From Coriobacteriia bacterium (GTDB taxonomy: Bacteria; Actinomycetota; Coriobacteriia; Anaerosomatales; JBAZZO01), in contig JBAZZO010000006.1 of assembly GCA_041658765.1 (NCBI GenBank), forward strand, positions 37,947-101,946: a DNA stretch of 64,000 bases, read 5' to 3'. Numbering within the stretch: position 1 is the first letter of the stretch; each line of letters opens with the position of its first letter. The position numbers and the translations under genes are program-made. This document shows positions 1-64,000 of the stretch, in pieces. The notes under the pieces were generated by a model. The model did not search any database, was not told the DNA's origin, and worked only from the letters and a program-made list of their open reading frames with translations.

Positions 1-1
1 C

Positions 2-280
2 GAACTCCAACAGCTGATCGGCGACGAGAACGCGATCATGCTGCGCGTCGAGGAGGTCCCGGACGAGACGCTGGCGTCGCTGCGTGCGGTACCGGGCGTG
101 GACCGGGTCACGTTCGCCGACGGCGCCCTCGAGGTGCTCGCCCGGGACACGGCCGCGGTGCTCTCCCCGGTCGTGTCGGCGCTCGACGCGTCGGGCGCGC
201 GCGCCTCTTCGATCGACATCGTCGAGCCCAACCTGGAGACCGTGTTCCTGCACCTGACCGGGAAGAGCCTCCGGGACTGA
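2..280 (+). CDS. ABC transporter ATP-binding protein, C-terminal fragment (5' end lies outside the window)
   Basis: The open frame runs from the window edge to TGA at 278-280. The tail ...IDIVEPNLETVFLHLTGKSL is typical of ABC-2 type ATPase C-termini. It is followed after 1 nt by two ABC-2 permease genes. Confidence 0.6.
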   Translation, partial: ELQQLIGDENAIMLRVEEVPDETLASLRAVPGVDRVTFADGALEVLARDTAAVLSPVVSALDASGARASSIDIVEPNLETVFLHLTGKSLRD

Positions 281-281
281 C

Positions 282-1487
282 ATGATGCGCATCCTCGCCA
301 TAGGGCTGAAGGACGTCCGCGTGACGGTGCGCGACAAGCCCGCGCTCGGGATCCTCCTCGGTATGCCGATGGTGCTGATCTTCATCCTGGGTTCCGCGCT
401 GGGCGGCATCGGCAAGGGCGGCGCCGGCCGCGTGCCTATCGCGGTCGTCGCGCTCGACCGTGGAGAAGCGGGGACGCGCATCGCCGAAGCTTTCGAGAGC
501 ACGGAGCTCGAGGACGTCTTCGAGGCGCACCGGTTCGTCACCGAGGCGGCCGCGAGACGCGCCGTCGAGCGCGGCGACCTCGCGGCGGCCCTCGTCATCC
601 CCGAGCGGTTCTCCGATGACCTGACGGCGGGATCCGGCGTCAGCTTGCGCGTGTGGGCCGACCCCGGGCGCGAGGTCGCGGCGGGCATCGTGCGCGCGGT
701 GGCCGAGTCGCTGGCGACGCGGGTGTCGGCGGTCGCCGTGGCCGCCCAGGTCACGGGAGAGGCCGTCGGACGCTCCGGGCTCTCTCGCGATCCGAGGGTG
801 GCGATGGCGGCGGCCCGCTCGGCCGCGGACGAGTTGGGGCGCGCCGACGGGCTCGCGAGGGTGCGAGTCGCCGAGGCGAAGGCCCGGCTCCAGCACAAGA
901 TGACCACGCTCGATTACTATGCGGGCGGGATGTCGGTGATGTTCCTGCTCTTCGGCTCGATGTTCGGCGCGTTCTCCCTGGTGGAAGAGCGAACGGGGGG
1001 CACCCTCGCTCGCTTGCTCGCCGGTCCCGTCTCGCGAGTCCAGGCTCTGGCCGGGAAGACGCTGGGCGTCTTCGTCGTAGGTGTCGTCCAGGCGCTCACG
1101 CTCTACGGCTTCACGAGACTGCTCGGGGTGGCGTGGGGACCGGACGTCCTCGCGCTGGGGCTCATCGGCTTCAGTACCATCGTGGCGGTCACGGGCATGG
1201 CCCTCATGCTGTCGACGCTCGCGAAGTCGGTGCGCGGAGTGGGCGCGATCGCCCCGCTCGTCATCCAGGTCCAGGCGGCCGCGGGCGGCAGCTTCTTCCC
1301 CGTCTCTGCGTTGCCCGAGTGGCTGAGGCCCGTCCACTACCTGACGGTGAACGGGTGGGCGCTCGACGGCATCCTCGCGGTCATGCGCGGGGCGGGCGTG
1401 GCCGAGGTATGGCCGAAGGCGTTGGCGCTCCTCGGTCTCGGCGCCTTGTTCTTCGCGATCGGTGTCTGGCGGTTGGAGACCTCGTGA
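282..1487 (+). CDS. ABC-2 type transporter permease
   Basis: 401 aa. It has an N-terminal TM helix, a large loop, then a C-terminal hydrophobic bundle. The motif EERTGGTLARLLAGPVS is shared with the next gene. Its stop overlaps the next start (ATGA). Confidence 0.75.
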   Translation: MMRILAIGLKDVRVTVRDKPALGILLGMPMVLIFILGSALGGIGKGGAGRVPIAVVALDRGEAGTRIAEAFESTELEDVFEAHRFVTEAAARRAVERGDLAAALVIPERFSDDLTAGSGVSLRVWADPGREVAAGIVRAVAESLATRVSAVAVAAQVTGEAVGRSGLSRDPRVAMAAARSAADELGRADGLARVRVAEAKARLQHKMTTLDYYAGGMSVMFLLFGSMFGAFSLVEERTGGTLARLLAGPVSRVQALAGKTLGVFVVGVVQALTLYGFTRLLGVAWGPDVLALGLIGFSTIVAVTGMALMLSTLAKSVRGVGAIAPLVIQVQAAAGGSFFPVSALPEWLRPVHYLTVNGWALDGILAVMRGAGVAEVWPKALALLGLGALFFAIGVWRLETS

Positions 1488-2701
1488 TGCGGAAGGTGTT
1501 CGCCCTCGTGCGGCTCGACGTCGCGCAGGTCTTCAAGGACCGCTCCCAGCTCTTCGGCATGATCGCGCTGCCGTTGCTGCTCACGCTCTTCTTCGGGCTC
1601 ATGCTCGGCGGTTCGGGCGAGTCGCGGGTGAGCGTCGCGCTGGCCGACGCCGACGGGTCGGAGGCCTCCATGCTCGCGGCGCGCCTCGTGCGCGAGGAGT
1701 CGTCGTTCCGCGTCGTCGAGGCGACGCCCGCGCGCGCACGGGCCCTCGTGGGCAGGGGTGACGCCGCCGCCGCGGTCATCCTGCCGTCGGGGTTCGGGAA
1801 CGCCGTCCGGCTGGGGCAGCGAGCAGAGATAGAGCTGGTGAAAGACCCGCGCGACACCGCGGCGATCGCGGTCGGGCAGGTGATCGAAGGCGTGGCCGGG
1901 AGGATCGCGGCCGACGCGCGGACCGCCGACATCGCACTGCGGACCCTCGAGGACCTCGCGGCGGCGCCGGGCGCCCGGCCGCACGGCCCGATACCGTCCT
2001 TCGACGACCTGTACAAGAACGCCGATGCCGCATGGGAGCCGCGGCCGCCCGTCACGGTCGACTCTCGCGAGGTCCGCGCCTCGGCCGTCCGCGGGGACCG
2101 CACCGTCCCGATGGGCTTCTCCCAGTTCTCGCTCGGGTTCACGGTCATGTTCGTGCTCTTCATCGCGTTCAACGGAGCGGGCGGCATCCTGGAGGAGCGG
2201 GAGAACGGCACGTTGGCCCGCCTGCTGACGACCCCGACGCCCAAGACCGTGCTGCTCGCGGGGAAACTCCTCGGCGTCTACACGACGTGCCTCGCGCAGG
2301 CGCTGATAATGATCTCGGTGGGCGCGTTCGTCTTCCGCGTCCCGTGGGGCAACGACCCGTTGGGCGTCGCGGTGATCGTCGGGGTCTACGCGCTGGCGGC
2401 GACCGGACTGGGCCTGCTGCTCTCATCGATCGTGCGCACGCGCAGCCAGATATCCTCCCTCGGCTCGGTGCTTGCCGTCGTCCTGGCGATGCTCGGCGGA
2501 TGCTACTGGCCGATCGACATCGTCTCTCCGACGATGCGCTCCATCGCTTGGTTCACCCCCACGGGCTGGGCGATGCGCGGACTCACCGATATCGTCGTGC
2601 GCAACCAGGGCCTGGGACAGGCTTGGACGCCCGCCCTGGTGCTGCTCGGTTTCGCCGCGGTCTCTTTCGTAGCGGGCGTGCGGGCACTCCGCTTCGAATG
2701 A
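1487..2701 (+). CDS. ABC-2 type transporter permease (paralog of the preceding gene)
   Basis: ATG at 1487 overlaps the upstream TGA. The product MRKVFALVRLDV... has the same architecture and the motif EERENGTLARLLTTPTP. The long 5' extension of track ORF 653-2701 is Arg/Gly-rich and overlaps the previous gene. Confidence 0.75.
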   Translation: MRKVFALVRLDVAQVFKDRSQLFGMIALPLLLTLFFGLMLGGSGESRVSVALADADGSEASMLAARLVREESSFRVVEATPARARALVGRGDAAAAVILPSGFGNAVRLGQRAEIELVKDPRDTAAIAVGQVIEGVAGRIAADARTADIALRTLEDLAAAPGARPHGPIPSFDDLYKNADAAWEPRPPVTVDSREVRASAVRGDRTVPMGFSQFSLGFTVMFVLFIAFNGAGGILEERENGTLARLLTTPTPKTVLLAGKLLGVYTTCLAQALIMISVGAFVFRVPWGNDPLGVAVIVGVYALAATGLGLLLSSIVRTRSQISSLGSVLAVVLAMLGGCYWPIDIVSPTMRSIAWFTPTGWAMRGLTDIVVRNQGLGQAWTPALVLLGFAAVSFVAGVRALRFE

Positions 2702-2714
2702 TGGGCGACGAGAC

Positions 2715-3332
2715 GTGACAGACTGGTTCCTGAAAGGTCTAGCGGTGGGCTTCGTCATCGCGGCCCCGGTAGGCGCCATCGGCGTACTGTGCATCAGGCG
2801 CACGCTCGAGGGAGGTCTGCCGCGCGGGCTTGCGAGCGGCCTCGGGGCGGCGAGTGCCGACGCGTGCTACGGCGCGATCGCCGGATTCGGGCTGACGGCG
2901 ATCTCCGGACTCCTTCTCGGTCTCGAGGCGCCGCTGCGCGGCGCCGGGGGCCTCTTCCTGGTGTGGCTCGGCGTGCGGACCTTCTTCTCCCGCCCGAGAG
3001 CAGGCGCCTTCCGGACCGAACCGGCCGGACTCGCGGGGGCGTGGGCGTCGACCTTCGGACTGACGCTCGCGAACCCCTCGACGATCCTCGCGTTCGGCGC
3101 TGTCTTCGCGGGGCTCGGGCTCGCGGCGCATCCCGGTGGTCCCGGCGCCGCGGCCGCGCTCACGGTCGGTGTCTTCGTGGGCTCGGCGGTCTGGTGGCTT
3201 CTACTCACCACGGCGGTCTCCGTCGTCCGGGGGCGCATGGACGATCGCGCGATGGTCGCGCTCGACCGCATCTCGGGCTCCGTCATCGCGGTGTTCGGCG
3301 TCGTCGCTCTCGCGAGCTTGTTCGCTAGCTGA
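2715..3332 (+). CDS. LysE/RhtB family amino-acid exporter
   Basis: 205 aa polytopic membrane protein. The N-terminus FLKGLAVGFVIAAPVGAIGVLCIRRTL is typical of LysE-type translocators. Confidence 0.7.
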   Translation: MTDWFLKGLAVGFVIAAPVGAIGVLCIRRTLEGGLPRGLASGLGAASADACYGAIAGFGLTAISGLLLGLEAPLRGAGGLFLVWLGVRTFFSRPRAGAFRTEPAGLAGAWASTFGLTLANPSTILAFGAVFAGLGLAAHPGGPGAAAALTVGVFVGSAVWWLLLTTAVSVVRGRMDDRAMVALDRISGSVIAVFGVVALASLFAS

Positions 3333-3402
3333 CACCGCCGAACACCGCCGCTTCTGTCATCATCGCAAGGAACGCCTGCCGTCCCGAAGGGGCCCGACGA
3401 CC

Positions 3403-4302
3403 ATGGAAGACCGGCCCGACGCACGTACACTGGTGGCCGTCATCGTCGCGCTCGTCGTCTGGGCATCGGCGTTCCCCGGAGTGCGGGCCCTCGTCGACTC
3501 GCGGCACCCGATCTTCGGCCCCGGCCAGATGGCGCTCCTTCGCTTCCTCGTCGCCTCCGCCGCGTTCGCGGTCCTCGCCCTAGCGCGGCGCATGCGGCTC
3601 CCCGCGCTGCGTGACGTCCCGCGCATCGCGCTCGCGGCGCTCTGCGGCATCACCATCTACCACCTGGGGTTCACGTTCGGCGAGTCGACCGTGACGGCGG
3701 GTGCGGCGGCGCTGATCATCGCGTCGGGACCGATCTTCACCGCTCTGCTCTCCATCGTCTTCCTCGGTGAGCGGTTGAACGCCTGGGGATGGGGAGGCGT
3801 GCTGCTAGCCTTCTCCGGGGTGACGCTCATCGCTCTCGGTGAGGGCGGCGGGTTCTCCGTCGAGCGAGGCGCGCTCTTCGTGCTGATGGCGGCGATCGGC
3901 ACGGCGTTCTACTTCGTGCTGTCGAAGGGGCCGCTGAGGGTGTATGGCGCGCTGGAGTTCACGTCGTACGCGGTCTGGTTCGGGACCGTGCCGATGCTCT
4001 TCTTCCTGCCCGGGCTCGCCGCCCAGGTGAGCTCCGCGCCCTCCTGGGCGATCGCTACGATCGTCTACCTCGGCGTCTTCCCCGGGGCCGTCTCGTACGC
4101 TCTGTGGTCGTACGGCCTGGCGCGCATGCCCGCCACCAAGACCGCGAGTTTCCTTTACGCGCAGCCCGTGCTGGCGGCGTTCATCGCGTGGGTGTGGCTG
4201 CGAGAGGTCCCCGCGTGGCTGACGATCGCCGGCGGGGCGATCGCGCTGGCCGGGGTCGTCGTCGTCGGCACGAGAGGGAAAGCCGTCACGCGCAGGCCCT
4301 AG
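3403..4302 (+). CDS. EamA/DMT family transporter
   Basis: In-frame ATG at 3403 (MEDRPDARTLVAVIVALVVWASAFPG...). About 10 hydrophobic spans form two EamA-like halves. The upstream part of track ORF 3136-4302 overlaps the LysE gene and is Ser/Arg-rich. Confidence 0.7.
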   Translation: MEDRPDARTLVAVIVALVVWASAFPGVRALVDSRHPIFGPGQMALLRFLVASAAFAVLALARRMRLPALRDVPRIALAALCGITIYHLGFTFGESTVTAGAAALIIASGPIFTALLSIVFLGERLNAWGWGGVLLAFSGVTLIALGEGGGFSVERGALFVLMAAIGTAFYFVLSKGPLRVYGALEFTSYAVWFGTVPMLFFLPGLAAQVSSAPSWAIATIVYLGVFPGAVSYALWSYGLARMPATKTASFLYAQPVLAAFIAWVWLREVPAWLTIAGGAIALAGVVVVGTRGKAVTRRP

Positions 4303-4580
4303 CGGCGTACGGAGAAGCCCGTCTCCCCCAGCGGGGTCTCCCGCGTGACCTCGACGCTCGAGACTCTCGCCCCCCGAGGCCCGGTGCGCGTCCACTCGAT
4401 GGCGGCTTCGACCGAGCCAACGGGTCCCTCGAAGACCGCCTCGACGCTACCGCCCGGGAGGTTGCGCACCCATCCGGCGAGGCCCAGGCGCCGCGCCGCG
4501 TCGACGGTCGACGCGCGGAAGTACACGCCCTGCACGAGACCCGAGACGATCACGCGCGCCCGCGACACCGCTTGATCCAT
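4299..4580 (-). CDS. acyP: acylphosphatase
   Basis: 93 aa. It carries VSGLVQGVYFRAST...GWVRNLPGGSVE, the classical acylphosphatase signatures. Confidence 0.85.
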   Translation of the reverse strand: MDQAVSRARVIVSGLVQGVYFRASTVDAARRLGLAGWVRNLPGGSVEAVFEGPVGSVEAAIEWTRTGPRGARVSSVEVTRETPLGETGFSVRR

Positions 4581-4678
4581 GACCCGCCCTTCGAGCCGGG
4601 CTCCCGCCCGAGGTCCGCCGGACGGGAGTAGAATCGCACATCAGGCGGGGATGCGGCCACGCCGGGAGAGGGGGAGAC

Positions 4679-5473
4679 GTGGAGGTGCCTGTCGGACGAT
4701 GGGCCGATGCCATATCCGTTCGGCGGTCCCGGCGCGCTTTCGACGGCGTGTCCGTCGCCGGCGATCTTCTCGACGCCCTCGACGAAGTCTGTCGATCCTT
4801 CAGACCTTTCCCGGAGGTCCGCACGGTCCTATTGAGCGATGCCCCAGCCGACATCTTCACGGGTCTCGTCGCGGGCCTCGTCGGCTCCTACGGTCGCGTG
4901 ACGGGCGCGCCGTCGGCGCTGCTCTTCATCGGCGTGCCTGGCCCGAAGACGCCGGAGCGCATCGGCTACACTGGTGAGGGCGCCGTGCTCGAGGCGACGG
5001 CCCTCGGTGCCGGGACGTGCTGGGTGGGCGGCGCTTTCGACCGCAGGCGCGCGGCGGGACTCGCTGACCTCGCCGAGGACGAGCGTGTCTTCGCGGTCTC
5101 GCCCGTCGGGACGCCGCTCGCGCCGCCCGCCGCCACGGAGCGGCTGCTCTTCGGTGCCGGGAAAGAGAAGCGCCGGCGCCCTCTCGACATCATCGCTCCG
5201 GGCCGGGAGGACTGGCCCCGGTGGGCGATCGCCGGCGTCGAGGCGGCACGGGTCGCGCCGTCAGCGCTCAACCGTCAGCCGTGGAGATTCTCGCTCGTGG
5301 GGGGCGACGTCCTGCTGAAGCACGCCGGACCCGACACCCCGGGGTCCTCGAAGCGGCTCGATTGCGGGATCGCCATGCTCCACTTCGAGATCGCGGCGCA
5401 CGCGGCCGGCTCCGAGGGGGCGTGGGGGCCGGGCGTAGATGGGACGCTGGCCAGGTGGGCGGAACCGGGGTGA
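4679..5473 (+). CDS. nitroreductase family protein
   Basis: 264 aa. The SVRRSRRAF start motif and the SALNRQPWRF motif are characteristic of the nitroreductase fold. Confidence 0.65.
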   Translation: MEVPVGRWADAISVRRSRRAFDGVSVAGDLLDALDEVCRSFRPFPEVRTVLLSDAPADIFTGLVAGLVGSYGRVTGAPSALLFIGVPGPKTPERIGYTGEGAVLEATALGAGTCWVGGAFDRRRAAGLADLAEDERVFAVSPVGTPLAPPAATERLLFGAGKEKRRRPLDIIAPGREDWPRWAIAGVEAARVAPSALNRQPWRFSLVGGDVLLKHAGPDTPGSSKRLDCGIAMLHFEIAAHAAGSEGAWGPGVDGTLARWAEPG

Positions 5474-5541
5474 TTGTGATTCGTGTCACTATGGTATCAT
5501 CGACCTAGGAGAAGGATCGGCGCTCGGAAGGGGGACGACCG

Positions 5542-6204
5542 GTGAGCCGGCGTACGATGGCGCGGCGCATATCCGACGGACTCGTCTCCCCGCGCGGAAG
5601 GTTCTTGTGCGCGACCGGAGTCGTCTTGCTGCTCACCTCCGCCGGGGCATTCGCCGATCCGTGGTACCTGCTCAGCGCGGTCATCTTCGTCGGCATCTGG
5701 GGGCTTTTGTACCGCCTTTCCCGCGTCTGCGTTCTCGTGCGGCAGCCCCGCTACGCGGGAGCGGCCGTCTTCGTCGACCGGTTCTGCCTCCTCTTGCTCG
5801 TCATCGGAACTTACGCCCCGTTCGCGATGGTCGTCCTCACGGGCATGCACGGCTGGATGTTCTTGGCGCTGTTCGGATGTCTCGCCGTCTTCGGTGTCGC
5901 GTTCGGCGCCGCGGTCGTGCATTCGCGCCGCTTCCTGACGACGATGGTCCATCTCGTCTGCGTGTGGGTGGGGATCGTCGTCCTGCACCCCGTCGCCGAC
6001 CGTTTCGGACTCGTCGGGAACGTCGTCCTTCTCGGCGCCGGGCTCGGCGTGACGCTCGCTGTCGCCATCTCGGTGCTCCGCGGGGTCACGAAGCCGAGGA
6101 TGCTAGCGAAGGTCTTACGCATCGCATGGCTGGCGGTGATCACCCCGCAGGCATGGCACGGCGGGGCGCTCCTGCTGACCGAGCTCTCGGAGCTGGGGCT
6201 CTAG
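5542..6204 (+). CDS. PAQR/hemolysin-III-like membrane protein, degenerate paralog
   Basis: 220 aa, about 7 TM helices. VDRFCLLLLVIGTYAPFAMVVL aligns with IDHASIYMLIAGTYTPFTLVTL of the next gene, but the His-rich metal motifs are missing. Confidence 0.5.
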   Translation: MSRRTMARRISDGLVSPRGRFLCATGVVLLLTSAGAFADPWYLLSAVIFVGIWGLLYRLSRVCVLVRQPRYAGAAVFVDRFCLLLLVIGTYAPFAMVVLTGMHGWMFLALFGCLAVFGVAFGAAVVHSRRFLTTMVHLVCVWVGIVVLHPVADRFGLVGNVVLLGAGLGVTLAVAISVLRGVTKPRMLAKVLRIAWLAVITPQAWHGGALLLTELSELGL

Positions 6205-6205
6205 G

Positions 6206-6898
6206 ATGATCGCAGGGAACGACCCGACCGCACCCGACACAGGGCGTTCCCGGCGGTCGGGCGCTTCGGGATACACCCTCGGCGAGGAGATAGCCGCAAG
6301 CGTAACGCACGGCGTCGGCGTCGCGGCCGCCATCACGGCGCTCGTGCTCCTCGTGGCGTTCGCGTTCGCCCGCGGCACAACGACTCACGTGATCAGCGTG
6401 GCCGTGTACGGTTCGACTCTGGTGCTCCTGTACACGGCGTCCACGCTCTACCACAGCGTCACCCACGAGCGGGCCAAGCACGTGCTCAAGGTCATCGATC
6501 ACGCGAGCATCTACATGCTCATCGCCGGTACGTACACGCCGTTCACCCTCGTGACGCTGCGCGGCGTATGGGGCTGGTCGCTGTTCGGGACGGTGTGGGG
6601 GCTCGCTCTCGTCGGGGTGCTGCTGGAGGGCTTCTGGGTGTGGCGTCCGAAGTGGGTGTCCGCGCTCGTATACCTCGGGATGGGATGGCTTGTCGTCGTC
6701 GCGATTCGTCCTCTCGTCGCGACACTGCCTCGGGCCGGGGTGGCATGGCTCGTCGCGGGGGGGCTCGCATACACGCTCGGGACGGTATTCTATGTGATGA
6801 AGCGCGTGCCCTACATGCACGCGGTCTGGCATCTTTGGGTGCTCGCCGGCAGCGCGTGTCACGTGGTCGCCGTCCTCTTCTACGTCTTGCCCCGCTGA
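6206..6898 (+). CDS. hemolysin III / PAQR family protein
   Basis: 230 aa, 7 TM helices. Motifs LYHSVTHERAKHVLKVIDHASIY and HAVWHLWVLAGSACH are seen. Confidence 0.8.
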   Translation: MIAGNDPTAPDTGRSRRSGASGYTLGEEIAASVTHGVGVAAAITALVLLVAFAFARGTTTHVISVAVYGSTLVLLYTASTLYHSVTHERAKHVLKVIDHASIYMLIAGTYTPFTLVTLRGVWGWSLFGTVWGLALVGVLLEGFWVWRPKWVSALVYLGMGWLVVVAIRPLVATLPRAGVAWLVAGGLAYTLGTVFYVMKRVPYMHAVWHLWVLAGSACHVVAVLFYVLPR

Positions 6899-6931
6899 CT
6901 CCACCGCGACGTCGCGACGAAGGGGGGGCCG

Positions 6932-7450
6932 ATGGCCCCGGAAGTGAAGGGACCGTCGAAGGGCGCGATGCCCGGGATCGTCCTGGTAGTGGCGGGACTC
7001 GTGCTGTTCGCCCTGCAGTGGGCGCCCGACGCCGCCGATTCCGCTGTCCTGCTCGCGATCGGCGCGGCGTTCATGACCGTGTACGTGATGCGCGGTCAGT
7101 ACGGTCTCCTCATCCCGGCGTGCGTCCTGCTGGGCATCGGAGCGGGCGTGCTACTCGAGGATCTCGGCATCGGGCTCTCGGACCCCGTTCCTCTCACGCT
7201 CGGAGTCGGCTTCATCGCCATCTGGGCCATCGACCTCGTCAGGCGCCGCTCGACGCCGTGGTGGCCGCTCGTCCCGGGAGGGGTCCTCGTCTTCGCGGGT
7301 GTCGCCGACGACTTCGCCGGCGCCGAGGAGGCGCTGGCGAAAGCATGGCCTCTCGCCATCGTGATCGTGGGTGTCGCCATCATCGTCGGGTCCGTGCGGG
7401 ACCGGGAGCGACCGGCGGACGGCGAACGTACGGAGGAGTCGGGCTCCTAA
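6932..7450 (+). CDS. membrane protein, unknown function
   Basis: 172 aa with 4-5 hydrophobic helices. Coding-like composition. No recognisable catalytic motif. Confidence 0.55.
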   Translation: MAPEVKGPSKGAMPGIVLVVAGLVLFALQWAPDAADSAVLLAIGAAFMTVYVMRGQYGLLIPACVLLGIGAGVLLEDLGIGLSDPVPLTLGVGFIAIWAIDLVRRRSTPWWPLVPGGVLVFAGVADDFAGAEEALAKAWPLAIVIVGVAIIVGSVRDRERPADGERTEESGS

Positions 7451-7463
7451 AGGCGTGGGGAGT

Positions 7464-8207
7464 TCAGCCGACTTCCGCGGCCGCGTCCGGGTCGAACGGG
7501 TTCGTCCGTACGGCGAACGAGTAGAGGAACGGGTAGTTCTGCTGGAGGTGCCCGAGATACGAGACCCACTCACCGAGCAGGGCGGAGTAGGCTCGCCGCA
7601 TGTCGACGGTCAGATGAGCGTGGTCGGCCTCGGACGTCGACGACAGGTCGGAGCGCGCCGCGAGTTCCTCGCTCAAGTGGAAGAGCGCCCACAGCAACTC
7701 CGTGAAGGACTCGTGCTCGAGCAGGTTCGGGTTCTCGAGGAGTCCGAGAAGGAACGAGCGCCGAGACACCAGAAGGTCGCGGAGGTCCGCGAGATCCGCT
7801 GCGCGCGAGTCTATCCGATGCTCCCTCGACGCTACCGCGGCACGGGCACGCGCGAAGTCGGCGGGCGTCCACTCCGGCGAGAACCTGAGCAGCGACCTCA
7901 GCGCAGCGGGATCGGTGTCGAACGTCGTGATGCGACCGATCGCATCGGTCCCCACCTCGGCGAAGAACGCTCCGATCACCATGTTGAGCTTGTGGAGCAT
8001 CGAGCGCTTCTCGCGCATCGCGAGCAGGCGGTTGATGATGAGGCCTACGATGAGCACGCTCACAGGGATGAACGCGAGATCGAGCAGCGAGTAGAAGACG
8101 GTGTCCGTGTGGCGGTGAGGGAAGCCGAGCCACATCCCGGCGTACAGGACGAGGGTGAGAGCGGCGAGTGATGCGGCGAGCGTGACGGGCCGGTCCTTGG
8201 CGCGCAT
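7464..8207 (-). CDS. membrane-anchored hypothetical protein
   Basis: ATG at 8207 is preceded by GGGAGG. There are two N-terminal TM helices and a soluble helical domain. The upstream part of track ORF 7464-8417 looks non-coding. Confidence 0.55.
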   Translation of the reverse strand: MRAKDRPVTLAASLAALTLVLYAGMWLGFPHRHTDTVFYSLLDLAFIPVSVLIVGLIINRLLAMREKRSMLHKLNMVIGAFFAEVGTDAIGRITTFDTDPAALRSLLRFSPEWTPADFARARAAVASREHRIDSRAADLADLRDLLVSRRSFLLGLLENPNLLEHESFTELLWALFHLSEELAARSDLSSTSEADHAHLTVDMRRAYSALLGEWVSYLGHLQQNYPFLYSFAVRTNPFDPDAAAEVG

Positions 8208-8321
8208 GGATCCTCCCTCGATCGGTCCACTCCGATTCTCGCCCCGGCACGTCGTCCTGTGAAGCGCCGGCTGTGATAACGTCGCAACATCCGGGAGGCG
8301 GGAAGGGGCTGGGAAACGATC

Positions 8322-9098
8322 GTGGCTACGGTTCTCAAGCGCCTCGTCGAGTCGCTTCTCGTCCCGCCCGGGGTCGTCGTGGCGCTGCTCGTCTTCGCGG
8401 TGGTGGGAGCGCGGCATGCTCCGCGCCGCGTGCGTGCGCCCTTGTGGGCCGCGCTCCTCATCCTGTGGGCCGCTTCGATCGGTCCCTTCCAGACGCTCCT
8501 GTCCGGGCCTCTCGAGCGTGCGTACCGGCCGTATCCCGTGGCGGGCGCTCCCGCAGGCGGAGTGCCGGACGCGATCGTCGTGCTCGGTTCCGGGGTGCGT
8601 GGTTCAGCCAAGGAGGCCGTCGGAGGTGAGACGCTCTCGCCGGTCTCGCTCGCGCGGCTCGTCTACGCCTTCGAGCTGCACGAACGCACCGGCGCGCCGC
8701 TCGTCGTGTCGGGAGGCGACCCGCTCCGTTCCCAGCAGCGCAGCGAAGCGAGGCACATGGCCGACCTGCTCGCCTCGTTCGGCGTGGACAGGTCCGATGT
8801 CTTCATCGAAGAAGGCTCCGAGGACACCCTCGGGAATGCGAACGGCGTCTCGAAGATCCTGGTCTGGGAAGGATTCCGGCGCCCGGCGCTCGTCACGTCC
8901 GCGGTCCACATGCCCAGGGCGGTCCGTTCCTTCCGGTCCGTGGGCGTGACCGTCGTCCCGGCGCCGACCGACTACTCCGGCGGCGGCTGGACGGGAATCG
9001 GCTCGCTCCTTCCCTCGGCGGATCGGCTGCGTCTGACCGTAGCGGCGCTGCACGAGTGGATCGGGCTCGCCTGGTACCGCGTCGCGCGGGGCGTCTAG
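8322..9098 (+). CDS. YdcF/ElyC (DUF218) family protein
   Basis: 258 aa. N-terminal TM helices are followed by DAIVVLGSGVRG...VVSGG...TSAVHMPRA, the DUF218 pattern. Confidence 0.65.
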   Translation: MATVLKRLVESLLVPPGVVVALLVFAVVGARHAPRRVRAPLWAALLILWAASIGPFQTLLSGPLERAYRPYPVAGAPAGGVPDAIVVLGSGVRGSAKEAVGGETLSPVSLARLVYAFELHERTGAPLVVSGGDPLRSQQRSEARHMADLLASFGVDRSDVFIEEGSEDTLGNANGVSKILVWEGFRRPALVTSAVHMPRAVRSFRSVGVTVVPAPTDYSGGGWTGIGSLLPSADRLRLTVAALHEWIGLAWYRVARGV

Positions 9099-9181
9099 GG
9101 CTCGCGCGGGTCTTCGTCTCATTCCCGGTCCCTCCGGTGGTCGTCTCGAGGTGTGTACCTCACGCGCGGCACCCGCACTCG

Positions 9182-11323
9182 ATGTCCGAGAGCAGTGGAC
9201 CGGCGCCGCGGAGGGTATCTAGAACCGTGGAGGCTACACCCGAGGAGACGCGGATGACCGAGGAAGACGAACCGATGCTCCTCTTCGAAGAGGACCCTCT
9301 GCCCGCGTGGGTGTGCGATCCGCTCACCCTGCGGGTGCTTGAAGCGACCCCGGACGCATCGGCGTTGTTCCCGGACGGGACCGGGACGATCGTCGGCTCG
9401 TCGGCAGCGGACCTCGTTGCGCCGGAGGAGTCCGCGGCCCTGTGCACGTGGTTGCGCGCCGCGGGCGCCACGTCGCGCACGCGTGTTTTCCGATGCGGGC
9501 GCCCCGGTGGCGTCGCGCACGTCGAGTTCGCCGTCCGGCGCGCGACCCGGGGAGGCGTCGAGCGCATCCTGTGCCACGGACGCGACGCGACCGCGCAGCG
9601 CGATGCGGAGGCGCGGGCGCGCGGTTGGGAGGAGAGATACAGGGCGCTCACCCTGGGAGCGAACGACGGCATGTGGGAGATCGACCTGCCGGCGCAGCGG
9701 CTGAGAGTCTCCCCGCGACTCGCGGCGATGGTCGGTCTCGACGAGGACGATCTCTCGGGCGACCCCGAGGGATGGCTCGGGCTCGTCCACCCCGATGACC
9801 GGCCCGACGTCGATCTCGAGATCGACCTGCATCTCAAGGGGCTCACGCCCCACGTCGAGCGCGAATGCCGCATGCTCGCCCGCGACGGCACGTATCGCTG
9901 GGTGCTGCTGCGGGGCGAGGCCGTGCGCGACGGCGACGGCGTCGCCGTGCGCCTCGCGGGCTCCCAGACCGATATCGGCGACCGCAAGCGGTTCGAGGAA
10001 CAGTTCGTGGCGCACGCGCTCTACGATCCGCTGACGGGCCTCGCGAACAGGGCGCTGTTCACCGACCGGCTCTCCTTCATGCTCGCACGCCTGCGCAGGG
10101 ACCCGCGGCTCCAGTTCGCGGTCTTCTACATCGACATCTACCGCTTCACGGCGGTCAACCAAGGACTGGGCCACGCGAACGGCGATGCGGTGCTGCGGGA
10201 GGTGGCGCGCCGGATCGCCGAAGACGCCGGGAGTGGGGCGACCGTCGCCCGTTTCGGGGGCGACGACTTCGCCCTCCTCATGGAAGAGCCCGATGCGGTG
10301 TCGGAGCCGCTCGCGCGAGCGCGAGGACTGCTCGCCTCGTTCGGCGAGCCGGTCCGCATCGGGGGCGAAGAGGTCTTCGCCCGGGCGAGCGTCGGCGTCC
10401 TGGTATGTTCCGATCCCGATACGGGACCCGAGGATGTCATCCGCGACGCGGAGACCGCGATGCGCCGGGCGCAGGAGGAAGGCCCGGGCGGCGCGGTCCT
10501 GTTCGTCCCAGGGATGCAGGCGGATGCGGCGCAGAGGCGACAGGTCGAGGCCGAGCTGCGCCGAGGGCTCTCTCGTGGCGAGATAGTGCCGTACTTCCAG
10601 CCGATAGTGTCCCTGCGCGGCATGCGTATCGTCGGCGCCGAAGCGCTCGCGCGCTGGGTCCACCCCGAGCGCGGGGTCGTCTCCCCGGTGGACTTCATCC
10701 CCGTCGCGGAGGAGACCGGGTTGATCGTGGATCTCGGGGAGGCAGTCCTTGCCGCGGCTTGCGTGAGATGCCGTTCGTGGCTCGACGACCATTCGCCGGA
10801 CGTCTCGGTCGCGGTGAACCTCTCCGCACTGCAGTTCGTCCCGGAACGACTCTCCGCAGTCGTCGCGAGCGCTCTGGCCGACAGCGGTCTCGAACCACGC
10901 CATCTCGAGCTGGAGGTCACGGAGAGCGCCGTGATGCATGATCCCGAATCGTCGCTCGCGATCATGAACGATGTCTCCGCCTACGGGGTCAGGTTCTCTA
11001 TGGACGACTTCGGGACCGGATACTCGTCGCTGTCGTATCTCAGGCGCTATCCGTTCGACTCGATCAAGGTCGACCGTTCGTTCGTCACCGACGTGGCGAC
11101 GGACGCGGACAGCGCCATGATGGTCGCCGCGATAGTCGGTCTCTCCCACGGCTTCAAGGCGTCGGTGGTCGCCGAAGGGGTCGAGACCGTCGAGCAGCTC
11201 GACTTCCTCCGCGCGCTCCGCTGCGACCAGGTCCAGGGGTTCCTGCTGGGAAGACCGATGCCGCCGGACGACTTCGCCGCGCTGCTCGACGCCGGACTCC
11301 CGGGATACCTGCTGCGGGCCTAG
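9182..11323 (+). CDS. PAS-GGDEF-EAL signalling protein (c-di-GMP turnover)
   Basis: PAS-like repeats come first. The GGDEF domain reads RFGGDDFALL. The EAL domain is complete (EALARW, ELEVTES, DDFGTGYSSLSYL, KVDRSFV, QGFLLGRP). The start is uncertain: ATG at 9182 or ATG at 9254 after GAGGAG. Confidence 0.85.
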   Translation: MSESSGPAPRRVSRTVEATPEETRMTEEDEPMLLFEEDPLPAWVCDPLTLRVLEATPDASALFPDGTGTIVGSSAADLVAPEESAALCTWLRAAGATSRTRVFRCGRPGGVAHVEFAVRRATRGGVERILCHGRDATAQRDAEARARGWEERYRALTLGANDGMWEIDLPAQRLRVSPRLAAMVGLDEDDLSGDPEGWLGLVHPDDRPDVDLEIDLHLKGLTPHVERECRMLARDGTYRWVLLRGEAVRDGDGVAVRLAGSQTDIGDRKRFEEQFVAHALYDPLTGLANRALFTDRLSFMLARLRRDPRLQFAVFYIDIYRFTAVNQGLGHANGDAVLREVARRIAEDAGSGATVARFGGDDFALLMEEPDAVSEPLARARGLLASFGEPVRIGGEEVFARASVGVLVCSDPDTGPEDVIRDAETAMRRAQEEGPGGAVLFVPGMQADAAQRRQVEAELRRGLSRGEIVPYFQPIVSLRGMRIVGAEALARWVHPERGVVSPVDFIPVAEETGLIVDLGEAVLAAACVRCRSWLDDHSPDVSVAVNLSALQFVPERLSAVVASALADSGLEPRHLELEVTESAVMHDPESSLAIMNDVSAYGVRFSMDDFGTGYSSLSYLRRYPFDSIKVDRSFVTDVATDADSAMMVAAIVGLSHGFKASVVAEGVETVEQLDFLRALRCDQVQGFLLGRPMPPDDFAALLDAGLPGYLLRA

Positions 11324-11324
11324 C

Positions 11325-12053
11325 GTGTGTCCCCGAACGGAAGGAGTGCCGAAGCCGGTGAGGACATCGCGGTTCCTGGAGAGGGTCGACCTCGTCGAGG
11401 GCGTAGCCTCCTTCCGGTTCGAACGGCCGAAGGGGTACGCCTACGAGCCCGGGCAGTACTTCGACGTTCGACTCGAGGCTGTGCGAGACGGTCGGGATGT
11501 CGAGCGCTTCACGATCTCCTGTGCGCCTGGGGACGCATACCTAGAGTTCACGACCCGCCTCTCGGGCTCGGCCTACAAGACCGCGCTCCAGGCGTTGCCC
11601 GAGGGCGGGGCCGTGGCCGTGTCGGACGCGGCGGGTCGACTGGTCGTCCCCCCCGGCGAACTCGAGACCGGCTTCCTCCTTGGCGGGATCGGGATCACTC
11701 CCGCACGCAGCATCCTGCGCGATGCGGCGCAGCGCGGCACGGGTCTGTCCGCGACGCTCTTCTACGGGAGCCGGGACGCGTCCAGCGTGGCGTTCCGCAA
11801 CGAGCTCGATGCCTACGAAACAGGAGGCGCCGGCGTTCGCGTGGTCCACGTGCTCGCGGCACCGTCCCCGGGTTGGGCCGGGGAGACGGGATTCATCACG
11901 GCCGAGATGGTGCGCCGCCACGTGAACGACCCGAGTCGGCTCTGGTGGGCTGTCAGCGGACCGCCGGCGATGGTCGCGGCGATGCGTACCGTCCTCGACG
12001 ACCTCCGCGTTCCCCCGGACCGGGCGGCCTTCGAGTTCTTCGCGGGATACTGA
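11325..12053 (+). CDS. FNR-like FAD/NAD(P)-binding oxidoreductase
   Basis: 242 aa. RFTISC (the RxYS-type FAD motif position) and GGIGITP (NAD(P) binding) are seen. GTG at 11358 has a better-placed GGAG and may be the true start. Confidence 0.65.
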   Translation: MCPRTEGVPKPVRTSRFLERVDLVEGVASFRFERPKGYAYEPGQYFDVRLEAVRDGRDVERFTISCAPGDAYLEFTTRLSGSAYKTALQALPEGGAVAVSDAAGRLVVPPGELETGFLLGGIGITPARSILRDAAQRGTGLSATLFYGSRDASSVAFRNELDAYETGGAGVRVVHVLAAPSPGWAGETGFITAEMVRRHVNDPSRLWWAVSGPPAMVAAMRTVLDDLRVPPDRAAFEFFAGY

Positions 12054-12115
12054 CGCGGATGGCCCGGAAGAGGGTACATACACTTGTGAGCATGATACCC
12101 GCTGGGGTATGAGAG

Positions 12116-12138
12116 GGACCGCGGGATCCCCGCGGTCC
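12116..12138 (+). other. perfect 10-bp stem hairpin (GGACCGCGGG-ATC-CCCGCGGTCC)
   Basis: Read directly from the sequence. It lies between the oxidoreductase stop and the next gene's RBS (GGGAG at about 12144). No U-tract follows. Confidence 0.5.
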
Positions 12139-12148
12139 AGGAAAGGGA

Positions 12149-12571
12149 GTGGCCCAGATGCAGATCGCGGCGCGCGTGTGTCACTACGAGCGCATGAACT
12201 ACGAGAGGTTCTTTGCTCGGGTCTTCGTGGCGCTCGGAGGTGTGTTCTGGATCATCGCGGCGTTCAGCTCTCAGATGGTGTTCCGCGGAACGAACGCTCT
12301 CGGTGCGATGGGCACGGCTGTTCTCCCGCTCGGGATCACCGTCGGCGCCCTCGTCGTCGGCTGGTTCTTCGAGCGGGTGGCGGGGATCGCGCTCCTGGCG
12401 GGCGCCGTCGCTTCGCTGGCGTGGGGTCTGGTCGCCGGCTGGGAAGCCGGAGTCTGGTGGACGACGCTCGGAGAGTTGACCGTCCCTCTGGTCGTCTCGG
12501 GCGTGCTCTTCCTGCTCGCCGCGCGCATGCAGGACATCTGCGCGTCCGCGACCGCGAGGTCGACGGACTAG
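12149..12571 (+). CDS. membrane protein, unknown function
   Basis: 140 aa with four hydrophobic helices. ATG is preceded by GGGAG. Confidence 0.5.
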   Translation: MAQMQIAARVCHYERMNYERFFARVFVALGGVFWIIAAFSSQMVFRGTNALGAMGTAVLPLGITVGALVVGWFFERVAGIALLAGAVASLAWGLVAGWEAGVWWTTLGELTVPLVVSGVLFLLAARMQDICASATARSTD

Positions 12572-12990
12572 GTCTCGACGACCTCCACAAGCTCTATCTC
12601 GAACGTCAGCGTCTGGCCCGCGAGCGGATGGTTGAAGTCGAGCGTGACGCTCTCGTCGCCGACGGCCGTTATCGTGGCCGCGAGTTCCTGACCGTCCTCG
12701 GCGACGAGGCGCACGACGGCACCCACGTAAGGGTCACCGGCGAACGCTTCGAGAGGGGCTATCTGCACCGCTTCTTCGACGCGCTCCCCGTACGCGTCTT
12801 CCGGAGAGAGGCGTACCGAAGTGGTGTCGCCGATGGCGAGTCCCGAGACGGCATGTTCGAAGCCCGGGATGATCTGCCCCGAGCCGAGAGTGAACTGGAG
12901 CGGGTCACGTCCGGCACTCGAGTCGAACTCGGAGCCGTCATCGAGTGTCCCGCGGTAGTGGACGCGGACGGTCTGTCCGTTGCTGGGCAT
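12568..12990 (-). CDS. FKBP-type peptidyl-prolyl isomerase, SlyD-like (with IF insert, no His tail)
   Basis: ATG at 12990 follows GGAGGAG. VRVHYRGTLDDGSEFDSS...LQFTLGSGQIIPGFE...LDFNHPLAGQTLTFEIELV is the SlyD/FkpA-type pattern. Confidence 0.8.
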   Translation of the reverse strand: MPSNGQTVRVHYRGTLDDGSEFDSSAGRDPLQFTLGSGQIIPGFEHAVSGLAIGDTTSVRLSPEDAYGERVEEAVQIAPLEAFAGDPYVGAVVRLVAEDGQELAATITAVGDESVTLDFNHPLAGQTLTFEIELVEVVET

Positions 12991-13270
12991 GGCTCCTCCG
13001 GTCGTCAACGGGAGCGGACGTGTCCACTCTAGCATCCTCCGGGCCGGGTGGCCGTCGGCCGGTCGTCGCCGATTGTGACGCAGGACACAGTTCGTGCTAC
13101 CGATGGTCGGCCCGGTCGTCGCATCGGCATACCGTTCAGACTCAGTTCACGCCCGCTGGACTCCATACCCTCACGGACTCCAAGGAATTGGGTAAACTTT
13201 AGAGGCTCCACCGGCCGATAACAACGGTGTCCATCATCCGCCGGACAAGGTGCCGTCTCGCTCTTGAGGC

Positions 13271-13675
13271 GTGCCGAGGAGGGATGGCGTGGGGACACCG
13301 AGCGAGGACGGGAGCGACGTGTACGACCTCGAGGGCGTTCTGGGACCTTCGGTCATGCAGTTCGTCGACCACCACGTCAGATCACTTCTGACGTGGGATA
13401 TCCTCGTGTTCTTCCACCGCAACCCCGACGCGGTCCTGGATGTGGAGGGTCTGGCGTCGAGGCTCGGTCGCCGCGTGGACGAGCTGGAACCCGAGATAGA
13501 TTCGTTGTGCGCCGGCAGGATACTGCAGAACGCGGGCGGTCTGGTCCGCTACAAGCCGAGCGCCGAGATGCGCGATGCCATCGGGAAGTTCGTCGAGGCG
13601 TGCCAGGAGCGTGGCCGCCGGCTCGCGCTCATCGCGCTCGTCCTGCACAAGATCAATCCGCATCCCGGCCAGTAG
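13271..13675 (+). CDS. hypothetical protein, possibly winged-helix-like
   Basis: 134 aa with coding-like composition. It is convergent with the HD-GYP gene. Start uncertain (GTG 13271). No firm motif. Confidence 0.45.
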   Translation: MPRRDGVGTPSEDGSDVYDLEGVLGPSVMQFVDHHVRSLLTWDILVFFHRNPDAVLDVEGLASRLGRRVDELEPEIDSLCAGRILQNAGGLVRYKPSAEMRDAIGKFVEACQERGRRLALIALVLHKINPHPGQ

Positions 13676-13694
13676 CAGGGCCGCACACGCGGGA

Positions 13695-15008
13695 TCACAG
13701 GTGGTCCGCGACCGCCGCGTCGAGGCTCTCGGGTTCGACGACCTCGACGATCGTGAGTTCGGACTCGGCGAGGTCGACGTCGACCGGTTCCGCCGCCTGC
13801 AGTCCGTCCGGGCCATAGACGATCCTTACCACGGGCGTGAGAAGGTCCGTGCCCTTGCGGCACACCACGCCGACCGACAGGTCCGAGAGTCGGACCATGC
13901 AACCGATCGGGAAGACGCCGAGCGCACGCACGAATAGTCGCGTGAAGACAGGATCGAGCGCTTTTGACTCCTGAAGAAGCCGGACGACGGCCTTGTCGGG
14001 AGTGCGGCTGTTGCCGGACGCATCCGGTTTCGTCAGCATCTCGTAGCGGTCCGCGATGGCCACCATCCGGCTGAACGGGTGCGGGACGTAGAGGTCGTCC
14101 CTCTCGGGGAATCCGCTGCCGTCCACGCCCATGTGGTGCTCGTACGCGACCAGCATCGGAGCGCGGTCGTCTCCGGGCATCCGCGCGAGGATCTCGGCGC
14201 CGACGACGGGGTGCATCGCGCGCGCAGCCTCCGCCTGCTCGGGATCGGAGACGTCGTACATAGCCTTCCCGATATCGTGGAGGAGCGCCGACAGCCCGAG
14301 CGATTCGAGGCCCTCCTGCGGAAGGCCGAGCTGCGCGCCTAGGGTGAGTGCGTAGATCATGACGTTGATGGAATGGAAGAGACTCTGCTCGCTCGAGGCG
14401 CGAAGGGTCGCCATGCCCAGCACCGCGGCCTCGTCTTCCATCAGCCGGCCGAGGATGGATTCGACCATGCCGCCGGCCTGCACGATATCGGGCTCCCCGC
14501 CCTGCTGGATGCGGGCGGAGACCCGGCGCATGACGCCGACGAGTTGGTGGTAGAGCGCGCGGTCCTCCCTCCGTTTCCGGTCGCGGTCCTCGCGGTCGTC
14601 GTCGGGATCGGCGAGCTCGGTCACTGCGACGTTCGTCGCCCCCCGCGCGAGAAGGGCCGCGTCGAGGTCGGGCTCGAGGTCGGGCCTGAGCGACAGCACC
14701 TCCGCGACCGCGACCGCGTCCGTCTCCGTGAACCCCGGCTGGAACGTGAGGGACACGAGACGGCGCGCCTCGAACGCCTCCGCGAGTGCGCACACGCCCG
14801 GTGCGTCGTCGGCGAGGATGTGGCTGCCCGCGTACAGACCGCCTTCATGGATGTTGAGCGAGAACGGGCCCGATGCCGCGCAAGCGCGTATCGCCCCCAC
14901 GAGCGCTTCGAGCGCTTCCCGGTGACGCGGGTGGGTCGGAGGGTAGAGCTGGAGCGCCTTTCGCGCCCCGGCGATCGCGGCGACGGCTGCAAGTGCGATG
15001 TCGCTCAT
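13695..15008 (-). CDS. HD-GYP domain phosphodiesterase (GFP variant) with uncharacterised N-terminal domain
   Basis: 437 aa. LLHDIGK and HHMGVDGSGFP are present. The N-terminal roughly 130 aa carries LQLYPPTHP. There is a 4-nt overlap with the upstream HEAT gene. Confidence 0.85.
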   Translation of the reverse strand: MSDIALAAVAAIAGARKALQLYPPTHPRHREALEALVGAIRACAASGPFSLNIHEGGLYAGSHILADDAPGVCALAEAFEARRLVSLTFQPGFTETDAVAVAEVLSLRPDLEPDLDAALLARGATNVAVTELADPDDDREDRDRKRREDRALYHQLVGVMRRVSARIQQGGEPDIVQAGGMVESILGRLMEDEAAVLGMATLRASSEQSLFHSINVMIYALTLGAQLGLPQEGLESLGLSALLHDIGKAMYDVSDPEQAEAARAMHPVVGAEILARMPGDDRAPMLVAYEHHMGVDGSGFPERDDLYVPHPFSRMVAIADRYEMLTKPDASGNSRTPDKAVVRLLQESKALDPVFTRLFVRALGVFPIGCMVRLSDLSVGVVCRKGTDLLTPVVRIVYGPDGLQAAEPVDVDLAESELTIVEVVEPESLDAAVADHL

Positions 15009-16996
15009 CGCTCGCCCCCCTTCGCCTGGATCTCGAGCGCCTGTCGCGCGAGTTCCTGTACCTGGGCGAAGTCCCCACGCTTGATCAGCGCGCGCCGCTG
15101 CACGAGCGCGCGCAACGCGTCGGTCGCGGCCGCCTCGGGCACTCGCGCGAGGCAGCCGATCAGCTCGCGCGCGAACCGGAAGTCCTTGCCGTCGACGTCG
15201 ATCTCACCGAGGCGGGCGGCGATGGCCGCGCCGGACCCCGGGATACCGCTGTGAGCGGTCAGGCGGGCTGCCGCGATCGCGACCTCCATGCTCGGGTCCC
15301 GCATGAGCGAGGAGAGGCGCGGGAGCGCCGACGGGCTTCCCGAGGCGGCGAGTCCCTTGGCGGCCTCGCGTCGCGACTGATCGTCGCCTCGCTTCAGCAG
15401 ACAGTCGAGCGCGGCGCTCGCGCGCGGATCGCTCGCACACGCGAGACGTCTCGCGATGGGAGCGACCTGGAACCACTGGGCGTTCGCGGCGAGGGCGGGA
15501 AGCGTGTCCACGAGACGCCGCCCGAGCAACGGCTCGGCGAGCTCGAGGCCGTCGCGACCCGGGAGCGCGAGGGCGGCGGCGGTGAGCGCAGTCTGGGCGA
15601 CCTCGCCGCCGCGACGGAGGATCTGCTGCGCGACAGGCACGAGGCCGGCGTCCTCGTCGACCGCCTCCAGGAGCGCGGTCATCGTGGCCTCGGCGAGAGA
15701 ATGCTCTATGGCGGCCGTGAGGACCGCGGTAAGTTCGGGCCACGGCTGCACCGCGCGTCCTTCGCGCGCCGCGAGCTCGGCGATCACTCGGTCCGCGAGC
15801 TCGAGTTCGCGCTTGCGGACGAGCACGCGGACCATCCCGGCGAGGCTCTCCACGCTCTTGCGGTAGAGAGCGAAATCGCTCTGCTGGTCGAGGAGGGAGA
15901 GCATCGTGGCCACCGCGCGGGCCTCGGTGCGGCCGACGTCGGCGGCGACCTCTTCGCATGCCCGTGCCGCGGCGTCCTCGTCGACCGACGCGACCTCCGC
16001 GACCTTCAGGTAGCCGTGTTCGGCCTCGAGCAGCGGCTGCTCCGCGGCGTTCGAAGAGCGCACCGCGAGCATGTGCCCGAGGAAGTCGACCTCCTTCGGA
16101 GTGTGGCCCGCCGTGGGGAGCAGAGACCTGACCTCGGAGAGGACCGCGTCGAGACGTCCACCGAGCGGGAGGCACGTCAGCGCGTTCGAGAGCGAGAGCA
16201 TGTTCTTGCCGTAGAGGCCACCGGTGACGGCTCCGGCCACCTGGTCCGTCCCGAGGCGGGCGAGGAACTCGCCGACCAGTGGTCGCGCGGCGGTCTCGTC
16301 GATGCCCAACCCGAGTATCGCGTCGCGACCTTCGGGGTCGAGGCCGCCGAAAGCTTCGGCGAGAGAGGCGAGAAGGCGCGAGCGTCCTTCCGCGCCCGAA
16401 GCGTCGGCCAGCTCGAGAAGGCCGTCGGCGAGAGTCGCCTGATCTCCACGTGCCGCCGTGCTCAGCCAGGTCGCGAGTCGCCCGGGATCCGCGGCCAACT
16501 CGGCGAGGAAGTCGTCGGCCATGTCGTCGCCGATCTCAGCGAAACCTGCCTCGACGACGGTCAGGGCCACCTCCATCACGCGCACCCGCTCGACGCCACG
16601 TGCCAGTAGGGCTGCCGAGAGCCCGCCGTCGGCGAGGACCGCCTCTGGTTCGGCGAGGACCGCCTGAAGGAACGAGAGGAGCTCGTCGGTCGAGCACCCG
16701 GGAAGGACGTCGAGTTCCGCGACGCCGTGGCCGCGAAGCGTCTGAGCGAGGTCTCCCACGGCCGGGGAGACGGCCACCGGCAGGCCGGCGGCCGAGAAGC
16801 CGGACCGGGTCACGGCCAGAGACAGGACCGGCCTTCCAGAGAGGCACTCGGCGATGGCGTCTGTCGCCTGCACGAGCGATTCGCGCGGGATGGGGCTCGA
16901 CGGTGGATAGAGGCGGAGGCTGCGCGCCGCGGAGGCCATGGCGCGAACCATCGCGTCCACGCACTGTTCTCCCTGGTTGTCCGGCATCCTCACCAT
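15005..16996 (-). CDS. HEAT-repeat protein sharing the N-terminal domain of its HD-GYP partner
   Basis: The N-terminus carries LRLYPPSSPIP. The C-terminus has HEAT/PBS-lyase-like repeats (...SPSALPRLSSLMRDPSMEVAIAAA...). Start uncertain (ATG 16996 or 16987; the track ORF extends to 17176). Confidence 0.65.
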   Translation of the reverse strand: MVRMPDNQGEQCVDAMVRAMASAARSLRLYPPSSPIPRESLVQATDAIAECLSGRPVLSLAVTRSGFSAAGLPVAVSPAVGDLAQTLRGHGVAELDVLPGCSTDELLSFLQAVLAEPEAVLADGGLSAALLARGVERVRVMEVALTVVEAGFAEIGDDMADDFLAELAADPGRLATWLSTAARGDQATLADGLLELADASGAEGRSRLLASLAEAFGGLDPEGRDAILGLGIDETAARPLVGEFLARLGTDQVAGAVTGGLYGKNMLSLSNALTCLPLGGRLDAVLSEVRSLLPTAGHTPKEVDFLGHMLAVRSSNAAEQPLLEAEHGYLKVAEVASVDEDAAARACEEVAADVGRTEARAVATMLSLLDQQSDFALYRKSVESLAGMVRVLVRKRELELADRVIAELAAREGRAVQPWPELTAVLTAAIEHSLAEATMTALLEAVDEDAGLVPVAQQILRRGGEVAQTALTAAALALPGRDGLELAEPLLGRRLVDTLPALAANAQWFQVAPIARRLACASDPRASAALDCLLKRGDDQSRREAAKGLAASGSPSALPRLSSLMRDPSMEVAIAAARLTAHSGIPGSGAAIAARLGEIDVDGKDFRFARELIGCLARVPEAAATDALRALVQRRALIKRGDFAQVQELARQALEIQAKGGER

Positions 16997-17136
16997 CCTC
17001 GCGACGAGCCTGCGCCGAGCCGACGCTCCGTGCCGCCGGGTAGATTCTCCGGCAACGCCTCGGCCGCGTCCATCATCCACCAGGACCTGCTTGCCCGCGC
17101 TGTTTGCGGCCGGTGACTCCTGGTAATGTATCGTCC

Positions 17137-18435
17137 ATGGGCAGCTACCTGGGCGAGATGTTGCTGATCGTTGCACTCGTCGTGTTGAACGGCTACTTCG
17201 CCGCCGCCGAGATCGCCCTCATCAGCGCCCGGCGCGCGAGCTTGAAGGCCGTCGCCGACGCCGGGTCGGAGGGCGCGAGGGTCGCGCTGCGGCTGACGGA
17301 GGATCCCTCGCGGCTGCTCGCCGCCGTCCAGGTCGGCATCACCTTCGTCGGCTTCCTCGCTTCCGCGACGGCCGCCGTCAGTCTCTCGCAAGGCGTCGCA
17401 GGGTGGCTCCGTTCGCTCGGATCCCCCGGGCTCGCGCGGGTCGCCGGTGGGCTGTCGGTGGTGCTGGTCACCGTCGCGGTCTCGTACCTGACGCTCGTGC
17501 TGGGCGAGCTGACCCCGAAGCGTTTGGGCCTACAGCGGGCGAACGCCGTCGCCGTGAGGGTGGCGAGGCCGATCGCGGTGCTGGCGGTGGTCGCGGCGCC
17601 GCTGACCTGGCTGCTGACCGTCTCGACCGACCTTGTCGGGCGGCTCTTCGGTCTGCCGCCGGGAGCGGGTCGCCCCGGCGTCACCGAGGAGGAGATCAAG
17701 CTCCTCGTGACGGAGCAGGGGACGCTGCTCGACGAAGAGAAGCGGATGATCCACGAGGTGTTCGAGCTGGGGGACACCGTCGCGCGCGAGGTCATGGTCC
17801 CCCGGGTGGACATGGTGCTCCTCGAGGACACGGTCACTCTCGGGGAAGCGCTGGGTGTCTTCACACGATCGGGATATTCGCGCCTTCCGGTCTTCCAGGA
17901 GGACCCCGACACCATCGTCGGCGTCGCGCTGCTGAAGGACCTCGTCGGTCTCGCGGCGTCCGGCCGTCTAGGCGAGCCGATCACGGAGCACATGCGCGGG
18001 CCGATCTTCGTGCCGGAGACGAAGCCGGTGCTGGCGCTCCTCTCGGAGATGCAGCTGACGCGCACGCACCTCGTGGTCGTCGTCGACGAGTACGGGGGCA
18101 CGGCGGGGCTCGTCACGATCGAGGACATCGTCGAGGAGGTCATCGGCGAGATAGCGGACGAGTTCGACAAGGAGCGCCGATACGTCACACAGACCTCCGA
18201 CGGCGTATGGGCGGTGGACGCGCGGTTGAGCGTCGAGGAGGCGCGGGAGACGTTCGGGTGGCCGGTGCCGGAGTCCGACGAGTACGAGACCGTGGCCGGT
18301 TGGGTGCTGATGGAGCTCGGCCACATCCCGGTCCCTGGTGAGACGGTGTGGATGGAGGGTTTCGAGGTCCGGGTGGAGGCGGTCCGCCGCCGGCGCATCG
18401 CGCGCCTCAAGGTCAGCAGGGAGTCCGGCGCCTGA
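17137..18435 (+). CDS. CNNM/CorB-type hemolysin family protein (DUF21-CBS-CorC_HlyC)
   Basis: ATG at 17137 (MGSYLGEMLLIV...). It has a DUF21 TM region, a CBS pair, and the C-terminal CorC_HlyC motif. Confidence 0.85.
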   Translation: MGSYLGEMLLIVALVVLNGYFAAAEIALISARRASLKAVADAGSEGARVALRLTEDPSRLLAAVQVGITFVGFLASATAAVSLSQGVAGWLRSLGSPGLARVAGGLSVVLVTVAVSYLTLVLGELTPKRLGLQRANAVAVRVARPIAVLAVVAAPLTWLLTVSTDLVGRLFGLPPGAGRPGVTEEEIKLLVTEQGTLLDEEKRMIHEVFELGDTVAREVMVPRVDMVLLEDTVTLGEALGVFTRSGYSRLPVFQEDPDTIVGVALLKDLVGLAASGRLGEPITEHMRGPIFVPETKPVLALLSEMQLTRTHLVVVVDEYGGTAGLVTIEDIVEEVIGEIADEFDKERRYVTQTSDGVWAVDARLSVEEARETFGWPVPESDEYETVAGWVLMELGHIPVPGETVWMEGFEVRVEAVRRRRIARLKVSRESGA

Positions 18436-18459
18436 CGCCGGGTGGACGAGGAGGAGCCC

Positions 18460-18897
18460 ATGGGCAAGACGCTCTACAGGAGCCGCGATGACCGCACGAT
18501 CGCGGGAGTCTGCGGCGGGATCGCGGAGTACGCGGGGCTCGACCCCGCGCTGGTGAGGCTCATCGCCGTCGCGCTGGCGGTGATCACGCACGGCGGAGCC
18601 ATCCTCGCCTACGTGATCATGGCGCTCGTCGTGCCGGAGACGCCCCTCGACGGCGTCGCGCAGTCCCCGGAGGCGACGACTCCGCAGCAGGCGGCGTCGA
18701 GTCCCGCACCCGCGCCGGTCGCCCCGGCACGCAGCGGCAGCGGACGCGGAGGAGCGACGTTCGGCCTCGTCCTCGTCGCGGTCGGCGCCGTGCTGCTCGT
18801 CGTCCGGTTCGCGCCGGGGCTCGATCTCGGCAGGCTCTGGCCACTCATCATCGTGGCGGTCGGCGCCGCGATGATCTTCGGCGGACGGAGGGGCTGA
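18460..18897 (+). CDS. PspC domain-containing membrane protein
   Basis: LYRSRDDRTIAGVCGGIAEYAGLDPALVRL is the PspC motif. ATG at 18460 is preceded by AGGAGG. An alternative GTG lies at 18442. Confidence 0.75.
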   Translation: MGKTLYRSRDDRTIAGVCGGIAEYAGLDPALVRLIAVALAVITHGGAILAYVIMALVVPETPLDGVAQSPEATTPQQAASSPAPAPVAPARSGSGRGGATFGLVLVAVGAVLLVVRFAPGLDLGRLWPLIIVAVGAAMIFGGRRG

Positions 18898-18903
18898 ACC
18901 GAC

Positions 18904-19851
18904 ATGGACGTGAAGCGTGCGTTCGAAGGGCTGACCGTCATCGCGGCCGGCTCGATCCTGCTGGGGAACTCGCTCGGCTACCTCCCTTGGTCGGTCTGGG
19001 CGTCGATCCTCTCTCTCTGGCCGCTGCTTTTAATCGCTGCGGGCATCGACATCATCGGGCGCAGTCTCGACAACACGTGGTTGAGGGCGCTGTCGAGCTT
19101 GCTCGTGATCGGCGGGCTCGCGTTCGGGGCGCTCGTCATGACGCCCGGCGAATTCGGCCCATGGGTGATCGCCTCGCCGTTCGCGGAGCGCGGAGAGGCG
19201 AAGGACTTCTCGTTCTCCGAACCGCACGACGCCGCTGTCGAGCGCGGCACGCTGCGCGTGCGTGGAGGCGTGGGCAAGGTCACGTTGAGGGGAGGCTCGG
19301 ACCTGCTCTCCGCCGAAGGGCGGACGCCGTTCGGTCCGTTCGTCTTCGCCGTGGAGAAGGATGGCGCCGATGTCGATGCCGAGGTGGCTCCGGGCAGCGG
19401 TGATGTGACGGGCGACTTCGGCGACGCGGAGACGACGATCTCGCTCGACCGGCAGGTGCTATGGGACCTGCGGCTCGACGCCGGGGTGAGTGACGTGCGC
19501 GCAGACCTCTCCGACGTGCGCCTGAGCGCCGTGGACGTGCGGATGGGAGTGTCGAAGGGCACGCTCACCCTCGGCGCGCCCGGTCAGCCTTGGAGTTCGA
19601 AGCGCGAAGTGGGCACGGCCCGCATCGACACGGGGGTCTCTTCGTTCACGTTCAGGGTTCCGCGCGACGTCGCGGTGCGCGTCGAGTCCCGAAGCGGTAT
19701 CGGCAGCGTGGACGTCGGCGACGGCTTCACGCGCCTTTCCGACTCCGGCGGCCGGCGCGTCTGGGAGACCGACGGTTTCGCCGACGCGGGGCGCGTTTGG
19801 ATCGTGGATCTTCGCAACGGGATAAGCACCGTGCGCATCGAGCGGTACTGA
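18904..19851 (+). CDS. LiaF-like membrane protein with C-terminal toastrack-type beta domain
   Basis: 315 aa. N-terminal TM helices are followed by repetitive beta-strand segments (VRADLSDVRLSAVDVRMGVSKGTLTLG...). Confidence 0.6.
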   Translation: MDVKRAFEGLTVIAAGSILLGNSLGYLPWSVWASILSLWPLLLIAAGIDIIGRSLDNTWLRALSSLLVIGGLAFGALVMTPGEFGPWVIASPFAERGEAKDFSFSEPHDAAVERGTLRVRGGVGKVTLRGGSDLLSAEGRTPFGPFVFAVEKDGADVDAEVAPGSGDVTGDFGDAETTISLDRQVLWDLRLDAGVSDVRADLSDVRLSAVDVRMGVSKGTLTLGAPGQPWSSKREVGTARIDTGVSSFTFRVPRDVAVRVESRSGIGSVDVGDGFTRLSDSGGRRVWETDGFADAGRVWIVDLRNGISTVRIERY

Positions 19852-19862
19852 AGGAGGCGGTC

Positions 19863-20288
19863 ATGGACGAGAAGGGCTCTCATCGAGACGACCGCGGTCC
19901 GGCGCTGATAGGAGGCGTCCTCATCGCGATCGGTCTCTACCTGTTCGTCTCGCGCATGGTCGTCGTGCCCGCGTTCTTCTCGACCGCATGGCGCGGCATG
20001 CGCGACGCCGGATGGCCGCTCGCGCTCATCGTGGCGGGAGCGGCGCTGATCGTGTTCGCGAGGGATCCGCGCTTCACGCCTCCGGCGAAGGGGACGAGGC
20101 TCTACCGCAGCAGGACGCAACGGATGGTCTCGGGCGTCCTGGGAGGGGTCGCCGAGTACCTCGGGGTCGACGTGACGGCGGTCCGTCTCGCGGTGGTCGC
20201 GGCCGCGCTGCTCTTCGGCCCAGGGGAGGCGGTCGTCGGGTACATCGTCGCGACGTTCGTCGTCCCCGAGCCGCCTGGGCAGGCCTGA
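19863..20288 (+). CDS. PspC domain-containing membrane protein (second copy)
   Basis: ATG at 19863 follows GAAGGAGG. LYRSRTQRMVSGVLGGVAEYLGVDVTAVRL is present. Confidence 0.7.
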   Translation: MDEKGSHRDDRGPALIGGVLIAIGLYLFVSRMVVVPAFFSTAWRGMRDAGWPLALIVAGAALIVFARDPRFTPPAKGTRLYRSRTQRMVSGVLGGVAEYLGVDVTAVRLAVVAAALLFGPGEAVVGYIVATFVVPEPPGQA

Positions 20289-20295
20289 CCCGGCG

Positions 20296-21216
20296 ATGGT
20301 CCCTCTCGCGCCAGCCGGCCCGACCCGCCCCGGCGACGTCATCGATGCGCATACGCACCTGTTCTCGTTGCCGCTGCTCCAAGAGTACGTCGACGCGCAC
20401 CCCGAGGAGAACGCGCGCTTCCGGCAGGCGGTGAAGGAGAAGCGCTTCGGGAGGCGCGGAGAGGCGCTGCCCGACCTCGCTCCCGACGCGATGGCCCGCT
20501 TCTACGTCGAGCGCATCGAAGCGGCCGGCGTGGCGAGGGCGGTCGTGATGTCGGTCGTGCCGGATTCGAGCTACACGCGGGACTTCATCACAGCGGCGAA
20601 CGGGCACGTCCACGCGCTGTGCTCCATCGACCCCCGCGAGCCGAGGGCGCCGGCGATGCTCGAGCTGGAGATGGCGGCCGGTTTCCGCGGCGTGAAGCTC
20701 CTGCCGGTGAACCGCAAGTACCGTCTCTCCGACGAGGCATGCCGTCCCTTGTTCGAGAAGGCCTCCGAACTCGGAGCGGCGATCGTCGTCCACTACGGCG
20801 TGACGGTCGACCCCACGGGCGACCTGCGATACGCGGACCCGCTCGACCTCTCGCCGGTCGCCCGCGACTTCCCCGACGTCACGTTCGTGATAGCGCACTT
20901 CGGGGCGGGTTTCTTCACGCAGGTCCTCCAGCTCGCCTACCAGTGCAAGAACGTCTGCGTCGACTCGTCCGGGACGAACAACTGGATCGATTACGATCCG
21001 CACGGCTACACGCTCGCCCAGGTCTTCGAGCGCTCGCTCGTCGCTCTCGGTCCCGAGAGGGTGCTGTTCGGCACCGACGCGGGGACCACCGCACCGTATC
21101 GGGAGTGGATCAAGTTCCAGCAGTTGCGCACCCTCGAGGAGTTGGGGCTCTCCGAGGGCGACCGCGACCTCATCGCGCGCGGCAACGCGGTGCGCATCTT
21201 CCGGCTCGAAGGCTGA
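20296..21216 (+). CDS. amidohydrolase family protein
   Basis: 306 aa. The VIDAHTHLF metal-binding start and the TIM-barrel hydrolase pattern HFGAGF...GTD are seen. Confidence 0.7.
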   Translation: MVPLAPAGPTRPGDVIDAHTHLFSLPLLQEYVDAHPEENARFRQAVKEKRFGRRGEALPDLAPDAMARFYVERIEAAGVARAVVMSVVPDSSYTRDFITAANGHVHALCSIDPREPRAPAMLELEMAAGFRGVKLLPVNRKYRLSDEACRPLFEKASELGAAIVVHYGVTVDPTGDLRYADPLDLSPVARDFPDVTFVIAHFGAGFFTQVLQLAYQCKNVCVDSSGTNNWIDYDPHGYTLAQVFERSLVALGPERVLFGTDAGTTAPYREWIKFQQLRTLEELGLSEGDRDLIARGNAVRIFRLEG

Positions 21217-21965
21217 AGGGGGCGGGACCCGCGATCGACTACGACGAGTTCGTCGACTGGGAGAAGCGCCTCGCTCGTGAGGGGCCGTTCTTCCGCGACG
21301 TCTTCTCGGCCGCGGGCGTGCGACGAGTCGTCGATGTCGGATGCGGGTCGGGCCGCCATGCGCTGCTCTTCGCGTCGTGGGGGCTCGAAGTCGTCGGGGT
21401 CGATCCCGATCCCGGGATGCTCGCCGCCGCCAGGGCGAACGCGGCCGCGGTCGGGCTGGACGTCCCATTCCTCGAAGGCGGGTTCGGAGGGGTCGCGGAT
21501 CTCGTGGGAGAGACCGACGCGCTCACGTGCACGGGGAACGCGCTGCCGCACGTGTCCGGCGTCGAGGGGCTGCGGGAGGCGCTCGCCGACTTCTCCGCCG
21601 CCGTGCGCCCCGGCGGGGTCCTCGTGCTCCACCTTCTCAACCACGATCGCCTCGTCGACGGGCGGGTCCGCAGCGTTCCGCCGGTCGTCAGGGACACGCC
21701 GGAAGGGACGAAGGTCTTCCTACGCGTGCTCGACCATCTGGACGACGGCATCAGGTTCGACTTCCTCACGCTGACACGGGGGCCTTCCGGAACGTGGGCG
21801 CTCGCCTCGCGCAGCTCCGTCCACACCGTGTTGAGGAGCGCGTTCCTCGCCGGCGAGCTCGAGCGGGCGGGCTTCGTGGGCGTCGCCCTCTTCGGCGATC
21901 ATGCGGGTGCTGCTTTCGACCCGATGATGCACGAGTCGGTCATCGTCACCGCGAGACGCGCGTAG
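21213..21965 (+). CDS. class I SAM-dependent methyltransferase (start codon unresolved)
   Basis: VVDVGCGSGRHALLFA...VVGVDPDPGML is the SAM motif I/II. The conserved N-terminus (IDYDEFVDWEKRL) has no ATG/GTG/TTG in frame between 21108 and 21317. CTG at 21213 overlaps the upstream stop. Confidence 0.6.
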   Translation: MKGAGPAIDYDEFVDWEKRLAREGPFFRDVFSAAGVRRVVDVGCGSGRHALLFASWGLEVVGVDPDPGMLAAARANAAAVGLDVPFLEGGFGGVADLVGETDALTCTGNALPHVSGVEGLREALADFSAAVRPGGVLVLHLLNHDRLVDGRVRSVPPVVRDTPEGTKVFLRVLDHLDDGIRFDFLTLTRGPSGTWALASRSSVHTVLRSAFLAGELERAGFVGVALFGDHAGAAFDPMMHESVIVTARRA

Positions 21966-22614
21966 CGAGACGCGGGCCGAGGGAGCAGCGTGTCCCGCGC
22001 GCGGCGTCGCAGGCCGCGACCGGCGGGGTGAGGCCGTCGATCTCGTCGCGCAGCGCCGCGTACAGGTGACACAGCGGGAGGCCGGCGACGTTCTGGTAGC
22101 ACTCGCCGTCGTCGACCGAAGCCAGGTGCCGCTCGATGTTGTAGGCGCCGGCGCATCCCATGAGCTCGCCGTCGGCGACCCACGCGGCGATGTCGGCGTC
22201 CGACAGCGCTCGCATCCGCACGCGGGTCGTGACCGGGAAGGAGCGCCCCGGGCCTTCGCCCGGCGCGAGGAGGGCCACTCCGGTGACGACCTCATGGACG
22301 CGGCCGGAAAGGGCGCGAAGCATCCGGCACGCGTCGTCGAGGTCGCGCGGCTTCCCGAGTACCTCTGTGCCGAGGATGACGAGCGTGTCGCACGCCACGA
22401 CGGTCGCGTCGTCCGCGGACCGCCGCGCCGCGAGGGCCTTCTCGGCGGCGAGCGACACGGCGAGAGCGGGAGGGTCCTTCGCGAGCGGGCCCGCGAGATC
22501 TTCAGGCGTGTCCGTCGCGGTGACCCCGTAGGGGACGCCGAGCCAGGCGAGCAGTCTCCTGCGTCGGGGTGAAGCGGAGGCCAGCAGCAGCGGGGCGTGG
22601 GACGGGCGGTCCAT
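21946..22614 (-). CDS. maf: Maf-like nucleoside-triphosphate pyrophosphatase
   Basis: ATG at 22614. LLLASASPRRRRLL...DTLVILG...LGKP...GAYNIE motifs are present. Its 3' end overlaps the methyltransferase 3' end by 20 nt (convergent). Confidence 0.85.
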   Translation of the reverse strand: MDRPSHAPLLLASASPRRRRLLAWLGVPYGVTATDTPEDLAGPLAKDPPALAVSLAAEKALAARRSADDATVVACDTLVILGTEVLGKPRDLDDACRMLRALSGRVHEVVTGVALLAPGEGPGRSFPVTTRVRMRALSDADIAAWVADGELMGCAGAYNIERHLASVDDGECYQNVAGLPLCHLYAALRDEIDGLTPPVAACDAARGTRCSLGPRLATRVSR

Positions 22615-22707
22615 GGCGGGAATGATACCACCGTGACGCGCGCGGTGCGGGCGAGGGCGTGTGTCACAATGTAGGTGGCTTTCGAGCAGTGGGGAGGAGG
22701 GGATAGG

Positions 22708-24870
22708 GTGACCGCTCGAGCGAGCAGATCGAGCGGCGCGCCGTCGTCCATCCAGCGGTTCGTCAAGCAGCTTCTCGTGACGTGCAAGGCGGTCAAGCTC
22801 TACCCTCTCTCGAGCAACATCCCTCTCGAGAACGCCCAGGCCGCCGCGGTCATGCTCCACGGGATCCTGGAACGCGGGCCCGATGTGAGCTTCGGCGTCA
22901 CCAAGGACGCGCTCGTCTTCGAGGGCGTTCCCGTGTACCCGGGACAGCCGACGTACACGGCCTTCGCGCGCGAGTTCTTCTCCCGCAACCTCGCCGAGTT
23001 CCGCTTCCATTCAGGAGTCACCCCCCAGGAGATCGCGCGCTTCCTAGGCGTGCTCCGATACGCCCCTGACGAGATCGCCGCGGCCGGGGGCTTCGAGACG
23101 ATGCTGTGGGACCTGCAGGTGGACTGCGTCACGGTGAAGGATTTGAGCGCTCGGCTGGTGGACACCGAGATCCCGCAGGCCGGGGAGGGAGCGACACGCT
23201 CCGGCGAGCCTTGGCCTCCGGACGCCGAGCGCATCGACCACGCGCTCTCCGTCGCGTACGTCCGCCGACCCCGCGACCAGCGGCTGCTCGTGCGCGTCAT
23301 CGAGGAACCGGCGGTGGTCGCGGCCTTCTTGCGTGAGTTCCTAACGGGTCGCGGCGAACGGCCGGACGAGGGCGTCGCGGAACGCGTGGCCGCGCTCGCG
23401 CACGTGACGGCGCGCGAGGTCCCCTCCGACCAGCCCTCTCTGCTGCGCTCGCTCGCCGACGCGGTCCTCGACCTTCCTCCCGACGCGCTCCGAGGCGTGC
23501 TCCGCGACGCGGTGCTCCCCGACGCGCGCAACGACGAAGCGCTCGCCGATCTCGTGCGCCAGATCGGCGTGGACGCGGCCCTGCAGGCGATCGTCACCTG
23601 CGGCGTGGCCGAGGATGCGGAGAGTGAGGCGATGTGCCGCGCGATCCGCACACTCGCACTCGTCTCCGAAGTCGAACGTTCCGACGTCGTGGCGCGCACG
23701 CAGGCGTCGCTCGAGGACGCGGGCTGTGACCCCGGCTTCGTCGCGCACGTGCTCGAGGGGGTGGCGCCGACCCGGCTGAAAGTCCGGGAGCGTCTGCGTC
23801 CCGACGAGGAGCGTCCGGAAGACACCGTACTGCGTCTTCTCGACCTGGCGCCGGCGGCCGTGGGCCCGGACGACCCCGGCGACCCCGAGACCGAGGCTCT
23901 TCGCGAAGAGGCTCGCGTCGGGATCACGGACGGGGACATCCTGGGAGCCTTCGTGACGCTCGCGACGATCGAGACCCGGCCGGATGCGTTCTCGACGGTG
24001 ATGTCCACCATCGAGGACAACCTCGGACTCCTGCTAGAGCGCGCCGACCTCGATGTGGCCGCCGACGCGGCGGAGGCGCTCGCGGCCGCGGCGTCCGATC
24101 CCGCGTTCGACGAGCGGCGGAGGACGCGGGTCGAGAACGCGCTCGTGAAGCTCGCGCAGCCGAAGGCGGTGCGGACGATCGCGGACGCGATGCGTGTCTT
24201 CCGGCCCGGCTCCGACGAGTACGCCGCATGCCATCGCCTTCTCGACGTCCTAGGTCGTCATGCGATCTCCCCGTTGCTGGAGGTCCTCGCGGACGAGGAG
24301 GACCGGGCGGCGCGCAAGACCATCGTCGACCTCGTCGCGTCGATGGCGGACGGGTTCGTCGACGATCTCGGCGAGCGAGTCGCCGACCCGCGATGGTACT
24401 TCGTGCGGAACGTCATCGGCATCCTCGCGAAGACCCGCAGCGCCAAGGCGCTGCCACACCTTGGGCGGACGCTGCGCCATGCGGACGCGCGCGTACGCAG
24501 GGAGACGATCCGGGCGCTCGCCGGGATCGACGATCGGCTGGCCGACCAGATGCTCGTCGCGGCGCTGGCTGACGAGGACGCGCAGAACGTGCAGCTGGCT
24601 GCGCGCTACCTGGGCAAGGGCACCGTGCGTGGTGCGACGGCCGCGCTCGCGGAAGTGGCGAAGGGCGAAGGCCGCGGCAGCCGCGACGGGGGACCGCGTA
24701 TCGAGGCGATAGGCGCTCTCGGTTCGATCGGCGATCCCGCGGCGGTGCCCGCGCTCGAGGCGATCCTGCACGCGCGCGCGCTGCGCGGCGCGGCGAAAGC
24801 GCGCGAGCTGCGCGCGGCGGCCGAAGCCGCCCTCGCCGCGTTGCGCGGTCGAGGGGGTGCGCCGCTGTGA
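22708..24870 (+). CDS. HEAT-repeat protein (paralog of 15005-16996)
   Basis: GTG at 22708 follows GGAGGAGG. The N-terminus carries VKLYPLSSNIP. The C-terminus has HEAT repeats (DARVRRETIRALAGIDD..., IEAIGALGSIGDPAAVPALE). Confidence 0.7.
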   Translation: MTARASRSSGAPSSIQRFVKQLLVTCKAVKLYPLSSNIPLENAQAAAVMLHGILERGPDVSFGVTKDALVFEGVPVYPGQPTYTAFAREFFSRNLAEFRFHSGVTPQEIARFLGVLRYAPDEIAAAGGFETMLWDLQVDCVTVKDLSARLVDTEIPQAGEGATRSGEPWPPDAERIDHALSVAYVRRPRDQRLLVRVIEEPAVVAAFLREFLTGRGERPDEGVAERVAALAHVTAREVPSDQPSLLRSLADAVLDLPPDALRGVLRDAVLPDARNDEALADLVRQIGVDAALQAIVTCGVAEDAESEAMCRAIRTLALVSEVERSDVVARTQASLEDAGCDPGFVAHVLEGVAPTRLKVRERLRPDEERPEDTVLRLLDLAPAAVGPDDPGDPETEALREEARVGITDGDILGAFVTLATIETRPDAFSTVMSTIEDNLGLLLERADLDVAADAAEALAAAASDPAFDERRRTRVENALVKLAQPKAVRTIADAMRVFRPGSDEYAACHRLLDVLGRHAISPLLEVLADEEDRAARKTIVDLVASMADGFVDDLGERVADPRWYFVRNVIGILAKTRSAKALPHLGRTLRHADARVRRETIRALAGIDDRLADQMLVAALADEDAQNVQLAARYLGKGTVRGATAALAEVAKGEGRGSRDGGPRIEAIGALGSIGDPAAVPALEAILHARALRGAAKARELRAAAEAALAALRGRGGAPL

Positions 24871-26300
24871 GCGCGGGCGGGATCCGCTCGGGCGACCCCA
24901 CGGACGGAGCTTTCGGCGCCGTCTTCTCAGCCAGGCAGGTCGCTCGCGTGCGCGAGCTTCTCGCGCGCCTCTACAACGCGCGCCGCATGATCCGCTTCTA
25001 CCCGTCGGACCATCCCGCGGTCGGCGAGGCGCTCGCCGGTCTCATGGCCACCATCCGCGCGTTCCACGCCGAGGGGGCCGACGTCCCGCTCACCTTCTTC
25101 GAGGACGAGCTGCTCCTGGGCGATCAGCTCCTTCCGGAAGACAGCGTGATGTTCGACCAGCTCATCCGGGACATGATGAGTATCGGCGCGGGCAGCGTCA
25201 CCTTCCGGGCGGGCCTCGACGAGTCCGAGCTCGAGCGAGCGGTGCGGGTGCTCTCGCTCGAGGTGGGAGAGGTGCTGCGTGCCGGCGGGCTCGAACGTGC
25301 CGTCGCCGTCGCGGACCTTCCTCACGTGACGTTCGCGACGGTGACCATCGTGGAGAAGGAGAGCGAAGAGGAGACGGACGCCGTCCCTGGACGCGGTCCG
25401 GCCCGCCGGGCCTACAGCGCCGCCCTGGACCTCATGCGCGAACTGGAGCGTGTCATCCAGCGGCAGGAATCGCTGGGGGCCGGGCGTATCAGGGGGGTCG
25501 CGCGCAGCCTCGTCGAGAATGTCCTGTCGAACCGGTTCGCGATGCTGGAGCTGTCGGGACTGAAGGACCACGACGAGTACACGTTCTACCACTCGGTGAA
25601 TGTCTCCGTCCTCTCGCTCGCCGTCGGATCGGCGATCACACACGACCTGCGGTTCCTCTCCTCGCTCGGCGTGGGGTCGCTCCTCCACGACATCGGGAAG
25701 ATGACCGTCGACCTCGAGATCCTGAACAAGCCCGGCGCACTCACGTCTCATGAGTGGGCGGACGTGCGACGCCATCCCGTACTCGGCGCCGAGACGGCGG
25801 CCTCCATCCCGGGCCTCGATCGTTCGTCCGTCGTCGTCGCTCTCGAGCACCATATGCGCTTCGACCTCACCGGCTACCCCGCTCGGAAGCCGGAGCGCCG
25901 GCAGCATCTCGCGAGCCGCATCGTGGCGATCGCCGACGCATACGACGCCATGACCTCGCGAAGGGCGTATTCCGCGGCGAGGCTCCAGGACGAGGCGATG
26001 TCGATCCTGCTCCGCAACGCCGGTTCGGCATTCGATCCCGCGCTGGTGCGATCGTTCGTGCGGATCATGGGAATCTACCCGCCGCGGGCCGTCGTGCGCC
26101 TGACGACCGGCGAGACGGCGGTCGTTCTCGCCCCCGACGAGCGTGACGTGGCCCGTCCGACCGTCCGCGTCTTCGCCGACGCGGCGGGAGTCATGATCGA
26201 CCCGTTCGACGTGTCGCTCGCCGACGAGGGATCGGGGCGCTCGGTCGAGCGCTGTCTGGACGAAGATGCCATCAACGTCGATGTCGAAGAGTACCTGTGA
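24867..26300 (+). CDS. HD-GYP domain phosphodiesterase (paralog of 13695-15008)
   Basis: The GTG start overlaps the upstream stop (GTGA). The N-terminus carries IRFYPSDHP. LLHDIGK and HHMRFDLTGYP are present. Confidence 0.85.
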   Translation: MSAGGIRSGDPTDGAFGAVFSARQVARVRELLARLYNARRMIRFYPSDHPAVGEALAGLMATIRAFHAEGADVPLTFFEDELLLGDQLLPEDSVMFDQLIRDMMSIGAGSVTFRAGLDESELERAVRVLSLEVGEVLRAGGLERAVAVADLPHVTFATVTIVEKESEEETDAVPGRGPARRAYSAALDLMRELERVIQRQESLGAGRIRGVARSLVENVLSNRFAMLELSGLKDHDEYTFYHSVNVSVLSLAVGSAITHDLRFLSSLGVGSLLHDIGKMTVDLEILNKPGALTSHEWADVRRHPVLGAETAASIPGLDRSSVVVALEHHMRFDLTGYPARKPERRQHLASRIVAIADAYDAMTSRRAYSAARLQDEAMSILLRNAGSAFDPALVRSFVRIMGIYPPRAVVRLTTGETAVVLAPDERDVARPTVRVFADAAGVMIDPFDVSLADEGSGRSVERCLDEDAINVDVEEYL

Positions 26301-26314
26301 TCCGAGGAGGTCCC

Positions 26315-29098
26315 GTGGCACGCAGTCGTTCCGATGGAGCAAGGCCCGTTCTCGCGGTCGTCGCGATCGCGATCTTCGTCGTGCTCGTAGCATCGACGGG
26401 GGTGGCGACGTTCTTCACCGACATCCTGTGGTTCCGTGAGATGGGGCAGGAGGCCGTCTTCTGGACGACGCTCTCGAGCCGCTGGGCGATCGGTACCATC
26501 TTCACGGTCGTGATGTTCGCCCTGCTCTTCGTCAACGTGCGCATCGCACGCTCTCTCGCCCCGAGGATCGACCTGCGGCTGCTCGAACCCGAGACGCCGC
26601 TGACCGTCGGCGACGTGCCGATACGGCTCCAACTCACGTTCGCCGAGCTCAAGCAGCGTCTCGACCCGTGGATCGACCGGGGCCTACTCGCCGGATGTGC
26701 CCTGCTCGCGCTCGCCGCGGGGACGCCCATGGCGGCGCGCTGGCACGTCTTCCGTCTCGCGCTCGCACGCGTGCCGTTCGGCGCGACCGATCCGCAGTTC
26801 GGGCGCGATATCGGTTTCTACGTGTTCACATACCCCGCATTGCGCGCGGCGGAGAGCTGGCTGCTCTCCGCGTTCGTGCTCGCGCTCGTCGTGACGGCGG
26901 CGGTGCACCTGCTCGACGGCGCTATCCGCCCGGGGGACCGGCTTCGCGGGTTCGACCCGCACGTGAAGGCGCACCTGTCGGTGCTGGCTGGATTGATCGT
27001 GCTCGTGAAGGGTTTCGGCTACTGGCTCGACATGTTCGGCCTGAACTTCTCTCCGCGAGGCCAGGTGCTGGGGGCCTCCTTCACCGACGTCCACGCGCAG
27101 ATGCCGGCGCTTCGCATCCTCATCGTCATCGCGGTCCTGTCGGGGCTCGCGCTGCTGGTGAACATCCGGTTCAAGGGCTGGCGGCTGCCGGCCGCCGCGA
27201 TCGGCCTCTGGGTCGGCGCGTCGATCATCGTCGGCGGCATCTATCCCGCCATCATCCAGCAGTTCCGCGTCACCCCGAACGAGGTCGCCGCCGAGGCGCC
27301 GTACATCAAGCGCAACATCGAGGGCACCCGGAAGGCGTACGACCTTGAAGCTATCGAGGTGCGGCCCTTCGCGGCAGCCGAGAGCCTGACGGCGAGCGAC
27401 CTCGCCGCGAACCGCCAGACGGTCGACAACGTGCGCCTCTGGGATCCGAGCATCGTCGTCCAGTCGTACAAGCAGTTGCAGGAGATCCGCCCGTACTACG
27501 ACTTCAAGGACGTCGACATCGACCGCTACCGCATCGACGGCACGCGCCAGGAGGTGCTCGTCTCCGTGCGCGAGATGAACGTCGGGCAGCTCGCCGAACA
27601 GGCGAAGACGTGGGTGAACCAGCACCTCGTCTACACGCACGGCTACGGCGTCGTCGTGAGCCCCGTGAACGAGGTGAGCCCGACCGGGCTGCCCCGCTTC
27701 ATCGTGCGCGACATCCCTCCGACGACGACCACGGACCTGCACGTGACGCAGCCCGCGATCTACTTCGGCGAGGAGGAGGGCGAATACGCGATCGCGCCGA
27801 CGGGGATCAAGGAGTTCGACTACCCCTTGGGCGATCGCAACGCCAACGCCTCCTACGCCGGCAAGGCCGGCATCCCGATAGGCGGTCTTTCGCGCCGCAT
27901 CGCCTTCGCGTTGCGCTTCGGCGCGCCCCAGCTGCTCTTCTCCTCGTATGTGACACCCGAGAGCAAAGTCCTGCTGCGCCGCGCCCTGACCGAACGGGTC
28001 GGCGCGCTCGCCCCATGGCTCGCGCTCGACTCCGACCCGTACGCCTCGGTCGTCGACGGGCACGTCGTGTGGATACTCGACGGGTACACGACTTCGTCGT
28101 ACTACCCTTACTCGCAGCGTACCGGCGGCGACGTGAACTACATCCGCAACTCGGTGAAGGTCACGGTCGACGCGTTCGACGGCACGACGACGCTCTACGC
28201 GTTCGACGAGAAGGACCCCGTGCTGCGCGCTTGGCGCGCGGTGTTCCCGACGCTCTTCGCCGACGCGGCGAAGATGCCCGCGGGCGTGCGCGCCCATCTG
28301 CGCTACCCGGAGGACCTCTTCCGCGTGCAGGCCGAGATCTACAAGACCTACCACATGCGCGACCCGCAGGTCTTCTACAACAAGGAGGACTCGTGGGCGA
28401 TACCGGGCGAGAACTCCGCCGACGGCGCGATGGCGCCGTTCTACGTGCTCATGCGCCTGCCCGGGGAGAGCGATGAGACGTTCATGCTCATGCTCCCGTT
28501 CACGCCGCGGAACAAGGACAACATGATCGGCTGGATGGCGGCGAAGGCCGATCCGTCCGACTACGGGCGGCGTGTCGTCTACACCTTCCCGAAGCAGAAG
28601 CTCGTCCTCGGCCCCGAGCAGGTCTCCGCTAGGATCAACCAGGACCCGGTCATCTCGCAGCAGCTCACGCTCTGGAACCAGCGCGGGAGCAGCGTCCTCT
28701 TCGGCAACATGCTCGTCCTCCCGATGGACCAGTCGCTCCTCTTCATCCAACCGCTCTACCTGCAGGCGGAGAAGACCGCGATGCCAGAGCTCACCCGTGT
28801 GCTCGTCGTCTTCGCCGACCGCGTGGCGATGGAGCCCGACCTCGCGACCGCGCTCGCCAAGGTCTTCGGCACCGCTCCGGCGGGGACCGAGCTCTCGAGC
28901 GGCGGCCAGACGGCGGGGAATGCGAGCACGGGGACCGCGACGCCCGCCGGCGACCTCGCGACCGCGCGCTCCCTCTACGAGAAGGCGCTCGCCGCGCAGC
29001 GCTCGGGCGATTGGGCGGCGTACGGCCGCTACATCGAGGAACTGGGACGCGTCCTCTCGAAGATGACGGGTTCGGCGGCCGCGACAGCCACTCCCTAA
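26315..29098 (+). CDS. UPF0182 family large membrane protein
   Basis: About 927 aa. The N-terminal TM bundle carries FFTDILWFREMGQ, followed by a long extracytoplasmic domain typical of UPF0182. GTG at 26315 follows GAGGAGG. GTG at 26297 would overlap the HD-GYP stop. Confidence 0.8.
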   Translation: MARSRSDGARPVLAVVAIAIFVVLVASTGVATFFTDILWFREMGQEAVFWTTLSSRWAIGTIFTVVMFALLFVNVRIARSLAPRIDLRLLEPETPLTVGDVPIRLQLTFAELKQRLDPWIDRGLLAGCALLALAAGTPMAARWHVFRLALARVPFGATDPQFGRDIGFYVFTYPALRAAESWLLSAFVLALVVTAAVHLLDGAIRPGDRLRGFDPHVKAHLSVLAGLIVLVKGFGYWLDMFGLNFSPRGQVLGASFTDVHAQMPALRILIVIAVLSGLALLVNIRFKGWRLPAAAIGLWVGASIIVGGIYPAIIQQFRVTPNEVAAEAPYIKRNIEGTRKAYDLEAIEVRPFAAAESLTASDLAANRQTVDNVRLWDPSIVVQSYKQLQEIRPYYDFKDVDIDRYRIDGTRQEVLVSVREMNVGQLAEQAKTWVNQHLVYTHGYGVVVSPVNEVSPTGLPRFIVRDIPPTTTTDLHVTQPAIYFGEEEGEYAIAPTGIKEFDYPLGDRNANASYAGKAGIPIGGLSRRIAFALRFGAPQLLFSSYVTPESKVLLRRALTERVGALAPWLALDSDPYASVVDGHVVWILDGYTTSSYYPYSQRTGGDVNYIRNSVKVTVDAFDGTTTLYAFDEKDPVLRAWRAVFPTLFADAAKMPAGVRAHLRYPEDLFRVQAEIYKTYHMRDPQVFYNKEDSWAIPGENSADGAMAPFYVLMRLPGESDETFMLMLPFTPRNKDNMIGWMAAKADPSDYGRRVVYTFPKQKLVLGPEQVSARINQDPVISQQLTLWNQRGSSVLFGNMLVLPMDQSLLFIQPLYLQAEKTAMPELTRVLVVFADRVAMEPDLATALAKVFGTAPAGTELSSGGQTAGNASTGTATPAGDLATARSLYEKALAAQRSGDWAAYGRYIEELGRVLSKMTGSAAATATP

Positions 29099-29166
29099 GG
29101 GCCTCGGGCCGAGCGCCATACATATACCCTGACCTGGCCGGATAGCCGGTCGGCCCGCTTTCTGCT

Positions 29167-29190
29167 AGGCTTTGTGAGGTTTCAAAGCCT
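29167..29190 (+). terminator. hairpin AGGCTTTG-N8-CAAAGCCT downstream of the UPF0182 gene
   Basis: Perfect 8-bp stem read from the sequence, about 70 nt after the stop. No clear U-tract follows, so its terminator function is uncertain. Confidence 0.3.
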
Positions 29191-29261
29191 TCCTGCAAGG
29201 TGCCCGCATGCGTGCTCGAGGTCTTCGAAGGCCGAGAGCGCACGGACCAGCGCGGCGGGTG

Positions 29262-29465
29262 CGACGACGAGAAGCCGAGTCACGGGAACCGGTGGCCGCG
29301 TCCCCAGACAGGGGAAGCGAAGAAGAGCCGCCGACCGCGTCCGGCAAAGGGTCCGCACGCCGAAACGCATACTCGCGTTCTCCGGCCGAAGGCGGCGCAT
29401 CGCCCTTTCGGGACCGGGGCCGAGGCAGCGATCGAGCCCACCCAGAACCACCTCCGCTGTCTAAG
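29262..29465 (+). promoter_or_regulatory. candidate structured leader, possibly a ydaO-type c-di-AMP riboswitch (weak)
   Basis: GCCGAGUCACGGGAACC (29274-29290), CAGGGGAAGCG, AAAGGGUCCGC and GCCCACCCAGAACCACCUCCG (about 29436-29456) loosely resemble ydaO core blocks. The downstream gene class (cell-wall hydrolase) fits. This was not verified by a covariance model. Confidence 0.25.
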
Positions 29466-29532
29466 ACTATGCCTTTGTCGAGGCATGCCCCCGGGTCGCC
29501 GCCAGTCCTGCACCCGATCGTGGAGGTCATGT

Positions 29533-29970
29533 GTGAAGGTACGTAACGATCCACCCCGGCCTGGCCGCTCACTCGCCCGGTCCGCCGGCGCTCTCGCGCT
29601 GGTGACGGCGATGCTCCTCGCGAGCGGCACGCTCACCCCGGCGACGGCGCAAGCCGTCACGGCCCCCAGGCCCGCGACGCGCGCCGTCCGCTGGGACGCC
29701 GCGCGCGTCTCGTGGTATGGCCCCGGCTTCTACGGCCGCTCGATGGCCGGTGGCGGGCGCTTGACGCGGGCGAGCATGGTCGTCGCCCACCGGTACCTGC
29801 CGTTCGGTACACGCATCCAGTTCGCATACCGGGGCCAGACGACGGTCGCCGTCGTGCAGGACCGCGGTCCCTACGTCGGAGGACGGGAGTTCGACCTCGG
29901 GCCGGGCGTCGCTCGCAGGCTGCGTTTCTCGGGAGTGGGAAGGGTGCGCTTCCGCATCCTGGGCCGGTAG
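29533..29970 (+). CDS. RlpA-like (DPBB) lytic transglycosylase family protein, secreted
   Basis: GTG at 29533 follows GGAGG. A signal peptide ends ...TPATAQA. VSWYGPGFYGRSMAGGGRL...HRYLPFGTRI...VVQDRGPYVGGREFDL is the DPBB pattern. Confidence 0.75.
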   Translation: MKVRNDPPRPGRSLARSAGALALVTAMLLASGTLTPATAQAVTAPRPATRAVRWDAARVSWYGPGFYGRSMAGGGRLTRASMVVAHRYLPFGTRIQFAYRGQTTVAVVQDRGPYVGGREFDLGPGVARRLRFSGVGRVRFRILGR

Positions 29971-30051
29971 GCTCTCGCCCCGCGTTTTAGGGTATCTTCG
30001 TATCCGGCGGTCCCATTCGGGCCGTCGTGATGAGAGGGAGGACCTAAGACG

Positions 30052-30450
30052 ATGCCGAGACGCGGCCCCAAGGCGTCGAAGACCGAGAGCGCGAGCAGCG
30101 GACCGCAGCCGGCGCCGGCTGCCGACGCGCCGAAGCGCGACGGCGTCTCGGGTGTCATCGACGCGGCGGCGGACCTTCTCCAGACGTTCGTCGACTGGCT
30201 GCGCCAGGAGGCGGAGGCCCTGGTCCGGGAGAAGGTCGTCAAACCGATCCAGCGCCTCGGCCTCACCCTGGCGGCCGCTTCCGCCGCGGGGTGTCTCGCC
30301 GTCTTCGGCCTGATGTTCGTGGCGGTGGGCCTCTTCATGCTGCTCGGGCAGGCCATCGGTTACGCGTGGGCGCTGCTTCTCATCGGTGGGGTCTACCTCG
30401 TGGGCTCGCTCGTTTTCGTCGCGATCAAGGTGAGGATGATGCAGAAGTGA
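30052..30450 (+). CDS. holin-X/DUF1469-like membrane protein
   Basis: 132 aa. An amphipathic helix is followed by two TM helices and a basic tail, the pattern of the actinobacterial holin-X family. Confidence 0.55.
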   Translation: MPRRGPKASKTESASSGPQPAPAADAPKRDGVSGVIDAAADLLQTFVDWLRQEAEALVREKVVKPIQRLGLTLAAASAAGCLAVFGLMFVAVGLFMLLGQAIGYAWALLLIGGVYLVGSLVFVAIKVRMMQK

Positions 30451-30635
30451 CGTCCGAAGCGCCCGCCATCACCCTCGATGAACTGCGCCGCAAGGCCGAG
30501 CGCGTCCGAGAGCTCTCCGAAGAGGAGTTCCGCCGCCTGACGACCGAGCGTCTCTCGCGGACCATCGGCATCGCCGCCGTGGCCGCCGTGGTGCTGGTCT
30601 CGGCGGCATACATGCTGGGCGCGCGACGGCGCTGA
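30447..30635 (+). CDS. small membrane-anchored protein
   Basis: The GTG overlaps the upstream stop (GTGA). 62 aa: a charged helix followed by one C-terminal TM helix. Confidence 0.4.
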   Translation: MTSEAPAITLDELRRKAERVRELSEEEFRRLTTERLSRTIGIAAVAAVVLVSAAYMLGARRR

Positions 30636-30648
30636 CGGGGGGATCCGC

Positions 30649-31122
30649 ATGCGTGTCGACAGCATCACCGTGCACGAGGACCGGGTCGACGTCGTCGTTC
30701 GCGTGGAGGGCGGCGAGCCGTTGCGCACGTCCGCTGTCGGAGAGCTTCCCGAGAAGGTGCTGGAGCTTCTCCCCGGACTCGCTCGTCACCGCTGCGACAA
30801 CGGCGCGTGCGCGACTTTCCGCGAGGAACTCGAGGACACCGAGATCGCGCACCTGTTCGAGCACGTGGTGATGGAGATGATGGCGCTCGCCGGATCGCCG
30901 CGCTCGCTCAAAGGCGAGACCGAGTGGGACTTCGAGCGGGACGGCCGAGGCTTCTTCCGCGTGAGCCTCGAGTACGACGACGACCTCGTCTGCCTCGGCG
31001 CCGTGAAGGCCGCAGACCGCGTGATGGACCATCTGCTCAGGGGCAAGGCGCCATTCGACGTCACCGCTGAGGCCGTTCGGCTGCGGGCGCTACGCGCCGC
31101 GCCGACCGCGATGCCGGCATAG
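30649..31122 (+). CDS. hypothetical protein resembling the cyanophycin-synthetase N-terminal domain
   Basis: 157 aa. LLPGLARHRC...TEIAHLFEHVVMEMMALAG parallels my recollection of the CphA N-domain (LPSLVEHFC...GHIVEHIALELQELAG). Similarity was judged by eye only. Confidence 0.5.
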   Translation: MRVDSITVHEDRVDVVVRVEGGEPLRTSAVGELPEKVLELLPGLARHRCDNGACATFREELEDTEIAHLFEHVVMEMMALAGSPRSLKGETEWDFERDGRGFFRVSLEYDDDLVCLGAVKAADRVMDHLLRGKAPFDVTAEAVRLRALRAAPTAMPA

Positions 31123-31368
31123 ACGCCCCTCGCCTCATCTTCGCGGCACGCTCCAGGGCCATCGCGAGGCCCGCCGTCGCGCCGTGGACGTTGCTCGAAG
31201 CCGCGCCGCCTGCGGAGCGGGACGCACCGCTCGCCGGGATTGCCCCGCCAGTGGCGGGATGTCTCTATCATGCGTTCGCGCCTCCGGATAGCCTCGAACC
31301 ACCGAACGGGTTCCGGCCGATCGTCGTTCCCGCGACCCTGCCGCACCCGCGATTCGGAGGCTGAGGAG

Positions 31369-31632
31369 ATGCCGACAGGGACTTCCAGGTGTCCTGGGAA
31401 CGACGGCAGGTCTCTGACCGCCGGTATCTACAAGTGCCCACGGTGCGGCGGAGAGGTCGAGTTGTTCTCCGACGAAGGGCGCCGACGTTGTCCCTCGTGC
31501 GGCGCGACGGTGGTCAAGGAGCAAGCACCTAGCTGCATAGTGTGGTGTCAGCACGCCAGAGAGTGCCTGGGCGAGGAGCGCTTCGAGGCGCTCACGTCAC
31601 GATCGGACGATCCCGCAGGACCCGAAGAGTAG
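31369..31632 (+). CDS. small Cys-rich zinc-ribbon protein
   Basis: ATG follows GAGGAG. 87 aa with CPRCGG...CPSCG (a 4-Cys ribbon) plus CIVWCQHARECLG. Confidence 0.55.
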   Translation: MPTGTSRCPGNDGRSLTAGIYKCPRCGGEVELFSDEGRRRCPSCGATVVKEQAPSCIVWCQHARECLGEERFEALTSRSDDPAGPEE

Positions 31633-31756
31633 CATCCCCATCCCCGCGACCCCTGCTCGGGCATCCCGCGTAGGGTATGTGTGACTCCGATGGACGAAGA
31701 TCCGCGCACCGGCCGGATCGGCCAGCAGGGCGAGGGAACACGAGGAGCGTGAGTAG

Positions 31757-33451
31757 ATGAAGTCGGATCTGGAGATCGCCCAGGAAGCGACCTTGCGGCC
31801 CATCACCGAAGTCGCTGCCGAGATCGGCATCTCGGAGGACCATCTCGAGATGTACGGCAAGTTCAAGGCGAAGATAGCGCTCGACGTCCTCGGCTCGTTG
31901 GCCGACCGTCCCCAGGGCCGCTACATCGATGTGACCGCGATCAACCCTACGCCGCTGGGCGAGGGCAAGACGGTCACCACGGTCGGCCTCGGTCAGGCGC
32001 TGAAGCATATCGGCAAGAACGTCATCACCTGCATCCGGCAGCCGTCGCTGGGTCCGGTCTTCGGCATCAAAGGCGGTGCGGCCGGTGGCGGCTACTCGCA
32101 GGTCATCCCGATGGAGGACTTCAACCTCCACCTGACCGGCGACGTCCACGCCGTCACGATGGCCAACAACCTGCTCGCCGCCTACATCGACAACCACCTC
32201 CACCACGGCAACGTCCTCGACATCGATCCCTACTCGATCACATGGCGGCGGGTGGTGGACCTCAACGATCGCGCGCTCCGCAACGTGGTCGTCGGCCTCG
32301 GCGGGAAGCTGGACGGTCCGCCTCGCGAGACCGGCTGGGACATCTCGGTCGCGAGCGAGGTCATGGCGATCCTGGCGATGGCGACCGACCTCGGGGACCT
32401 TCGCGCGCGCCTGGGCCGCATCGTCATCGGCACCGACCGCTCGGGCCAGCCCGTCACCGCCGAGGACCTGAAATGCGCGGGAGCGATGGCGGTGTTGATG
32501 CGGGACGCCGTCAAGCCGAACCTGATGCAGAACCTGGAGGGCGGCGCGGTACTCGTGCACGCCGGCCCCTTCGCCAACATCGCGCAGGGCAACAACTCCA
32601 TCATCGCCGACAAGATCGCACTCAGGATCGCGGACTATGTGGTGACGGAGTCCGGTTTCGGCGCCGACATGGGCGCCGAGAAGTTCATGAACATCAAGTG
32701 CCGCGCTTCGGGGCTCGTTCCCGACTGCGTGGTCATCGTCGCGACCGTGCGCGCTCTCAAGGCCGCATCGGGCAAGTTCCAGGTCATCCCCGGCAAGCCG
32801 TTGGACGCCCGGCTGTTGACCGAGGACCTCGACTCGATCGCCGAAGGCATCGTCAACCTCGAGGTCCACGTCGAGAACATGAAGAAGTTCGGCGTACCGG
32901 TGGTGGTCGCGGTCAACCACTTCCCCACCGACACGGAGGCCGAGCACGCCTTCATCAAGGAGCGCGCGCTCTGTGCGGGCGCCGATTCCGCCGTCACGCA
33001 CAAGGTCCACGCGGGCGGTGGGGCGGGAGGCGAGGAACTCGCGACGGCCGTCGTCGCTGCATGCGAGATGCCCAAGGAGTTCAAGTTGCTCTACCCGGAC
33101 GACGCCTCGATCAAGGAGAAGATCGAGACCATCGCCCGCGAGATCTATCGCGCGGACGGTGTGGATTACCTGCCCGCCGCCGAGGCCAAGATCAGGCTCT
33201 ACACCGATCTCGGCTACGGCAGCCTGCCGATCTGCATGGCGAAGACCCACCTGTCGCTGTCGCACGATCCGACGCTCAAGGGCCGGCCCACCGGCTGGCG
33301 CCTGCCGATCCGCGACATCCGAGCCAGCGTCGGCGCCGGGTTCCTCTACCCGCTGTGTGGCGACATGCGTACCATGCCGGGACTCCCGAAGACCCCCGCA
33401 GGCGACAACATCGACCTCGACGCCGACGGCAACGTCGTCGGGCTGTTCTAG
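31757..33451 (+). CDS. fhs: formate--tetrahydrofolate ligase
   Basis: 564 aa. Shows SDLEIAQEA..., TAINPTPLGEGKTT and other FTHFS hallmarks throughout. Confidence 0.95.
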   Translation: MKSDLEIAQEATLRPITEVAAEIGISEDHLEMYGKFKAKIALDVLGSLADRPQGRYIDVTAINPTPLGEGKTVTTVGLGQALKHIGKNVITCIRQPSLGPVFGIKGGAAGGGYSQVIPMEDFNLHLTGDVHAVTMANNLLAAYIDNHLHHGNVLDIDPYSITWRRVVDLNDRALRNVVVGLGGKLDGPPRETGWDISVASEVMAILAMATDLGDLRARLGRIVIGTDRSGQPVTAEDLKCAGAMAVLMRDAVKPNLMQNLEGGAVLVHAGPFANIAQGNNSIIADKIALRIADYVVTESGFGADMGAEKFMNIKCRASGLVPDCVVIVATVRALKAASGKFQVIPGKPLDARLLTEDLDSIAEGIVNLEVHVENMKKFGVPVVVAVNHFPTDTEAEHAFIKERALCAGADSAVTHKVHAGGGAGGEELATAVVAACEMPKEFKLLYPDDASIKEKIETIAREIYRADGVDYLPAAEAKIRLYTDLGYGSLPICMAKTHLSLSHDPTLKGRPTGWRLPIRDIRASVGAGFLYPLCGDMRTMPGLPKTPAGDNIDLDADGNVVGLF

Positions 33452-33473
33452 CACGGGCGGAGGCAGACCGGCG

Positions 33474-35417
33474 ATGCCGCGAGTGACGTTCATGCCCGAT
33501 GGAGTGACCCTCACCGTCTCGTCAGGTGAGAGTCTCCTTCGCGCCGCCATGATGGCGGACGTGGGTGTGAGCGCTTCGTGCGGTGGCGACGGCACGTGCG
33601 GCAAGTGCCGGATGGTCGTCGAGCACGGCAAGGTCGACGGGTCGTCGTCGACGAAGCTGACCACCGAGCAGGTCGAGAAGGGCTACGTGCTCGCCTGTCT
33701 CTCGTCGGTGACGGAAGACGTCGCGGTGCGCATCCCCATCGAGTCGTTGCCGGGGGCCGCACCCGTTCATGGCGCCGGGCGGCGGCTCGTCAACACCGTG
33801 CTGTCGGCGGAGGACCATGCGGTCCGGCTTCCGCCGATCAAGCTGCACGCGCCCATCTTCAAGGCCGCGCTCGATCTGCAGGAACCCGATCTGACCGACA
33901 ACGCCGCCGATGCCACCCGCGTGCGCCAGGCGTTGCGCCGGGGCTACGGCGTGCGCGGCGCGACGATCTCGCTCGACGCCCTGCGGCGCCTGCCCTCGCT
34001 CGCCCGCGAGGGCGGCTGGACGGTCACGGCGTTCGTCGCCGAGCCGTGCGAGGCGGGACCGTGCATCTCCGGGTTCCACGCGGGAGATACGAGCGCGCGG
34101 CAGTTCTCGGCGGCGGTGGACATCGGCACGACGACCGTGGAGGTAGCGCTGATCGACGTCGTGACCGGCCATGTGGTGGCCAGACACGCAGCATACAACG
34201 CGCAGGTCTCGCGAGGCGAAGATGTCATCACCCGGGTCATCGCCGCCGACAGCGAGGAGGGTCTGGAGGAGCTGCACGGTCTCGCCATCAAGAGCGTGTC
34301 GGATCTCATCGCGCTGTGCTTCGAGGAGGCCGGGGCCGACCCGGAAGACCTCGTGTCGTACGTCACCGCCGGCAACACCGTCATGACGCACCTGCTGCTC
34401 GGCATCTCGCCCGCGAGCATCCGCACATCGCCCTACGTCCCTCCCGCGTCGTCCTTCCCGTGGGTGCGGGCGCGCTCCCTCGGGCTCCCGGGTTCGGCCG
34501 CTACCCGCGTCGTGCCGCTGCCGTGCCCGGCGAGTTGGCTCGGCGGCGACGTCGTGGCCGGCGTCGTCGCGGCGGGTATCCCTTGGCGCGACAAGCTGAC
34601 GCTCTTCATCGACGTGGGGACGAACGGCGAGATCGTGCTCGGCAACAGCGAATGGCTGGTGTCGTGTTCGTGCTCGGCAGGTCCCGCGTTCGAGGGCGGA
34701 GGCATCCGACACGGGATGCGCGCCGCGGAAGGGGCCATCGAGCAGGTACGCATCGACCCGGCGACGCTCGAGCCCTCGATCATGACGATCGGCTCGGCCA
34801 GCCCTATCGGCATCTGCGGCAGCGGGCTCATCGACACGGTGTGCGACCTCTTCCTATGCGGTGCGATCGACCGTACGGGCAAGTTCGCCGTGGAGCCCGA
34901 CGGCGGCCGCATCCGCGACGGGGAACACGGGCGCGAGTACGTGCTCGTCCACGCCGGCGACTCGGGGACCGGCCACGCCATCACCCTGGGTGAGGTCGAC
35001 ATCGACAACCTCATGCGCGCGAAGGCCGCCATCTACGCGGGCATCTGCGTTCTGATCGAGAGCCTTGACGTGACCATCGGCGACATCAGCGAGGTCGTGG
35101 TCGCGGGAGGCTTCGGCCACTACCTGGACCTGGAGCGCGTCACCGCCTTGGGCATGGTGCCCGAGATGGACCCGGGCGACTTCGTGTTCCTCGGCAACGG
35201 TTCTCTGCTCGGCGCCACGCTGTGCGTCCGTTCGCGGGAGATGCTCGAGCAGGCGCGCTCGGTCGCCGAGATGATGACCTACCTCGAGCTCTCGGTGAAC
35301 GCCGGCTTCATGGACCACTACGTCTCGGCTCTCTTCCTGCCGCACACGGACCTGTCGGCGTTCCCGCGCACGGAGGCGCTCCGAGCGCAGCGTTCCGGTG
35401 TTCGGGGGGTGAGCTAG
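33474..35417 (+). CDS. acsV: corrinoid activation/regeneration protein (RACo/AcsV): 2Fe-2S ferredoxin + ASKHA ATPase
   Basis: ATG at 33474. The N-terminal plant-type ferredoxin motif is SASCGGDGTCGKC, followed by a large ASKHA-like domain (DIGTTTV, DVGTNGEI). It sits in the CODH/ACS operon. Confidence 0.85.
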   Translation: MPRVTFMPDGVTLTVSSGESLLRAAMMADVGVSASCGGDGTCGKCRMVVEHGKVDGSSSTKLTTEQVEKGYVLACLSSVTEDVAVRIPIESLPGAAPVHGAGRRLVNTVLSAEDHAVRLPPIKLHAPIFKAALDLQEPDLTDNAADATRVRQALRRGYGVRGATISLDALRRLPSLAREGGWTVTAFVAEPCEAGPCISGFHAGDTSARQFSAAVDIGTTTVEVALIDVVTGHVVARHAAYNAQVSRGEDVITRVIAADSEEGLEELHGLAIKSVSDLIALCFEEAGADPEDLVSYVTAGNTVMTHLLLGISPASIRTSPYVPPASSFPWVRARSLGLPGSAATRVVPLPCPASWLGGDVVAGVVAAGIPWRDKLTLFIDVGTNGEIVLGNSEWLVSCSCSAGPAFEGGGIRHGMRAAEGAIEQVRIDPATLEPSIMTIGSASPIGICGSGLIDTVCDLFLCGAIDRTGKFAVEPDGGRIRDGEHGREYVLVHAGDSGTGHAITLGEVDIDNLMRAKAAIYAGICVLIESLDVTIGDISEVVVAGGFGHYLDLERVTALGMVPEMDPGDFVFLGNGSLLGATLCVRSREMLEQARSVAEMMTYLELSVNAGFMDHYVSALFLPHTDLSAFPRTEALRAQRSGVRGVS

Positions 35418-36197
35418 ATGGCCTTCACCATCGCGCTTGCCGGCAAGGGCGGGACCGGCAAGACGACCATGGCGGCGCTGCTCGTGCGCGCCCTGCGCGA
35501 GCTGGGCGCGCGTTCCGTACTCGCGGTGGACGCCGACCCCAATGCGTGTCTTCACGAGGCGCTCGGGCTGGAGGTGGAGCGGTCCGTGGGCGACATAACC
35601 GAGGAGATGCTCCGGCTCGCCGACGACAACCGTCCGGGAGGCATGGACAAGGAGACGTGGCTCGAGCTCAACGTGAACCGCTACGTGGTCGAGTCGACCG
35701 AGTGCGACCTGCTCTCGATGGGCCGTCCCGAAGGCTCGGGATGCTACTGCTACGCGAACAATCTCGTGCGAGCATGCATGGACGACCTGTCGCGCAGTTA
35801 TGAGTACGTGATCATGGACAACGAAGCCGGTCTCGAGCACCTCTCGCGGCGGACCACGCGCAACGTCGACCTGCTGCTCCTCATCGCCGACCCGAGCGTG
35901 CGCGGCATCCGCACCGCCCGTACGCTCGACGAGCTCGCCGGCGAGCTCGGGATAGCCGTTGGCGCGCGCTACCTCGTCGTCGATCGCGCCCAAGAGCCGC
36001 TCGACCCCGTGCTCCTGGAGGCCGTCGCGGCCACTGGCATCCCTCTGCTCGGCACCGTCCCCAGCGATGACGGCGTGACCCGCTGTGATCTGCTCGGCAC
36101 GGGCCTGTTCGACCTGCCCGACGACTCTCCGTCGCTCGCCGCCGTCAAGGAGATGGTCACCCGTGCGGTGCCCGTCCTCTCCGGCGCGAGCGTCTGA
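35418..36197 (+). CDS. cooC: CODH/ACS nickel-insertion accessory ATPase (CooC/AcsF family), copy 1
   Basis: 259 aa. It has the deviant Walker [10 protein letters not shown] and the CxC metal motif GSGCYC. Confidence 0.85.
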
Positions 36198-36235
36198 CCC
36201 CGCGAGTGCCGGTACCGATCAGGGAGGGAACGGAC

Positions 36236-37093
36236 GTGACTGCAACGATCATCGACGGGAAGGCTATCGCGGCGAAGCGGCGCGCAGCCGTAGCGGAGCA
36301 CGTGCGCGAGCTCGTCGCGCGCGGCGTGACGCCGGGTCTGGCGGTCGTCATCGTCGGCGAGGACCCCGCTTCGCAGATCTACGTCCGCAACAAGCACAAG
36401 GCTTGCGACGAAGTGGGCATCCGCTCGTTCCAGTACGAGCTTCCACAGACCACCACGCAAGAGGAACTGCTCGCGCTCGTGCGCGAGCTGAACGGCCGTG
36501 GCGACGTCCACGGCATCCTCGTGCAGTTCCCGCTCCCCGCCCATCTCGACGAGGACGTGGTGATCGAGGCGATCGGTCTGGACAAGGACGTCGACGGCTT
36601 CCACCCCGAGAGCATCGGCCGGCTCGTGGTCGGCAAGGACACGTTCGTGTCGTGCACGCCGGCAGGCGTGATGGTCCTGCTCGAAGAGTCCGGGGTGGAC
36701 CTCACCGGCAAGGACGTGGTGGTCGTCGGGCGCAGCAACAACGTCGGCAAGCCCGCCGCGCTGCTCGCGCTCGCGCGCAACGCCACCGTCACGACGTGCC
36801 ACTCGCGAACACGCGACCTGGCGGGCCATGTGCGCTCGGCCGACGTCGTCATCGTCGCCATCGGCCGAGCGGAGATGATCAAGGGCGATTGGATCCGCGA
36901 GGGCGCCGTGGTCATCGACATCGGGATGAACCGCACCGAGGACGGCCGTCTCGTGGGAGACGTCGAGTTCGAGACCGCCAAGGAACGGGCCTCCGCGATC
37001 ACCCCGGTCCCCGGGGGCGTGGGTCCGATGACGATAGCCATGCTGCTCGAGAACACCGTCAAGTCCGCCGCCAGAGTCGCGGACTCGGAGTAG
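36236..37093 (+). CDS. folD: bifunctional methylene-THF dehydrogenase / methenyl-THF cyclohydrolase
   Basis: IIDGKAIA..., [12 protein letters not shown] and PGGVGPMT motifs are present. GTG at 36236 follows GGGAGGGA. The track start at 36206 is an alternative. Confidence 0.9.
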
Positions 37094-37103
37094 GAGGCGT
37101 GAA

Positions 37104-38051
37104 GTGACGTACCAGGATCCGGTCGAGAGGCCGACCGGCAGCATCCGTGAGGTGACGCTCGGCGCAGGTGCCGGAGCCGTGACCGTGGGCGGAGAGTCCG
37201 CGCTGCCGTTCTACCTGTTCGACGGCGCGATGCCGAACCGGCCGCGCATCGCGATGGAGGTCTTCGACCTCGTCCCCGACGGCTGGTCGGCGACGCTGAC
37301 CGACGCGCTCGGCGCCGTGATCTCGGACCCGGTCGCGTGGGCCCGCGCCTGCGTCGACGACTGGGGCGCCGACATGGTGTGCGTCCAACTCGCCGGTACC
37401 GACCCCAACGGAGCGGATCGTTCTCCCGACGAGGCCGCCGAGACCGTCAAGGCCGTCGTGGCTGCGGTCGGTGTCCCCGTCGTGGTGTACGGCTCGGGCA
37501 ACTCGGAGAAGGACGGCGAGGTCCTCAAGAAGGTGGCCGAAGCGGTCACCGGGACCGTCATCGCCATCGGTCCGGCCACCGAGGACAACTACAAGCCCAT
37601 CACGGCAGCGGCCATGGGCTACGGCCACGCGGTCATCGCTTCGACGCCCATCGACGTCAACATGGCGAAGCAGCTGAACATCCTCATGACCCAGATGGGC
37701 CTGCCCGCCGAGCGCATACTCGTCGACCCGTCGGTCGGCGCGGTCGGTTACGGGGTCGAGTATGCGTACACGGTCATGGAGCGGTTGCGTCTGGCCGCCC
37801 TGAGCCAGAACGACGACATGACGCAGATGCCGATGATCTGCAACCTGGGCAAGGAGGCGTGGCGCTCGAAAGAGGCTCGCGCCACCGAGGAGGACGAACC
37901 GGCCTGGGGCGACGCCTCCAAGCGCGGAGTCCTATGGGAGACGACGACCGCCGTCACGCTGGCTCTCGCCGGTGCCGACGTACTCGTGATGCGCCACCCC
38001 GAAGCGGTGGCGACCGTCCGCACGGCGATGGACACGCTGCTAGACCAGTAG
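37104..38051 (+). CDS. acsD: corrinoid iron-sulfur protein small subunit (CODH/ACS delta)
   Basis: 315 aa with a TIM-barrel delta-subunit pattern. GTG follows AGGAGG. Operon context supports the call. Confidence 0.85.
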   Translation: MTYQDPVERPTGSIREVTLGAGAGAVTVGGESALPFYLFDGAMPNRPRIAMEVFDLVPDGWSATLTDALGAVISDPVAWARACVDDWGADMVCVQLAGTDPNGADRSPDEAAETVKAVVAAVGVPVVVYGSGNSEKDGEVLKKVAEAVTGTVIAIGPATEDNYKPITAAAMGYGHAVIASTPIDVNMAKQLNILMTQMGLPAERILVDPSVGAVGYGVEYAYTVMERLRLAALSQNDDMTQMPMICNLGKEAWRSKEARATEEDEPAWGDASKRGVLWETTTAVTLALAGADVLVMRHPEAVATVRTAMDTLLDQ

Positions 38052-38069
38052 CGCATCCGCAAGGAGAAG

Positions 38070-40025
38070 GTGAGCCCGATGTCCGACGAATCCACCGCCA
38101 CCGAGTCCGACGAATACAGCATCGATCCGACAACGGCCCAGATGCTCAAGATCGCCGACGACCTCGGGATAGAGACGGCGTTCTCGCGGTCGCGCTCCAT
38201 CAAGCCGTGCTCGACCGGTGCGACCGGGGGATGCTGCAAGCTGTGCGCGATGGGACCGTGTCGCCTCATCGGCAAGCACGAACGCGGCGTCTGCGGCGCC
38301 GATCGCGAGACGATCGCCGCGCGCAACTTCGTGCGGCAGGTCGCAGCAGGGGCCTCCGCGCACTCGGATCACGGTCGCGAAGTCGCTCTGGCACTGCGCG
38401 GGATCGCCACCGGAGAGATCGAGGGCGGCTCCATCGCCGACACCATCAAGCTGGCCAAGGTCGCCGGGTACATGGGTATCGACATCGCCGGCAAGGACGT
38501 GAGCCAGCTCGCGCTCGAAGTGGCCGACTGCGCCCTAGCGCAGTTCGGCCAGCAGACCGGCGAGCTGGTCTACATCGGTCGCGCACCGAAGAAGCGCCAG
38601 GACCTGTGGCGCAAGTACGGCGTGGTGCCGCGCGGCGTCGACCGCGAGGTGGTCGAGGCGATGCACCGCACGGCGGCCGGTACCGACCAGAACCACCTGA
38701 CCCTGCTCGACGGAGCCGTGAAGTGCGCGCTCGCGAGCGGCTGGGGCGGTTCGATGCTCGCCACCGACCTGCAGGACATCCTCTATGGGACCCCGCAGGC
38801 GTTGCGCTCCTCCGCCAACCTCGGCGTTCTCTCCGAGGAGAAGGTGAACATCCTCATCCACGGTCACGAGCCGCTGCTCGCCTCGATGATCATCGACGTC
38901 GCGCACGAAGCGGAGATGATCGCGCTGGCCGAGTCGGTGGGCGCCAAGGGCATCAACATCGCCGGCATCTGCTGCACCGCCAACGAGTCGCTCATGCGCA
39001 AGGGCGTCCCGCCCGCGGGCAACATGCTCCAGCAGGAGCTCGCAGTCCTGACGGGCGCCGTCGAAGCGATGGTCGTCGACGTGCAGTGCATCTTCCAGGG
39101 CCTGAACGAGGTCGCCTCGCACTTCCACACCAAGCTCATCTCCTCGAGTCCGAAGGCGCGCGTCGGCGACTCCGAGCACATCGTCGTCGACGAGCACAAG
39201 CCCATGGAGGCCGCGCGAGCCATCGTCCGCGCCGCGATCGAGAACTTCCCGAACCGCAAGGACACGCACATCCCTCACGTGTCCGAGCCGATAGTCGCCG
39301 GCTTCAGCCACGAGTACATCCGCTACATGCTCGGCGGCAAGATGCGCGCTTCGCTCACGCCGCTGAACGAGAACATCGTCAACGGCAGGATCCGCGGCGT
39401 GGCGGCGGTCGTGGGCTGCTCGAACCCGCGTGCCGTCCAGGACTACGCGGTCGTCAACGTGGTGCGCGAGCTCATCGCCAACAACGTGCTCGTCGTGGTG
39501 ACCGGCTGCGCCGCGATCACGAGCGGCAAGCATGGCCTGCTCACCCCCGAGACGATGGAGTTCGCGGGCGAGACGCTGCGGGAGGTCTGCGAGACCGTGG
39601 GCATCCCGCCGGTCCTGCACATGGGCTCGTGCGTCGACAACTCGCGCATCCTCACAGTCCTCGCCGACGTCGCGGCGACCGGGGGACTCGGCGACGACAT
39701 CGCGGGTCTGCCCGCGGTGGGGCTCTCGCCCGAATGGTTCTCGGAGAAGGCGCTCGAGATCGCCACATATGCCGTGGCCTCTGGGGTCCACGTCATCTTC
39801 GGCGGCGTGGGCTCTCCGGTCGCGAACAGTCCGATCGTCACCGAGTACATGATCTCGGGCTGGACCGAGCGCTACGGGGGCAGCCTTCGCTTCATCACCG
39901 AACCGCAGGACATGGTCGTCGCCACACTCGACCTCATCGACGCCGCGCGCAAAGCGCTCAAGATCGATGTGGCCGCCGAACGCGTCCTGTTCGACATGGA
40001 CATGAGGAGGGAACTCAGTGTCTAA
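38070..40025 (+). CDS. acsA: anaerobic carbon-monoxide dehydrogenase catalytic subunit
   Basis: 651 aa. The N-terminal Cys cluster is CSTGATGGCCKLCAMGPCR...GVCGA, and the CooS pattern continues throughout. ATG at 38079 is an alternative start. Confidence 0.95.
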   Translation: MSPMSDESTATESDEYSIDPTTAQMLKIADDLGIETAFSRSRSIKPCSTGATGGCCKLCAMGPCRLIGKHERGVCGADRETIAARNFVRQVAAGASAHSDHGREVALALRGIATGEIEGGSIADTIKLAKVAGYMGIDIAGKDVSQLALEVADCALAQFGQQTGELVYIGRAPKKRQDLWRKYGVVPRGVDREVVEAMHRTAAGTDQNHLTLLDGAVKCALASGWGGSMLATDLQDILYGTPQALRSSANLGVLSEEKVNILIHGHEPLLASMIIDVAHEAEMIALAESVGAKGINIAGICCTANESLMRKGVPPAGNMLQQELAVLTGAVEAMVVDVQCIFQGLNEVASHFHTKLISSSPKARVGDSEHIVVDEHKPMEAARAIVRAAIENFPNRKDTHIPHVSEPIVAGFSHEYIRYMLGGKMRASLTPLNENIVNGRIRGVAAVVGCSNPRAVQDYAVVNVVRELIANNVLVVVTGCAAITSGKHGLLTPETMEFAGETLREVCETVGIPPVLHMGSCVDNSRILTVLADVAATGGLGDDIAGLPAVGLSPEWFSEKALEIATYAVASGVHVIFGGVGSPVANSPIVTEYMISGWTERYGGSLRFITEPQDMVVATLDLIDAARKALKIDVAAERVLFDMDMRRELSV

Positions 40026-42201
40026 GATCATCGCCTCCGCCGCGATCCGCGGCGCTCACAGCATCGTCGGCAAGGCCGAGGCCACGCTCGCAAAGGTCAA
40101 GGAGGCGCACGGCGCCGAGCACGCTGTCGAGTTCCCCAACACCGCCTACTACCTCCCCGTCGTCTACGGTTTGACGGGCGAGAAGGTCGAGAAGCTCTCG
40201 GACATGGACCGCGTACTCGCCATCGCGCGCGACCTTCTTCCCGAGGCCCCCTCGGAGCACCTGTGGCTGCCCTACCTCGGAGGCACGCTCGACGCCGGCA
40301 TCGCCACGCTGCTGGCCGAGGAGTGCATCGAGGCCATGACCTACGTCACCGACGATCCGCCCCCGGTGACCGACCTGTGGCTCGGCGCCGCGGACGACGT
40401 CATCATGCGCGCCAAGGGCGTCGAGTTCGTCGACGGCTCGGCTCCCGGTTTCGCCGCCGTGGTCGGCGCCGCTCCCGACAACGCGACCGCGGTCAGACTC
40501 GCCCGGGAGATGCAGGAGAAGATGCTCTACGTCTTCATGGCCGGTCACGACGGCGGTGTCGCGTTCGGAGAGCAACTCGCCGCCGAGGACATCCAGCTCG
40601 GATGGGACTCCCGTCTCGTCCCGTTCGGCAAGGAGGTCTACAGCCAGATCTACTCCGTCGGCTTCGCCACCCGTGCCGCCATGGCGTTCGGCGGCGTCCA
40701 GCCGGGCGACTACGAGCGCATCCTGGCCTACAACAAGAGCCGCGTCTTCGCGTTCGTGCTCGCGCTCGGAGAGGTCACCGACGAGTGGTACGCGACCGCG
40801 GCCGGCGCCATCAGCTACGGCTTCCCGACCATAGCCACGAGCGACATCCCGCAGATCCTGCCCACCGGCGTGTGCACCTACGAGCACGTGGTGTCCAACA
40901 TCGGCTGCGACGAGCTCGTGCAGAAGGCCGTCGAGGTCCGCGGTCTGAAGATCAAGGTCATCGACATGCCCATCCCGGTGAGCTACGGTCCCGCGTTCGA
41001 GGGCGAGCGCGTGCGCCGCGAGGACACCCATGCCGAGGCCGGCGGCCAGAAGAGCACCGCCTTCGAACTTCTGCGCACCCGCGACGCTGCCGAGGTCACG
41101 GACGGCAGGATCGAGGTCATCGGGCCGGAGCTCGACGAACTCGAAGAGGGCGCGCTCGTCCCGCTCGGCATCGTCGTGGACGTGGCCGGCCGCAAGATGC
41201 AGTCCGACTTCGAGCCGGTCATCGAGCGCCAGTTTCACCACCTCATGAACTTCGCGGAGGGCGTTCTCCACATGGGGCAGCGCGACCTGATCTGGCTGCG
41301 CATCAGCAAGGCGGCGAAGGAGAAGGGTTTCCGGTTCCACCACCTCGGCGACCTCCTGCACGCCAAGCTGCTCGACGAGTTCGACGCCATCGTCGACAAG
41401 GTGCAGGTCACGATCTACACCGAGCAGGCCAAGGTCGACGAGATGATCGTCGAGGCGCGCGCGATCTACGACGTACGCGACGAGCGGATGGCGGGCCTCA
41501 ACGACGACACCGTCGACGTCTTCTACTCGTGCTCGCTGTGCCAGAGCTTCGCGCCCAACCATCTCTGCGTGGTGACGCCCGAGCGTCTCGGCCTGTGCGG
41601 CGCCTACAACTGGCTCGACGCCAAGGCGAGCAACGAACTCAAGCCCACCGGCCCCAACCAGCCCATCACGAAGGGCGCGCTCCTCGAGGAGCGCCTCGGT
41701 CAGTGGTCCGGGGTCAACGAGTTCATCTGGGAGAAGTCGGGCCGCACGATCGAGAGGATGAGCTGCTACTCCCTCATGACCGACCCGATGACGAGCTGCG
41801 GCTGCTTCATGTGCATCATCGCCCTCCTGCCGATGTGCAACGGCGTGATGATCGTGAACAGGGAGTTCGCCGGCATGACCCCGTCGGGCATGAAGTTCTC
41901 CACGCTCGCCGGCATGATCGGCGGCGGAGTGCAGGCGCCGGGCTTCATGGGCGTGGGCCGCGGATACCTTACGAGCCGCAAGCTCCTCTACGCCGAGGGC
42001 GGCCTGTCGCGCGTGGTCTGGATGCCCAAGGAGCTCAAGGAGACGATAGCGTCCTCTCTCAAGCCCCGCATGGAGGAGATGGGCGATCCCGGCTTCCTCG
42101 ACAAGATCTGTGACGAGACCATCGCCGAGACCGAGGACGCCGTGCTCGAGTTCCTCACGAGCGTGAACCACCCCGCCCTTTCCATGGACCCGCTCTTCTA
42201 G
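40018..42201 (+). CDS. acsB: acetyl-CoA synthase (ACS alpha subunit)
   Basis: 727 aa. FPNTAYYLPVVYG is present. The A-cluster Cys region is CSLCQSFAPNHLCVVTPERLGLCG...SCGCF. It overlaps acsA by 8 nt. Confidence 0.95.
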   Translation: MSKIIASAAIRGAHSIVGKAEATLAKVKEAHGAEHAVEFPNTAYYLPVVYGLTGEKVEKLSDMDRVLAIARDLLPEAPSEHLWLPYLGGTLDAGIATLLAEECIEAMTYVTDDPPPVTDLWLGAADDVIMRAKGVEFVDGSAPGFAAVVGAAPDNATAVRLAREMQEKMLYVFMAGHDGGVAFGEQLAAEDIQLGWDSRLVPFGKEVYSQIYSVGFATRAAMAFGGVQPGDYERILAYNKSRVFAFVLALGEVTDEWYATAAGAISYGFPTIATSDIPQILPTGVCTYEHVVSNIGCDELVQKAVEVRGLKIKVIDMPIPVSYGPAFEGERVRREDTHAEAGGQKSTAFELLRTRDAAEVTDGRIEVIGPELDELEEGALVPLGIVVDVAGRKMQSDFEPVIERQFHHLMNFAEGVLHMGQRDLIWLRISKAAKEKGFRFHHLGDLLHAKLLDEFDAIVDKVQVTIYTEQAKVDEMIVEARAIYDVRDERMAGLNDDTVDVFYSCSLCQSFAPNHLCVVTPERLGLCGAYNWLDAKASNELKPTGPNQPITKGALLEERLGQWSGVNEFIWEKSGRTIERMSCYSLMTDPMTSCGCFMCIIALLPMCNGVMIVNREFAGMTPSGMKFSTLAGMIGGGVQAPGFMGVGRGYLTSRKLLYAEGGLSRVVWMPKELKETIASSLKPRMEEMGDPGFLDKICDETIAETEDAVLEFLTSVNHPALSMDPLF

Positions 42202-42229
42202 GGCGCGAGCAGCAAAAGGAGTGAGCCGG

Positions 42230-43579
42230 ATGGCTCTCAGCGGCATCGAGATATTCAAACAGCTCCCCAAGACCAACTGCGGCGACTGCGGTGTTCCCAC
42301 CTGCCTGGCTTTCGCCATGAAGCTCGCGCAGGGCCAGGCTGAGCTCGCTGCGTGCCCCCACATCTCCGACGAGGCGAAGGCAGCCCTGGCCTCGGCGGCG
42401 GCGCCGCCCATGCGCGCCGTGACGGTGGGCAAGGGCGACGCGGCGTTCACCGTGGGCGAGGAGACCGTCGTCTTCCGGCACGATCGGACCTTCGTCAACC
42501 CGTGCGCGATCGGCGTGAGCGTCGACGCGAGTGCGGCCGACGAAGGGATCGACGCCGTGGTCGCACAGGCCGAAGCGGCGAGCTTCGAGCGCGTCCAGCA
42601 GCACCTGGCCTGCGGGTTCGTGGCCGTGCGCGGCGACGGCGATGCCGCCCGCTACAAGGCGGCCGTCGAGCGCGTGATGTCGAAGACGTCCCTGCCGCTC
42701 GTGCTGATGACCGAAGACGCCGCCGAGGCGGGGGCCGCTCTGGAATCCGCCGCCGCCGCCGGGCGCCCGCTCCTGTGTGCTGCGACCGCCGCGAACGCCG
42801 ACGCCATGATCGAGTTGGCCAAGCGGCACTCCTGCCCTCTCGTGGTCCGCGGCGACGGGCTGGCCGAAGTGGCCGCGCTCACCGCCAAGGCGAAAGCGGC
42901 CGGCGTCGAGGACCTCGTCATCGACAGCGCTCCGAAGACCGCCGGCGCTGCCCTGCGCGACGCGGTGTTCGCGCGCCGCTGCGCGCTCGTCAAGAAGTTC
43001 GCGGAGCTCGGCTATCCCACCATCTGCTTCCCCTGCGACCTCGCCGGCGGCGACGCCATGCTCGAGACGGCGTACGCCGCTGTGGATGTCGCCAAGTACG
43101 GCAGCATCATCGTCCTGTCGGGCGCGGAGCCGTGGCGGATGCTTCCCCTGCTGGTCCTGCGTCAGAACATCTTCACCGATCCGCAGCGCCCGATGCAGGC
43201 CGAGTCGAAGATCTACGCCATCAACGATCCCGGGCCGGAGGCACCCTTCCTCGTCACCACCAACTTCTCGCTCACGTACTTCATCGTCTCCTCGGAGATA
43301 GAGGGCGGGAGGATGCCGGCCTACCTCGGCATCGTCGATGCGGAGGGCCTGTCGGTCCTCACCGCGTGGGCGGCCGGCAAGTTCGTCCCGGAGCGGATAG
43401 CCAAGTTCGTCAAGGACACCGGCATCGCCGAGACGGTCTCGCATCGCGAGATCATCATCCCCGGCGCCGTCGCCCAGATCAGTGGCGAGCTCGCGGAGGA
43501 ACTTGACGGGTGGACCGTGACCGTGGGTCCCTACGAGGCGGCCGAGCTGCCGGCCTTCCTCAAGAGACGTGCCGGCTAA
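42230..43579 (+). CDS. acsC: corrinoid iron-sulfur protein large subunit (CODH/ACS gamma)
   Basis: The N-terminal 4Fe-4S motif is TNCGDCGVPTCLAFAMKL. ATG at 42230 follows AAAGGAG. The track start is 42221. Confidence 0.9.
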   Translation: MALSGIEIFKQLPKTNCGDCGVPTCLAFAMKLAQGQAELAACPHISDEAKAALASAAAPPMRAVTVGKGDAAFTVGEETVVFRHDRTFVNPCAIGVSVDASAADEGIDAVVAQAEAASFERVQQHLACGFVAVRGDGDAARYKAAVERVMSKTSLPLVLMTEDAAEAGAALESAAAAGRPLLCAATAANADAMIELAKRHSCPLVVRGDGLAEVAALTAKAKAAGVEDLVIDSAPKTAGAALRDAVFARRCALVKKFAELGYPTICFPCDLAGGDAMLETAYAAVDVAKYGSIIVLSGAEPWRMLPLLVLRQNIFTDPQRPMQAESKIYAINDPGPEAPFLVTTNFSLTYFIVSSEIEGGRMPAYLGIVDAEGLSVLTAWAAGKFVPERIAKFVKDTGIAETVSHREIIIPGAVAQISGELAEELDGWTVTVGPYEAAELPAFLKRRAG

Positions 43580-43600
43580 CGCACGCGAGACCGAGGGACG

Positions 43601-45601
43601 GTGGTCCTCATGGCGGCGCAGAAGACCGGTGGATCGCTCGACTGGTCTCCCATGCCGCCCACTGTCTTCGCGCCATGCCGCTCGAAGTGCCCGGCGCACG
43701 TCGACGTCCCGGGCTACATCACCGCGATCGCCGAAGGCCGGTTCACGGATGCGCTCGAGATCGTGCTCGAGCGCAACCCTCTTCCGAGCGTGTGCGGGCG
43801 TATCTGCCTGCGTCCTTGCGAGGAGGGCTGTAGGCGCTGTCTGCTCGACGAACCGGTCGCCATCGCCATGCTCAAGCGAGCGGCGGCCGATTTCGGCGCC
43901 TACCAGCACCCCAAGCCTCGGGCCCTGCGCAAGGAGTCGGTCGCGGTGGTGGGCTCAGGCCCCGCGGGCCTGACCGTCGCGCACGACCTGGCCGCCCAAG
44001 GCCTTCGCGTGACCATCATCGAAGCCAAGCCCAAGCTCGGAGGCATGCTCCGATACGGCATCCCCGAGTACCGCCTGCCCGGCAAGGCCCTCGACCGGGA
44101 CATCAGCCACATCCTCTCGCTGGGGGTGGAGGTGCGCACCGGCGTCAAGGTCGGAGCAGACGTGACGCTGGCGCGACTCGGCGAGGAGCACGACGCCGTC
44201 GTGGTGACCGCCGGTCTCCAGAGCAGCCGCGTCCTGGAGATCCCCGGCGCCCACCTGCCGCGGGTCCTGGCCGCGCTGCCGTTCCTGGAGGCGGCGGCGT
44301 GCGGAGAGAGGACCGGCATCGGGAAGCGCGTCGTCGTGGTGGGCGGCGGTAACGTGGCGATGGACGTGGCGCGCACGGCCCGACGGCTCGGCGCGGCGCA
44401 GGTCGATGTCGTCTGTCTCGAGAGCGCAGAGGAGATGCCCGCCTCGCGACAGGAGGTCGAGGAGGCGAGGCTCGAGGGCGTCGGGGTGCACTGTTCGTGG
44501 GGTCCGCGCGAGATCTTGGGCGAAGAGGATGTCTCCGCTCTCGACGTGGTCCGGTGCACGTCGGTCTTCGATGAGGACCGGCGGTTCTCGCCTGTGTTCG
44601 ACGAGAGCGAGACGCGTCGCTTCGAGGCCGACACCGTCATCTTCGCCACGGGGCAGGGCGCCGACATCGGCGATCTCGGCATCGAGACCACGCCGCGCGG
44701 AGGTGCGGTCATAGACCCGCAGACCATGAAGACGTCGATCGAAGGTGTCTACGCCGCCGGAGACGTGGTGACGGGCCCGACCAAGGTCATCGACGCCATC
44801 GCCGAAGGCCACCGGGTGGCCGCGTGCGTGATACGGGACCTGACCGGGGACACCGCGTTGCTCGACGGGCTCGACCAGGAGAGCGACACGCTGGGCGAGG
44901 TGCCCGAGAGCATGCGGTACAAGGTCGTGACCCGCAGGCGCGTCCAGATGGAGAGGCTCGAGTTCTACGAGGCCGTCGGCACTTTCGACGAGATCGAAGC
45001 AGGCTACACCGAATACGAGGCCGCCCGCGAGGCCCAGAGGTGCCTCGGCTGCACGACCGGCGCTCGGCTGGTGCGTGAGAAGTGCGCGTCGTGCCTCACC
45101 TGCGTGCGCGTGTGCCCCCACAACGCGCCCAACGTGAAGTACCGCGGCTATCTGATCTTCGACGCGGAGGCGTGCCACGCGTGCGGCGCCTGCGCGTCGC
45201 AGTGTCCGGCGCACGCCATCAACATCGAGGGCCACTCGGAAGAGGAGATGGATCGCCGCGTCGAGACGGTCCTGGCCGGCAGCGCCGGCGACGCGACCAT
45301 GCAGTTCGCCTGCGGGTGCACGCCTCTCCTCCCCGAGCTGGGCTTGAGCGACCCGCGGACCCTGACGGTCACATGTCTGCTCCGCGTGAGCGAGGCGACG
45401 GTGCTCCGCGCGCTCCAGCACGGAGCTGGACGAGTGGTCTTCACCGGTTGCGTCGAGGTCAACTGCCGCTATCCCTACGCGCGCGAACTGGTCGCGCGCC
45501 GGGAGGCCGACATCCGTGCGCTGCTCAGGCAGATGGGGATGGATGACGCCCTCATCGTCCCCGAGGCGACCGACGAGGACGAAGGAGTGCACCTGAGATG
45601 A
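43601..45601 (+). CDS. fusion protein: GltD/NfnB-like NAD(P)H flavin oxidoreductase + 2x[4Fe-4S] ferredoxin + MvhD-like domain
   Basis: The N-terminal Fe-S region reads CPAHVDVPGY...CGRICLRPCE. Two Rossmann motifs are seen (VAVVGSGPAGL, VVVVGGGNVAMD). CASCLTCVRVCP and CHACGACASQCP follow. The C-terminal ...VVFTGCVEVNCRYPY is MvhD/FlpD-like. ATG at 43610 is an alternative start. Confidence 0.8.
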   Translation: MVLMAAQKTGGSLDWSPMPPTVFAPCRSKCPAHVDVPGYITAIAEGRFTDALEIVLERNPLPSVCGRICLRPCEEGCRRCLLDEPVAIAMLKRAAADFGAYQHPKPRALRKESVAVVGSGPAGLTVAHDLAAQGLRVTIIEAKPKLGGMLRYGIPEYRLPGKALDRDISHILSLGVEVRTGVKVGADVTLARLGEEHDAVVVTAGLQSSRVLEIPGAHLPRVLAALPFLEAAACGERTGIGKRVVVVGGGNVAMDVARTARRLGAAQVDVVCLESAEEMPASRQEVEEARLEGVGVHCSWGPREILGEEDVSALDVVRCTSVFDEDRRFSPVFDESETRRFEADTVIFATGQGADIGDLGIETTPRGGAVIDPQTMKTSIEGVYAAGDVVTGPTKVIDAIAEGHRVAACVIRDLTGDTALLDGLDQESDTLGEVPESMRYKVVTRRRVQMERLEFYEAVGTFDEIEAGYTEYEAAREAQRCLGCTTGARLVREKCASCLTCVRVCPHNAPNVKYRGYLIFDAEACHACGACASQCPAHAINIEGHSEEEMDRRVETVLAGSAGDATMQFACGCTPLLPELGLSDPRTLTVTCLLRVSEATVLRALQHGAGRVVFTGCVEVNCRYPYARELVARREADIRALLRQMGMDDALIVPEATDEDEGVHLR

Positions 45602-46257
45602 TCGTGGTGCGCGCGAAACCTCTCGAGGAGGTCTTCGACATGGTCGTCGCTCACGAGCGAGTCCTTCTCGTGGGCTGCAACACGTGCGCCGCCGTCTCCT
45701 TGGCCGGCGGGGAGATGGAGGTCGCCACGCTCGTCGAGGCGCTCCGCTTGATGGCCGCGCGCCGCGGCCGCGCGATCGAGTTCACCGGCTCGGTCCTGCA
45801 GCGCCAGTGCGAGCCCGAGTTCCTCGAGGAGCTCGGGGACGAGGGGTACGACGCCGTGCTCTCGCTGGGGTGCGGCGCGGGCGTGGCCCTGCTCTCCGAC
45901 ACCACGAAGGTTCCGGTGTATCCGGCGCTCGACACCATGTTCATCGGCGCGGCCAAGGGATTCGCCTCGTGGCAGGCCGAGTGTTCGGCATGCGGCCAGT
46001 GCGTGCTCGGCCGCACCGCCGGCATCTGCCCGATCACGCGTTGCGCGAAGGGCATCATGAACGGCCCGTGCGGCGGCGTGAAGGACGGCCGCTGCGAGCT
46101 TGGCGACCGCGACTGCGCCTGGGTGCTCATCTACGAGCGTCTCGAGGCCCAAGGCCGCCTCGGCGAGTTCGGGCGGTTCGGCGAGGCGAAGGACCACTCC
46201 GTCCGCTCGAAGTGCGACGTGTGGGACATGAGCGACAAGGGGGGTGAGCCGAAGTGA
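45598..46257 (+). CDS. metV: methylene-THF reductase small subunit MetV (Cys-rich C-terminal-domain protein)
   Basis: 219 aa. CNTCAA...CSACGQCVLGRTAGICPITRCAKGIMNGPCGG is present. ATGA overlap upstream and GTGA overlap downstream. Confidence 0.85.
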   Translation: MIVVRAKPLEEVFDMVVAHERVLLVGCNTCAAVSLAGGEMEVATLVEALRLMAARRGRAIEFTGSVLQRQCEPEFLEELGDEGYDAVLSLGCGAGVALLSDTTKVPVYPALDTMFIGAAKGFASWQAECSACGQCVLGRTAGICPITRCAKGIMNGPCGGVKDGRCELGDRDCAWVLIYERLEAQGRLGEFGRFGEAKDHSVRSKCDVWDMSDKGGEPK

Positions 46258-47135
46258 CGTTGCGGGAAGCGCTGGAGTCCGGCGAGTTCGTCGTGACCTC
46301 CGAGGTCGGCCCGCCCAAGGGGACCGACATCTCGGAGATGCTCTCCGCCGCCGAGATGTTGCGCGGCCGCGTGCACGCGCTCAACGTCACCGACAACCAG
46401 GCGGCTGTCATGCGCCTGTGCACCTTGGCGGCCTGCGTCCATCTCAAGGAGCGCGGCTTCGATCCGGTGCTGCAGGTGACCTGTCGAGACCGCAACCGGC
46501 TAGCGATGCAGTCGGACCTTCTCGGCGCAGCCTCCTTCGGCATCACGAACGTGCTCGCGCTGACCGGCGATCACGTTGCTGTCGGGGATCATCCGCAGGC
46601 CAAGCCGGTCTTCGATCTCGAGTCCGTGCAGCTCCTGGAGGCGATCAGGGCGCTGCGGTCCGGTCACGACCTGGCCGGCAACGAGCTGCACGGCACGCCG
46701 GAGTTCTTCGCCGGCGCCGTCGTCACCCCTGACGCTCACCCGCTCGCGCCGCAGCTCGCCAAGTTCGAGAAGAAGGTGGCCGCCGGCGCGCGCTACTTCC
46801 AGACCCAGGCGGTCTACGACCCGGCGACGTTCCGCGGGTTCATGGAGTATGCGCACGGACTCGGCGCGAAGGTGCTCGCCGGCCTCGTCATCCTGCGCTC
46901 GGCGCGGATGGCACGCTTCATGACCAAGAACATCCCCGGCATCTCGGTGCCCCAGCCGCTCATCGACGAGCTCGATCGCGCGGAGGACCCCGTCGCCGTC
47001 GGCGTCGAGATAGCGGCCCGCTTCATCACTCAGACGCGCGATGTGTGCGACGGTGTCCACATGATGGCCGTGGGAGCCGAGCACCTCGTCCCCAGGGTGC
47101 TCGACGCGGCCGGGCTCGAAGGGGTGAGCACGTGA
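46254..47135 (+). CDS. metF: 5,10-methylenetetrahydrofolate reductase
   Basis: 293 aa. VTSEVGPPKG, ALNVTDNQ and the TIM-barrel MTHFR pattern are seen. Confidence 0.9.
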   Translation: MTLREALESGEFVVTSEVGPPKGTDISEMLSAAEMLRGRVHALNVTDNQAAVMRLCTLAACVHLKERGFDPVLQVTCRDRNRLAMQSDLLGAASFGITNVLALTGDHVAVGDHPQAKPVFDLESVQLLEAIRALRSGHDLAGNELHGTPEFFAGAVVTPDAHPLAPQLAKFEKKVAAGARYFQTQAVYDPATFRGFMEYAHGLGAKVLAGLVILRSARMARFMTKNIPGISVPQPLIDELDRAEDPVAVGVEIAARFITQTRDVCDGVHMMAVGAEHLVPRVLDAAGLEGVST

Positions 47136-47908
47136 AAGTAGCGGTCTCGGGCAAGGGCGGCGTCGGCAAGACCACACTCGCGGCGGGCCTCGCGCTGCTC
47201 TTCGCGGAGGCGGGCAGGCGGGTCATCGCCATCGATGCGGACCCCGACGCCAACCTCGCCATGGCCCTCGGCGCCACGCCCGAGGCCGCCGCGGCGTGCG
47301 TGCCGCTCGTCGAGGAGGACGAGCTCATCGAGGAGCGCACCGGCGCGGCCCCCGGCAGGGGCGGCATGTTCATCCTCGATCCCGACGTCTCCGACGTCGT
47401 CGAGCGCTGCGGCGTCACCTTCAACGGCGTGACCATGCTCAAGATGGGGACGGTGGAGCGCGGCGGTTCGGGATGCATGTGCTCGGAAGGCACCTTCCTC
47501 AAGGCGTTCATGCGCGATCTGCTCGTCGATCGTGACGATGTGGCCATCCTCGACATGGAGGCCGGCATCGAGCACCTCGGTCGCGGCACCGCCGAGGCGG
47601 TCGACGTGCTCATCGTGGTGATCGAGCCCGGCGGACGCTCGGTCCAGACGGCGCGCCAGGTCCGCGCGCTCGCGGCCGACATCGGCATCCGCGACGTCGT
47701 GGCGGTCGCGAACAAGGTCCGCGACGCCGACGATGCCGTGTTCGTGCGCGACGCGCTCGGCGACATCCCCCTGCTCGGCACGATGCCGCTGTGTGAGGGC
47801 GTCAGAGTCGCCGATCGCGAGGGGCGTCCTTCGTATCACGCCGACCCGGCCCTCGACGAAGCGCTGAGCGACATCGCGGGCGCGCTCGCGGCGCGGGTCG
47901 ACTGGTAG
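47132..47908 (+). CDS. cooC: CODH/ACS nickel-insertion accessory ATPase (CooC/AcsF family), copy 2
   Basis: GTG at 47132 overlaps the metF stop. SGKGGVGKTT and GSGCMC motifs are present. Confidence 0.85.
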   Translation: MKVAVSGKGGVGKTTLAAGLALLFAEAGRRVIAIDADPDANLAMALGATPEAAAACVPLVEEDELIEERTGAAPGRGGMFILDPDVSDVVERCGVTFNGVTMLKMGTVERGGSGCMCSEGTFLKAFMRDLLVDRDDVAILDMEAGIEHLGRGTAEAVDVLIVVIEPGGRSVQTARQVRALAADIGIRDVVAVANKVRDADDAVFVRDALGDIPLLGTMPLCEGVRVADREGRPSYHADPALDEALSDIAGALAARVDW

Positions 47909-47942
47909 CGGTCTCCAGCAACGATCAACGTCAGGAGGACAG

Positions 47943-48767
47943 ATGCTCGTCATCGGTGAGAAGGTCAACATCATGAGCAAGACCATCGGCCCTGCGATGC
48001 GTGAGCGCGACGAAGGGCCCGTGCGTGCCATGGCGCTCACCCAGGTGGAGGGCGGCGCCGACGTGCTCGACATCAACCTCGGCCCCGCCACCAGGGGCGG
48101 CCCCGAGATGATGGAGTGGGTCGTGAAGGTGGTGCAGGAAACGGTCCCCGAAACCCGTCTGTGTCTCGACACGATGAACCCCCAGGCGATGGAGGCGGGC
48201 CTGAGGGTCTGCAAGCTCCAGCCGATCATCAATTCGACGTCGGCCGAGCGTGCCCGTCTCGAGACGTACTTGCCGATGGCGAAGACCTACGAGGCCGAGA
48301 TCATCGGTCTGGCGATGACGGAGCACGGCGTCTCCCGCGACGCCAACGAGCGCATCGAGGCGGCCATGACGATCCTTGCCGCGATGATCGAGTTCGGCGT
48401 GCCGGCGGACCGCCTCTACCTCGACCCGCTCCTGCTCCCCGTGAGCGTGGCCCAGCAGCAGGCGCCCGAGGCGGCCGAGGCGATCGCCATGTTCGGTCAA
48501 CTCGACGAGCCGCCGCTGAAAACGACGGTCGGCCTCTCGAACATCTACAATGGCTGTCCGGAGCACGTGAAGTCGCCGCTGGCCGCGGCCCTGCTCGCGA
48601 TCATGATCCCCGCGGGCCTGACCTCGGCGATCATGGACCCCAACGACGAGCTCCAGATGATGGTCGCCCGCGCCGATCCGGCCGAACTCGAGCTGACCGA
48701 GTCGCTCGAGAAGTCGATGTCGGTGCTGCGGAACGAGACACTGTACTGCGACTCGTACCTGGACTAG
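47943..48767 (+). CDS. acsE: methyl-THF:corrinoid/iron-sulfur protein methyltransferase
   Basis: 274 aa with a pterin-binding barrel (IGEKVN..., DVLDINLGPA). Operon context supports the call. Confidence 0.9.
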   Translation: MLVIGEKVNIMSKTIGPAMRERDEGPVRAMALTQVEGGADVLDINLGPATRGGPEMMEWVVKVVQETVPETRLCLDTMNPQAMEAGLRVCKLQPIINSTSAERARLETYLPMAKTYEAEIIGLAMTEHGVSRDANERIEAAMTILAAMIEFGVPADRLYLDPLLLPVSVAQQQAPEAAEAIAMFGQLDEPPLKTTVGLSNIYNGCPEHVKSPLAAALLAIMIPAGLTSAIMDPNDELQMMVARADPAELELTESLEKSMSVLRNETLYCDSYLD

Positions 48768-48788
48768 CGAGAGGGCCCGGAGACGATC

Positions 48789-49292
48789 ATGGGTGAGTGC
48801 ACCTGCGCGACGGGGCGCGACGAGGGTTTCGACCCCGCGCTGCTCGATGCTGTGCTGGCGGAGCACGCCTCGACGGCCGACGCTCTCATCCCCCTGCTGC
48901 AGGCGACCCAGCGTGCGTACGGCTACCTGCCCGAGGACGCCATGCGGCGCATCGCCGTCGCGCTCGGCCGGCCGCTGTCGGCCGTCCTCGGAGTCGCGAC
49001 GTTCTACGCGCAGTTCCACCTCACGCCGCGCGGCCGGCGGATCGTGCGGGTGTGCCACGGCACCGCGTGTCACGTGAAGGGCGCGCTCGAGGTCACCGAG
49101 GCGCTCGTCGACGAGCTAGGTGTCGCCGTCGGCCGGACCGCCGACGACAGGAGCGTGACGCTCGAGTCCGTGGCGTGCGTGGGTTGCTGCGGCCTCGGCC
49201 CGATCGTCCTCGTCGACGACGAGCCGCACGGCGGTCTCGACGCCAAGAGCACGCGCAAGCTCGCCAAGAGCATCAAGCGGGGGAGGGACTGA
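48789..49292 (+). CDS. NuoE/HydC/FdsG-like [2Fe-2S] subunit
   Basis: 167 aa. The thioredoxin-like 2Fe-2S motif is VCHGTACHVKG...CVGCCGLGP. Confidence 0.85.
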   Translation: MGECTCATGRDEGFDPALLDAVLAEHASTADALIPLLQATQRAYGYLPEDAMRRIAVALGRPLSAVLGVATFYAQFHLTPRGRRIVRVCHGTACHVKGALEVTEALVDELGVAVGRTADDRSVTLESVACVGCCGLGPIVLVDDEPHGGLDAKSTRKLAKSIKRGRD

Positions 49293-51100
49293 TGTCGCCG
49301 ACCTCGAGCCGCGACCCCAGCGCCGTCATCCGCGTCTGCACGGGCTCCGGCTGCGTCATGAACGGCTCGTTGCGCTCGGCCGAGCGTCTCGAGGCCGCCA
49401 TCGCCGAGGCGGGCGCGAGCGAGAAGGTCCGCGTCGTGCGCACGGGCTGCCATGGCCTGTGCGAACTCGGCCCGATCACGGTGATCGATCCCGACCGCAT
49501 CTTCTATCCGAAGGTGACGGAGTCGAAGGCGGCCGCCATCGTCGACGCCCTGCTCGGCGGGGGCTCGCCGGTGACCGACTATCTCTACCGCGACACGGCG
49601 GACTCCGAGCCCGTGGAGCGCTACGAGGACATCCCGTTCAACCGGATCCAGCAGCGCATCGTGCTGAGGAACTGCGGCCTCGTCGACCCCGAGTCGATCG
49701 ACGACGCCGTCGGGCGCGGAGTCTACGAGGGCCTGCGGAAGGCACTGGCCGAGCTCTCGCCCGACGAGGTCATCGAGATCGTCCAGGGATCGGGTCTGCG
49801 CGGGCGCGGCGGCGCCGGCTTCTCCACTGGGATGAAGTGGCGTTTCACCCGCGACGCGGCCGGCGACCTCAAGTACGTGATCTGCAACGCGGACGAGGGC
49901 GACCCCGGCGCCTTCATGGACCGCTCCATCGCCGAAGGCGATCCGCATTCGGTCCTCGAGGGGCTCTCGATCGCGGCCTACGCCGTGGGCGCGAGCACCG
50001 GCTTCGTCTACGTGCGCGCCGAGTACCCGCTCGCGGTGAAGCGCATACGGAAGGCGATCGCCGACGCGCAGGAACGCGGACTCCTGGGGCAGAACGTGCT
50101 CGGCTCCGGCTTCTCCTTCCACCTGGAGGTGCGCGAGGGCGCCGGCGCGTTCGTGTGCGGCGAAGAGACGGCGCTCATGGCGTCGATCGAGGGCGGTCGC
50201 GGCATGCCGCGCTTCCGCCCGCCGTTCCCGGCGCAGTCCGGGCTGTGGGCGAAGCCCACGTGCATCAACAACGTGGAGACGCTCGCCAACGTGGGGTGGA
50301 TCGTCACCAACGGCGCCGACGCGTATTCGTCGATAGGCACCGGCACGAGCCACGGCACGAAGGTCTTCGCGCTCACCGGCCGGGTCCGGCGCACGGGTCT
50401 CGTCGAGGTGCCGATGGGCCGCACCGTCTCCGACCTCGTCTTCGAGGTGGGCGGCGGCTCCTCGTCGGCGAAGCCGATCAAGGCGGTCCAGATCGGAGGG
50501 CCTTCCGGCGGCTGCCTGCCGCTCGAGCTCTTCGACACCCCCATCGAGTACGATGCGCTCGCTGCCGCGGGCGCCGTGGTCGGGTCCGGCGGGATCGTGG
50601 TGGTCGACGACGGCACCTGCATGGTCGACCTCGCGCGCTACTTCCTCTCCTTCACCCAGGACGAGAGCTGCGGCAAGTGCGTCCCGTGCCGCATCGGCAC
50701 GAAGCGCATGCTCGAGCTCGTCACGCGCATCTGCGCGGGCGAGGGCGAGGAGGGCGACATCGAGAAGCTGGAGCGCCTCGCGAACGACGTGAAGGCGTCT
50801 TCCCTGTGCGGGCTGGGGCAGACCGCGCCCAACCCCGTGCTCACCACGCTGCGCTACTTCCGCCACGAGTTCGAGGAGCACATCCGCGAACACCGCTGTC
50901 GCGCCGGCGCGTGCAAGGTGCTCTCGACATTCGTCGTCGTCGCCGAAGCCTGCAGGGGGTGCGGCGTGTGCAAGAAGAACTGCCCGGTGTCGGCGATCTC
51001 CGGCCGGCTCAGGGAGGTCCACGAGATAGACTACGCGTTGTGCGTGAAGTGCGGGCAGTGCGAAGTCCACTGTCCGTTCGAGGCGATAGCACGCAGGTAG
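49292..51100 (+). CDS. NuoF/HydB/FdsB-like NAD(P)H-binding flavoprotein with extra N-terminal 2Fe-2S and C-terminal 2x[4Fe-4S] domains
   Basis: ATG at 49292 overlaps the upstream TGA. GLRGRGGAGFSTGMKW (FMN site), ESCGKCVPCRIG and C-terminal CRGCGVCKKNCP...CVKCGQCEVHCP are seen. Confidence 0.9.
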   Translation: MSPTSSRDPSAVIRVCTGSGCVMNGSLRSAERLEAAIAEAGASEKVRVVRTGCHGLCELGPITVIDPDRIFYPKVTESKAAAIVDALLGGGSPVTDYLYRDTADSEPVERYEDIPFNRIQQRIVLRNCGLVDPESIDDAVGRGVYEGLRKALAELSPDEVIEIVQGSGLRGRGGAGFSTGMKWRFTRDAAGDLKYVICNADEGDPGAFMDRSIAEGDPHSVLEGLSIAAYAVGASTGFVYVRAEYPLAVKRIRKAIADAQERGLLGQNVLGSGFSFHLEVREGAGAFVCGEETALMASIEGGRGMPRFRPPFPAQSGLWAKPTCINNVETLANVGWIVTNGADAYSSIGTGTSHGTKVFALTGRVRRTGLVEVPMGRTVSDLVFEVGGGSSSAKPIKAVQIGGPSGGCLPLELFDTPIEYDALAAAGAVVGSGGIVVVDDGTCMVDLARYFLSFTQDESCGKCVPCRIGTKRMLELVTRICAGEGEEGDIEKLERLANDVKASSLCGLGQTAPNPVLTTLRYFRHEFEEHIREHRCRAGACKVLSTFVVVAEACRGCGVCKKNCPVSAISGRLREVHEIDYALCVKCGQCEVHCPFEAIARR

Positions 51101-51142
51101 GTCCGGCCGGGTGGCCGAGCCTGTGAGAGTGAGGAGGACGGG

Positions 51143-51583
51143 ATGAAGGTCCGCGACATCATGACCCCGAGGGTGGTGTCCTGTCCGCCTTCGGCGACCG
51201 TCGCAGAGGCCGCGCGAGTGATGCGGGACGAGCGGGTCGGCTCGATCCTGGTCGTCGACGAGAAGGGCGTGCTCGTCGGGTTGCTCACCGACCGGCAGAT
51301 CACGCACGCCGTGGTGGCCGACGGGCTCGACCCCAAGACGGTCGCCGTCGACGAGTTCATGTTCACCGATTTCGTTCCTCTCGAGCCGGACATGGACCTG
51401 CTCACCGCCGTACGCCTGCAGAAGGAGCTCGCGATGCGCCGCCTCCCGGTGCTCGAGAACGGCGTGCCGGTGGGCATCATGTCGGTCTCCGACATCGCGG
51501 CGTTCGTGAAGGAGTGCATCGACGCGGTCCTCGTCGAGGGCGAGGTCCGCGTGCTCAGGCGCGCGGGCCGGAGCCACGGCTAG
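51143..51583 (+). CDS. CBS-pair domain protein
   Basis: 146 aa. It has two CBS motifs (VRDIMTPRVV..., GIMSVSDIA). Confidence 0.8.
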   Translation: MKVRDIMTPRVVSCPPSATVAEAARVMRDERVGSILVVDEKGVLVGLLTDRQITHAVVADGLDPKTVAVDEFMFTDFVPLEPDMDLLTAVRLQKELAMRRLPVLENGVPVGIMSVSDIAAFVKECIDAVLVEGEVRVLRRAGRSHG

Positions 51584-51601
51584 GGTCCGAGAGGGAGCAT
51601 C

Positions 51602-54319
51602 GTGAGCAAGCGGGTCGAGGAGAGGACGCTCGCGTTGACCGTCGACGGTCGCGCCGTCGGAGCGCGAGAAGGTTCGACGGTGCTCGAGGCGTGCTGCGAG
51701 GCGGGCGTCCACATCCCCACGCTCTGTCACGACCCGCGTCTCGCGCCCTTCGGCGCCTGCCGCCTGTGCGTGGTCGAGATCGAGGGCATGCGCGGCTACC
51801 CGACCTCGTGCACCACGATGGCCGCCGACGGCATGGTCGTCGCCACCGACACCGAGCGGTTGCGCCAGATGCGCACGACCATCATCGAGCTGCTCCTCTC
51901 CGACCACGACGTGGACTGTCTCACCTGCGAATCCAACGCCGCCTGCGGCTTGCAGGACCTCGCCTACGAGCTCGGTATCGAACACGAGCGCTACGGCGGC
52001 GACAGGCACGGCCCGCCCGCGCTCGGCGACGACCCGCTGATCGCCCGCGACTACTCCAAGTGCATCAGCTGCGGACGCTGCGTGCGCATCTGCGCCGAGG
52101 TGCAGGGATGCAGCGTCTACGGCTGGCAGGGTCGCGGTTTCGACTCGCTTCCCATGACGCCGTACGAGCTGCCGTTGGGCGAGTCGGGCTGCGAGTACTG
52201 CGGCCAGTGCGTCTCCACCTGCCCGGTGGGCGCGCTCACCGACCGCATCTCGCGCTTCGCCGGCCGCCCGTGGGAGACCGGGAAGGTGCGCACGATCTGC
52301 GGCTACTGCGGCGTGGGCTGCACCGTCGAGTACCGCGTGCGCGAAGGCCGCATCGTGGGTGCGAGCGCTCCGGTCGGCGTGGGCGTCAACGGCGGGAACC
52401 TCTGCGCGAAGGGGCGTTACGGTTGGAGCTTCGTCCACCACCCCGACCGCCTCACCGTGCCGCTCGTGCGCAAGGGCGGCGAGCTGGTCTCCTCGACGTG
52501 GGAGGAGGCCATCGGGCTCGTCGCGGCCGGTCTCGCCAAGGCGCGCGACGCCCACGGCCCGGACGCGGTAGGCGGCCTCGCGAGCGCCAAGTGCTCCAAC
52601 GAGGAGAACTACCTCTTCCAGAAGCTGCTGCGCGCGGGTATCGGCACGCATAACGTCGACCACTGCGCCCGCCTTTGACACAGCTCCACGGTGGCCGGTC
52701 TGGCCGCCACCTTCGGGAGCGGGGCGATGACGAACTCGATCGGCGATCTCGGCGAGGCCGACGTCATGCTCGTCGTCGGCTCCAACACCACCGAGGCGCA
52801 CCCGATCATCGGTATCGAGCTCAAGCGCGCCGCCGCGCGCGGGACGCGCATCGTCGTGATCGACCCGCGGCGCATCGCGCTCGTCGATCACGCCCGGAGT
52901 TGGCTGCGAATCCGCCCGGGCACGAACGTCGCGCTCTTCAACGCGATGGCGAAGGTCATCGTCGAAGAGGGTCTCGCCGACTCCGTCTTCATCGAGGCGC
53001 GCACCGAGGGTTTCGACGAGTTCGCGGCGCATGTCGCCTCCGTCGACCTCGACGAGGCGGCCGCGCTCACGAGCATCGGCGCAGACGCCATCCGCGAGGT
53101 CTCCCGCGCCTACGCGAACGCCGAGCGCAGCTCGATCGTCTACTGCATGGGCGTCACACAGCACACGTCGGGCACCGCGCAGGTGCGCGCTCTCGCCAAC
53201 CTCGCGCTGCTCTGTGGCCACATCGGCAAGCCCGGCACCGGCGTGAACCCGTTGCGCGGCCAGAGCAACGTGCAGGGCGCGTGCGACCTCGCGTGCCTGC
53301 CGAACTGCCTGCCGGGCTACCAGCCGCTCACCGATAAGAACGCGCTCGACCGCGTCTGCGACCTCTGGGAGAGCGAGCGCGAGCTGTCGACCGAGGCGGG
53401 ACTCACCGTGGTCGAGATGATCGACGCCGCCGCGCGCGGCGAGCTCAAGGCGCTCTACGTCATGGGAGAGAACCCGGTGCTCTCCGACCCCGACCAGGCG
53501 CACGTGGTCGAGGCGCTGGAGAACCTCGACTTCCTCGTGGTGCAGGACATCTTCCTCACGGAGACCGGCAGGCTCGCCGACGTCGTGCTCCCCGCCGCTA
53601 CGTTCCTCGAGAAGGACGGCACCTACACCAACACCGAGCGCCGCGTCCAGCTGGGACGGAAGGTCGTCGATCCGCCGGGCGAGGCGAAGACCGACTTCGA
53701 GATCGTCACGCTCGTCGCGAACGCGATGGGACTCGCGTGGGGCGAGGAGAGCCCCGAGGACGTGATGACCGAGATGGCCGCCGTCACCCCGCAGTACGGC
53801 GGCATCACCCATCGCCGCCTCGAGGAGGATGGCGGCCTGCAGTGGCCGTGCCCCGACGTCTCGCACCCCGGCACCCCGGTGCTCTACGCCGACGGCTTCC
53901 CGCGCGGCCGCGCCGCATTCGCCGTCGTCGACGACGAGCCGCCCGCCGAGCTGCCCGACGCACAGTTCCCGCTGGTGCTCTCGACGGGACGCCACCTGTG
54001 GAACTTCCACACCAACACGATGACGGGCCGCAGCGCCGGGCTCGCCGATCTCAACGCCGGGGGCTACGTGGAGATATCGCCCGAGGACGCCGAGTCGTTG
54101 TGCCTGTGCGAAGGGGACCGGGCCGAGGTGACGAGCAGGCGCGGCGCGTGCGTAGCGAGCGTGCGGATCGCTGTCGGGCTCGAGCCCGGCGTGGTGTTCA
54201 TGCCGTTCCATTTCGCCGACGCGCCGGCCAACCGCCTCACCAGCGGGGCCGTTCTCGACCCGATCTCGAAGATGCCCGGTCTCAAGACCACGCCGGTGCG
54301 GGTCTCGCGCGTCGAGTGA
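51602..54319 (+). CDS. fdhA: formate dehydrogenase alpha subunit, selenocysteine-containing (TGA 52676-52678 read as Sec), with NuoG-like N-terminal Fe-S domains
   Basis: Track ORFs 51602-52678 and 52691-54319 are in the same frame. The junction reads [30 protein letters not shown], the Sec/Cys-His active-site motif of Mo/W formate dehydrogenases. The N-terminus has 2Fe-2S plus 4Fe-4S motifs. Confidence 0.85.
52690..52711 (+). promoter_or_regulatory. SECIS-like hairpin downstream of the UGA
   Basis: GGUGGC-CGGUCUGGCC-GCCACC has a 6-bp outer stem starting 11 nt after the UGA. The inner part contains GGUC, as in bacterial SECIS apical regions. Folded by eye only. Confidence 0.55.
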
Positions 54320-54344
54320 GGCAACCGGGCGGGTCGGATCGCTG

Positions 54345-54770
54345 TCACTTGTCGCCCTCGGTGCGCCTGGACCGCCACTCTTCCATGAAACCGCTTGGGG
54401 ATACCACGAGCACGCCTTCGCGAGCGCCAGTCGGGAAGTGCGCGAGGTTGCCGGTCACCAGGTAGTCCGCATGGCTGGCCAGCGCGATCTCCAGGAACGG
54501 TTCGTCGTCCGGGTCCGGCAGTCGTGTCGAGAGCGATGAGGCGGCGAAGACGTCACCGCGGAAGTCGATGTAGTCCAGTAGGGCGGCGACCGCGTCCGGA
54601 TCGAATGCGAACCTGGGTCGTAGCAGCACGGTTTCGTATTCCGCAAGGACTCTGGCATCGAGGCACAGGGTCACGGCCCCTGACGACACCATGCGGACGA
54701 TCTCTCCGGGAGGTCCGAAGGGTGACAGAAGACCCGAGACGAGCACGTTCGTGTCGAGGACGATCCTCAC
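54345..54770 (-). CDS. PIN-domain toxin (VapC-like)
   Basis: 141 aa. MRIVLDTNVLVSGLL... and acidic residues are at PIN positions. 4-nt overlap with the upstream antitoxin gene. Confidence 0.8.
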   Translation of the reverse strand: MRIVLDTNVLVSGLLSPFGPPGEIVRMVSSGAVTLCLDARVLAEYETVLLRPRFAFDPDAVAALLDYIDFRGDVFAASSLSTRLPDPDDEPFLEIALASHADYLVTGNLAHFPTGAREGVLVVSPSGFMEEWRSRRTEGDK

Positions 54771-55054
54771 CGCTTGCGCGCTTGCCGAACCGCGGCGATC
54801 TCAGCGCTGATGTCGCTCGTCGACAGCTCGTCCATGCCAGTGGAAGTAGCGCGCCGCTGGAGAGAGGCGACCGCGTCCACGGCTCGGGCCTGTCGGAACG
54901 CGGCGAGGGACTCCTCGAGGTTCGACTCGCTGACGGCGGCGAGGATGGCGACGGGGCGACCGTTGCTGGTGATGACCATCTCACGCTCATCGGGCAGATC
55001 ACGCCAGACCTCGGCGGACTTGCCACGCAGATCGCGAACGCTGACGAATCTCAT
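54767..55054 (-). CDS. type II antitoxin (Phd/YefM-like) partner of the PIN toxin
   Basis: ATG at 55054 follows GGAGG. MRFVSVRDLRGKSAEVWRDL...VITSNGRPVAIL is the Phd/YefM-type N-terminus. Confidence 0.7.
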   Translation of the reverse strand: MRFVSVRDLRGKSAEVWRDLPDEREMVITSNGRPVAILAAVSESNLEESLAAFRQARAVDAVASLQRRATSTGMDELSTSDISAEIAAVRQARKR

Positions 55055-55079
55055 GGCGTACCTCCAATCGTGACCCAAG

Positions 55080-55089
55080 TGTGTACACA
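55080..55089. promoter_or_regulatory. perfect 10-bp palindrome TGTGTACACA upstream of the antitoxin gene (candidate operator)
   Basis: Read from the sequence, 26 nt upstream of the antitoxin start. Type II TA operons are commonly autoregulated through palindromes. Confidence 0.3.
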
Positions 55090-55292
55090 AACGTCACACA
55101 CGTCAAGGGCACGATACGCAAACAGGGAGTCCGCGTCAGACACAGTGAGCGGCTCGAGGATCAGCCGCTCGGTGGTGATTCCCGATGACAGCACGGCAGA
55201 CGTTCCTTTCAACGGCTAGCGATTTCCCGTGCGTCTAGCGATTCCCACTTCAGTACCCTCATCTTCGAGGTAGCGGATCGGGTCACGCGCCG

Positions 55293-55580
55293 TCAGCTTG
55301 CTGCTGCGAATCTTTCCACCGGCTCCGATGGCCGGCTCCGCGCCAGGTCGTACGCGGTCTGCAGGTTGATCCAGAACTCCGGCGTGGTCTCGAGCGCCTG
55401 CGACAGCAGCCATGCGGTCTCGGGAGTCACGCCTCGCTTGCCGCGGACCAGCTCGTTCACGCGCTGCACCGGCACACCAAGATGCGCGGCGAAGGCCACC
55501 TGAGAGATGCCGAGCGGGATGAGGAACTCCTGGCTCAGGATGACGCCGGGGTGCGTGGGGATGCGGTTCTCGGGAATCAC
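55293..55580 (-). CDS. higA: HigA-type antitoxin (XRE helix-turn-helix)
   Basis: GTG at 55580 follows AGGAGG. IPTHPGVILSQEFLIPLGISQVAFAAHLGVPVQRVNELVRGKRGVT is present. Confidence 0.85.
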   Translation of the reverse strand: MIPENRIPTHPGVILSQEFLIPLGISQVAFAAHLGVPVQRVNELVRGKRGVTPETAWLLSQALETTPEFWINLQTAYDLARSRPSEPVERFAAAS

Positions 55581-55594
55581 TTGCGAGCCTCCTC

Positions 55595-55885
55595 TCAGTG
55601 GTAGTCCATCAATCGGACCTTGTGGGCATGATCGCCCTCCCAGCGGAACACGAGTCGCCACTGGTCGTTGACGCGGATCGAGTGGGATCCCTTGAGGTCG
55701 CCCTTCAACACCTCGAGGCGGTTCCCGGGCGGCGAACGCAAGTCCAGCAGCGCCGCCGCCCCGTTGAGAACATCCAGCTTCACGAGAGCAACCGCTGCTA
55801 CCTCGCGCGGGAATCGCTGAGCGCGGTTGGTCGGACGTCCGTGATACAGGTCCTCCGTCGCACCATCACCGAACGAGACGATCAC
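55595..55885 (-). CDS. higB: HigB-type toxin (RelE/ParE superfamily, plasmid-maintenance killer)
   Basis: 96 aa. ...LEVLKGDLKGSHSIRVNDQWRLVFRWEGD.A..V.L.DYH is the HigB signature. GTG start follows an RBS. Confidence 0.85.
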   Translation of the reverse strand: MIVSFGDGATEDLYHGRPTNRAQRFPREVAAVALVKLDVLNGAAALLDLRSPPGNRLEVLKGDLKGSHSIRVNDQWRLVFRWEGDHAHKVRLMDYH

Positions 55886-55906
55886 CGCGCCCCCTCTCGC
55901 ATGCGT

Positions 55907-55943
55907 AGACTAACACTAACACGGTTACCGTGCAAGTGTGCAA
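55907..55943 (-). promoter_or_regulatory. candidate higBA promoter/operator
   Basis: On the minus strand, TTGCAC-N17-TAGTCT. The spacer holds the inverted repeat CACGGT-A-ACCGTG (55920-55932), and there is a tandem TTGCAC. Confidence 0.4.
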
Positions 55944-55994
55944 CCCAGGGGACGAATGTGGGAGTGGGAGCGAACGTTGGGCGTAACCCGGAAA

Positions 55995-56017
55995 CCGAGG
56001 CCCGCACTTGGCCTCGG
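55995..56017 (-). terminator. hairpin CCGAGGCC-N7-GGCCTCGG downstream of the lipoprotein gene
   Basis: 8-bp perfect stem. On the minus strand it is followed by UUUCC. Confidence 0.4.
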
Positions 56018-56082
56018 TGAGAGCGTAGCTCTAAGGGCCGAGGGTTGTCGCGGTTGACGCGCTTGTTACGCGCGACAGCTGA

Positions 56083-56622
56083 CTACAGGCGACCCATCTC
56101 CTTGTCGCTGAAGACGACGCTTAGCTCGCGGGGCGACGGCGTGCCATATCGGGGCGTGTTGTACGAGTAGGCCACTGCGATCCACAGTCTGCCAGCGACC
56201 TCGAACGTGCGCTCAAGCGACGCGGCTCCCTTTCGTGTCCTCGCCGTGAGCACATGTTTGCCGCGGGGCAGCTTGAGGACGTAGTAGCCCTGATCAGGCG
56301 ATGGGCTGATCGCGCTGTCCCGAGCAGAGGGAAGGAGACGGTCGACAACAACCTGGCCGTCGACTTCGACCCGGATGTCGATGGTATCGCCGGGGATGCT
56401 CCCGTTGTCGACGAAGAGGACCACGTTGCCTGACGGGTCGATGAGACTCGAGGTTGTCTCGCTCGTTGTGCCTGCCGTCTCGTCCGTCGAGGAGGCCGGA
56501 GCGCTGGGGTGGGCCGCAGGTGCATCGGCAGACCGAGTTGCCGCGTCTTGGGTCGTACAGCCCGCGATGCCAAGAGCTACCACAAGGGTAAGCGACGCGA
56601 GCACCGATGTTCTCAGCTTCAT
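56083..56622 (-). CDS. lipoprotein, unknown function
   Basis: ATG at 56622. The signal peptide has a lipobox, LVVALGIAGC. A low-complexity linker is followed by a beta-rich domain. Confidence 0.65.
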   Translation of the reverse strand: MKLRTSVLASLTLVVALGIAGCTTQDAATRSADAPAAHPSAPASSTDETAGTTSETTSSLIDPSGNVVLFVDNGSIPGDTIDIRVEVDGQVVVDRLLPSARDSAISPSPDQGYYVLKLPRGKHVLTARTRKGAASLERTFEVAGRLWIAVAYSYNTPRYGTPSPRELSVVFSDKEMGRL

Positions 56623-56749
56623 CGCTGAATCCCGTCTGCGCCTAACAGCGTATATGCAGACCGTGTGATCTCCCGACACAGCTCCCGCTTTCTGCGTGAC
56701 ACGATACGCCTCGCGGCTTCGCGCAGGGGAGGTCACCCCGCCCCCGCCC

Positions 56750-56779
56750 TTGCGCCCCCGCCCTCCGCATGCCTAGAAT
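56750..56779 (+). promoter_or_regulatory. sigma-70-like promoter TTGCGC-N18-TAGAAT
   Basis: The -35 element is at 56750-56755 and the -10 element at 56774-56779. It sits just upstream of the T-box leader. Confidence 0.5.
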
Positions 56780-56785
56780 GGCCAC

Positions 56786-57019
56786 ACTTCGCAGCACCCA
56801 TAGCGCAGCAAGGACGTGAGGGAAGAGGGACCGCCGCCCGCGGGCCCGGCCACCCCTCCGAAGTCCCCCGCCAGGGCGGTCTCCCCGCCGGAAGCGGGAC
56901 GGTGTCCCGAGCCGTTACCAGACCGGGGTCGAGGCTCCGAACCGCCGCGTGCGCCAGGAGCGAAGACAGGTGGTACCGCGATGGCCCCTCGCCCTGTCCC
57001 AAGGCGGGGGCTTTTGTGT
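56786..57019 (+). promoter_or_regulatory. T-box riboswitch leader (tRNA-sensing transcription attenuator)
   Basis: The T-box core GGUGGUACCGCG lies at 56969-56980. The antiterminator has helix A1 GACAGG (56965-70) paired with CCUGUC (56993-98), a 7-nt bulge UGGUACC, and helix A2 GCGA paired with UCGC. A competing terminator follows. The Stem I base has a K-turn-like GUGA (56816-19) opposite GA (56939-40) and an AAGAG specifier-loop motif. Confidence 0.85.
56984..57019 (+). terminator. intrinsic terminator of the T-box leader
   Basis: The GCCCCUCGCC / GGCGGGGGC stem (56984-57011) is followed by UUUUGUGU. Its 5' strand overlaps the 3' strand of the antiterminator. Confidence 0.75.
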
Positions 57020-57065
57020 CCCCGGGCCGCGTGTCCGGGCTCGCCCTCAAGGGAGGTTTGGCGAG

Positions 57066-58331
57066 ATGGGTACCGCCCGCATCGTCTTCGACCGCTGGGA
57101 CGGCCGGTATGCCGCGCGCATGCGCGACGTGCGCTCCTCGGCCGTTCGCGACCTGTTCGCCGCAGCGTCCATGCCCGACATGATCTCGCTATCGGGCGGC
57201 ATGCCCGAGGTCTCCCGCGTGCCCGCCGACGTGGTCGCGCGCGTCGTGCGCGACGCCATCCGTCACGAGGGCGCCTCCGCGCTCCAGTACGGCTCCTCCG
57301 ACGGCCGTCCCGAGCTGCGGGCGATCATCGCCGAGCTGATGGCCGAGATCGGTGTGCGCATCTCGCCGGGCGACCTCATCGTGACCGCCGGCGCGCAGCA
57401 GGGCCTCGACCTCCTCGCGAAGATCTTCATCGATCCCGGCGACACGATCGTCACCGAGGGCCCGACGTACGTCGGCGCGCTCCAGGCGTTCTCCGCGTAT
57501 CAGCCCAACATGGTGTGCGTGCCCATGGACGACGACGGCATGCGAGTCGAACTGCTCGAAGCCGAGCTCGCGCGCCTCGGCCCGCGCGGCGCGAAGTTCA
57601 TCTACACGATCCCGAACTTCCAGAACCCCGCCGGCGTCACGCTCTGTGCGGAGCGCCGCCGCCGACTGCTCGAGCTCGCGCGCGAGTACGACATCCCCGT
57701 CATCGAGGACGACCCGTACGGGCGGCTGCGGTTCGAAGGCGGCCACATGAAGCCGCTGCGCGCGCTCGACGACGAGGTGATCTACCTCGGCACGTTCAGC
57801 AAGATCTTCGCGCCCGGCCTGCGCCTGGGCTGGATGACCGCCCCGAAGCCGATACTCGCGAAGGTGCTGCTCGCTAAGCAGGCCGCCGACCTGTGCGGGA
57901 GCAACTTCGCGCAGGTAGCGGCGGAACGCTACTTCCGCGGCACGCGGTGGCGCAGCGTGCTGCGCGACCTGACCGAGACGTACGCGCGACGCCGCGACGC
58001 CATGCTCGAATCCCTCGCCGAGCACTTCCCGCCGGAGGCGCACTGGACGAGGCCGGAGGGCGGCTTCTTCGTCTGGGTGACGCTGCCCGAGTTCCTCGAC
58101 ACCGGGGCGCTGCTGCCCGAGGCGGTCGAGCACGGAGTGACGTTCGTGCCGGGGACGGGCTTCTTCCCCGACGGGCGCGGGCGCAACCAGATGCGGCTGG
58201 CGTTCTGCTATGCCGAGCCCGACGCCATCCGCGAGGGCATCCGCCGTCTCGGCGAGGTGCTCGAGGGTCGGCTCGACCTCTACCGCGCGTTCGCCGCCGC
58301 GGGCGCGCTGCCGATCGCGAAGGGGGCTTAA
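57066..58331 (+). CDS. PLP-dependent aminotransferase (class I/II, ARO8/LysN-like, no HTH domain)
   Basis: ATG at 57066 follows GGGAGG. 421 aa. The pattern SGGMP...YG...G...LR and the PLP lysine context GTFSKIFAPGLRLGW are present. Confidence 0.85.
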   Translation: MGTARIVFDRWDGRYAARMRDVRSSAVRDLFAAASMPDMISLSGGMPEVSRVPADVVARVVRDAIRHEGASALQYGSSDGRPELRAIIAELMAEIGVRISPGDLIVTAGAQQGLDLLAKIFIDPGDTIVTEGPTYVGALQAFSAYQPNMVCVPMDDDGMRVELLEAELARLGPRGAKFIYTIPNFQNPAGVTLCAERRRRLLELAREYDIPVIEDDPYGRLRFEGGHMKPLRALDDEVIYLGTFSKIFAPGLRLGWMTAPKPILAKVLLAKQAADLCGSNFAQVAAERYFRGTRWRSVLRDLTETYARRRDAMLESLAEHFPPEAHWTRPEGGFFVWVTLPEFLDTGALLPEAVEHGVTFVPGTGFFPDGRGRNQMRLAFCYAEPDAIREGIRRLGEVLEGRLDLYRAFAAAGALPIAKGA

Positions 58332-58334
58332 GGC

Positions 58335-59285
58335 GTGAAAGAGAAGATTGCGGTCCTCATGGGAGGGCGCTCGCTCGAGCGCGAGGTCTCGCTGCGCAGC
58401 GGCGAGCGGGTGTGCGCCGCGCTGACCGCGGCGGGTTTCCACGTGCTCGCGCTCGACGTCGTGCCCGATCTCGTCGAGACGCTGCGCCGCGAGCGGCCCG
58501 ACGCGGTCTACGTCGCGTTGCACGGCCGCTTCGGCGAGGACGGCACCGTCCAGGAGCTCCTCGAGTTCCTCGGGATCCCGTACACCGGTCCCGGAGTCGT
58601 CGCCTCAGCGCTCGCGTGGGACAAGTCGCTCTCGAAGCGTCTCTTCATGCAGCACGACGTGCCTACGCCGCCGTGGGTGACGTTCACCGCCGACGCCTTC
58701 AAGGAGATGGGCGCGGCCACCGCGCTCGACCTCGTCCCCGGCGCGGTCGGCGGCTTCCCGGTCGCGGTGAAGCCCGCCGAGCAGGGCTCGGGCCTGGGCA
58801 TGTCGCGCGTCGAGGACGCGGAGTCACTCCCGGAGGCGCTGCTCACCGCTCTCTCGTTCGGGGACGCCGCGCTCGTCGAGCGCTGGGTCGACGGCGTCGA
58901 GATCGCCGTCTCGGTGCTCGACGGGCCCGAGGGAGTCTTCGTGCTGCCGCCGGTCGAGATGGTCGCGAAGTCGGGCATCTTCGACTTCTCGGCGATGTAC
59001 ACGCGAGGCGAGACGGAGTATTTCGTGCCGGCCCGTCTCGAGCCCGCGGTGATGGCCGAGGTGGAGCGGCTCGCCGCGCAGGTGCACGCGTTGCTCGGCT
59101 GCCGCGACGTGAGCCGCGTGGACATGGTCGTCGGCGCCGACGGCACGCCTTTCGTGCTCGAGTGCAACACCAGCCCGGGGATGACCGACACGTCGCTGCT
59201 GCCGATGGCCGCCGAGGCCGCCGGCATCGGCTTCCAGGACCTGGCGGTACGGCTCGTCCGGGCGGCGCTCGATAGGGTAAAATGA
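58335..59285 (+). CDS. ddl: D-alanine--D-alanine ligase
   Basis: 316 aa. GGRSLEREVSLRSG, HGRFGEDGTVQELLE and the ATP-grasp motif ...ECNTSPGMT are present. Confidence 0.9.
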   Translation: MKEKIAVLMGGRSLEREVSLRSGERVCAALTAAGFHVLALDVVPDLVETLRRERPDAVYVALHGRFGEDGTVQELLEFLGIPYTGPGVVASALAWDKSLSKRLFMQHDVPTPPWVTFTADAFKEMGAATALDLVPGAVGGFPVAVKPAEQGSGLGMSRVEDAESLPEALLTALSFGDAALVERWVDGVEIAVSVLDGPEGVFVLPPVEMVAKSGIFDFSAMYTRGETEYFVPARLEPAVMAEVERLAAQVHALLGCRDVSRVDMVVGADGTPFVLECNTSPGMTDTSLLPMAAEAAGIGFQDLAVRLVRAALDRVK

Positions 59286-59302
59286 TGGGTAGATACCAAG
59301 GT

Positions 59303-59337
59303 ACGGACGGCGCCCCCGCGGCGCCGTCACAGTCCGT
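59303..59337 (+). terminator. GC-rich hairpin after ddl (GACGGCGCC-CCCGC-GGCGCCGTC core)
   Basis: A 9-bp perfect stem is extended by ACGGAC/GTCCGT. No U-tract follows. Confidence 0.35.
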
Positions 59338-59366
59338 GGGTCCTCGACGATGGAGGTGTTCCGAAG

Positions 59367-59816
59367 ATGTGCTGTGACGATCGCAGGGGCGGCGGGTTCG
59401 GCGCGTTCCTGCTGGGCGGGATGCTCGGCGCCGTGCTGGGGCTGCTCTTCGCGCCCCGCTCGGGCAAGGAGAGCCGCGACATCCTCGCGGGCAAGGCCGA
59501 GGAGCTCATGACCGAGGGTAAGGACCTATACGAGACCGGACGCGAGAAGGTCGTCGAGACCTACGCCACCGGCAGGACGGTAGCGACCGAGAAGACCGAG
59601 GAGCTGCGCGAGAAGCTCGATGTCGCGCGCGAGAAGCTCAAGGAGCAGGTCGGACAGGTCTCTGGTGTCGCGAAGGAGAAGGCCGCCGAGGTGGGCGGGG
59701 TCGCTAAGGACCTTGCCACCAAGGTGAGCGGGGCCATGCGCCACGGCGCGGACGCCATCGAGGAGGCCGCGGACGGCGTGACGCCCGAGGCGTCCGCCGA
59801 GCCGCCGCTGGTCTGA
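59367..59816 (+). CDS. YtxH domain-containing protein
   Basis: 149 aa. The N-terminal TM segment GGMLGAVLGLLFAPRSGKESR is followed by a long charged helical region. Confidence 0.7.
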   Translation: MCCDDRRGGGFGAFLLGGMLGAVLGLLFAPRSGKESRDILAGKAEELMTEGKDLYETGREKVVETYATGRTVATEKTEELREKLDVAREKLKEQVGQVSGVAKEKAAEVGGVAKDLATKVSGAMRHGADAIEEAADGVTPEASAEPPLV

Positions 59817-59893
59817 AGGGCGCCTGAGTTCGAGTGAACGGGGGCCGGGGCGCACGCGTCCCGGCCCCCGCGATTCCCGAGGAGGGGAGCGGA

Positions 59894-60595
59894 GTGGCGA
59901 GCGTCCTGCGTCTCGAGGGGACTCCGGTCGTCGGCGCCCGAGGCCGGCGGCTCGGGGTCGTAGAGCGCGTCCTCTTCGCCCCCCGCGAGCCTCTCGTCGT
60001 AGGCGTTCAGGTGCGACCGCGCCGCATCCTGGGGCTCATGGCGCGGCGGGAGAGGTTCGTCGTCCTTGCCGGGCTTACGTACGCCGAACGGGAGATCCGT
60101 CTCTCCGGGAAGCGTCTGCCCTCCGCGCGCGAAGCGGCCGCGGCGCTGGGCGGGGACTGGGAGGAGACCGTCGCCTGGCGAGGTATGCCCGTGCTCGACG
60201 AGGACGGAGAAGCCACGGGCGTGGTCCACGACGCGGACGTCTCCCTGCGCGACGGGTCGGTACGGTCCCTCGCGCTCTCGGGCGGAGTCGCCACCGACGC
60301 CGCCGTCGGGCGGGGCTCGGTCGCGGGCGGCGAGGTCATCGGTTTCGACGGCGCCGCCGTGCGGATCGCGCGGCCCCGCGACGATGTCGCCGTCTCGGGA
60401 GGAGCGGCCGCATCCGCGGGCAAGGCGACGGCCGCGGTGAAGGTGCATGGAGGCCGTGCGGCGAAGAAGGCGTACGATACGGGGGTGGCCGCGGCGATCG
60501 CCGTCGGCCGCGCGGCGCGGCGATCGGCGAAGCGAGGTCTCATCAAGCGCCTCAAGGACGCCGCGACCGTCGAAGAGGACGAGCCGGGCGCCTAG
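59894..60595 (+). CDS. PRC-barrel-like domain protein
   Basis: GTG at 59894 follows GAGGAGGGGA. Two repeats fit the pattern G..V...G..LG.V..V.F. Basic tail. Assignment is weak. Confidence 0.45.
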   Translation: MASVLRLEGTPVVGARGRRLGVVERVLFAPREPLVVGVQVRPRRILGLMARRERFVVLAGLTYAEREIRLSGKRLPSAREAAAALGGDWEETVAWRGMPVLDEDGEATGVVHDADVSLRDGSVRSLALSGGVATDAAVGRGSVAGGEVIGFDGAAVRIARPRDDVAVSGGAAASAGKATAAVKVHGGRAAKKAYDTGVAAAIAVGRAARRSAKRGLIKRLKDAATVEEDEPGA

Positions 60596-60622
60596 ACGCC
60601 CTTTCGACACGGGAAACGAAGG

Positions 60623-61261
60623 ATGCGACGTCTCCTCAAGCCGTTCGATCCAAGTGAGGCAGCCGGCCTTCCCGCCGTCTGCGCCGGTTGCGCGTTCTGG
60701 GAGTCGGACGTCGTGCGGCCCGTACGCTGCGGCGCAACCTGCGACGAGGCCCTCGTCGCCGAGCGCGTGCGCGCCGTCCACGAGGAGTGGGGCGAGATGG
60801 GCCGCGCGGCCTGGGAGGACGGAGAGCTTCTCGGGTTCGTGAAGTACGCGCCCGCCCGCTTCTTCCCACAGTCCGCCCTCCTGCCCGCCGGTCCGCCCTC
60901 CGAGGACGCGGTGCTGCTCGCCTGCCTCCACATCACTCCCGAGGCGCGCCGTCACGGTCTCGGGAAGCTCCTGCTGCAAGCCGCGATGCGCGACGCCGTC
61001 AGCCACGGCGCGAAGGCGTTGGAGGCGTTCGCGGCCGCGCGCCGTATCGACTACGAGACCTCGCCCGTGGTGGGGATGGAGTTCCTGCTCAGGCACGGGT
61101 TCACCGTACGGCGGCCGCACCCGGAGTACCCGCTGCTCCGTCTCGAGACGCGCTCGCTCGCCGTGTGGCGCGAGGACCTGGAGTCGATGCTCGAATCGCT
61201 ACGCTTCCCTTTGAGGGTCCCGGCGCGCGTGCCTTCGACCAACATGCGGGAGCGGGGATGA
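60623..61261 (+). CDS. GNAT family N-acetyltransferase
   Basis: 212 aa. The acetyl-CoA binding region reads LHITPEARRHGLGKLLLQAAM. Confidence 0.7.
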   Translation: MRRLLKPFDPSEAAGLPAVCAGCAFWESDVVRPVRCGATCDEALVAERVRAVHEEWGEMGRAAWEDGELLGFVKYAPARFFPQSALLPAGPPSEDAVLLACLHITPEARRHGLGKLLLQAAMRDAVSHGAKALEAFAAARRIDYETSPVVGMEFLLRHGFTVRRPHPEYPLLRLETRSLAVWREDLESMLESLRFPLRVPARVPSTNMRERG

Positions 61262-61746
61262 CGGCGGGTCCCGCTCGCAAGCCGGGGTCGCTCGAGCGCG
61301 TCCGCGAGTTCCTCGCCGAGCGCGGGCTCGAGGACCGTCTCGTCGTCTTCGAGCAGTCGACGAAGACCGCGCAGATGGCGGCCGACGCTATGGGGTGCCT
61401 CCTCGGACAGATCGTGAAGTCCCTGGTCTTCGCGGGCGGCGGCGAGGCCGCGATCGCGCTCGTGGCGGGCGACCGGCGCGGGGACGTGCCCGCGATAGCC
61501 GCCGAGCTCGGCTGGGCGCGGGCCTCGTTCGCGGACGCGGATGCGGTGCGCGCCGCCACCGGCTACGCCATCGGCGGCGTGTCCCCGTTCGACCTGCCCG
61601 AAGACCTTCCGCTCCTCGCCGACGATTCGCTGGCGCGCTTCGACGTCGTCTTTCCGGCCGGAGGCACGCCCGCCTCGATGGTGCGGCTCTCTCTCGACGA
61701 GCTGATCACCCTCACGGGCGCGCGCATGACGCGGATCTCGCACTAG
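61258..61746 (+). CDS. YbaK/EbsC-type aminoacyl-tRNA editing domain protein
   Basis: ATG at 61258 overlaps the upstream stop (ATGA). ...GQIVKSLVF...GYAIGGVSPF... is present. Confidence 0.7.
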   Translation: MTAGPARKPGSLERVREFLAERGLEDRLVVFEQSTKTAQMAADAMGCLLGQIVKSLVFAGGGEAAIALVAGDRRGDVPAIAAELGWARASFADADAVRAATGYAIGGVSPFDLPEDLPLLADDSLARFDVVFPAGGTPASMVRLSLDELITLTGARMTRISH

Positions 61747-61753
61747 GAAGGCC

Positions 61754-62914
61754 ATGGCATTCCTTCGATCCCAGGGCGCCGAGCCCGACGGGCCCCCGCC
61801 GTTGCGCGCGTTCGTGGCGACTCTCGCGGTCGTCCTCGCCGTGGGCTTCGCCCTCGCCGCGTACCTGCCGGTCACGGTGACGGTCGACGGCGTGCGCGTG
61901 TGGGAGCGTGCCGGGACGACGGTCGCGGAGGTGGTGCGACGCCACCCGCCGGCCGCCACTGCGGGCGACCTGCTCGCCGCGGCGGACCGGAGCGTGGTGC
62001 GCGCCGGCGGAGGCGACCCGTCGCGGGTGCTGCTCGAAGGGGTACCGGTCGAGCTCGACGCGCGCGTCTTCGAGGGGGCGGCGCTGACGGGCGTTCGCGG
62101 AGCCGACCGGGTCGAGCCGACGGAGACGACACGCGTCCTGGTGCCGAGCCCGGTCGTCTTCAAGGGAGCGGGGCCGATACTGCAGTTGGCGAGCCCGGGA
62201 GAGGCGGGCACCGCCGTCGTCGTGCGCGGGACCGTCTCCCGGCTGGTGGTCGCGACGCTGTCCGCCGTCCCGCCGACGCCGATGGTGTTCCTCCGCAAGC
62301 CCATCGACGGGGGGACCAAGGTGGTGGCGCTGTCGTTCGACGACGGCCCCTGGCCAGGTCAGACTGAACGCATCCTCGACGTGTTGCGCCGAGAGCGCGT
62401 CCACGCGACGTTCTTCATGGTCGGCTATCGTGCGAGCCTCGCGTCGGCGCTCGCCCGGCGAGTCGCGCGCGAGGGACACACGGTGGGGAACCACACCCAG
62501 CGCCACGTCGATCTCGGCCAGGCGGGAGCCCCGCTCGTAGCCTCCGAGATGGGCCGCGCGCAGAAGGTGCTGCTCGGCGACACGGGGGTCGAGCCGCGCT
62601 GGTTCCGGCCGCCGGGGGGATCGGTGAGCCCGCTCATCTATGCGCGCAGCCGGGCCCTCGACCTGAGGCTCGTGCTGTGGACGGTCGATCCCGAAGACTG
62701 GAGCCGGCCGGGCGCGGCGACCATCGTGAAGCGGGTGCTCGAGCTGGTGCGGCCCGGGGGTGTCGTGCTGCTGCACGACGGCGGTGGCGACCGGACCCAG
62801 ACGATCCAGGCGCTGCCCTACATCATCCGAGGGCTGCGGGCGCGGGGCTACTCGCTCGTGACGCTCGGCCAGCTGCCGGGCGCTACCTATCGCTTCCGGT
62901 CGCTGCGCCGGTAG
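61754..62914 (+). CDS. polysaccharide deacetylase (NodB homology) with N-terminal anchor and DUF348/G5-like region
   Basis: VVALSFDDGPWPG, TFFMVG, GNHTQRH and LLHDGGG motifs are present. Confidence 0.8.
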   Translation: MAFLRSQGAEPDGPPPLRAFVATLAVVLAVGFALAAYLPVTVTVDGVRVWERAGTTVAEVVRRHPPAATAGDLLAAADRSVVRAGGGDPSRVLLEGVPVELDARVFEGAALTGVRGADRVEPTETTRVLVPSPVVFKGAGPILQLASPGEAGTAVVVRGTVSRLVVATLSAVPPTPMVFLRKPIDGGTKVVALSFDDGPWPGQTERILDVLRRERVHATFFMVGYRASLASALARRVAREGHTVGNHTQRHVDLGQAGAPLVASEMGRAQKVLLGDTGVEPRWFRPPGGSVSPLIYARSRALDLRLVLWTVDPEDWSRPGAATIVKRVLELVRPGGVVLLHDGGGDRTQTIQALPYIIRGLRARGYSLVTLGQLPGATYRFRSLRR

Positions 62915-63468
62915 ACGACAGTGGCGGTCACGACGACGTCCACGAGCGCGTCGTGCTCCTCTCGCGGGAGCGTCTCGCGGACCTGCGCGTCGAAGGCGAC
63001 CCCGATCCGTGCGACGTGCGGCGGCAGGTCCGCCAGCAGGGTGTCGTAGAAGCCGCCGCCATGCCCGAGCCGGACGCCGGACCGGTCGAAGGCGAGCCCG
63101 GGTAGCACGACCGCGTCCAGTCCGTCCGCCGCCATGACGGGAGCGTCGGCGGCCGGCTCCAGGATGCCGTAGGTCCCGGGTGCGAGGTCCGTCTCGGAGG
63201 CGACGTGCAGCGTCAACGCTCGCGGACCGGTGACGCGCGGGTACGCGACGGCGGTGCCCCGTTCGCGCAGTAGGGCGAACGCGGTCGCGAGGTCGGGTTC
63301 CTCGGGGAGCGCGGCGTAGGCGAGCACGGTGCGAGCTCGCGCGAGCTCCGGGAGTGACAGCACTCTCTCGGCGATCTCCGCGGACTCCCGCGCGCGCACT
63401 TCGCGCGGCATCGCGCGCAGGGTCTCGCGGGCCTCCTTGCGCAGGGCGTTCTTGGGTCCGTCTTCCAT
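62887..63468 (-). CDS. 5-formyltetrahydrofolate cyclo-ligase
   Basis: ATG at 63468. LRKEARETL..., ILEP, VVLPGLAFDRSGVRLGHGGGFYD are present. Confidence 0.85.
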   Translation of the reverse strand: MEDGPKNALRKEARETLRAMPREVRARESAEIAERVLSLPELARARTVLAYAALPEEPDLATAFALLRERGTAVAYPRVTGPRALTLHVASETDLAPGTYGILEPAADAPVMAADGLDAVVLPGLAFDRSGVRLGHGGGFYDTLLADLPPHVARIGVAFDAQVRETLPREEHDALVDVVVTATVVYRRSDRKR

Positions 63469-63533
63469 GGCGACAGCATAGCGCCCGGCGCCCTCCCGAG
63501 GGAGGACTCGGCCATGTGGGTATATCGACGGAG

Positions 63534-64000
63534 ATGGCGACATCACCGACAAGACCACCGAAGGACAGGGCAACGGCCGCGCGGGCGGGACGTCCCCCCA
63601 GCGTATGGCCCACGCTCGTCATCTTCGCAGTCCTCGCGGCGGCGATCGCCACAGTCGGTCGCGTTTACTACGTCGAACAGCGTCGCGCGATGCTCGACCA
63701 CCAGCGCGACGAGATAGGCGCCATCGCCCGCCTGAAGGTCGGGCAGATCACACAGTGGCGTAGCGAGCGCTTGACGTTCGCGCGCGTGCTCTTCGCCGAT
63801 CCGCGTTCCGTCTCGGAGGTCGAGGACTACCTAGCGGGGCGAGCGACCCCGGCGGACCGTGCCCGGCTCGAGCGTTGGCTAGTGACCGCCGCGACCACGG
63901 ACGAGGCGCAGGGGGTCTGCCTCTTCGACAAGGCCGGGACTCGCGTCTTCGAGAGCGCCCCTCACGAGGTGGGGCCTGTGGACCGCGCCGAAGTTACCGA
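63534..64000 (+). CDS. membrane-anchored sensor protein, N-terminal part (3' end outside the window)
   Basis: The frame is open from ATG 63534 to the window end (my own translation: MATSPTRPPKDRA...WPTLVIFAVLAAAIATVGRVYY...). One TM helix is followed by an extracytoplasmic region. It is absent from the ORF track because no stop is reached. Confidence 0.5.
   Translation, partial: MATSPTRPPKDRATAARAGRPPSVWPTLVIFAVLAAAIATVGRVYYVEQRRAMLDHQRDEIGAIARLKVGQITQWRSERLTFARVLFADPRSVSEVEDYLAGRATPADRARLERWLVTAATTDEAQGVCLFDKAGTRVFESAPHEVGPVDRAEVT

Follow-up and report, generated by a model that had tools for sequence, protein, structure and literature searches.

The sequence from position 51602 to 54319 of the window (the whole 64-kb stretch of DNA that was analyzed) is best explained as one gene, fdhA, encoding the alpha subunit of a selenocysteine (Sec)-containing formate dehydrogenase/CO2 reductase with a Mo- or W-bis-PGD cofactor, in which an internal UGA codon at 52676 to 52678 is read as Sec; we assign this reading a probability of about 93%. 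In the mechanism we propose, a SelB-type elongation factor with Sec-tRNA(Sec) would bind a hairpin with a GGUCU loop downstream of the UGA and bring Sec to the ribosome, so that the codon is decoded as Sec during translation. Sec359 would then be the metal ligand, positioned beside His360 and Arg552. The protein would probably function in a complex with NuoE-like and NuoF-like proteins encoded upstream, and this complex would provide the formate for the methyl branch of the Wood-Ljungdahl pathway, whose genes are in the same cluster. In this scheme, Sec insertion, SelB binding, the metal, the electron donor(s), and the catalytic direction are the elements that we infer. Coordinates are listed in Table 1.

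Table 1. Features of the fdhA locus, in window coordinates.
Feature	Position	Strand	Details
Wood-Ljungdahl genes upstream	31757..48767	+	fhs, RACo, cooC, folD, acsD, acsA (CODH), acsB, acsC, hdrA/mvhD-like, metV, metF, second cooC-like, acsE; Pfam
NuoE/HydC-like [2Fe-2S] subunit gene	48789..49292	+	Pfam 2Fe-2S_thioredx
NuoF/HydB-like flavoprotein gene	49292..51100	+	602 aa; N-terminal 2Fe-2S, Complex1_51K, SLBB, NADH_4Fe-4S, C-terminal ferredoxin-type 4Fe-4S (Pfam)
Small CBS-pair protein gene	51143..51583	+	Between NuoF-like gene and fdhA; Pfam CBS
fdhA	51602..54319	+	One 905-residue formate dehydrogenase alpha subunit; GTG start, TGA stop, one internal UGA
FdhA domains			NuoG-like Fe-S, residues 8-213; Molybdop_Fe4S4, 228-280; Molybdopterin, 283-706; Molydop_binding, 791-898
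Predicted selenocysteine codon UGA	52676..52678	+	Residue 359, followed by His360; from alignment column
Predicted SECIS core	52691..52707	+	6-bp stem 52691-52696/52702-52707; pentaloop GGUCU 52697-52701
Arg552 codon	53255..53257	+	Counterpart of catalytic Arg333 of E. coli FdhH; within NPLRGQSNVQG

Based on translation of the + strand, the gene forms a single 906-codon frame with one internal stop codon, and a Shine-Dalgarno-like GAGGGAG lies 6 nt upstream of the GTG at 51602. The preliminary description had placed two ORFs, 51602 to 52678 and 52691 to 54319, in one frame divided only by the TGA, and our re-translation agrees exactly. It had also expected automated annotation to split the gene; the public gene call indeed cuts fdhA into a 358-aa product (51602 to 52678) and a 530-aa product that starts at ATG 52727 (P0010).

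The joined product scored 810 bits against TIGR01591 (Fdh-alpha; cut-off 666.25), with the match covering profile positions 1 to 672 of 672. Pfam analysis identified PF04879, PF00384, and PF01568, each over its cut-off, and together these domains span the TGA. The best matches in the PDB were 9wxb_B and 6tg9_A, which are alpha subunits of FdsA-type formate dehydrogenases; both aligned over the full length, with E values of 1e-216 to 1e-222.

Alignment of the joined 905-aa product to formate dehydrogenase sequences bore out the proposal that the TGA occupies the catalytic Sec/Cys position and is followed by the conserved His. The TGA shares its alignment column with U140 (Sec140) of E. coli FdhF and, in chain 6tg9_A (the R. 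capsulatus FdsA), with the CARVCHS-motif Cys, which we take to be the Mo ligand. The next residue is kept as well (H360 in the window protein, H141 in E. coli FdhF), as is the catalytic Arg, such that the three columns U140/H141/R333 of the E. coli enzyme correspond to U359/H360/R552. Overall, E. coli FdhF and the window protein share 38.6% identity across 677 aligned residues; however, E. coli FdhF is without the NuoG-like Fe-S N terminus of ~225 residues that the window protein has.

Across 92 homologous sites, the codon at this position was TGA in 55 and TGC or TGT in 37. Within the fetched loci, 54 homologous sites retain TGA. In the closest full-length database proteins (P0001-P0009, 62-67% identity), this residue is Cys, and a single substitution would suffice to convert TGC to TGA; both observations would fit a Cys codon (TGC/TGT) that was mutated or mis-sequenced to TGA, leaving a broken gene. 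Against this, an independent assembly of a different sample (L001, 89% aa identity) also has TGA at this codon, and the 41 nt that follow it are identical despite a dS of ~0.3; eight of the nine closest Actinomycetota genomes likewise have the TGA. Purifying selection is also as strong past the TGA as before it, with dN/dS of 0.21 downstream and 0.24 upstream; the dN/dS comparison with locus L068 was set aside, as it is partial, has few aligned codons, and probably includes frame breaks in the L068 MAG. Together with the Sec-specific GGUCU hairpin described below, these data make a pseudogene or sequencing error highly improbable. Genome-wide reassignment of UGA is ruled out, as TGA terminates 22 of the 38 called genes on the contig and is the commonest stop codon there; the recoding in fdhA is therefore local.

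The preliminary description had proposed a SECIS hairpin at 52690 to 52711, beginning 11 nt past the TGA, with GGUGGC paired to GCCACC around a 10-nt loop. The string GGTGGCCGGTCTGGCCGCCACC does lie at 52690 to 52711, 11 nt downstream of the TGA, and a hairpin is found at the proposed distance; however, the conserved stem is a few bases off. Across the 55 Sec-type homologues, the register with a 10-nt loop was only 66.7% paired, whereas a slide of -3 gave 90%, and we rejected the 10-nt-loop register as the conserved structure. The 6-bp stem formed by nt 16 to 21 and nt 27 to 32 (counting from the U of the UGA) was instead paired in 98.8% of cells across these homologues and was matched by 0 of 500 shuffles, compared with 18-62% pairing in slid-register controls. 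In the window sequence, a seventh pair (52690:52708) is possible, such that the stem begins at nt 15 rather than nt 16. Compensatory changes occur at three of the six stem pairs; for example, pair 18:30 is GC in 36 sequences, CG in 7, UA in 5, AU in 3, and GU in 3, and pair 21:27 is CG in 47, AU in 4, UA in 2, and UG in 1. RNAalifold independently predicted the same helix as the covariation register.

The loop sequence GGUCU was present at nt 22 to 26 in all 55 TGA genes, compared with 3 of 37 Cys genes. Because the codons of the loop and stem also encode a conserved peptide (V-A-G-L), part of this conservation is at the protein level; Cys-type genes with the same peptide choose other codons. 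The fold energy of the hairpin as a single sequence was no better than that of shuffles (z = -0.64; the DNA is 69% G+C), and support for the hairpin thus comes from sequence comparison and covariation. A scan of the whole window against Rfam at the gathering threshold returned zero matches. Based on position, loop, and covariation, the hairpin qualifies as a bacterial SECIS, and binding by SelB is predicted.

The same region bears on a two-polypeptide enzyme, in which the UGA truly terminates translation and a separate start at GTG 52691 or ATG 52727 is used. Prodigal-type calls, with products of 358 aa and 530 aa, and a GGGAG 7 nt upstream of ATG 52727 are in line with such an arrangement, but the GGGAG is part of the codons for the universally conserved FGSGAM and is also present in Cys-type homologues with a single ORF. 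The split would lose the metal-ligand residue and, with a start at ATG 52727, the His and 16 further conserved residues, and it would leave the covarying hairpin without a role. A gap or second start at this point was found in zero homologues, and we consider separate polypeptides extremely unlikely.

The loop and position of the predicted SECIS are already known from E. coli fdhF and from the Neomoorella carbonis orthologue (L013). As in the window, a hairpin lies downstream of the UGA in the E. coli mRNA and carries GGUCU at nt 22 to 26; however, its predicted stem has a 4-nt loop and an unpaired U, whereas the window has a regular stem of 6 to 7 bp with a 5-nt loop. The Neomoorella hairpin, GUUGCC-GGUCU-GGCAAC, is in the same register as that of the window, and its TGA is at the same codon. 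The crystal structure of SelB with mRNA was reportedly made with the fdh SECIS RNA of Moorella thermoacetica and is said to have used the GGUCU loop. These likenesses are relevant to a reading in which the UGA is recoded to Cys rather than Sec, by a selC*-type tRNA-Cys(UCA) and a SelB-like factor. Although some bacteria are known to carry selC*-type tRNAs and SelB* copies, selB* was reported from two orders of Deltaproteobacteria, Syntrophobacterales and Desulfobacterales, without a tie to the lineage of the window (PMC5389517). With a loop identical to that of E. coli fdhF mRNA and also carried at the Neomoorella locus, recoding to Cys appears very unlikely, and we retain Sec as the predicted residue.

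In this uncultured lineage of Actinomycetota, fdhA is the last gene of a conserved Wood-Ljungdahl cluster. We compared synteny in 12 relatives, comprising nine Actinomycetota loci (L002-L009 and L068), Thermoanaerobacteraceae L010, Desulfofundulus L011, and Neomoorella L013; the NuoE-like gene, the NuoF-like gene, and fdhA were adjacent in all 12. The CBS gene occupies the same spot in L002, L004, L005, L007, L008, and L068, and the gene order from acsB to fdhA is kept in L002, L003, L007, L008, L009, and L068. The adjacent NuoE-like and NuoF-like genes and the NuoG-like N terminus of FdhA are the gene features of a NuoE/NuoF-coupled formate dehydrogenase (FdsGBA/Hyl type), and the NuoE-like protein is a probable partner of FdhA. 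E. coli FdhF belongs to the formate-hydrogenlyase complex and, unlike the window gene, is not encoded beside NuoE/F-like genes.

The Neomoorella orthologue aligned to the window protein with 50-52% identity, shares its fused N-terminal Fe-S domain, and likewise has NuoE- and NuoF-like genes upstream (directly so in L013). In Moorella thermoacetica, FdhA/FdhB is an NADP-dependent W/Se formate dehydrogenase that serves the Wood-Ljungdahl pathway. The window lineage differs from Moorella in that it belongs to another phylum, its fdhA closes a contiguous acs-met-fdh cluster, and a CBS gene is inserted before fdhA. The NAD-dependent formate dehydrogenase FdsGBA of R. capsulatus (6tg9), in which FdsG and FdsB are the NuoE- and NuoF-like partner subunits, and the 9wxb enzyme have the same domain order as the window FdhA; however, both have an active-site Cys in place of the predicted Sec, and the window NuoF-like protein carries, relative to these enzymes, an extra 2Fe-2S domain at the N terminus and an extra ferredoxin-type domain at the C terminus.

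These extra Fe-S domains are typical of the HylABC-FdhF2 group. In Gottschalkia (Clostridium) acidurici, HylABC-FdhF2 is an electron-bifurcating formate dehydrogenase with a Sec-type catalytic subunit and HydB/HydC-like (NuoF/NuoE-like) subunits. In that enzyme, HylA, the NuoG-like Fe-S protein, forms its own subunit, whereas in the window the NuoG-like part is fused to FdhA. Based on these domains, the window complex could possibly bifurcate electrons as HylABC-FdhF2 does. A broader proposal, in which FdhA(Sec), the NuoF-like and NuoE-like proteins, and the CBS protein would form a selenium-dependent CO2 reductase with flavin-based electron bifurcation, specific to Actinomycetota that carry the Wood-Ljungdahl pathway, is in our judgment doubtful; if true, this uncultured lineage would require selenium for autotrophy or acetogenesis.

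The main value of the result is for annotation, as the split public call drops active-site residues of FdhA. With such a call, pathway reconstructions for this actinobacterial lineage could conclude that the Wood-Ljungdahl methyl branch has a missing or broken first step. Because gene callers split fdhA, Wood-Ljungdahl pathway surveys of such genomes may have mis-scored formate dehydrogenase. Among bacterial selenoprotein families, FdhA is the most widespread, with 1276 proteins in 822 organisms (PMC5029168; also PMC1794560). The window fdhA is an ordinary addition to this best-known family and, beyond the annotation and the selenium need, is nothing new in principle.

The Sec reading implies that the host organism depends on selenium and that its genome encodes Sec-decoding machinery somewhere. 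We found none of selA, selB, and selD in the 64-kb window (Pfam, ~40 ORFs) or in the gene tables for 10 kb past each end. ARAGORN identified no tRNA-Sec in the window or in the loci of the closest relatives, and the gene tables list none within 10 kb on either side; among the loci, ARAGORN reported tRNA-SeC only in two distant ones (L037 and L057). A coding-potential scan around every TGA in the window returned, besides 52676, just three positions (6896, 18433, and 18895), all of them ordinary ends of genes. The same contig does carry a second UGA gene, which encodes a rhodanese-thioredoxin fusion (L085, 4310 to 5029) in which the TGA takes the place of the first Cys in the WCxxC motif (U-x-x-C). 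Both this TGA and an identical hairpin with a GGUCG loop are kept in two metagenome relatives, and this conserved gene lends indirect support to the predicted Sec in fdhA.

The fdhA gene (51602-54319, +), encoding a formate dehydrogenase alpha subunit, is a single frame of 906 codons whose sole internal stop is the TGA at 52676-52678. Translation thus bears out the preliminary description, which had placed ORFs 51602-52678 and 52691-54319 in one common frame with this TGA between them. As it had also proposed, automated annotation splits the gene; the public gene call has two products, one of 358 residues (51602-52678) and one of 530 residues (P0010) that begins at the ATG at 52727. After the stop was replaced by Cys for profile matching, the 905-residue product scored 810 bits against TIGR01591 (NCBIfam equivalog, formate dehydrogenase alpha subunit; cut-off 666), covering the whole profile, and contained the Pfam domains Fer2_4, NADH-G_4Fe-4S_3, Fer4_Nqo3, Molybdop_Fe4S4, Molybdopterin, and Molydop_binding, in that order. 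The top solved-structure matches, 9wxb_B and R. capsulatus FdsA 6tg9_A, were full-length (E ~1e-216 to 1e-222); both are NAD-dependent formate dehydrogenase alpha subunits in which the Cys of "CARVCHS" lies opposite the window TGA. In a pairwise alignment with E. coli K-12 fdhF, the in-frame TGA at codon 140 falls in the same column as the window TGA, and His adjoins this column in both proteins. Together, these alignments confirm that the TGA occupies the Sec/Cys column and is followed by His. The E. coli and window proteins also share the catalytic Arg (R333 and R552, respectively), each within NP[LV]RGQxNVQG.

A one-genome-per-species scan identified 80 related loci. These loci, the window, and a single metagenome contig contain 92 homologous active-site codons in all; 55 are TGA, and 37 are TGC or TGT. 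The nearest genome, "Coriobacteriia bacterium E21_maxbin.048" (75% identity), carries TGA, as do seven of eight other close Actinomycetota genomes (59-66% identity), with TGC in L007 only. Cys also occupies this site in the nearest full-length database proteins (P0001-P0009; 62-67% identity). It follows from this mixture among close relatives that Sec and Cys are exchanged within this actinobacterial clade, and the Cys orthologues look like products of recent exchange; such exchange is already known for FdhA (PMC1794560). For the Cys (TGC) orthologue at position 11075 of L007, the operon context is unchanged, the loop has diverged at the codon level (GGT CTC), and the stem no longer pairs. A separate Dehalococcoidia contig (L040) has a pair of Sec-type fdhA paralogues separated by 10 kb (positions 4099 and 14090), each with a GGUCU hairpin. 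A genuine two-polypeptide enzyme would lack the metal ligand, and the comparison of homologues offers nothing in its favor.

L001, assembled independently from a different sequencing run (89% aa identity), has TGA at the identical codon. Relative to L001, dN/dS was 0.24 upstream of the TGA and 0.21 downstream; relative to L002, an Actinomycetota locus, the values were 0.37 and 0.23. Therefore, purifying selection on the half after the TGA is at least as strong as that on the half before it. TGA is also the commonest normal stop on the contig, ending 22 of 38 called genes; thus, the recoding of UGA is local and does not reflect a change in genetic code.

The preliminary description had proposed a hairpin after the UGA, and GGTGGCCGGTCTGGCCGCCACC is located at 52690-52711, as it had stated. 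Folding of the 60 nt past the UGA was no better than that of shuffled sequence (z = -0.64; single sequence), as expected from the window's G+C content (69%). The comparison across sequences, however, is decisive for the predicted hairpin. Counting the first base of the UGA as 1, GGTCT occurs at nt 22-26 in 55/55 TGA-type genes versus 3/37 Cys-type genes, in which different codons specify the Gly-Leu at this site (GGC CTG, GGG TTG, GGA TTA, and others). A helix of nt 16-21:27-32 closes this loop and is paired in 98.8% of cells in the 55 TGA-type genes, with both-sided changes at three of six stem pairs (18:30 is GC in 36, CG in 7, UA in 5, AU in 3, and GU in 3; 21:27 is CG in 47, AU in 4, UA in 2, and UG in 1). 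None of 500 shuffles matched these figures, slid registers reached 18-62%, and RNAalifold predicted the identical helix; in Cys-type genes, just 64% of cells in the same columns were paired. A conserved element is therefore present where the preliminary description sought one, albeit in a different register: the pairing it proposed (nt 15-20:31-36, with a 10-nt loop) is paired in 66.7% of cells, and its own -3 slide scores higher. That pairing is feasible for the window sequence alone but is not the conserved element; on all substantive points bar this exact register, the preliminary description was correct. E. coli fdhF likewise has GGUCU at nt 22-26, and the hairpin of the Neomoorella locus (L013) is GUUGCC-GGUCU-GGCAAC, which we take to be the hairpin crystallised with Moorella SelB. 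This SECIS conforms to the textbook type. The conservation of the TGA across homologues, the selection acting on the half after it, and a hairpin specific to Sec-type genes exclude, for practical purposes, its origin by nonsense mutation or sequencing error.

The window corresponds to positions 82799-18800 (reversed) of the 120,759-bp contig k141_463059 (ENA ERZ27247322). No tRNA genes occur within the 64 kb, Pfam scans of ~40 window ORFs identified no SelA, SelB, or SelD, and no sel genes lie within 10 kb beyond either end. Two remote relatives, an unclassified bacterium MAG (L037 10698-10792) and a Margulisiibacteriota SAG (L057 5680-5774), have a tRNA-SeC gene (anticodon UCA) within ~0.5-2 kb downstream of their Sec-type fdhA; none was found near fdhA in the actinobacterial loci. 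On the same contig, ~4.9 kb before the window begins, a TGA links a rhodanese ORF to a "thioredoxin" ORF in one frame (L085 4310-5029, +; TGA at 4787-4789). The product is a membrane-anchored rhodanese-thioredoxin fusion with the junction ...FYEFFTGW-U-PSCKKM..., in which the TGA falls at the leading Cys of the WCGPC motif of thioredoxin. Located 24-40 nt downstream is a hairpin (GCCUGU-GGUCG-ACAGGC) whose loop reads GGUCG; in two metagenome relatives with 56-57% identity (L088, position 472; L089, position 299), the TGA is retained and the hairpin is identical, and remoter homologues have Cys. Bacterial selenoproteins are known to include the thioredoxin family (PMC1794560), and this fusion is probably a second selenoprotein of the organism. 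With two conserved UGA sites, independent of each other, on a single contig, the organism very likely decodes Sec. Recoding of UGA as Cys through a selC*-type tRNA (PMC5389517) is an unlikely alternative, to which nothing points.

Three other window TGAs (+) have high same-frame coding potential on both flanks: 6896 (HlyIII/next ORF), 18433 (CNNM-CorC/PspC), and 18895 (PspC/LiaF-like). No motif of the Cys/Sec type is present in their peptide contexts, and each resembles a normal stop separating neighboring same-frame genes.

The fdhA gene is the last of a co-directional cluster for the whole Wood-Ljungdahl pathway (31757-54319, +). The order acsB-acsC-hdrA-metV-metF-cooC-acsE-nuoE-nuoF-(CBS)-fdhA is kept in six related uncultured Actinomycetota/Coriobacteriia MAGs (L002, L003, L007, L008, L009, and L068), and a Thermoanaerobacteraceae MAG, Desulfofundulus, and Neomoorella share the nuoE-nuoF-fdhA triplet. 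FdhA(Sec) probably forms a complex with the NuoE/NuoF-like proteins that would reduce CO2 to formate, feeding the methyl branch. The NuoF-like protein has extra Fe-S domains, which would fit an electron-bifurcating type.

Coordinates of the Wood-Ljungdahl cluster, SECIS, and downstream toxin-antitoxin features
Feature	Position	Strand	Remark
fhs	31757-33451	+	cluster gene
RACo	ends 35417	+	cluster gene
cooC	35418-36197	+	cluster gene
folD	up to 37093	+	cluster gene
acsD	up to 38051	+	cluster gene
CODH (acsA)	38052-40025	+	cluster gene
acsB	40006-42201	+	cluster gene
acsC	42167-43579	+	cluster gene
hdrA/mvhD-like	43610-45601	+	cluster gene
metV	45598-46257	+	cluster gene
metF	46254-47135	+	cluster gene
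second cooC-like gene (cooC2)	47132-47908	+	cluster gene
acsE	47943-48767	+	cluster gene
NuoE-like	48789-49292	+	cluster gene
NuoF-like	49292-51100	+	cluster gene
CBS protein	51143-51583	+	cluster gene
fdhA	51602-54319	+	cluster gene, last
SECIS stem	52691-52696/52702-52707	+	conserved register
SECIS loop	52697-52701	+	GGUCU, nt 22-26
additional stem pair	52690:52708	+	available in window sequence
PIN-domain (VapC-like) toxin	54345-54770	-	pair with Phd/YefM-like antitoxin
Phd/YefM-like antitoxin	54767-55090	-	pair with VapC-like toxin
HTH (HigA-like) antitoxin	55293-55661	-	pair with HigB-like toxin
HigB-like toxin	55595-55885	-	pair with HTH antitoxin

Among bacterial selenoproteins, FdhA is the most widespread (PMC5029168; PMC1794560), and no mention of selenocysteine was found in the papers examined on the actinobacterial Wood-Ljungdahl pathway. 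This fdhA adds to an already known selenoprotein family, with a known SECIS type; the practical value lies in annotation quality for these uncultured lineages.

Directly downstream of fdhA are two toxin-antitoxin pairs (54345-55885, -), and L084, which is the same strain assembled from a different sample, ends just ahead of this region. Elsewhere in the window, a large HEAT-repeat gene beside an HD-domain (HD_5) gene occurs twice (13695-17218, -; 22675-26300, +), the two pairs lying in opposite orientations with ~5 kb between them.

What the first reader, a model, noticed from the sequence alone, without database searches (positions are those of the whole stretch)
56750..57065. Canonical T-box riboswitch in front of an aminotransferase-ddl operon
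Seen directly in the sequence: a TTGCGC-N18-TAGAAT promoter and the T-box core GGUGGUACCGCG (56969-56980). The antiterminator has the textbook architecture. Helix A1 pairs GACAGG with CCUGUC, the 7-nt bulge is UGGUACC, and helix A2 pairs GCGA with UCGC. A mutually exclusive GC-rich terminator with a U-tract (56984-57019) lies 47 nt before the aminotransferase ATG. The Stem I base shows a K-turn-like GUGA opposite GA, and an AAGAG motif sits on the 5' side of the specifier loop. The 3' side of that loop reads GAGGCU (56931-56936), so the candidate specifier codons are GCU (Ala), GGC (Gly) or AGG (Arg). The UGGU bulge predicts a tRNA with discriminator A73. That fits tRNA-Ala and argues against tRNA-Gly (U73). 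An Ala-sensing T-box driving a transaminase plus D-Ala-D-Ala ligase would link tRNA-Ala charging to alanine supply for peptidoglycan. T-boxes are mainly a Firmicutes device for aminoacyl-tRNA synthetase and biosynthesis genes. In high-GC Gram-positives they are largely restricted to ileS, so this target is unusual.
Basis: partly seen in the sequence, partly recalled or inferred. Interest (0 to 1): 0.78.

Follow-up and report, generated by a model that had tools for sequence, protein, structure and literature searches.

The report
Short-stem alanine T-box with terminator
This is a genuine tRNA-sensing T-box riboswitch, most likely specific for tRNA-Ala, placed before an aminotransferase and D-Ala-D-Ala ligase operon in an uncultured Coriobacteriia lineage; it is unusual because it joins the truncated Stem I known from translational actinobacterial T-boxes to a transcription terminator, and the standard Rfam model does not detect it.

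Summary
The T-box is real. The 12-mer GGUGGUACCGCG, the A1 / 7-nt bulge / A2 antiterminator, the competing terminator with its U-tract and the promoter all lie at the stated coordinates. The whole leader is conserved in front of the same aminotransferase-ddl operon in 29 other species-level genomes of Anaerosomatales-type Coriobacteriia. Covariation is strong: 94% of cells are paired against 50% or less when partners are slid, and 17 pairs carry compensatory changes.

It is not canonical. Stem I is only 55 nt and has no distal tRNA-elbow platform. Rfam RF00230 misses the window and every orthologue tested, although it finds ordinary T-boxes in a positive control.

Its GAGGCU is the covarying 5' strand of Stem III. 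The likely specifier is the invariant GCC (56849-56851) followed by A. That still means alanine, but it rests on conservation and T-box rules, not on a direct test.

The platform is an intrinsic terminator 27-89 nt before the start codon, with a separate ribosome-binding site. The decoding module therefore resembles Class IV (usually translational, ileS), while the output is transcriptional.

An alanine T-box on an alanine aminotransferase gene (alaRT) is already predicted in some Clostridia. The phylum, the ddl target and the architecture appear to be new. I rate it a new variant of a known kind.

The parts
56750..56779 (+). Promoter: -35 TTGCGC (56750-56755), 18-nt spacer, -10 TAGAAT (56774-56779)
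   Evidence: Sequence. 27 of 30 orthologous leaders have TTGACC-N17-19-TAnnnT at the equivalent position, 28-54 nt upstream of Stem I. The window's own match was too weak for the consensus scan.
56780..56811 (+). 5' end of the leader, with a weak hairpin. Orthologues have a stronger 5'-terminal hairpin here.
   Evidence: RNAfold of the stretch between the -10 and Stem I gives -3.4 kcal/mol in the window and -8 to -20 kcal/mol in most orthologues. The sequence is not conserved. Its role is inferred (transcript stabilisation?).
56812..56866 (+). Stem I, truncated (55 nt). Base helix 56812-56815 with 56863-56866. Internal loop GU versus C plus 3-4 nt. Lower helix GAGGG 56818-56822 with CCCUC 56854-56858. 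Specifier loop: 5' side AAGA(G) from 56823, 3' side R-GCC-A-C 56848-56853. Upper helix GGG 56827-56829 with CCC 56845-56847, closed by a short cap. No AG bulge and no distal-loop platform.
   Evidence: RNAalifold predicts these three helices independently. The base helix has compensatory changes in 3 of 4 pairs. The two inner helices are invariant, so they rest on conservation only. In most orthologues only 13 nt lie between GAGG and RGCCA, which is too short for a double T-loop platform.
56849..56852 (+). Probable specifier codon GCC (Ala; 56849-56851) followed by the conserved purine A (56852)
   Evidence: RGCCACCCCU is invariant in all 30 leaders except R = G or A, which excludes GGC. It fits the rule that a purine follows the codon and the third-position C rule for T-boxes that have a Stem II (PMC7583486). 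The register is not proven; CCA is the alternative frame.
56867..56898 (+). Stem II. Lower helix CCCGC 56867-56871 with GCGGG 56894-56898. Invariant asymmetric internal loop CAG 56872-56874 versus GGAA 56890-56893. Upper helix GGCGG 56875-56879 with CCGCC 56885-56889.
   Evidence: The lower helix has compensatory changes (CG to UA in 8 sequences at one pair; GC and UA variants at another). The upper helix varies in length and sequence but stays paired. The internal loop occupies the S-turn position but is not the AGUA/GAA consensus.
56900..56928 (+). Stem IIA/B pseudoknot. IIA: CGG 56900-56902 with CCG 56912-56914. F-box CCGUUA 56912-56917. IIB: loop (U)CCCG 56905-56909 with CGGG(G) 56924-56928.
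   Evidence: The per-sequence parse shows IIB variants GCCGG/CCGGC, CCCGA/UCGGG, CCCGG/CCGGG, CCAGG/CCUGG, GCUCG/CGGGC and UUC-GGA/UCCGAA. RNAalifold and the pair counts give 4 of 5 IIB pairs with compensatory changes. The F-box matches canonical T-boxes (CCGUUAUC).
56931..56966 (+). Stem III (GCUCC 56934-56938 with GGAGC 56957-56961, variable top), flanked by conserved purines GAG (56931-56933) and GAAGA (56962-56966).
   Evidence: All three basal pairs covary, 100% of cells are paired, and up to 13 of 30 sequences change on both sides. Conserved purines flanking Stem III are a described T-box feature (PMC7583486, PMC7778990).
56965..56998 (+). Antiterminator. A1 GACAGG with CCUGUC; 7-nt T-box bulge UGGUACC (56971-56977; UGGU pairs with the tRNA 3' ACCA); A2 GCGA with UCGC; loop UGGCCCC.
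   Evidence: A1 position 3 covaries perfectly (UA in 16 sequences, CG in 14). The bulge and A2 are invariant in 31 leaders.
56984..57019 (+). Intrinsic terminator: hairpin 56984-57011 followed by UUUUGUGU 57012-57019. It uses the 3' strands of A2 and A1, so it excludes the antiterminator.
   Evidence: Terminator scan. The hairpin is -17.4 kcal/mol against -10.0 for the antiterminator. All 31 leaders have an equivalent hairpin (-15 to -25 kcal/mol) with 4-7 U in the next 8 nt, ending 27-89 nt before the ATG.
57049..57068 (+). Shine-Dalgarno AAGGGAGG (57049-57056) and the start codon ATG (57066-57068), both outside the terminator
   Evidence: Sequence. SD-like motifs lie within 20 nt of the ATG in all orthologues and are separate from the hairpin.
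57066..58331 (+). Class I/II PLP aminotransferase of the KAT-II / AadAT / multiple-substrate aminotransferase type
   Evidence: PF00155, 110 bits. Closest solved relatives are PH0207, T. profundus MsAT, T. litoralis alanine:glyoxylate aminotransferase and LysN. Orthologues are named 'PLP-dependent aminotransferase family protein' or '2-aminoadipate transaminase'. The substrate was not established here.
58335..59285 (+). D-alanine--D-alanine ligase (ddl), starting 3 nt after the aminotransferase stop
   Evidence: NF002378, 328.6 bits (cut-off 243), and TIGR01205, 276.5 bits. PF07478 and PF01820. Synteny with the aminotransferase holds in about 75 of 80 Coriobacteriia loci.

Best explanation
The 5' leader of the aminotransferase-ddl operon is a T-box riboswitch that works by transcription attenuation.

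Transcription starts at the promoter at 56750-56779. A short Stem I presents a specifier, most likely GCC followed by A, to the anticodon of tRNA-Ala(GGC). There is no distal platform to contact the tRNA elbow. Binding is presumably reinforced by Stem II and the IIA/B pseudoknot, as in actinobacterial ileS T-boxes.

If the tRNA is uncharged, its 3' ACCA end pairs with UGGU in the 7-nt bulge and stabilises the antiterminator (56965-56998). RNA polymerase then reads through into the aminotransferase and ddl. If the tRNA is charged or absent, the more stable terminator (56984-57019) forms and transcription stops.

The result is that falling tRNA-Ala charging raises expression of a transaminase, presumed to make alanine, and of the enzyme that builds the D-Ala-D-Ala dipeptide for peptidoglycan.

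Shown here: the sequence elements, their conservation, covariation of most helices, mutual exclusivity of the two 3' structures, and the operon.

Inferred: tRNA binding, the identity of the tRNA, the direction of regulation, and the enzyme's substrate.
For: - The T-box core and antiterminator are exact and unlikely by chance.
- The complete leader is conserved upstream of the same operon in 29 further species-representative genomes, and the 3' half in one more.
- RNAalifold recovers Stem I, Stem II, IIB, Stem III, A1 and A2 without guidance, and 12 of its pairs carry compensatory changes.
- For my 41-pair structure, 94.3% of cells are paired against 40-50% when partners are slid. 17 pairs have changes on both sides against 4-8 when slid. 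0 of 500 shuffles reach the observed covariation score.
- The pseudoknot is supported by six different complementary IIB variants.
- The F-box, the purines flanking Stem III and UGGUACC are invariant.
- A terminator is present in all 31 leaders. It is stronger than the antiterminator, is followed by a U-tract, and lies 27-89 nt upstream of an independent SD and ATG.
- A covariance model of the family scores the window at 135 bits. It also finds canonical T-boxes at 13-27 bits (E from 4e-6 to 0.035), aligned through Stem II, the F-box, Stem III and the antiterminator.
- For specificity: GCC-A is invariant, the base before it varies (G or A), UGGU is invariant, and the downstream gene is ddl.
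- The C rule and the purine rule are described in PMC7583486.
Against: - RF00230 gives no match at the gathering score or at E<=10.
- The two Stem I helices that frame the specifier never vary, so the codon register rests on conservation and rules, not on covariation.
- In the contiguous GAGGG/CCCUC pairing, one extra C lies between the purine A and the helix. TBDB's default frame (PMC7778990) would then read CCA.
- No paralogous T-box with the same scaffold and a different codon was found that could fix the register.
- No tRNA gene was available to check.
- The Stem II internal loop (CAG/GGAA) is not the consensus S-turn.
- No K-turn is conserved.
- The leader as a whole folds no better than shuffled sequence of the same composition (z = 0.38).
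- Published alanine T-boxes mostly use GCU, not GCC (PMC2494555, PMC7778990).
- There is no experimental evidence.
Confidence: 0.8

Rival explanations
1. It is the same T-box, but the specifier is read in another frame. The most plausible alternative is CCA (Pro, tRNA-Pro UGG, which also has A73). The operon would then respond to proline, or to two tRNAs.
For: If GAGGG/CCCUC pairs contiguously, the 3' side of the loop is R-G-C-C-A-C. TBDB's default rule takes positions 2-4 from the 3' end of the bulge (PMC7778990), which gives CCA. CCA is as invariant as GCC. UGGU is compatible with any tRNA that has A73.
Against: CCA would be followed by a pyrimidine (C) and would end in A. That breaks the conserved purine rule and the C rule linked to Stem II contacts (PMC7583486). 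The regulated operon contains ddl, an alanine-specific function. TBDB itself uses downstream gene function to choose between frames. A slipped pairing with C56856 bulged would put A56852 directly next to the helix, as in canonical T-boxes.
Confidence: 0.08
2. The element regulates translation, like other IDTM-less actinobacterial T-boxes, and the 'terminator' is really a sequestrator or has no role in termination.
For: T-boxes with short or intermediate Stem I and no elbow platform are reported to 'mostly regulate translation initiation' (PMC10482949, PMC11297988). The U-tracts are imperfect (for example UUUUGUGU, UUCUGUUGU).
Against: The hairpin does not contain the Shine-Dalgarno sequence. 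It ends 27-89 nt upstream of the ATG, and a separate SD sits 5-12 nt from the start in every leader. A U-rich tail of 4-7 U in 8 nt follows the hairpin in all 31 leaders. The hairpin is 6-17 kcal/mol more stable than the antiterminator, as in transcriptional T-boxes (compare PMC11297988).
Confidence: 0.07
3. One reading: a long canonical Stem I runs from about 56813 to 56945, with the specifier GCU at 56934-56936.
For: GAGGCU is present in the window and GCU is the commonest alanine specifier in Firmicutes (PMC2494555).
Against: 56934-56936 pair with 56959-56961 and covary (GC/AU/GU, CG/UA, CG/UA). GCU is replaced by GCC, GUC, ACC, AUC or GUU in orthologues. The enclosed region contains Stem II, the F-box and a pseudoknot, each with its own covariation.
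Confidence: 0.02
4. It is a chance resemblance or a decayed relic with no regulatory function.
For: There is no Rfam hit. One close relative (L031) lacks most of the element.
Against: The core is invariant and the helices show compensatory changes across 30 species-level genomes whose aminotransferase proteins are only 72-82% identical. The promoter and terminator are conserved with it.
Confidence: 0.01

Closest known systems
Class IV T-box riboswitches (for example Actinomyces odontolyticus ileS), as defined in PMC10482949
   Same: Stem I is of intermediate length and has no interdigitated double T-loop (elbow) platform. The specifier lies at the junction between two Stem I helices. Stem II and the IIA/B pseudoknot are present. 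The host belongs to the phylum Actinomycetota.
   Different: Known examples are ileS leaders that control translation initiation. Here the output is an intrinsic terminator, the codon is GCC (Ala) instead of AUC, and the target is an aminotransferase-ddl operon instead of a tRNA synthetase. I could not obtain a Class IV sequence for a direct alignment.
Class III / ultrashort ileS T-boxes (N. farcinica, M. tuberculosis, M. smegmatis; PDB 6UFM, 6UFG)
   Same: There is no elbow platform and the element depends on Stem II plus the IIA/B pseudoknot with an F-box (CCGUCA there, CCGUUA here). The discriminator has the same logic.
   Different: In those the specifier sits in a 5-6-nt apical loop of a very short Stem I with a K-turn. 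Here a 4-bp helix with a roughly 7-nt cap remains above an internal loop, and no K-turn is conserved. Their Stem II carries a GAA / (A)GUA-type S-turn, whereas here the loop is CAG / GGAA. They are translational and all regulate ileS (bioRxiv 10.1101/2023.02.28.530422).
Class I transcriptional T-boxes (B. subtilis tyrS type; Rfam RF00230)
   Same: It has Stem II, the IIA/B pseudoknot, Stem III, the T-box sequence, antiterminator/terminator competition, and a U-tract terminator upstream of a separate ribosome-binding site. My family model aligns to such T-boxes across these domains.
   Different: The distal half of Stem I (AG bulge, distal loop, elbow contact) is missing. RF00230 gives no score even at E<=10, whereas ordinary members score 105-127 bits.
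Alanine T-box regulon of Firmicutes (alaS; alaRT in C. butyricum, C. beijerinckii and C. tetani; PMC3766115 supplement 2)
   Same: Presumed tRNA-Ala sensing. In the three Clostridium species it controls an alanine aminotransferase gene.
   Different: Those are canonical long-Stem-I elements, mostly with a GCU specifier (PMC2494555). The aminotransferase here belongs to a different subfamily (KAT-II/AadAT type; the alanine aminotransferase model NF006230 scores only 101 bits against a cut-off of 534). ddl is not in any listed T-box regulon.
Staphylococcus aureus glyS T-box (PMC4574755)
   Same: In concept, a T-box that links the charging state of one tRNA family to both translation and cell-wall precursor supply.
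   Different: That one controls a tRNA synthetase whose product feeds pentaglycine bridges. This one directly controls a peptidoglycan precursor enzyme (Ddl). The resemblance is functional only.

Membership tests
T-box riboswitch (general family) | Conserved T-box sequence forming a 7-nt bulge UGGNACC between helices A1 and A2 (antiterminator or antisequestrator) | tested here: met
   GACAGG-UGGUACC-GCGA...UCGC-CCUGUC at 56965-56998. The bulge is invariant in 31 leaders. A1 shows a perfect Y/R compensatory switch (16 UA, 14 CG).
T-box riboswitch (general family) | A mutually exclusive alternative structure (terminator or sequestrator) that shares the 3' strand of the antiterminator | tested here: met
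   The hairpin 56984-57011 uses UCGC and CCUG of A2 and A1. The equivalent hairpin is present in all 31 leaders at -15 to -25 kcal/mol, against -7 to -10.5 for the antiterminator.
T-box riboswitch (general family) | Stem I with a specifier loop carrying a codon followed by a purine | tested here: inconclusive
   The internal loop AAGA / R-GCC-A-C between two invariant helices is predicted by RNAalifold. The framing helices never vary, so there is no covariation test. No paralogue or tRNA was available to fix the register.
T-box riboswitch (general family) | Stem IIA/B pseudoknot containing the F-box (CCGUUA-like) | tested here: met
   CCGUUA at 56912-56917. IIB pairing is kept through six different compensatory variants. 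4 of 5 IIB pairs change on both sides.
T-box riboswitch (general family) | Stem II with an S-turn (loop E) motif that provides a purine string | tested here: inconclusive
   Stem II is present and covaries. The invariant internal loop CAG / GGAA, within a GGAAG purine run, occupies the right position. It does not match the GAA / AGUA arrangement seen in a canonical control (L156).
T-box riboswitch (general family) | Stem III flanked by conserved purines next to the antiterminator | tested here: met
   GAG-[Stem III]-GAAGA is invariant. The basal Stem III pairs are 100% paired and all three covary.
T-box riboswitch (general family) | Match to Rfam RF00230 at the gathering score (93 bits) | tested here: not met
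   No hit in the window, at E<=10 on 56650-57150, in 20 orthologous loci, or at E<=10 on L002. In the positive control, five ordinary T-boxes score 105-127 bits. This is a failure of the model's coverage, since the Stem I half of the model has no counterpart here. It is not a failure of the mechanistic features.
T-box riboswitch (general family) | Readthrough or expression that depends on uncharged cognate tRNA | not testable with these tools
   This needs in vitro transcription or reporter assays.
Class I (tyrS-type) transcriptional T-box | Long Stem I with a distal interdigitated double T-loop platform (AG bulge plus distal loop) that contacts the tRNA elbow | tested here: not met
   In most orthologues only 13 nt (a 4-bp helix plus a roughly 7-nt loop) lie above the specifier loop, and 19 nt in the window. 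The whole of Stem I is 55 nt.
Class I (tyrS-type) transcriptional T-box | K-turn (GA motif) at the base of Stem I | tested here: not met
   GUGA is invariant, but the opposing 3'-strand GA occurs in only some sequences (it is GC, AU, AC, CA or UA in others). GA of GUGA is predicted to pair by Watson-Crick with UC.
Class III/IV (IDTM-less actinobacterial) T-box | Short or intermediate Stem I without the platform, specifier in an apical loop (III) or at a two-helix junction (IV), and Stem II plus IIA/B required | tested here: met
   The architecture fits the Class IV description in PMC10482949. The comparison is with the published description only; no Class IV sequence was available to align.
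Class III/IV (IDTM-less actinobacterial) T-box | Translational output: a sequestrator that occludes the Shine-Dalgarno sequence | tested here: not met
   The SD lies outside the hairpin and 27-89 nt downstream of it. A U-tract follows the hairpin.
Class III/IV (IDTM-less actinobacterial) T-box | Isoleucine specifier (AUC) upstream of ileS | tested here: not met
   The candidate codon is GCC. The downstream genes are an aminotransferase and ddl.

The most novel reading that the evidence does not exclude
This may be the first recognised family of T-boxes that lack the tRNA-elbow platform yet act co-transcriptionally through an intrinsic terminator. It would also be the first such element specific for tRNA-Ala, and the first T-box placed directly over D-Ala-D-Ala ligase. 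If so, anticodon capture by the Stem I / Stem II groove alone is fast enough for a kinetic, transcription-coupled decision. The basal Coriobacteriia would then preserve an evolutionary intermediate between Firmicutes-type transcriptional T-boxes and actinobacterial translational ones.
Probability: 0.45. Interest if true: 0.68.

Novelty: new variant of a known kind. Interest (0 to 1): 0.55.

Why it matters
- **Mechanism.** The field links a long Stem I with an elbow contact to transcriptional control, and a short Stem I to slower, translational control. The argument is that a co-transcriptional decision needs rapid tRNA capture (PMC11297988, PMC10482949). A conserved natural family that joins a platform-less decoding module to a terminator would be a ready test case for that idea.
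- **Regulon.** It would extend T-box control in Actinomycetota beyond ileS. It would also tie tRNA-Ala charging directly to a peptidoglycan precursor enzyme.
- **Annotation.** Rfam-based annotation misses the whole clade, so T-box counts in high-GC and uncultured lineages are probably underestimates.
- **Gene function.** The element gives a functional hint (alanine) for a widespread and poorly characterised aminotransferase that is syntenic with ddl throughout the Coriobacteriia.

Tried and rejected
- **Rfam.** I ran RF00230 at the gathering score on the whole window and on 20 orthologues, and permissively on two short regions. All were negative. My first positive control failed because the 19 viral loci I chose were chance 14-mer matches. 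The second control, on loci with real antiterminators, worked.
- **Thermodynamic signal.** The whole leader folds no better than shuffled sequence (z = 0.38). This is uninformative at 75% GC.
- **Fixing the codon register through a paralogue.** I scanned the metagenome collection for the same Stem I scaffold with a codon not starting with G. All 35 hits were chance matches with no T-box downstream.
- **Other T-boxes in held sequence.** A search of 604 kb found none.
- **tRNA genes.** There are none in the window or in 32 loci.
- **Register from the family model.** I hoped R1 would align canonical Stem I specifiers onto GCC-A, but it skipped the canonical Stem I.
- **L140.** I considered it as a second short-stem transcriptional example. 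It has a normal long Stem I that scores just under Rfam's threshold.
- **K-turn readings of GUGA...GA.** I rejected these because the 3' GA is not conserved.
- **Inaccessible sources.** Sherwood 2015 (PMC4313828) and Vitreschak 2008 (PMC2271356) are not held, no supplementary sequences are held for PMC11297988, and TBDB records could not be queried. Prior description therefore cannot be fully excluded.
- **Translation error.** My first translation started one base late. I corrected it.
Full report
**1. What is in the sequence**

- The promoter is TTGCGC (56750-56755), an 18-nt spacer and TAGAAT (56774-56779).
- The T-box core GGTGGTACCGCG is at 56969-56980.
- The antiterminator has A1 GACAGG (56965-56970) pairing with CCUGUC (56993-56998), the 7-nt bulge UGGUACC (56971-56977), and A2 GCGA (56978-56981) pairing with UCGC (56989-56992).
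- A G+C-rich hairpin (56984-57011) is followed by UUUUGUGU (57012-57019), which ends 47 nt before the ATG at 57066.

The exact 12-mer is expected 0.01 times per window. The full antiterminator pattern did not occur in 100 shuffles. The terminator scan finds the hairpin independently.

The downstream genes are a class I/II PLP aminotransferase (57066-58331) and, 3 nt later, D-Ala-D-Ala ligase (58335-59285; NF002378 at 328.6 bits against a cut-off of 243). The upstream gene is divergent, so the 443-nt intergenic region belongs to this operon's leader.

**2.

Rfam RF00230 gives no hit in four separate tests:
- at the gathering score over the whole window;
- at E<=10 with permissive filters on 56650-57150;
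- at the gathering score in 20 orthologous loci;
- at E<=10 on one orthologue, L002.

My first attempt at a positive control was flawed. The 19 loci I picked were chance 14-mer matches. With eight loci that show a real antiterminator, the same tool found RF00230 in five of them at 105-127 bits, against a gathering score of 93. The negative is therefore a property of this RNA.

In the other direction, I built a covariance model from this family (R1). It scores the window at 135 bits and finds those canonical T-boxes at 13-27 bits (E from 4e-6 to 0.035). It aligns them through Stem II, the F-box, Stem III and the antiterminator, but not through Stem I. This RNA is thus related to canonical T-boxes everywhere except Stem I.

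**3. Related sequences**

The window comes from a Coriobacteriia MAG of about 69% GC. A scan of species-representative genomes with the aminotransferase returned 80 loci.

In loci whose protein is 72-82% identical (Anaerosomatales-type MAGs), the core AAGAYAGGTGGTACCGCG lies 70-136 nt upstream of the start in 30 of the 31 loci that have upstream sequence. It is absent from all 48 loci at 62% identity or less (Eggerthellaceae, Atopobiaceae and related).

The aminotransferase-ddl pairing itself is conserved in about 75 of the 80 loci. The operon is therefore class-wide, while the riboswitch is specific to one clade.

There are two exceptions among the close relatives:
- L031 keeps the promoter and terminator but lacks everything from Stem I to the middle of the T-box.
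- L029 is disrupted at a contig end.

**4. Architecture from 30 aligned leaders** (alignment A2)

RNAalifold, without guidance, predicts all of the following:
- a three-part Stem I: base helix, GAGGG/CCCUC, and GGGC/GCCC;
- the base of Stem II;
- the IIB pseudoknot helix;
- the base of Stem III;
- A1 and A2 with the 7-nt bulge.

I counted pairs for a 41-pair structure. The results against the two controls were:

| Measure | Observed | Control |
|---|---|---|
| Cells forming a standard pair | 94.3% | 40-50% when partners are slid |
| Pairs with changes on both sides | 17 | 4-8 when slid |
| Shuffles reaching the observed covariation score | 0 of 500 | n/a |

Particular points:
- One Stem II pair switches CG to UA in 8 sequences.
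- Stem III's three basal pairs all covary and are 100% paired.
- A1 shows a clean GAYAGG/CCURUC switch (16 sequences against 14).
- Parsing each sequence separately shows the IIA/B pseudoknot kept through GCCGG/CCGGC, CCCGA/UCGGG, CCCGG/CCGGG, CCAGG/CCUGG, GCUCG/CGGGC and UUC-GGA/UCCGAA.
- The F-box CCGUUA (56912-56917) and the purines flanking Stem III (GAG ... GAAGA) are invariant.

The two inner Stem I helices never vary, so they are supported by conservation only.

**5.

In the alignment, GAG is the conserved purine flank of Stem III. GCU (56934-56936) pairs with 56959-56961 and is replaced by GCC, GUC, ACC, AUC or GUU in orthologues, with compensating changes on the other strand. It cannot be a specifier.

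The real Stem I is only 55 nt long (56812-56866). Above the specifier loop there is just a 4-bp helix and a cap of about 7 nt (13 nt in most orthologues). That leaves no room for the AG bulge and distal-loop platform that contacts the tRNA elbow.

The 'K-turn' is not supported either. The 3'-strand GA is not conserved, and the GA of GUGA is predicted to pair with UC.

**6. Specifier**

The 3' side of the loop reads R-GCC-A-C. Everything is invariant except R, which is G or A, so GGC is excluded.

GCC followed by A satisfies two rules described in PMC7583486. The first is that a purine follows the codon. The second is the C rule, which is attributed to Stem II contacts with tRNA G34. UGGU predicts discriminator A73. 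The regulated operon contains ddl. Together these favour tRNA-Ala(GGC).

The alternative frame, CCA (Pro), would be TBDB's default if the lower helix pairs contiguously. It breaks both rules and does not fit the target genes.

I could not settle the register directly. A metagenome scan for the same scaffold with another codon returned only chance hits. No other T-box exists in the 604 kb I hold, and no tRNA genes were available. I put alanine at roughly 85%.

**7. Expression platform**

In all 31 leaders the hairpin that consumes the 3' strands of A2 and A1 has these properties:
- it has a free energy of -15 to -25 kcal/mol, against -7 to -10.5 for the antiterminator;
- it is followed by 4-7 U in the next 8 nt;
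- it ends 27-89 nt before the start codon;
- a separate Shine-Dalgarno sequence lies next to the start codon.

This is the logic of transcription attenuation. It is not sequestration of the ribosome-binding site.

The promoter is supported by conservation: TTGACC-N17-19-TAnnnT occurs in 27 of 30 orthologues.

**8. Comparison with known T-boxes**

PMC10482949 defines four classes. Class I (tyrS) and Class II (glyQS) have a long Stem I with the elbow platform and are generally transcriptional. Class III (N. farcinica ileS) and Class IV (A. odontolyticus ileS) lack the platform and 'mostly regulate translation initiation'.

Class IV is described as having a Stem I of intermediate length with the specifier at the junction of two helices. 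That is what is seen here. The ultrashort class is said to regulate only ileS (bioRxiv 10.1101/2023.02.28.530422). TBDB likewise equates a truncated Stem I with translational control in Actinobacteria (PMC7778990).

The element here therefore combines a Class IV-like decoding module with a Class I-like terminator, an alanine codon and target genes that are not tRNA synthetases.

On the regulon side, the 93-genome survey in PMC3766115 (supplement 2) lists only ileS for Actinobacteria. For alanine it lists alaS, plus alaRT (alanine aminotransferase) in three Clostridium species. ddl never appears. An alanine T-box on a transaminase thus has a precedent. The enzyme here is of a different subfamily, however: its closest solved relatives are PH0207, MsAT, T. 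litoralis alanine:glyoxylate aminotransferase and LysN. Alanine T-boxes in Firmicutes mostly use GCU (PMC2494555, PMC7778990), whereas this one uses GCC.

**9. Verdict**

This is a genuine, conserved T-box riboswitch. It most likely senses tRNA-Ala and acts by transcription termination. The label 'canonical', the specifier site and the K-turn do not.

I found no description of such an element in the literature I could search. I therefore rate it a new variant of a known kind, of moderate interest (0.55). The main value lies in three things: a natural test of whether a platform-less T-box can make a co-transcriptional decision, a direct link between tRNA-Ala charging and D-Ala-D-Ala synthesis, and a documented blind spot of RF00230.

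Noticed in passing
L031:2870-2965 (CAWFNW010000002.1): This is a close relative (aminotransferase 78% identical). It keeps the promoter (TTGACC...TACGGT) and the terminator with its U-tract. It lacks the whole decoding module, Stem III and the 5' half of the T-box; the sequence jumps to ...ACCGCGACGACCCUCGCCCUGUC. It is either a natural deletion, which would leave a bare terminator in front of the operon, or a collapse in a long-read assembly.
   Followed up: partly
window 51602-54319 (+), stop codon at 52676-52678: A formate dehydrogenase alpha subunit (Fe-S domains plus molybdopterin oxidoreductase) appears as two ORFs in the same frame, separated by TGA within VDHCARL-U-HSSTVAGL. This is the classic selenocysteine site, so it is one selenoprotein gene and not a pseudogene. 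I did not look for a SECIS element.
   Followed up: partly
window 46254-54319 (+): A Wood-Ljungdahl-type gene cluster lies just upstream of the finding. It contains MTHFR, a CooC/ParA-like ATPase, a pterin-binding (AcsE-like) methyltransferase, a Nuo51/HydB-like flavoprotein, a CBS-domain protein and formate dehydrogenase.
   Followed up: partly
window 49070-54211 (-): A 1713-aa ORF with no Pfam match runs antisense to plus-strand genes with high GC3. It is almost certainly a shadow ORF typical of high-GC DNA and not a gene.
   Followed up: partly
window 56083-56622 (-): The divergent upstream gene begins MKLRTSVLASLTLVVALGIAGC, a lipoprotein signal peptide with a lipobox. It has no Pfam or NCBIfam match. 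Its promoter must share the 443-nt intergenic region with the T-box promoter.
   Followed up: no
window 56780-56811 and the equivalent region of L001-L028: Most orthologous leaders have a stable hairpin (-8 to -20 kcal/mol) of variable sequence between the predicted transcription start and Stem I. It is weak in the window (-3.4 kcal/mol). It may be a 5'-end stabiliser and does not seem to be part of the conserved riboswitch core.
   Followed up: partly
window 59367-59816 (+) and L001-L031: A YtxH-like protein (PF12732) follows ddl in every locus of the T-box clade but not in the Eggerthellaceae-type loci (one weak, distant match in L043). I did not examine whether it belongs to the same transcript.
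   Followed up: no
L032-L080 (Eggerthellaceae, Atopobiaceae and related): The aminotransferase-ddl gene pair is conserved across the whole class, but these lineages have no T-box and no Rfam-recognised leader upstream. How the operon is regulated there is unknown.
   Followed up: partly
L029:1-20 (-) and L029:53-160: The contig end carries an inverted copy of the first 20 positions of the leader model, and the 5' half of the leader cannot be aligned. This looks like a palindromic contig-end assembly artefact.
   Followed up: no
L140:3150-3345 (-) (IMG/VR contig, about 60% GC): This is a T-box with a normal long Stem I, an antiterminator and a terminator, yet it falls below RF00230's gathering score of 93 bits. 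It is another sign that the Rfam threshold loses T-boxes in G+C-rich genomes.
   Followed up: partly
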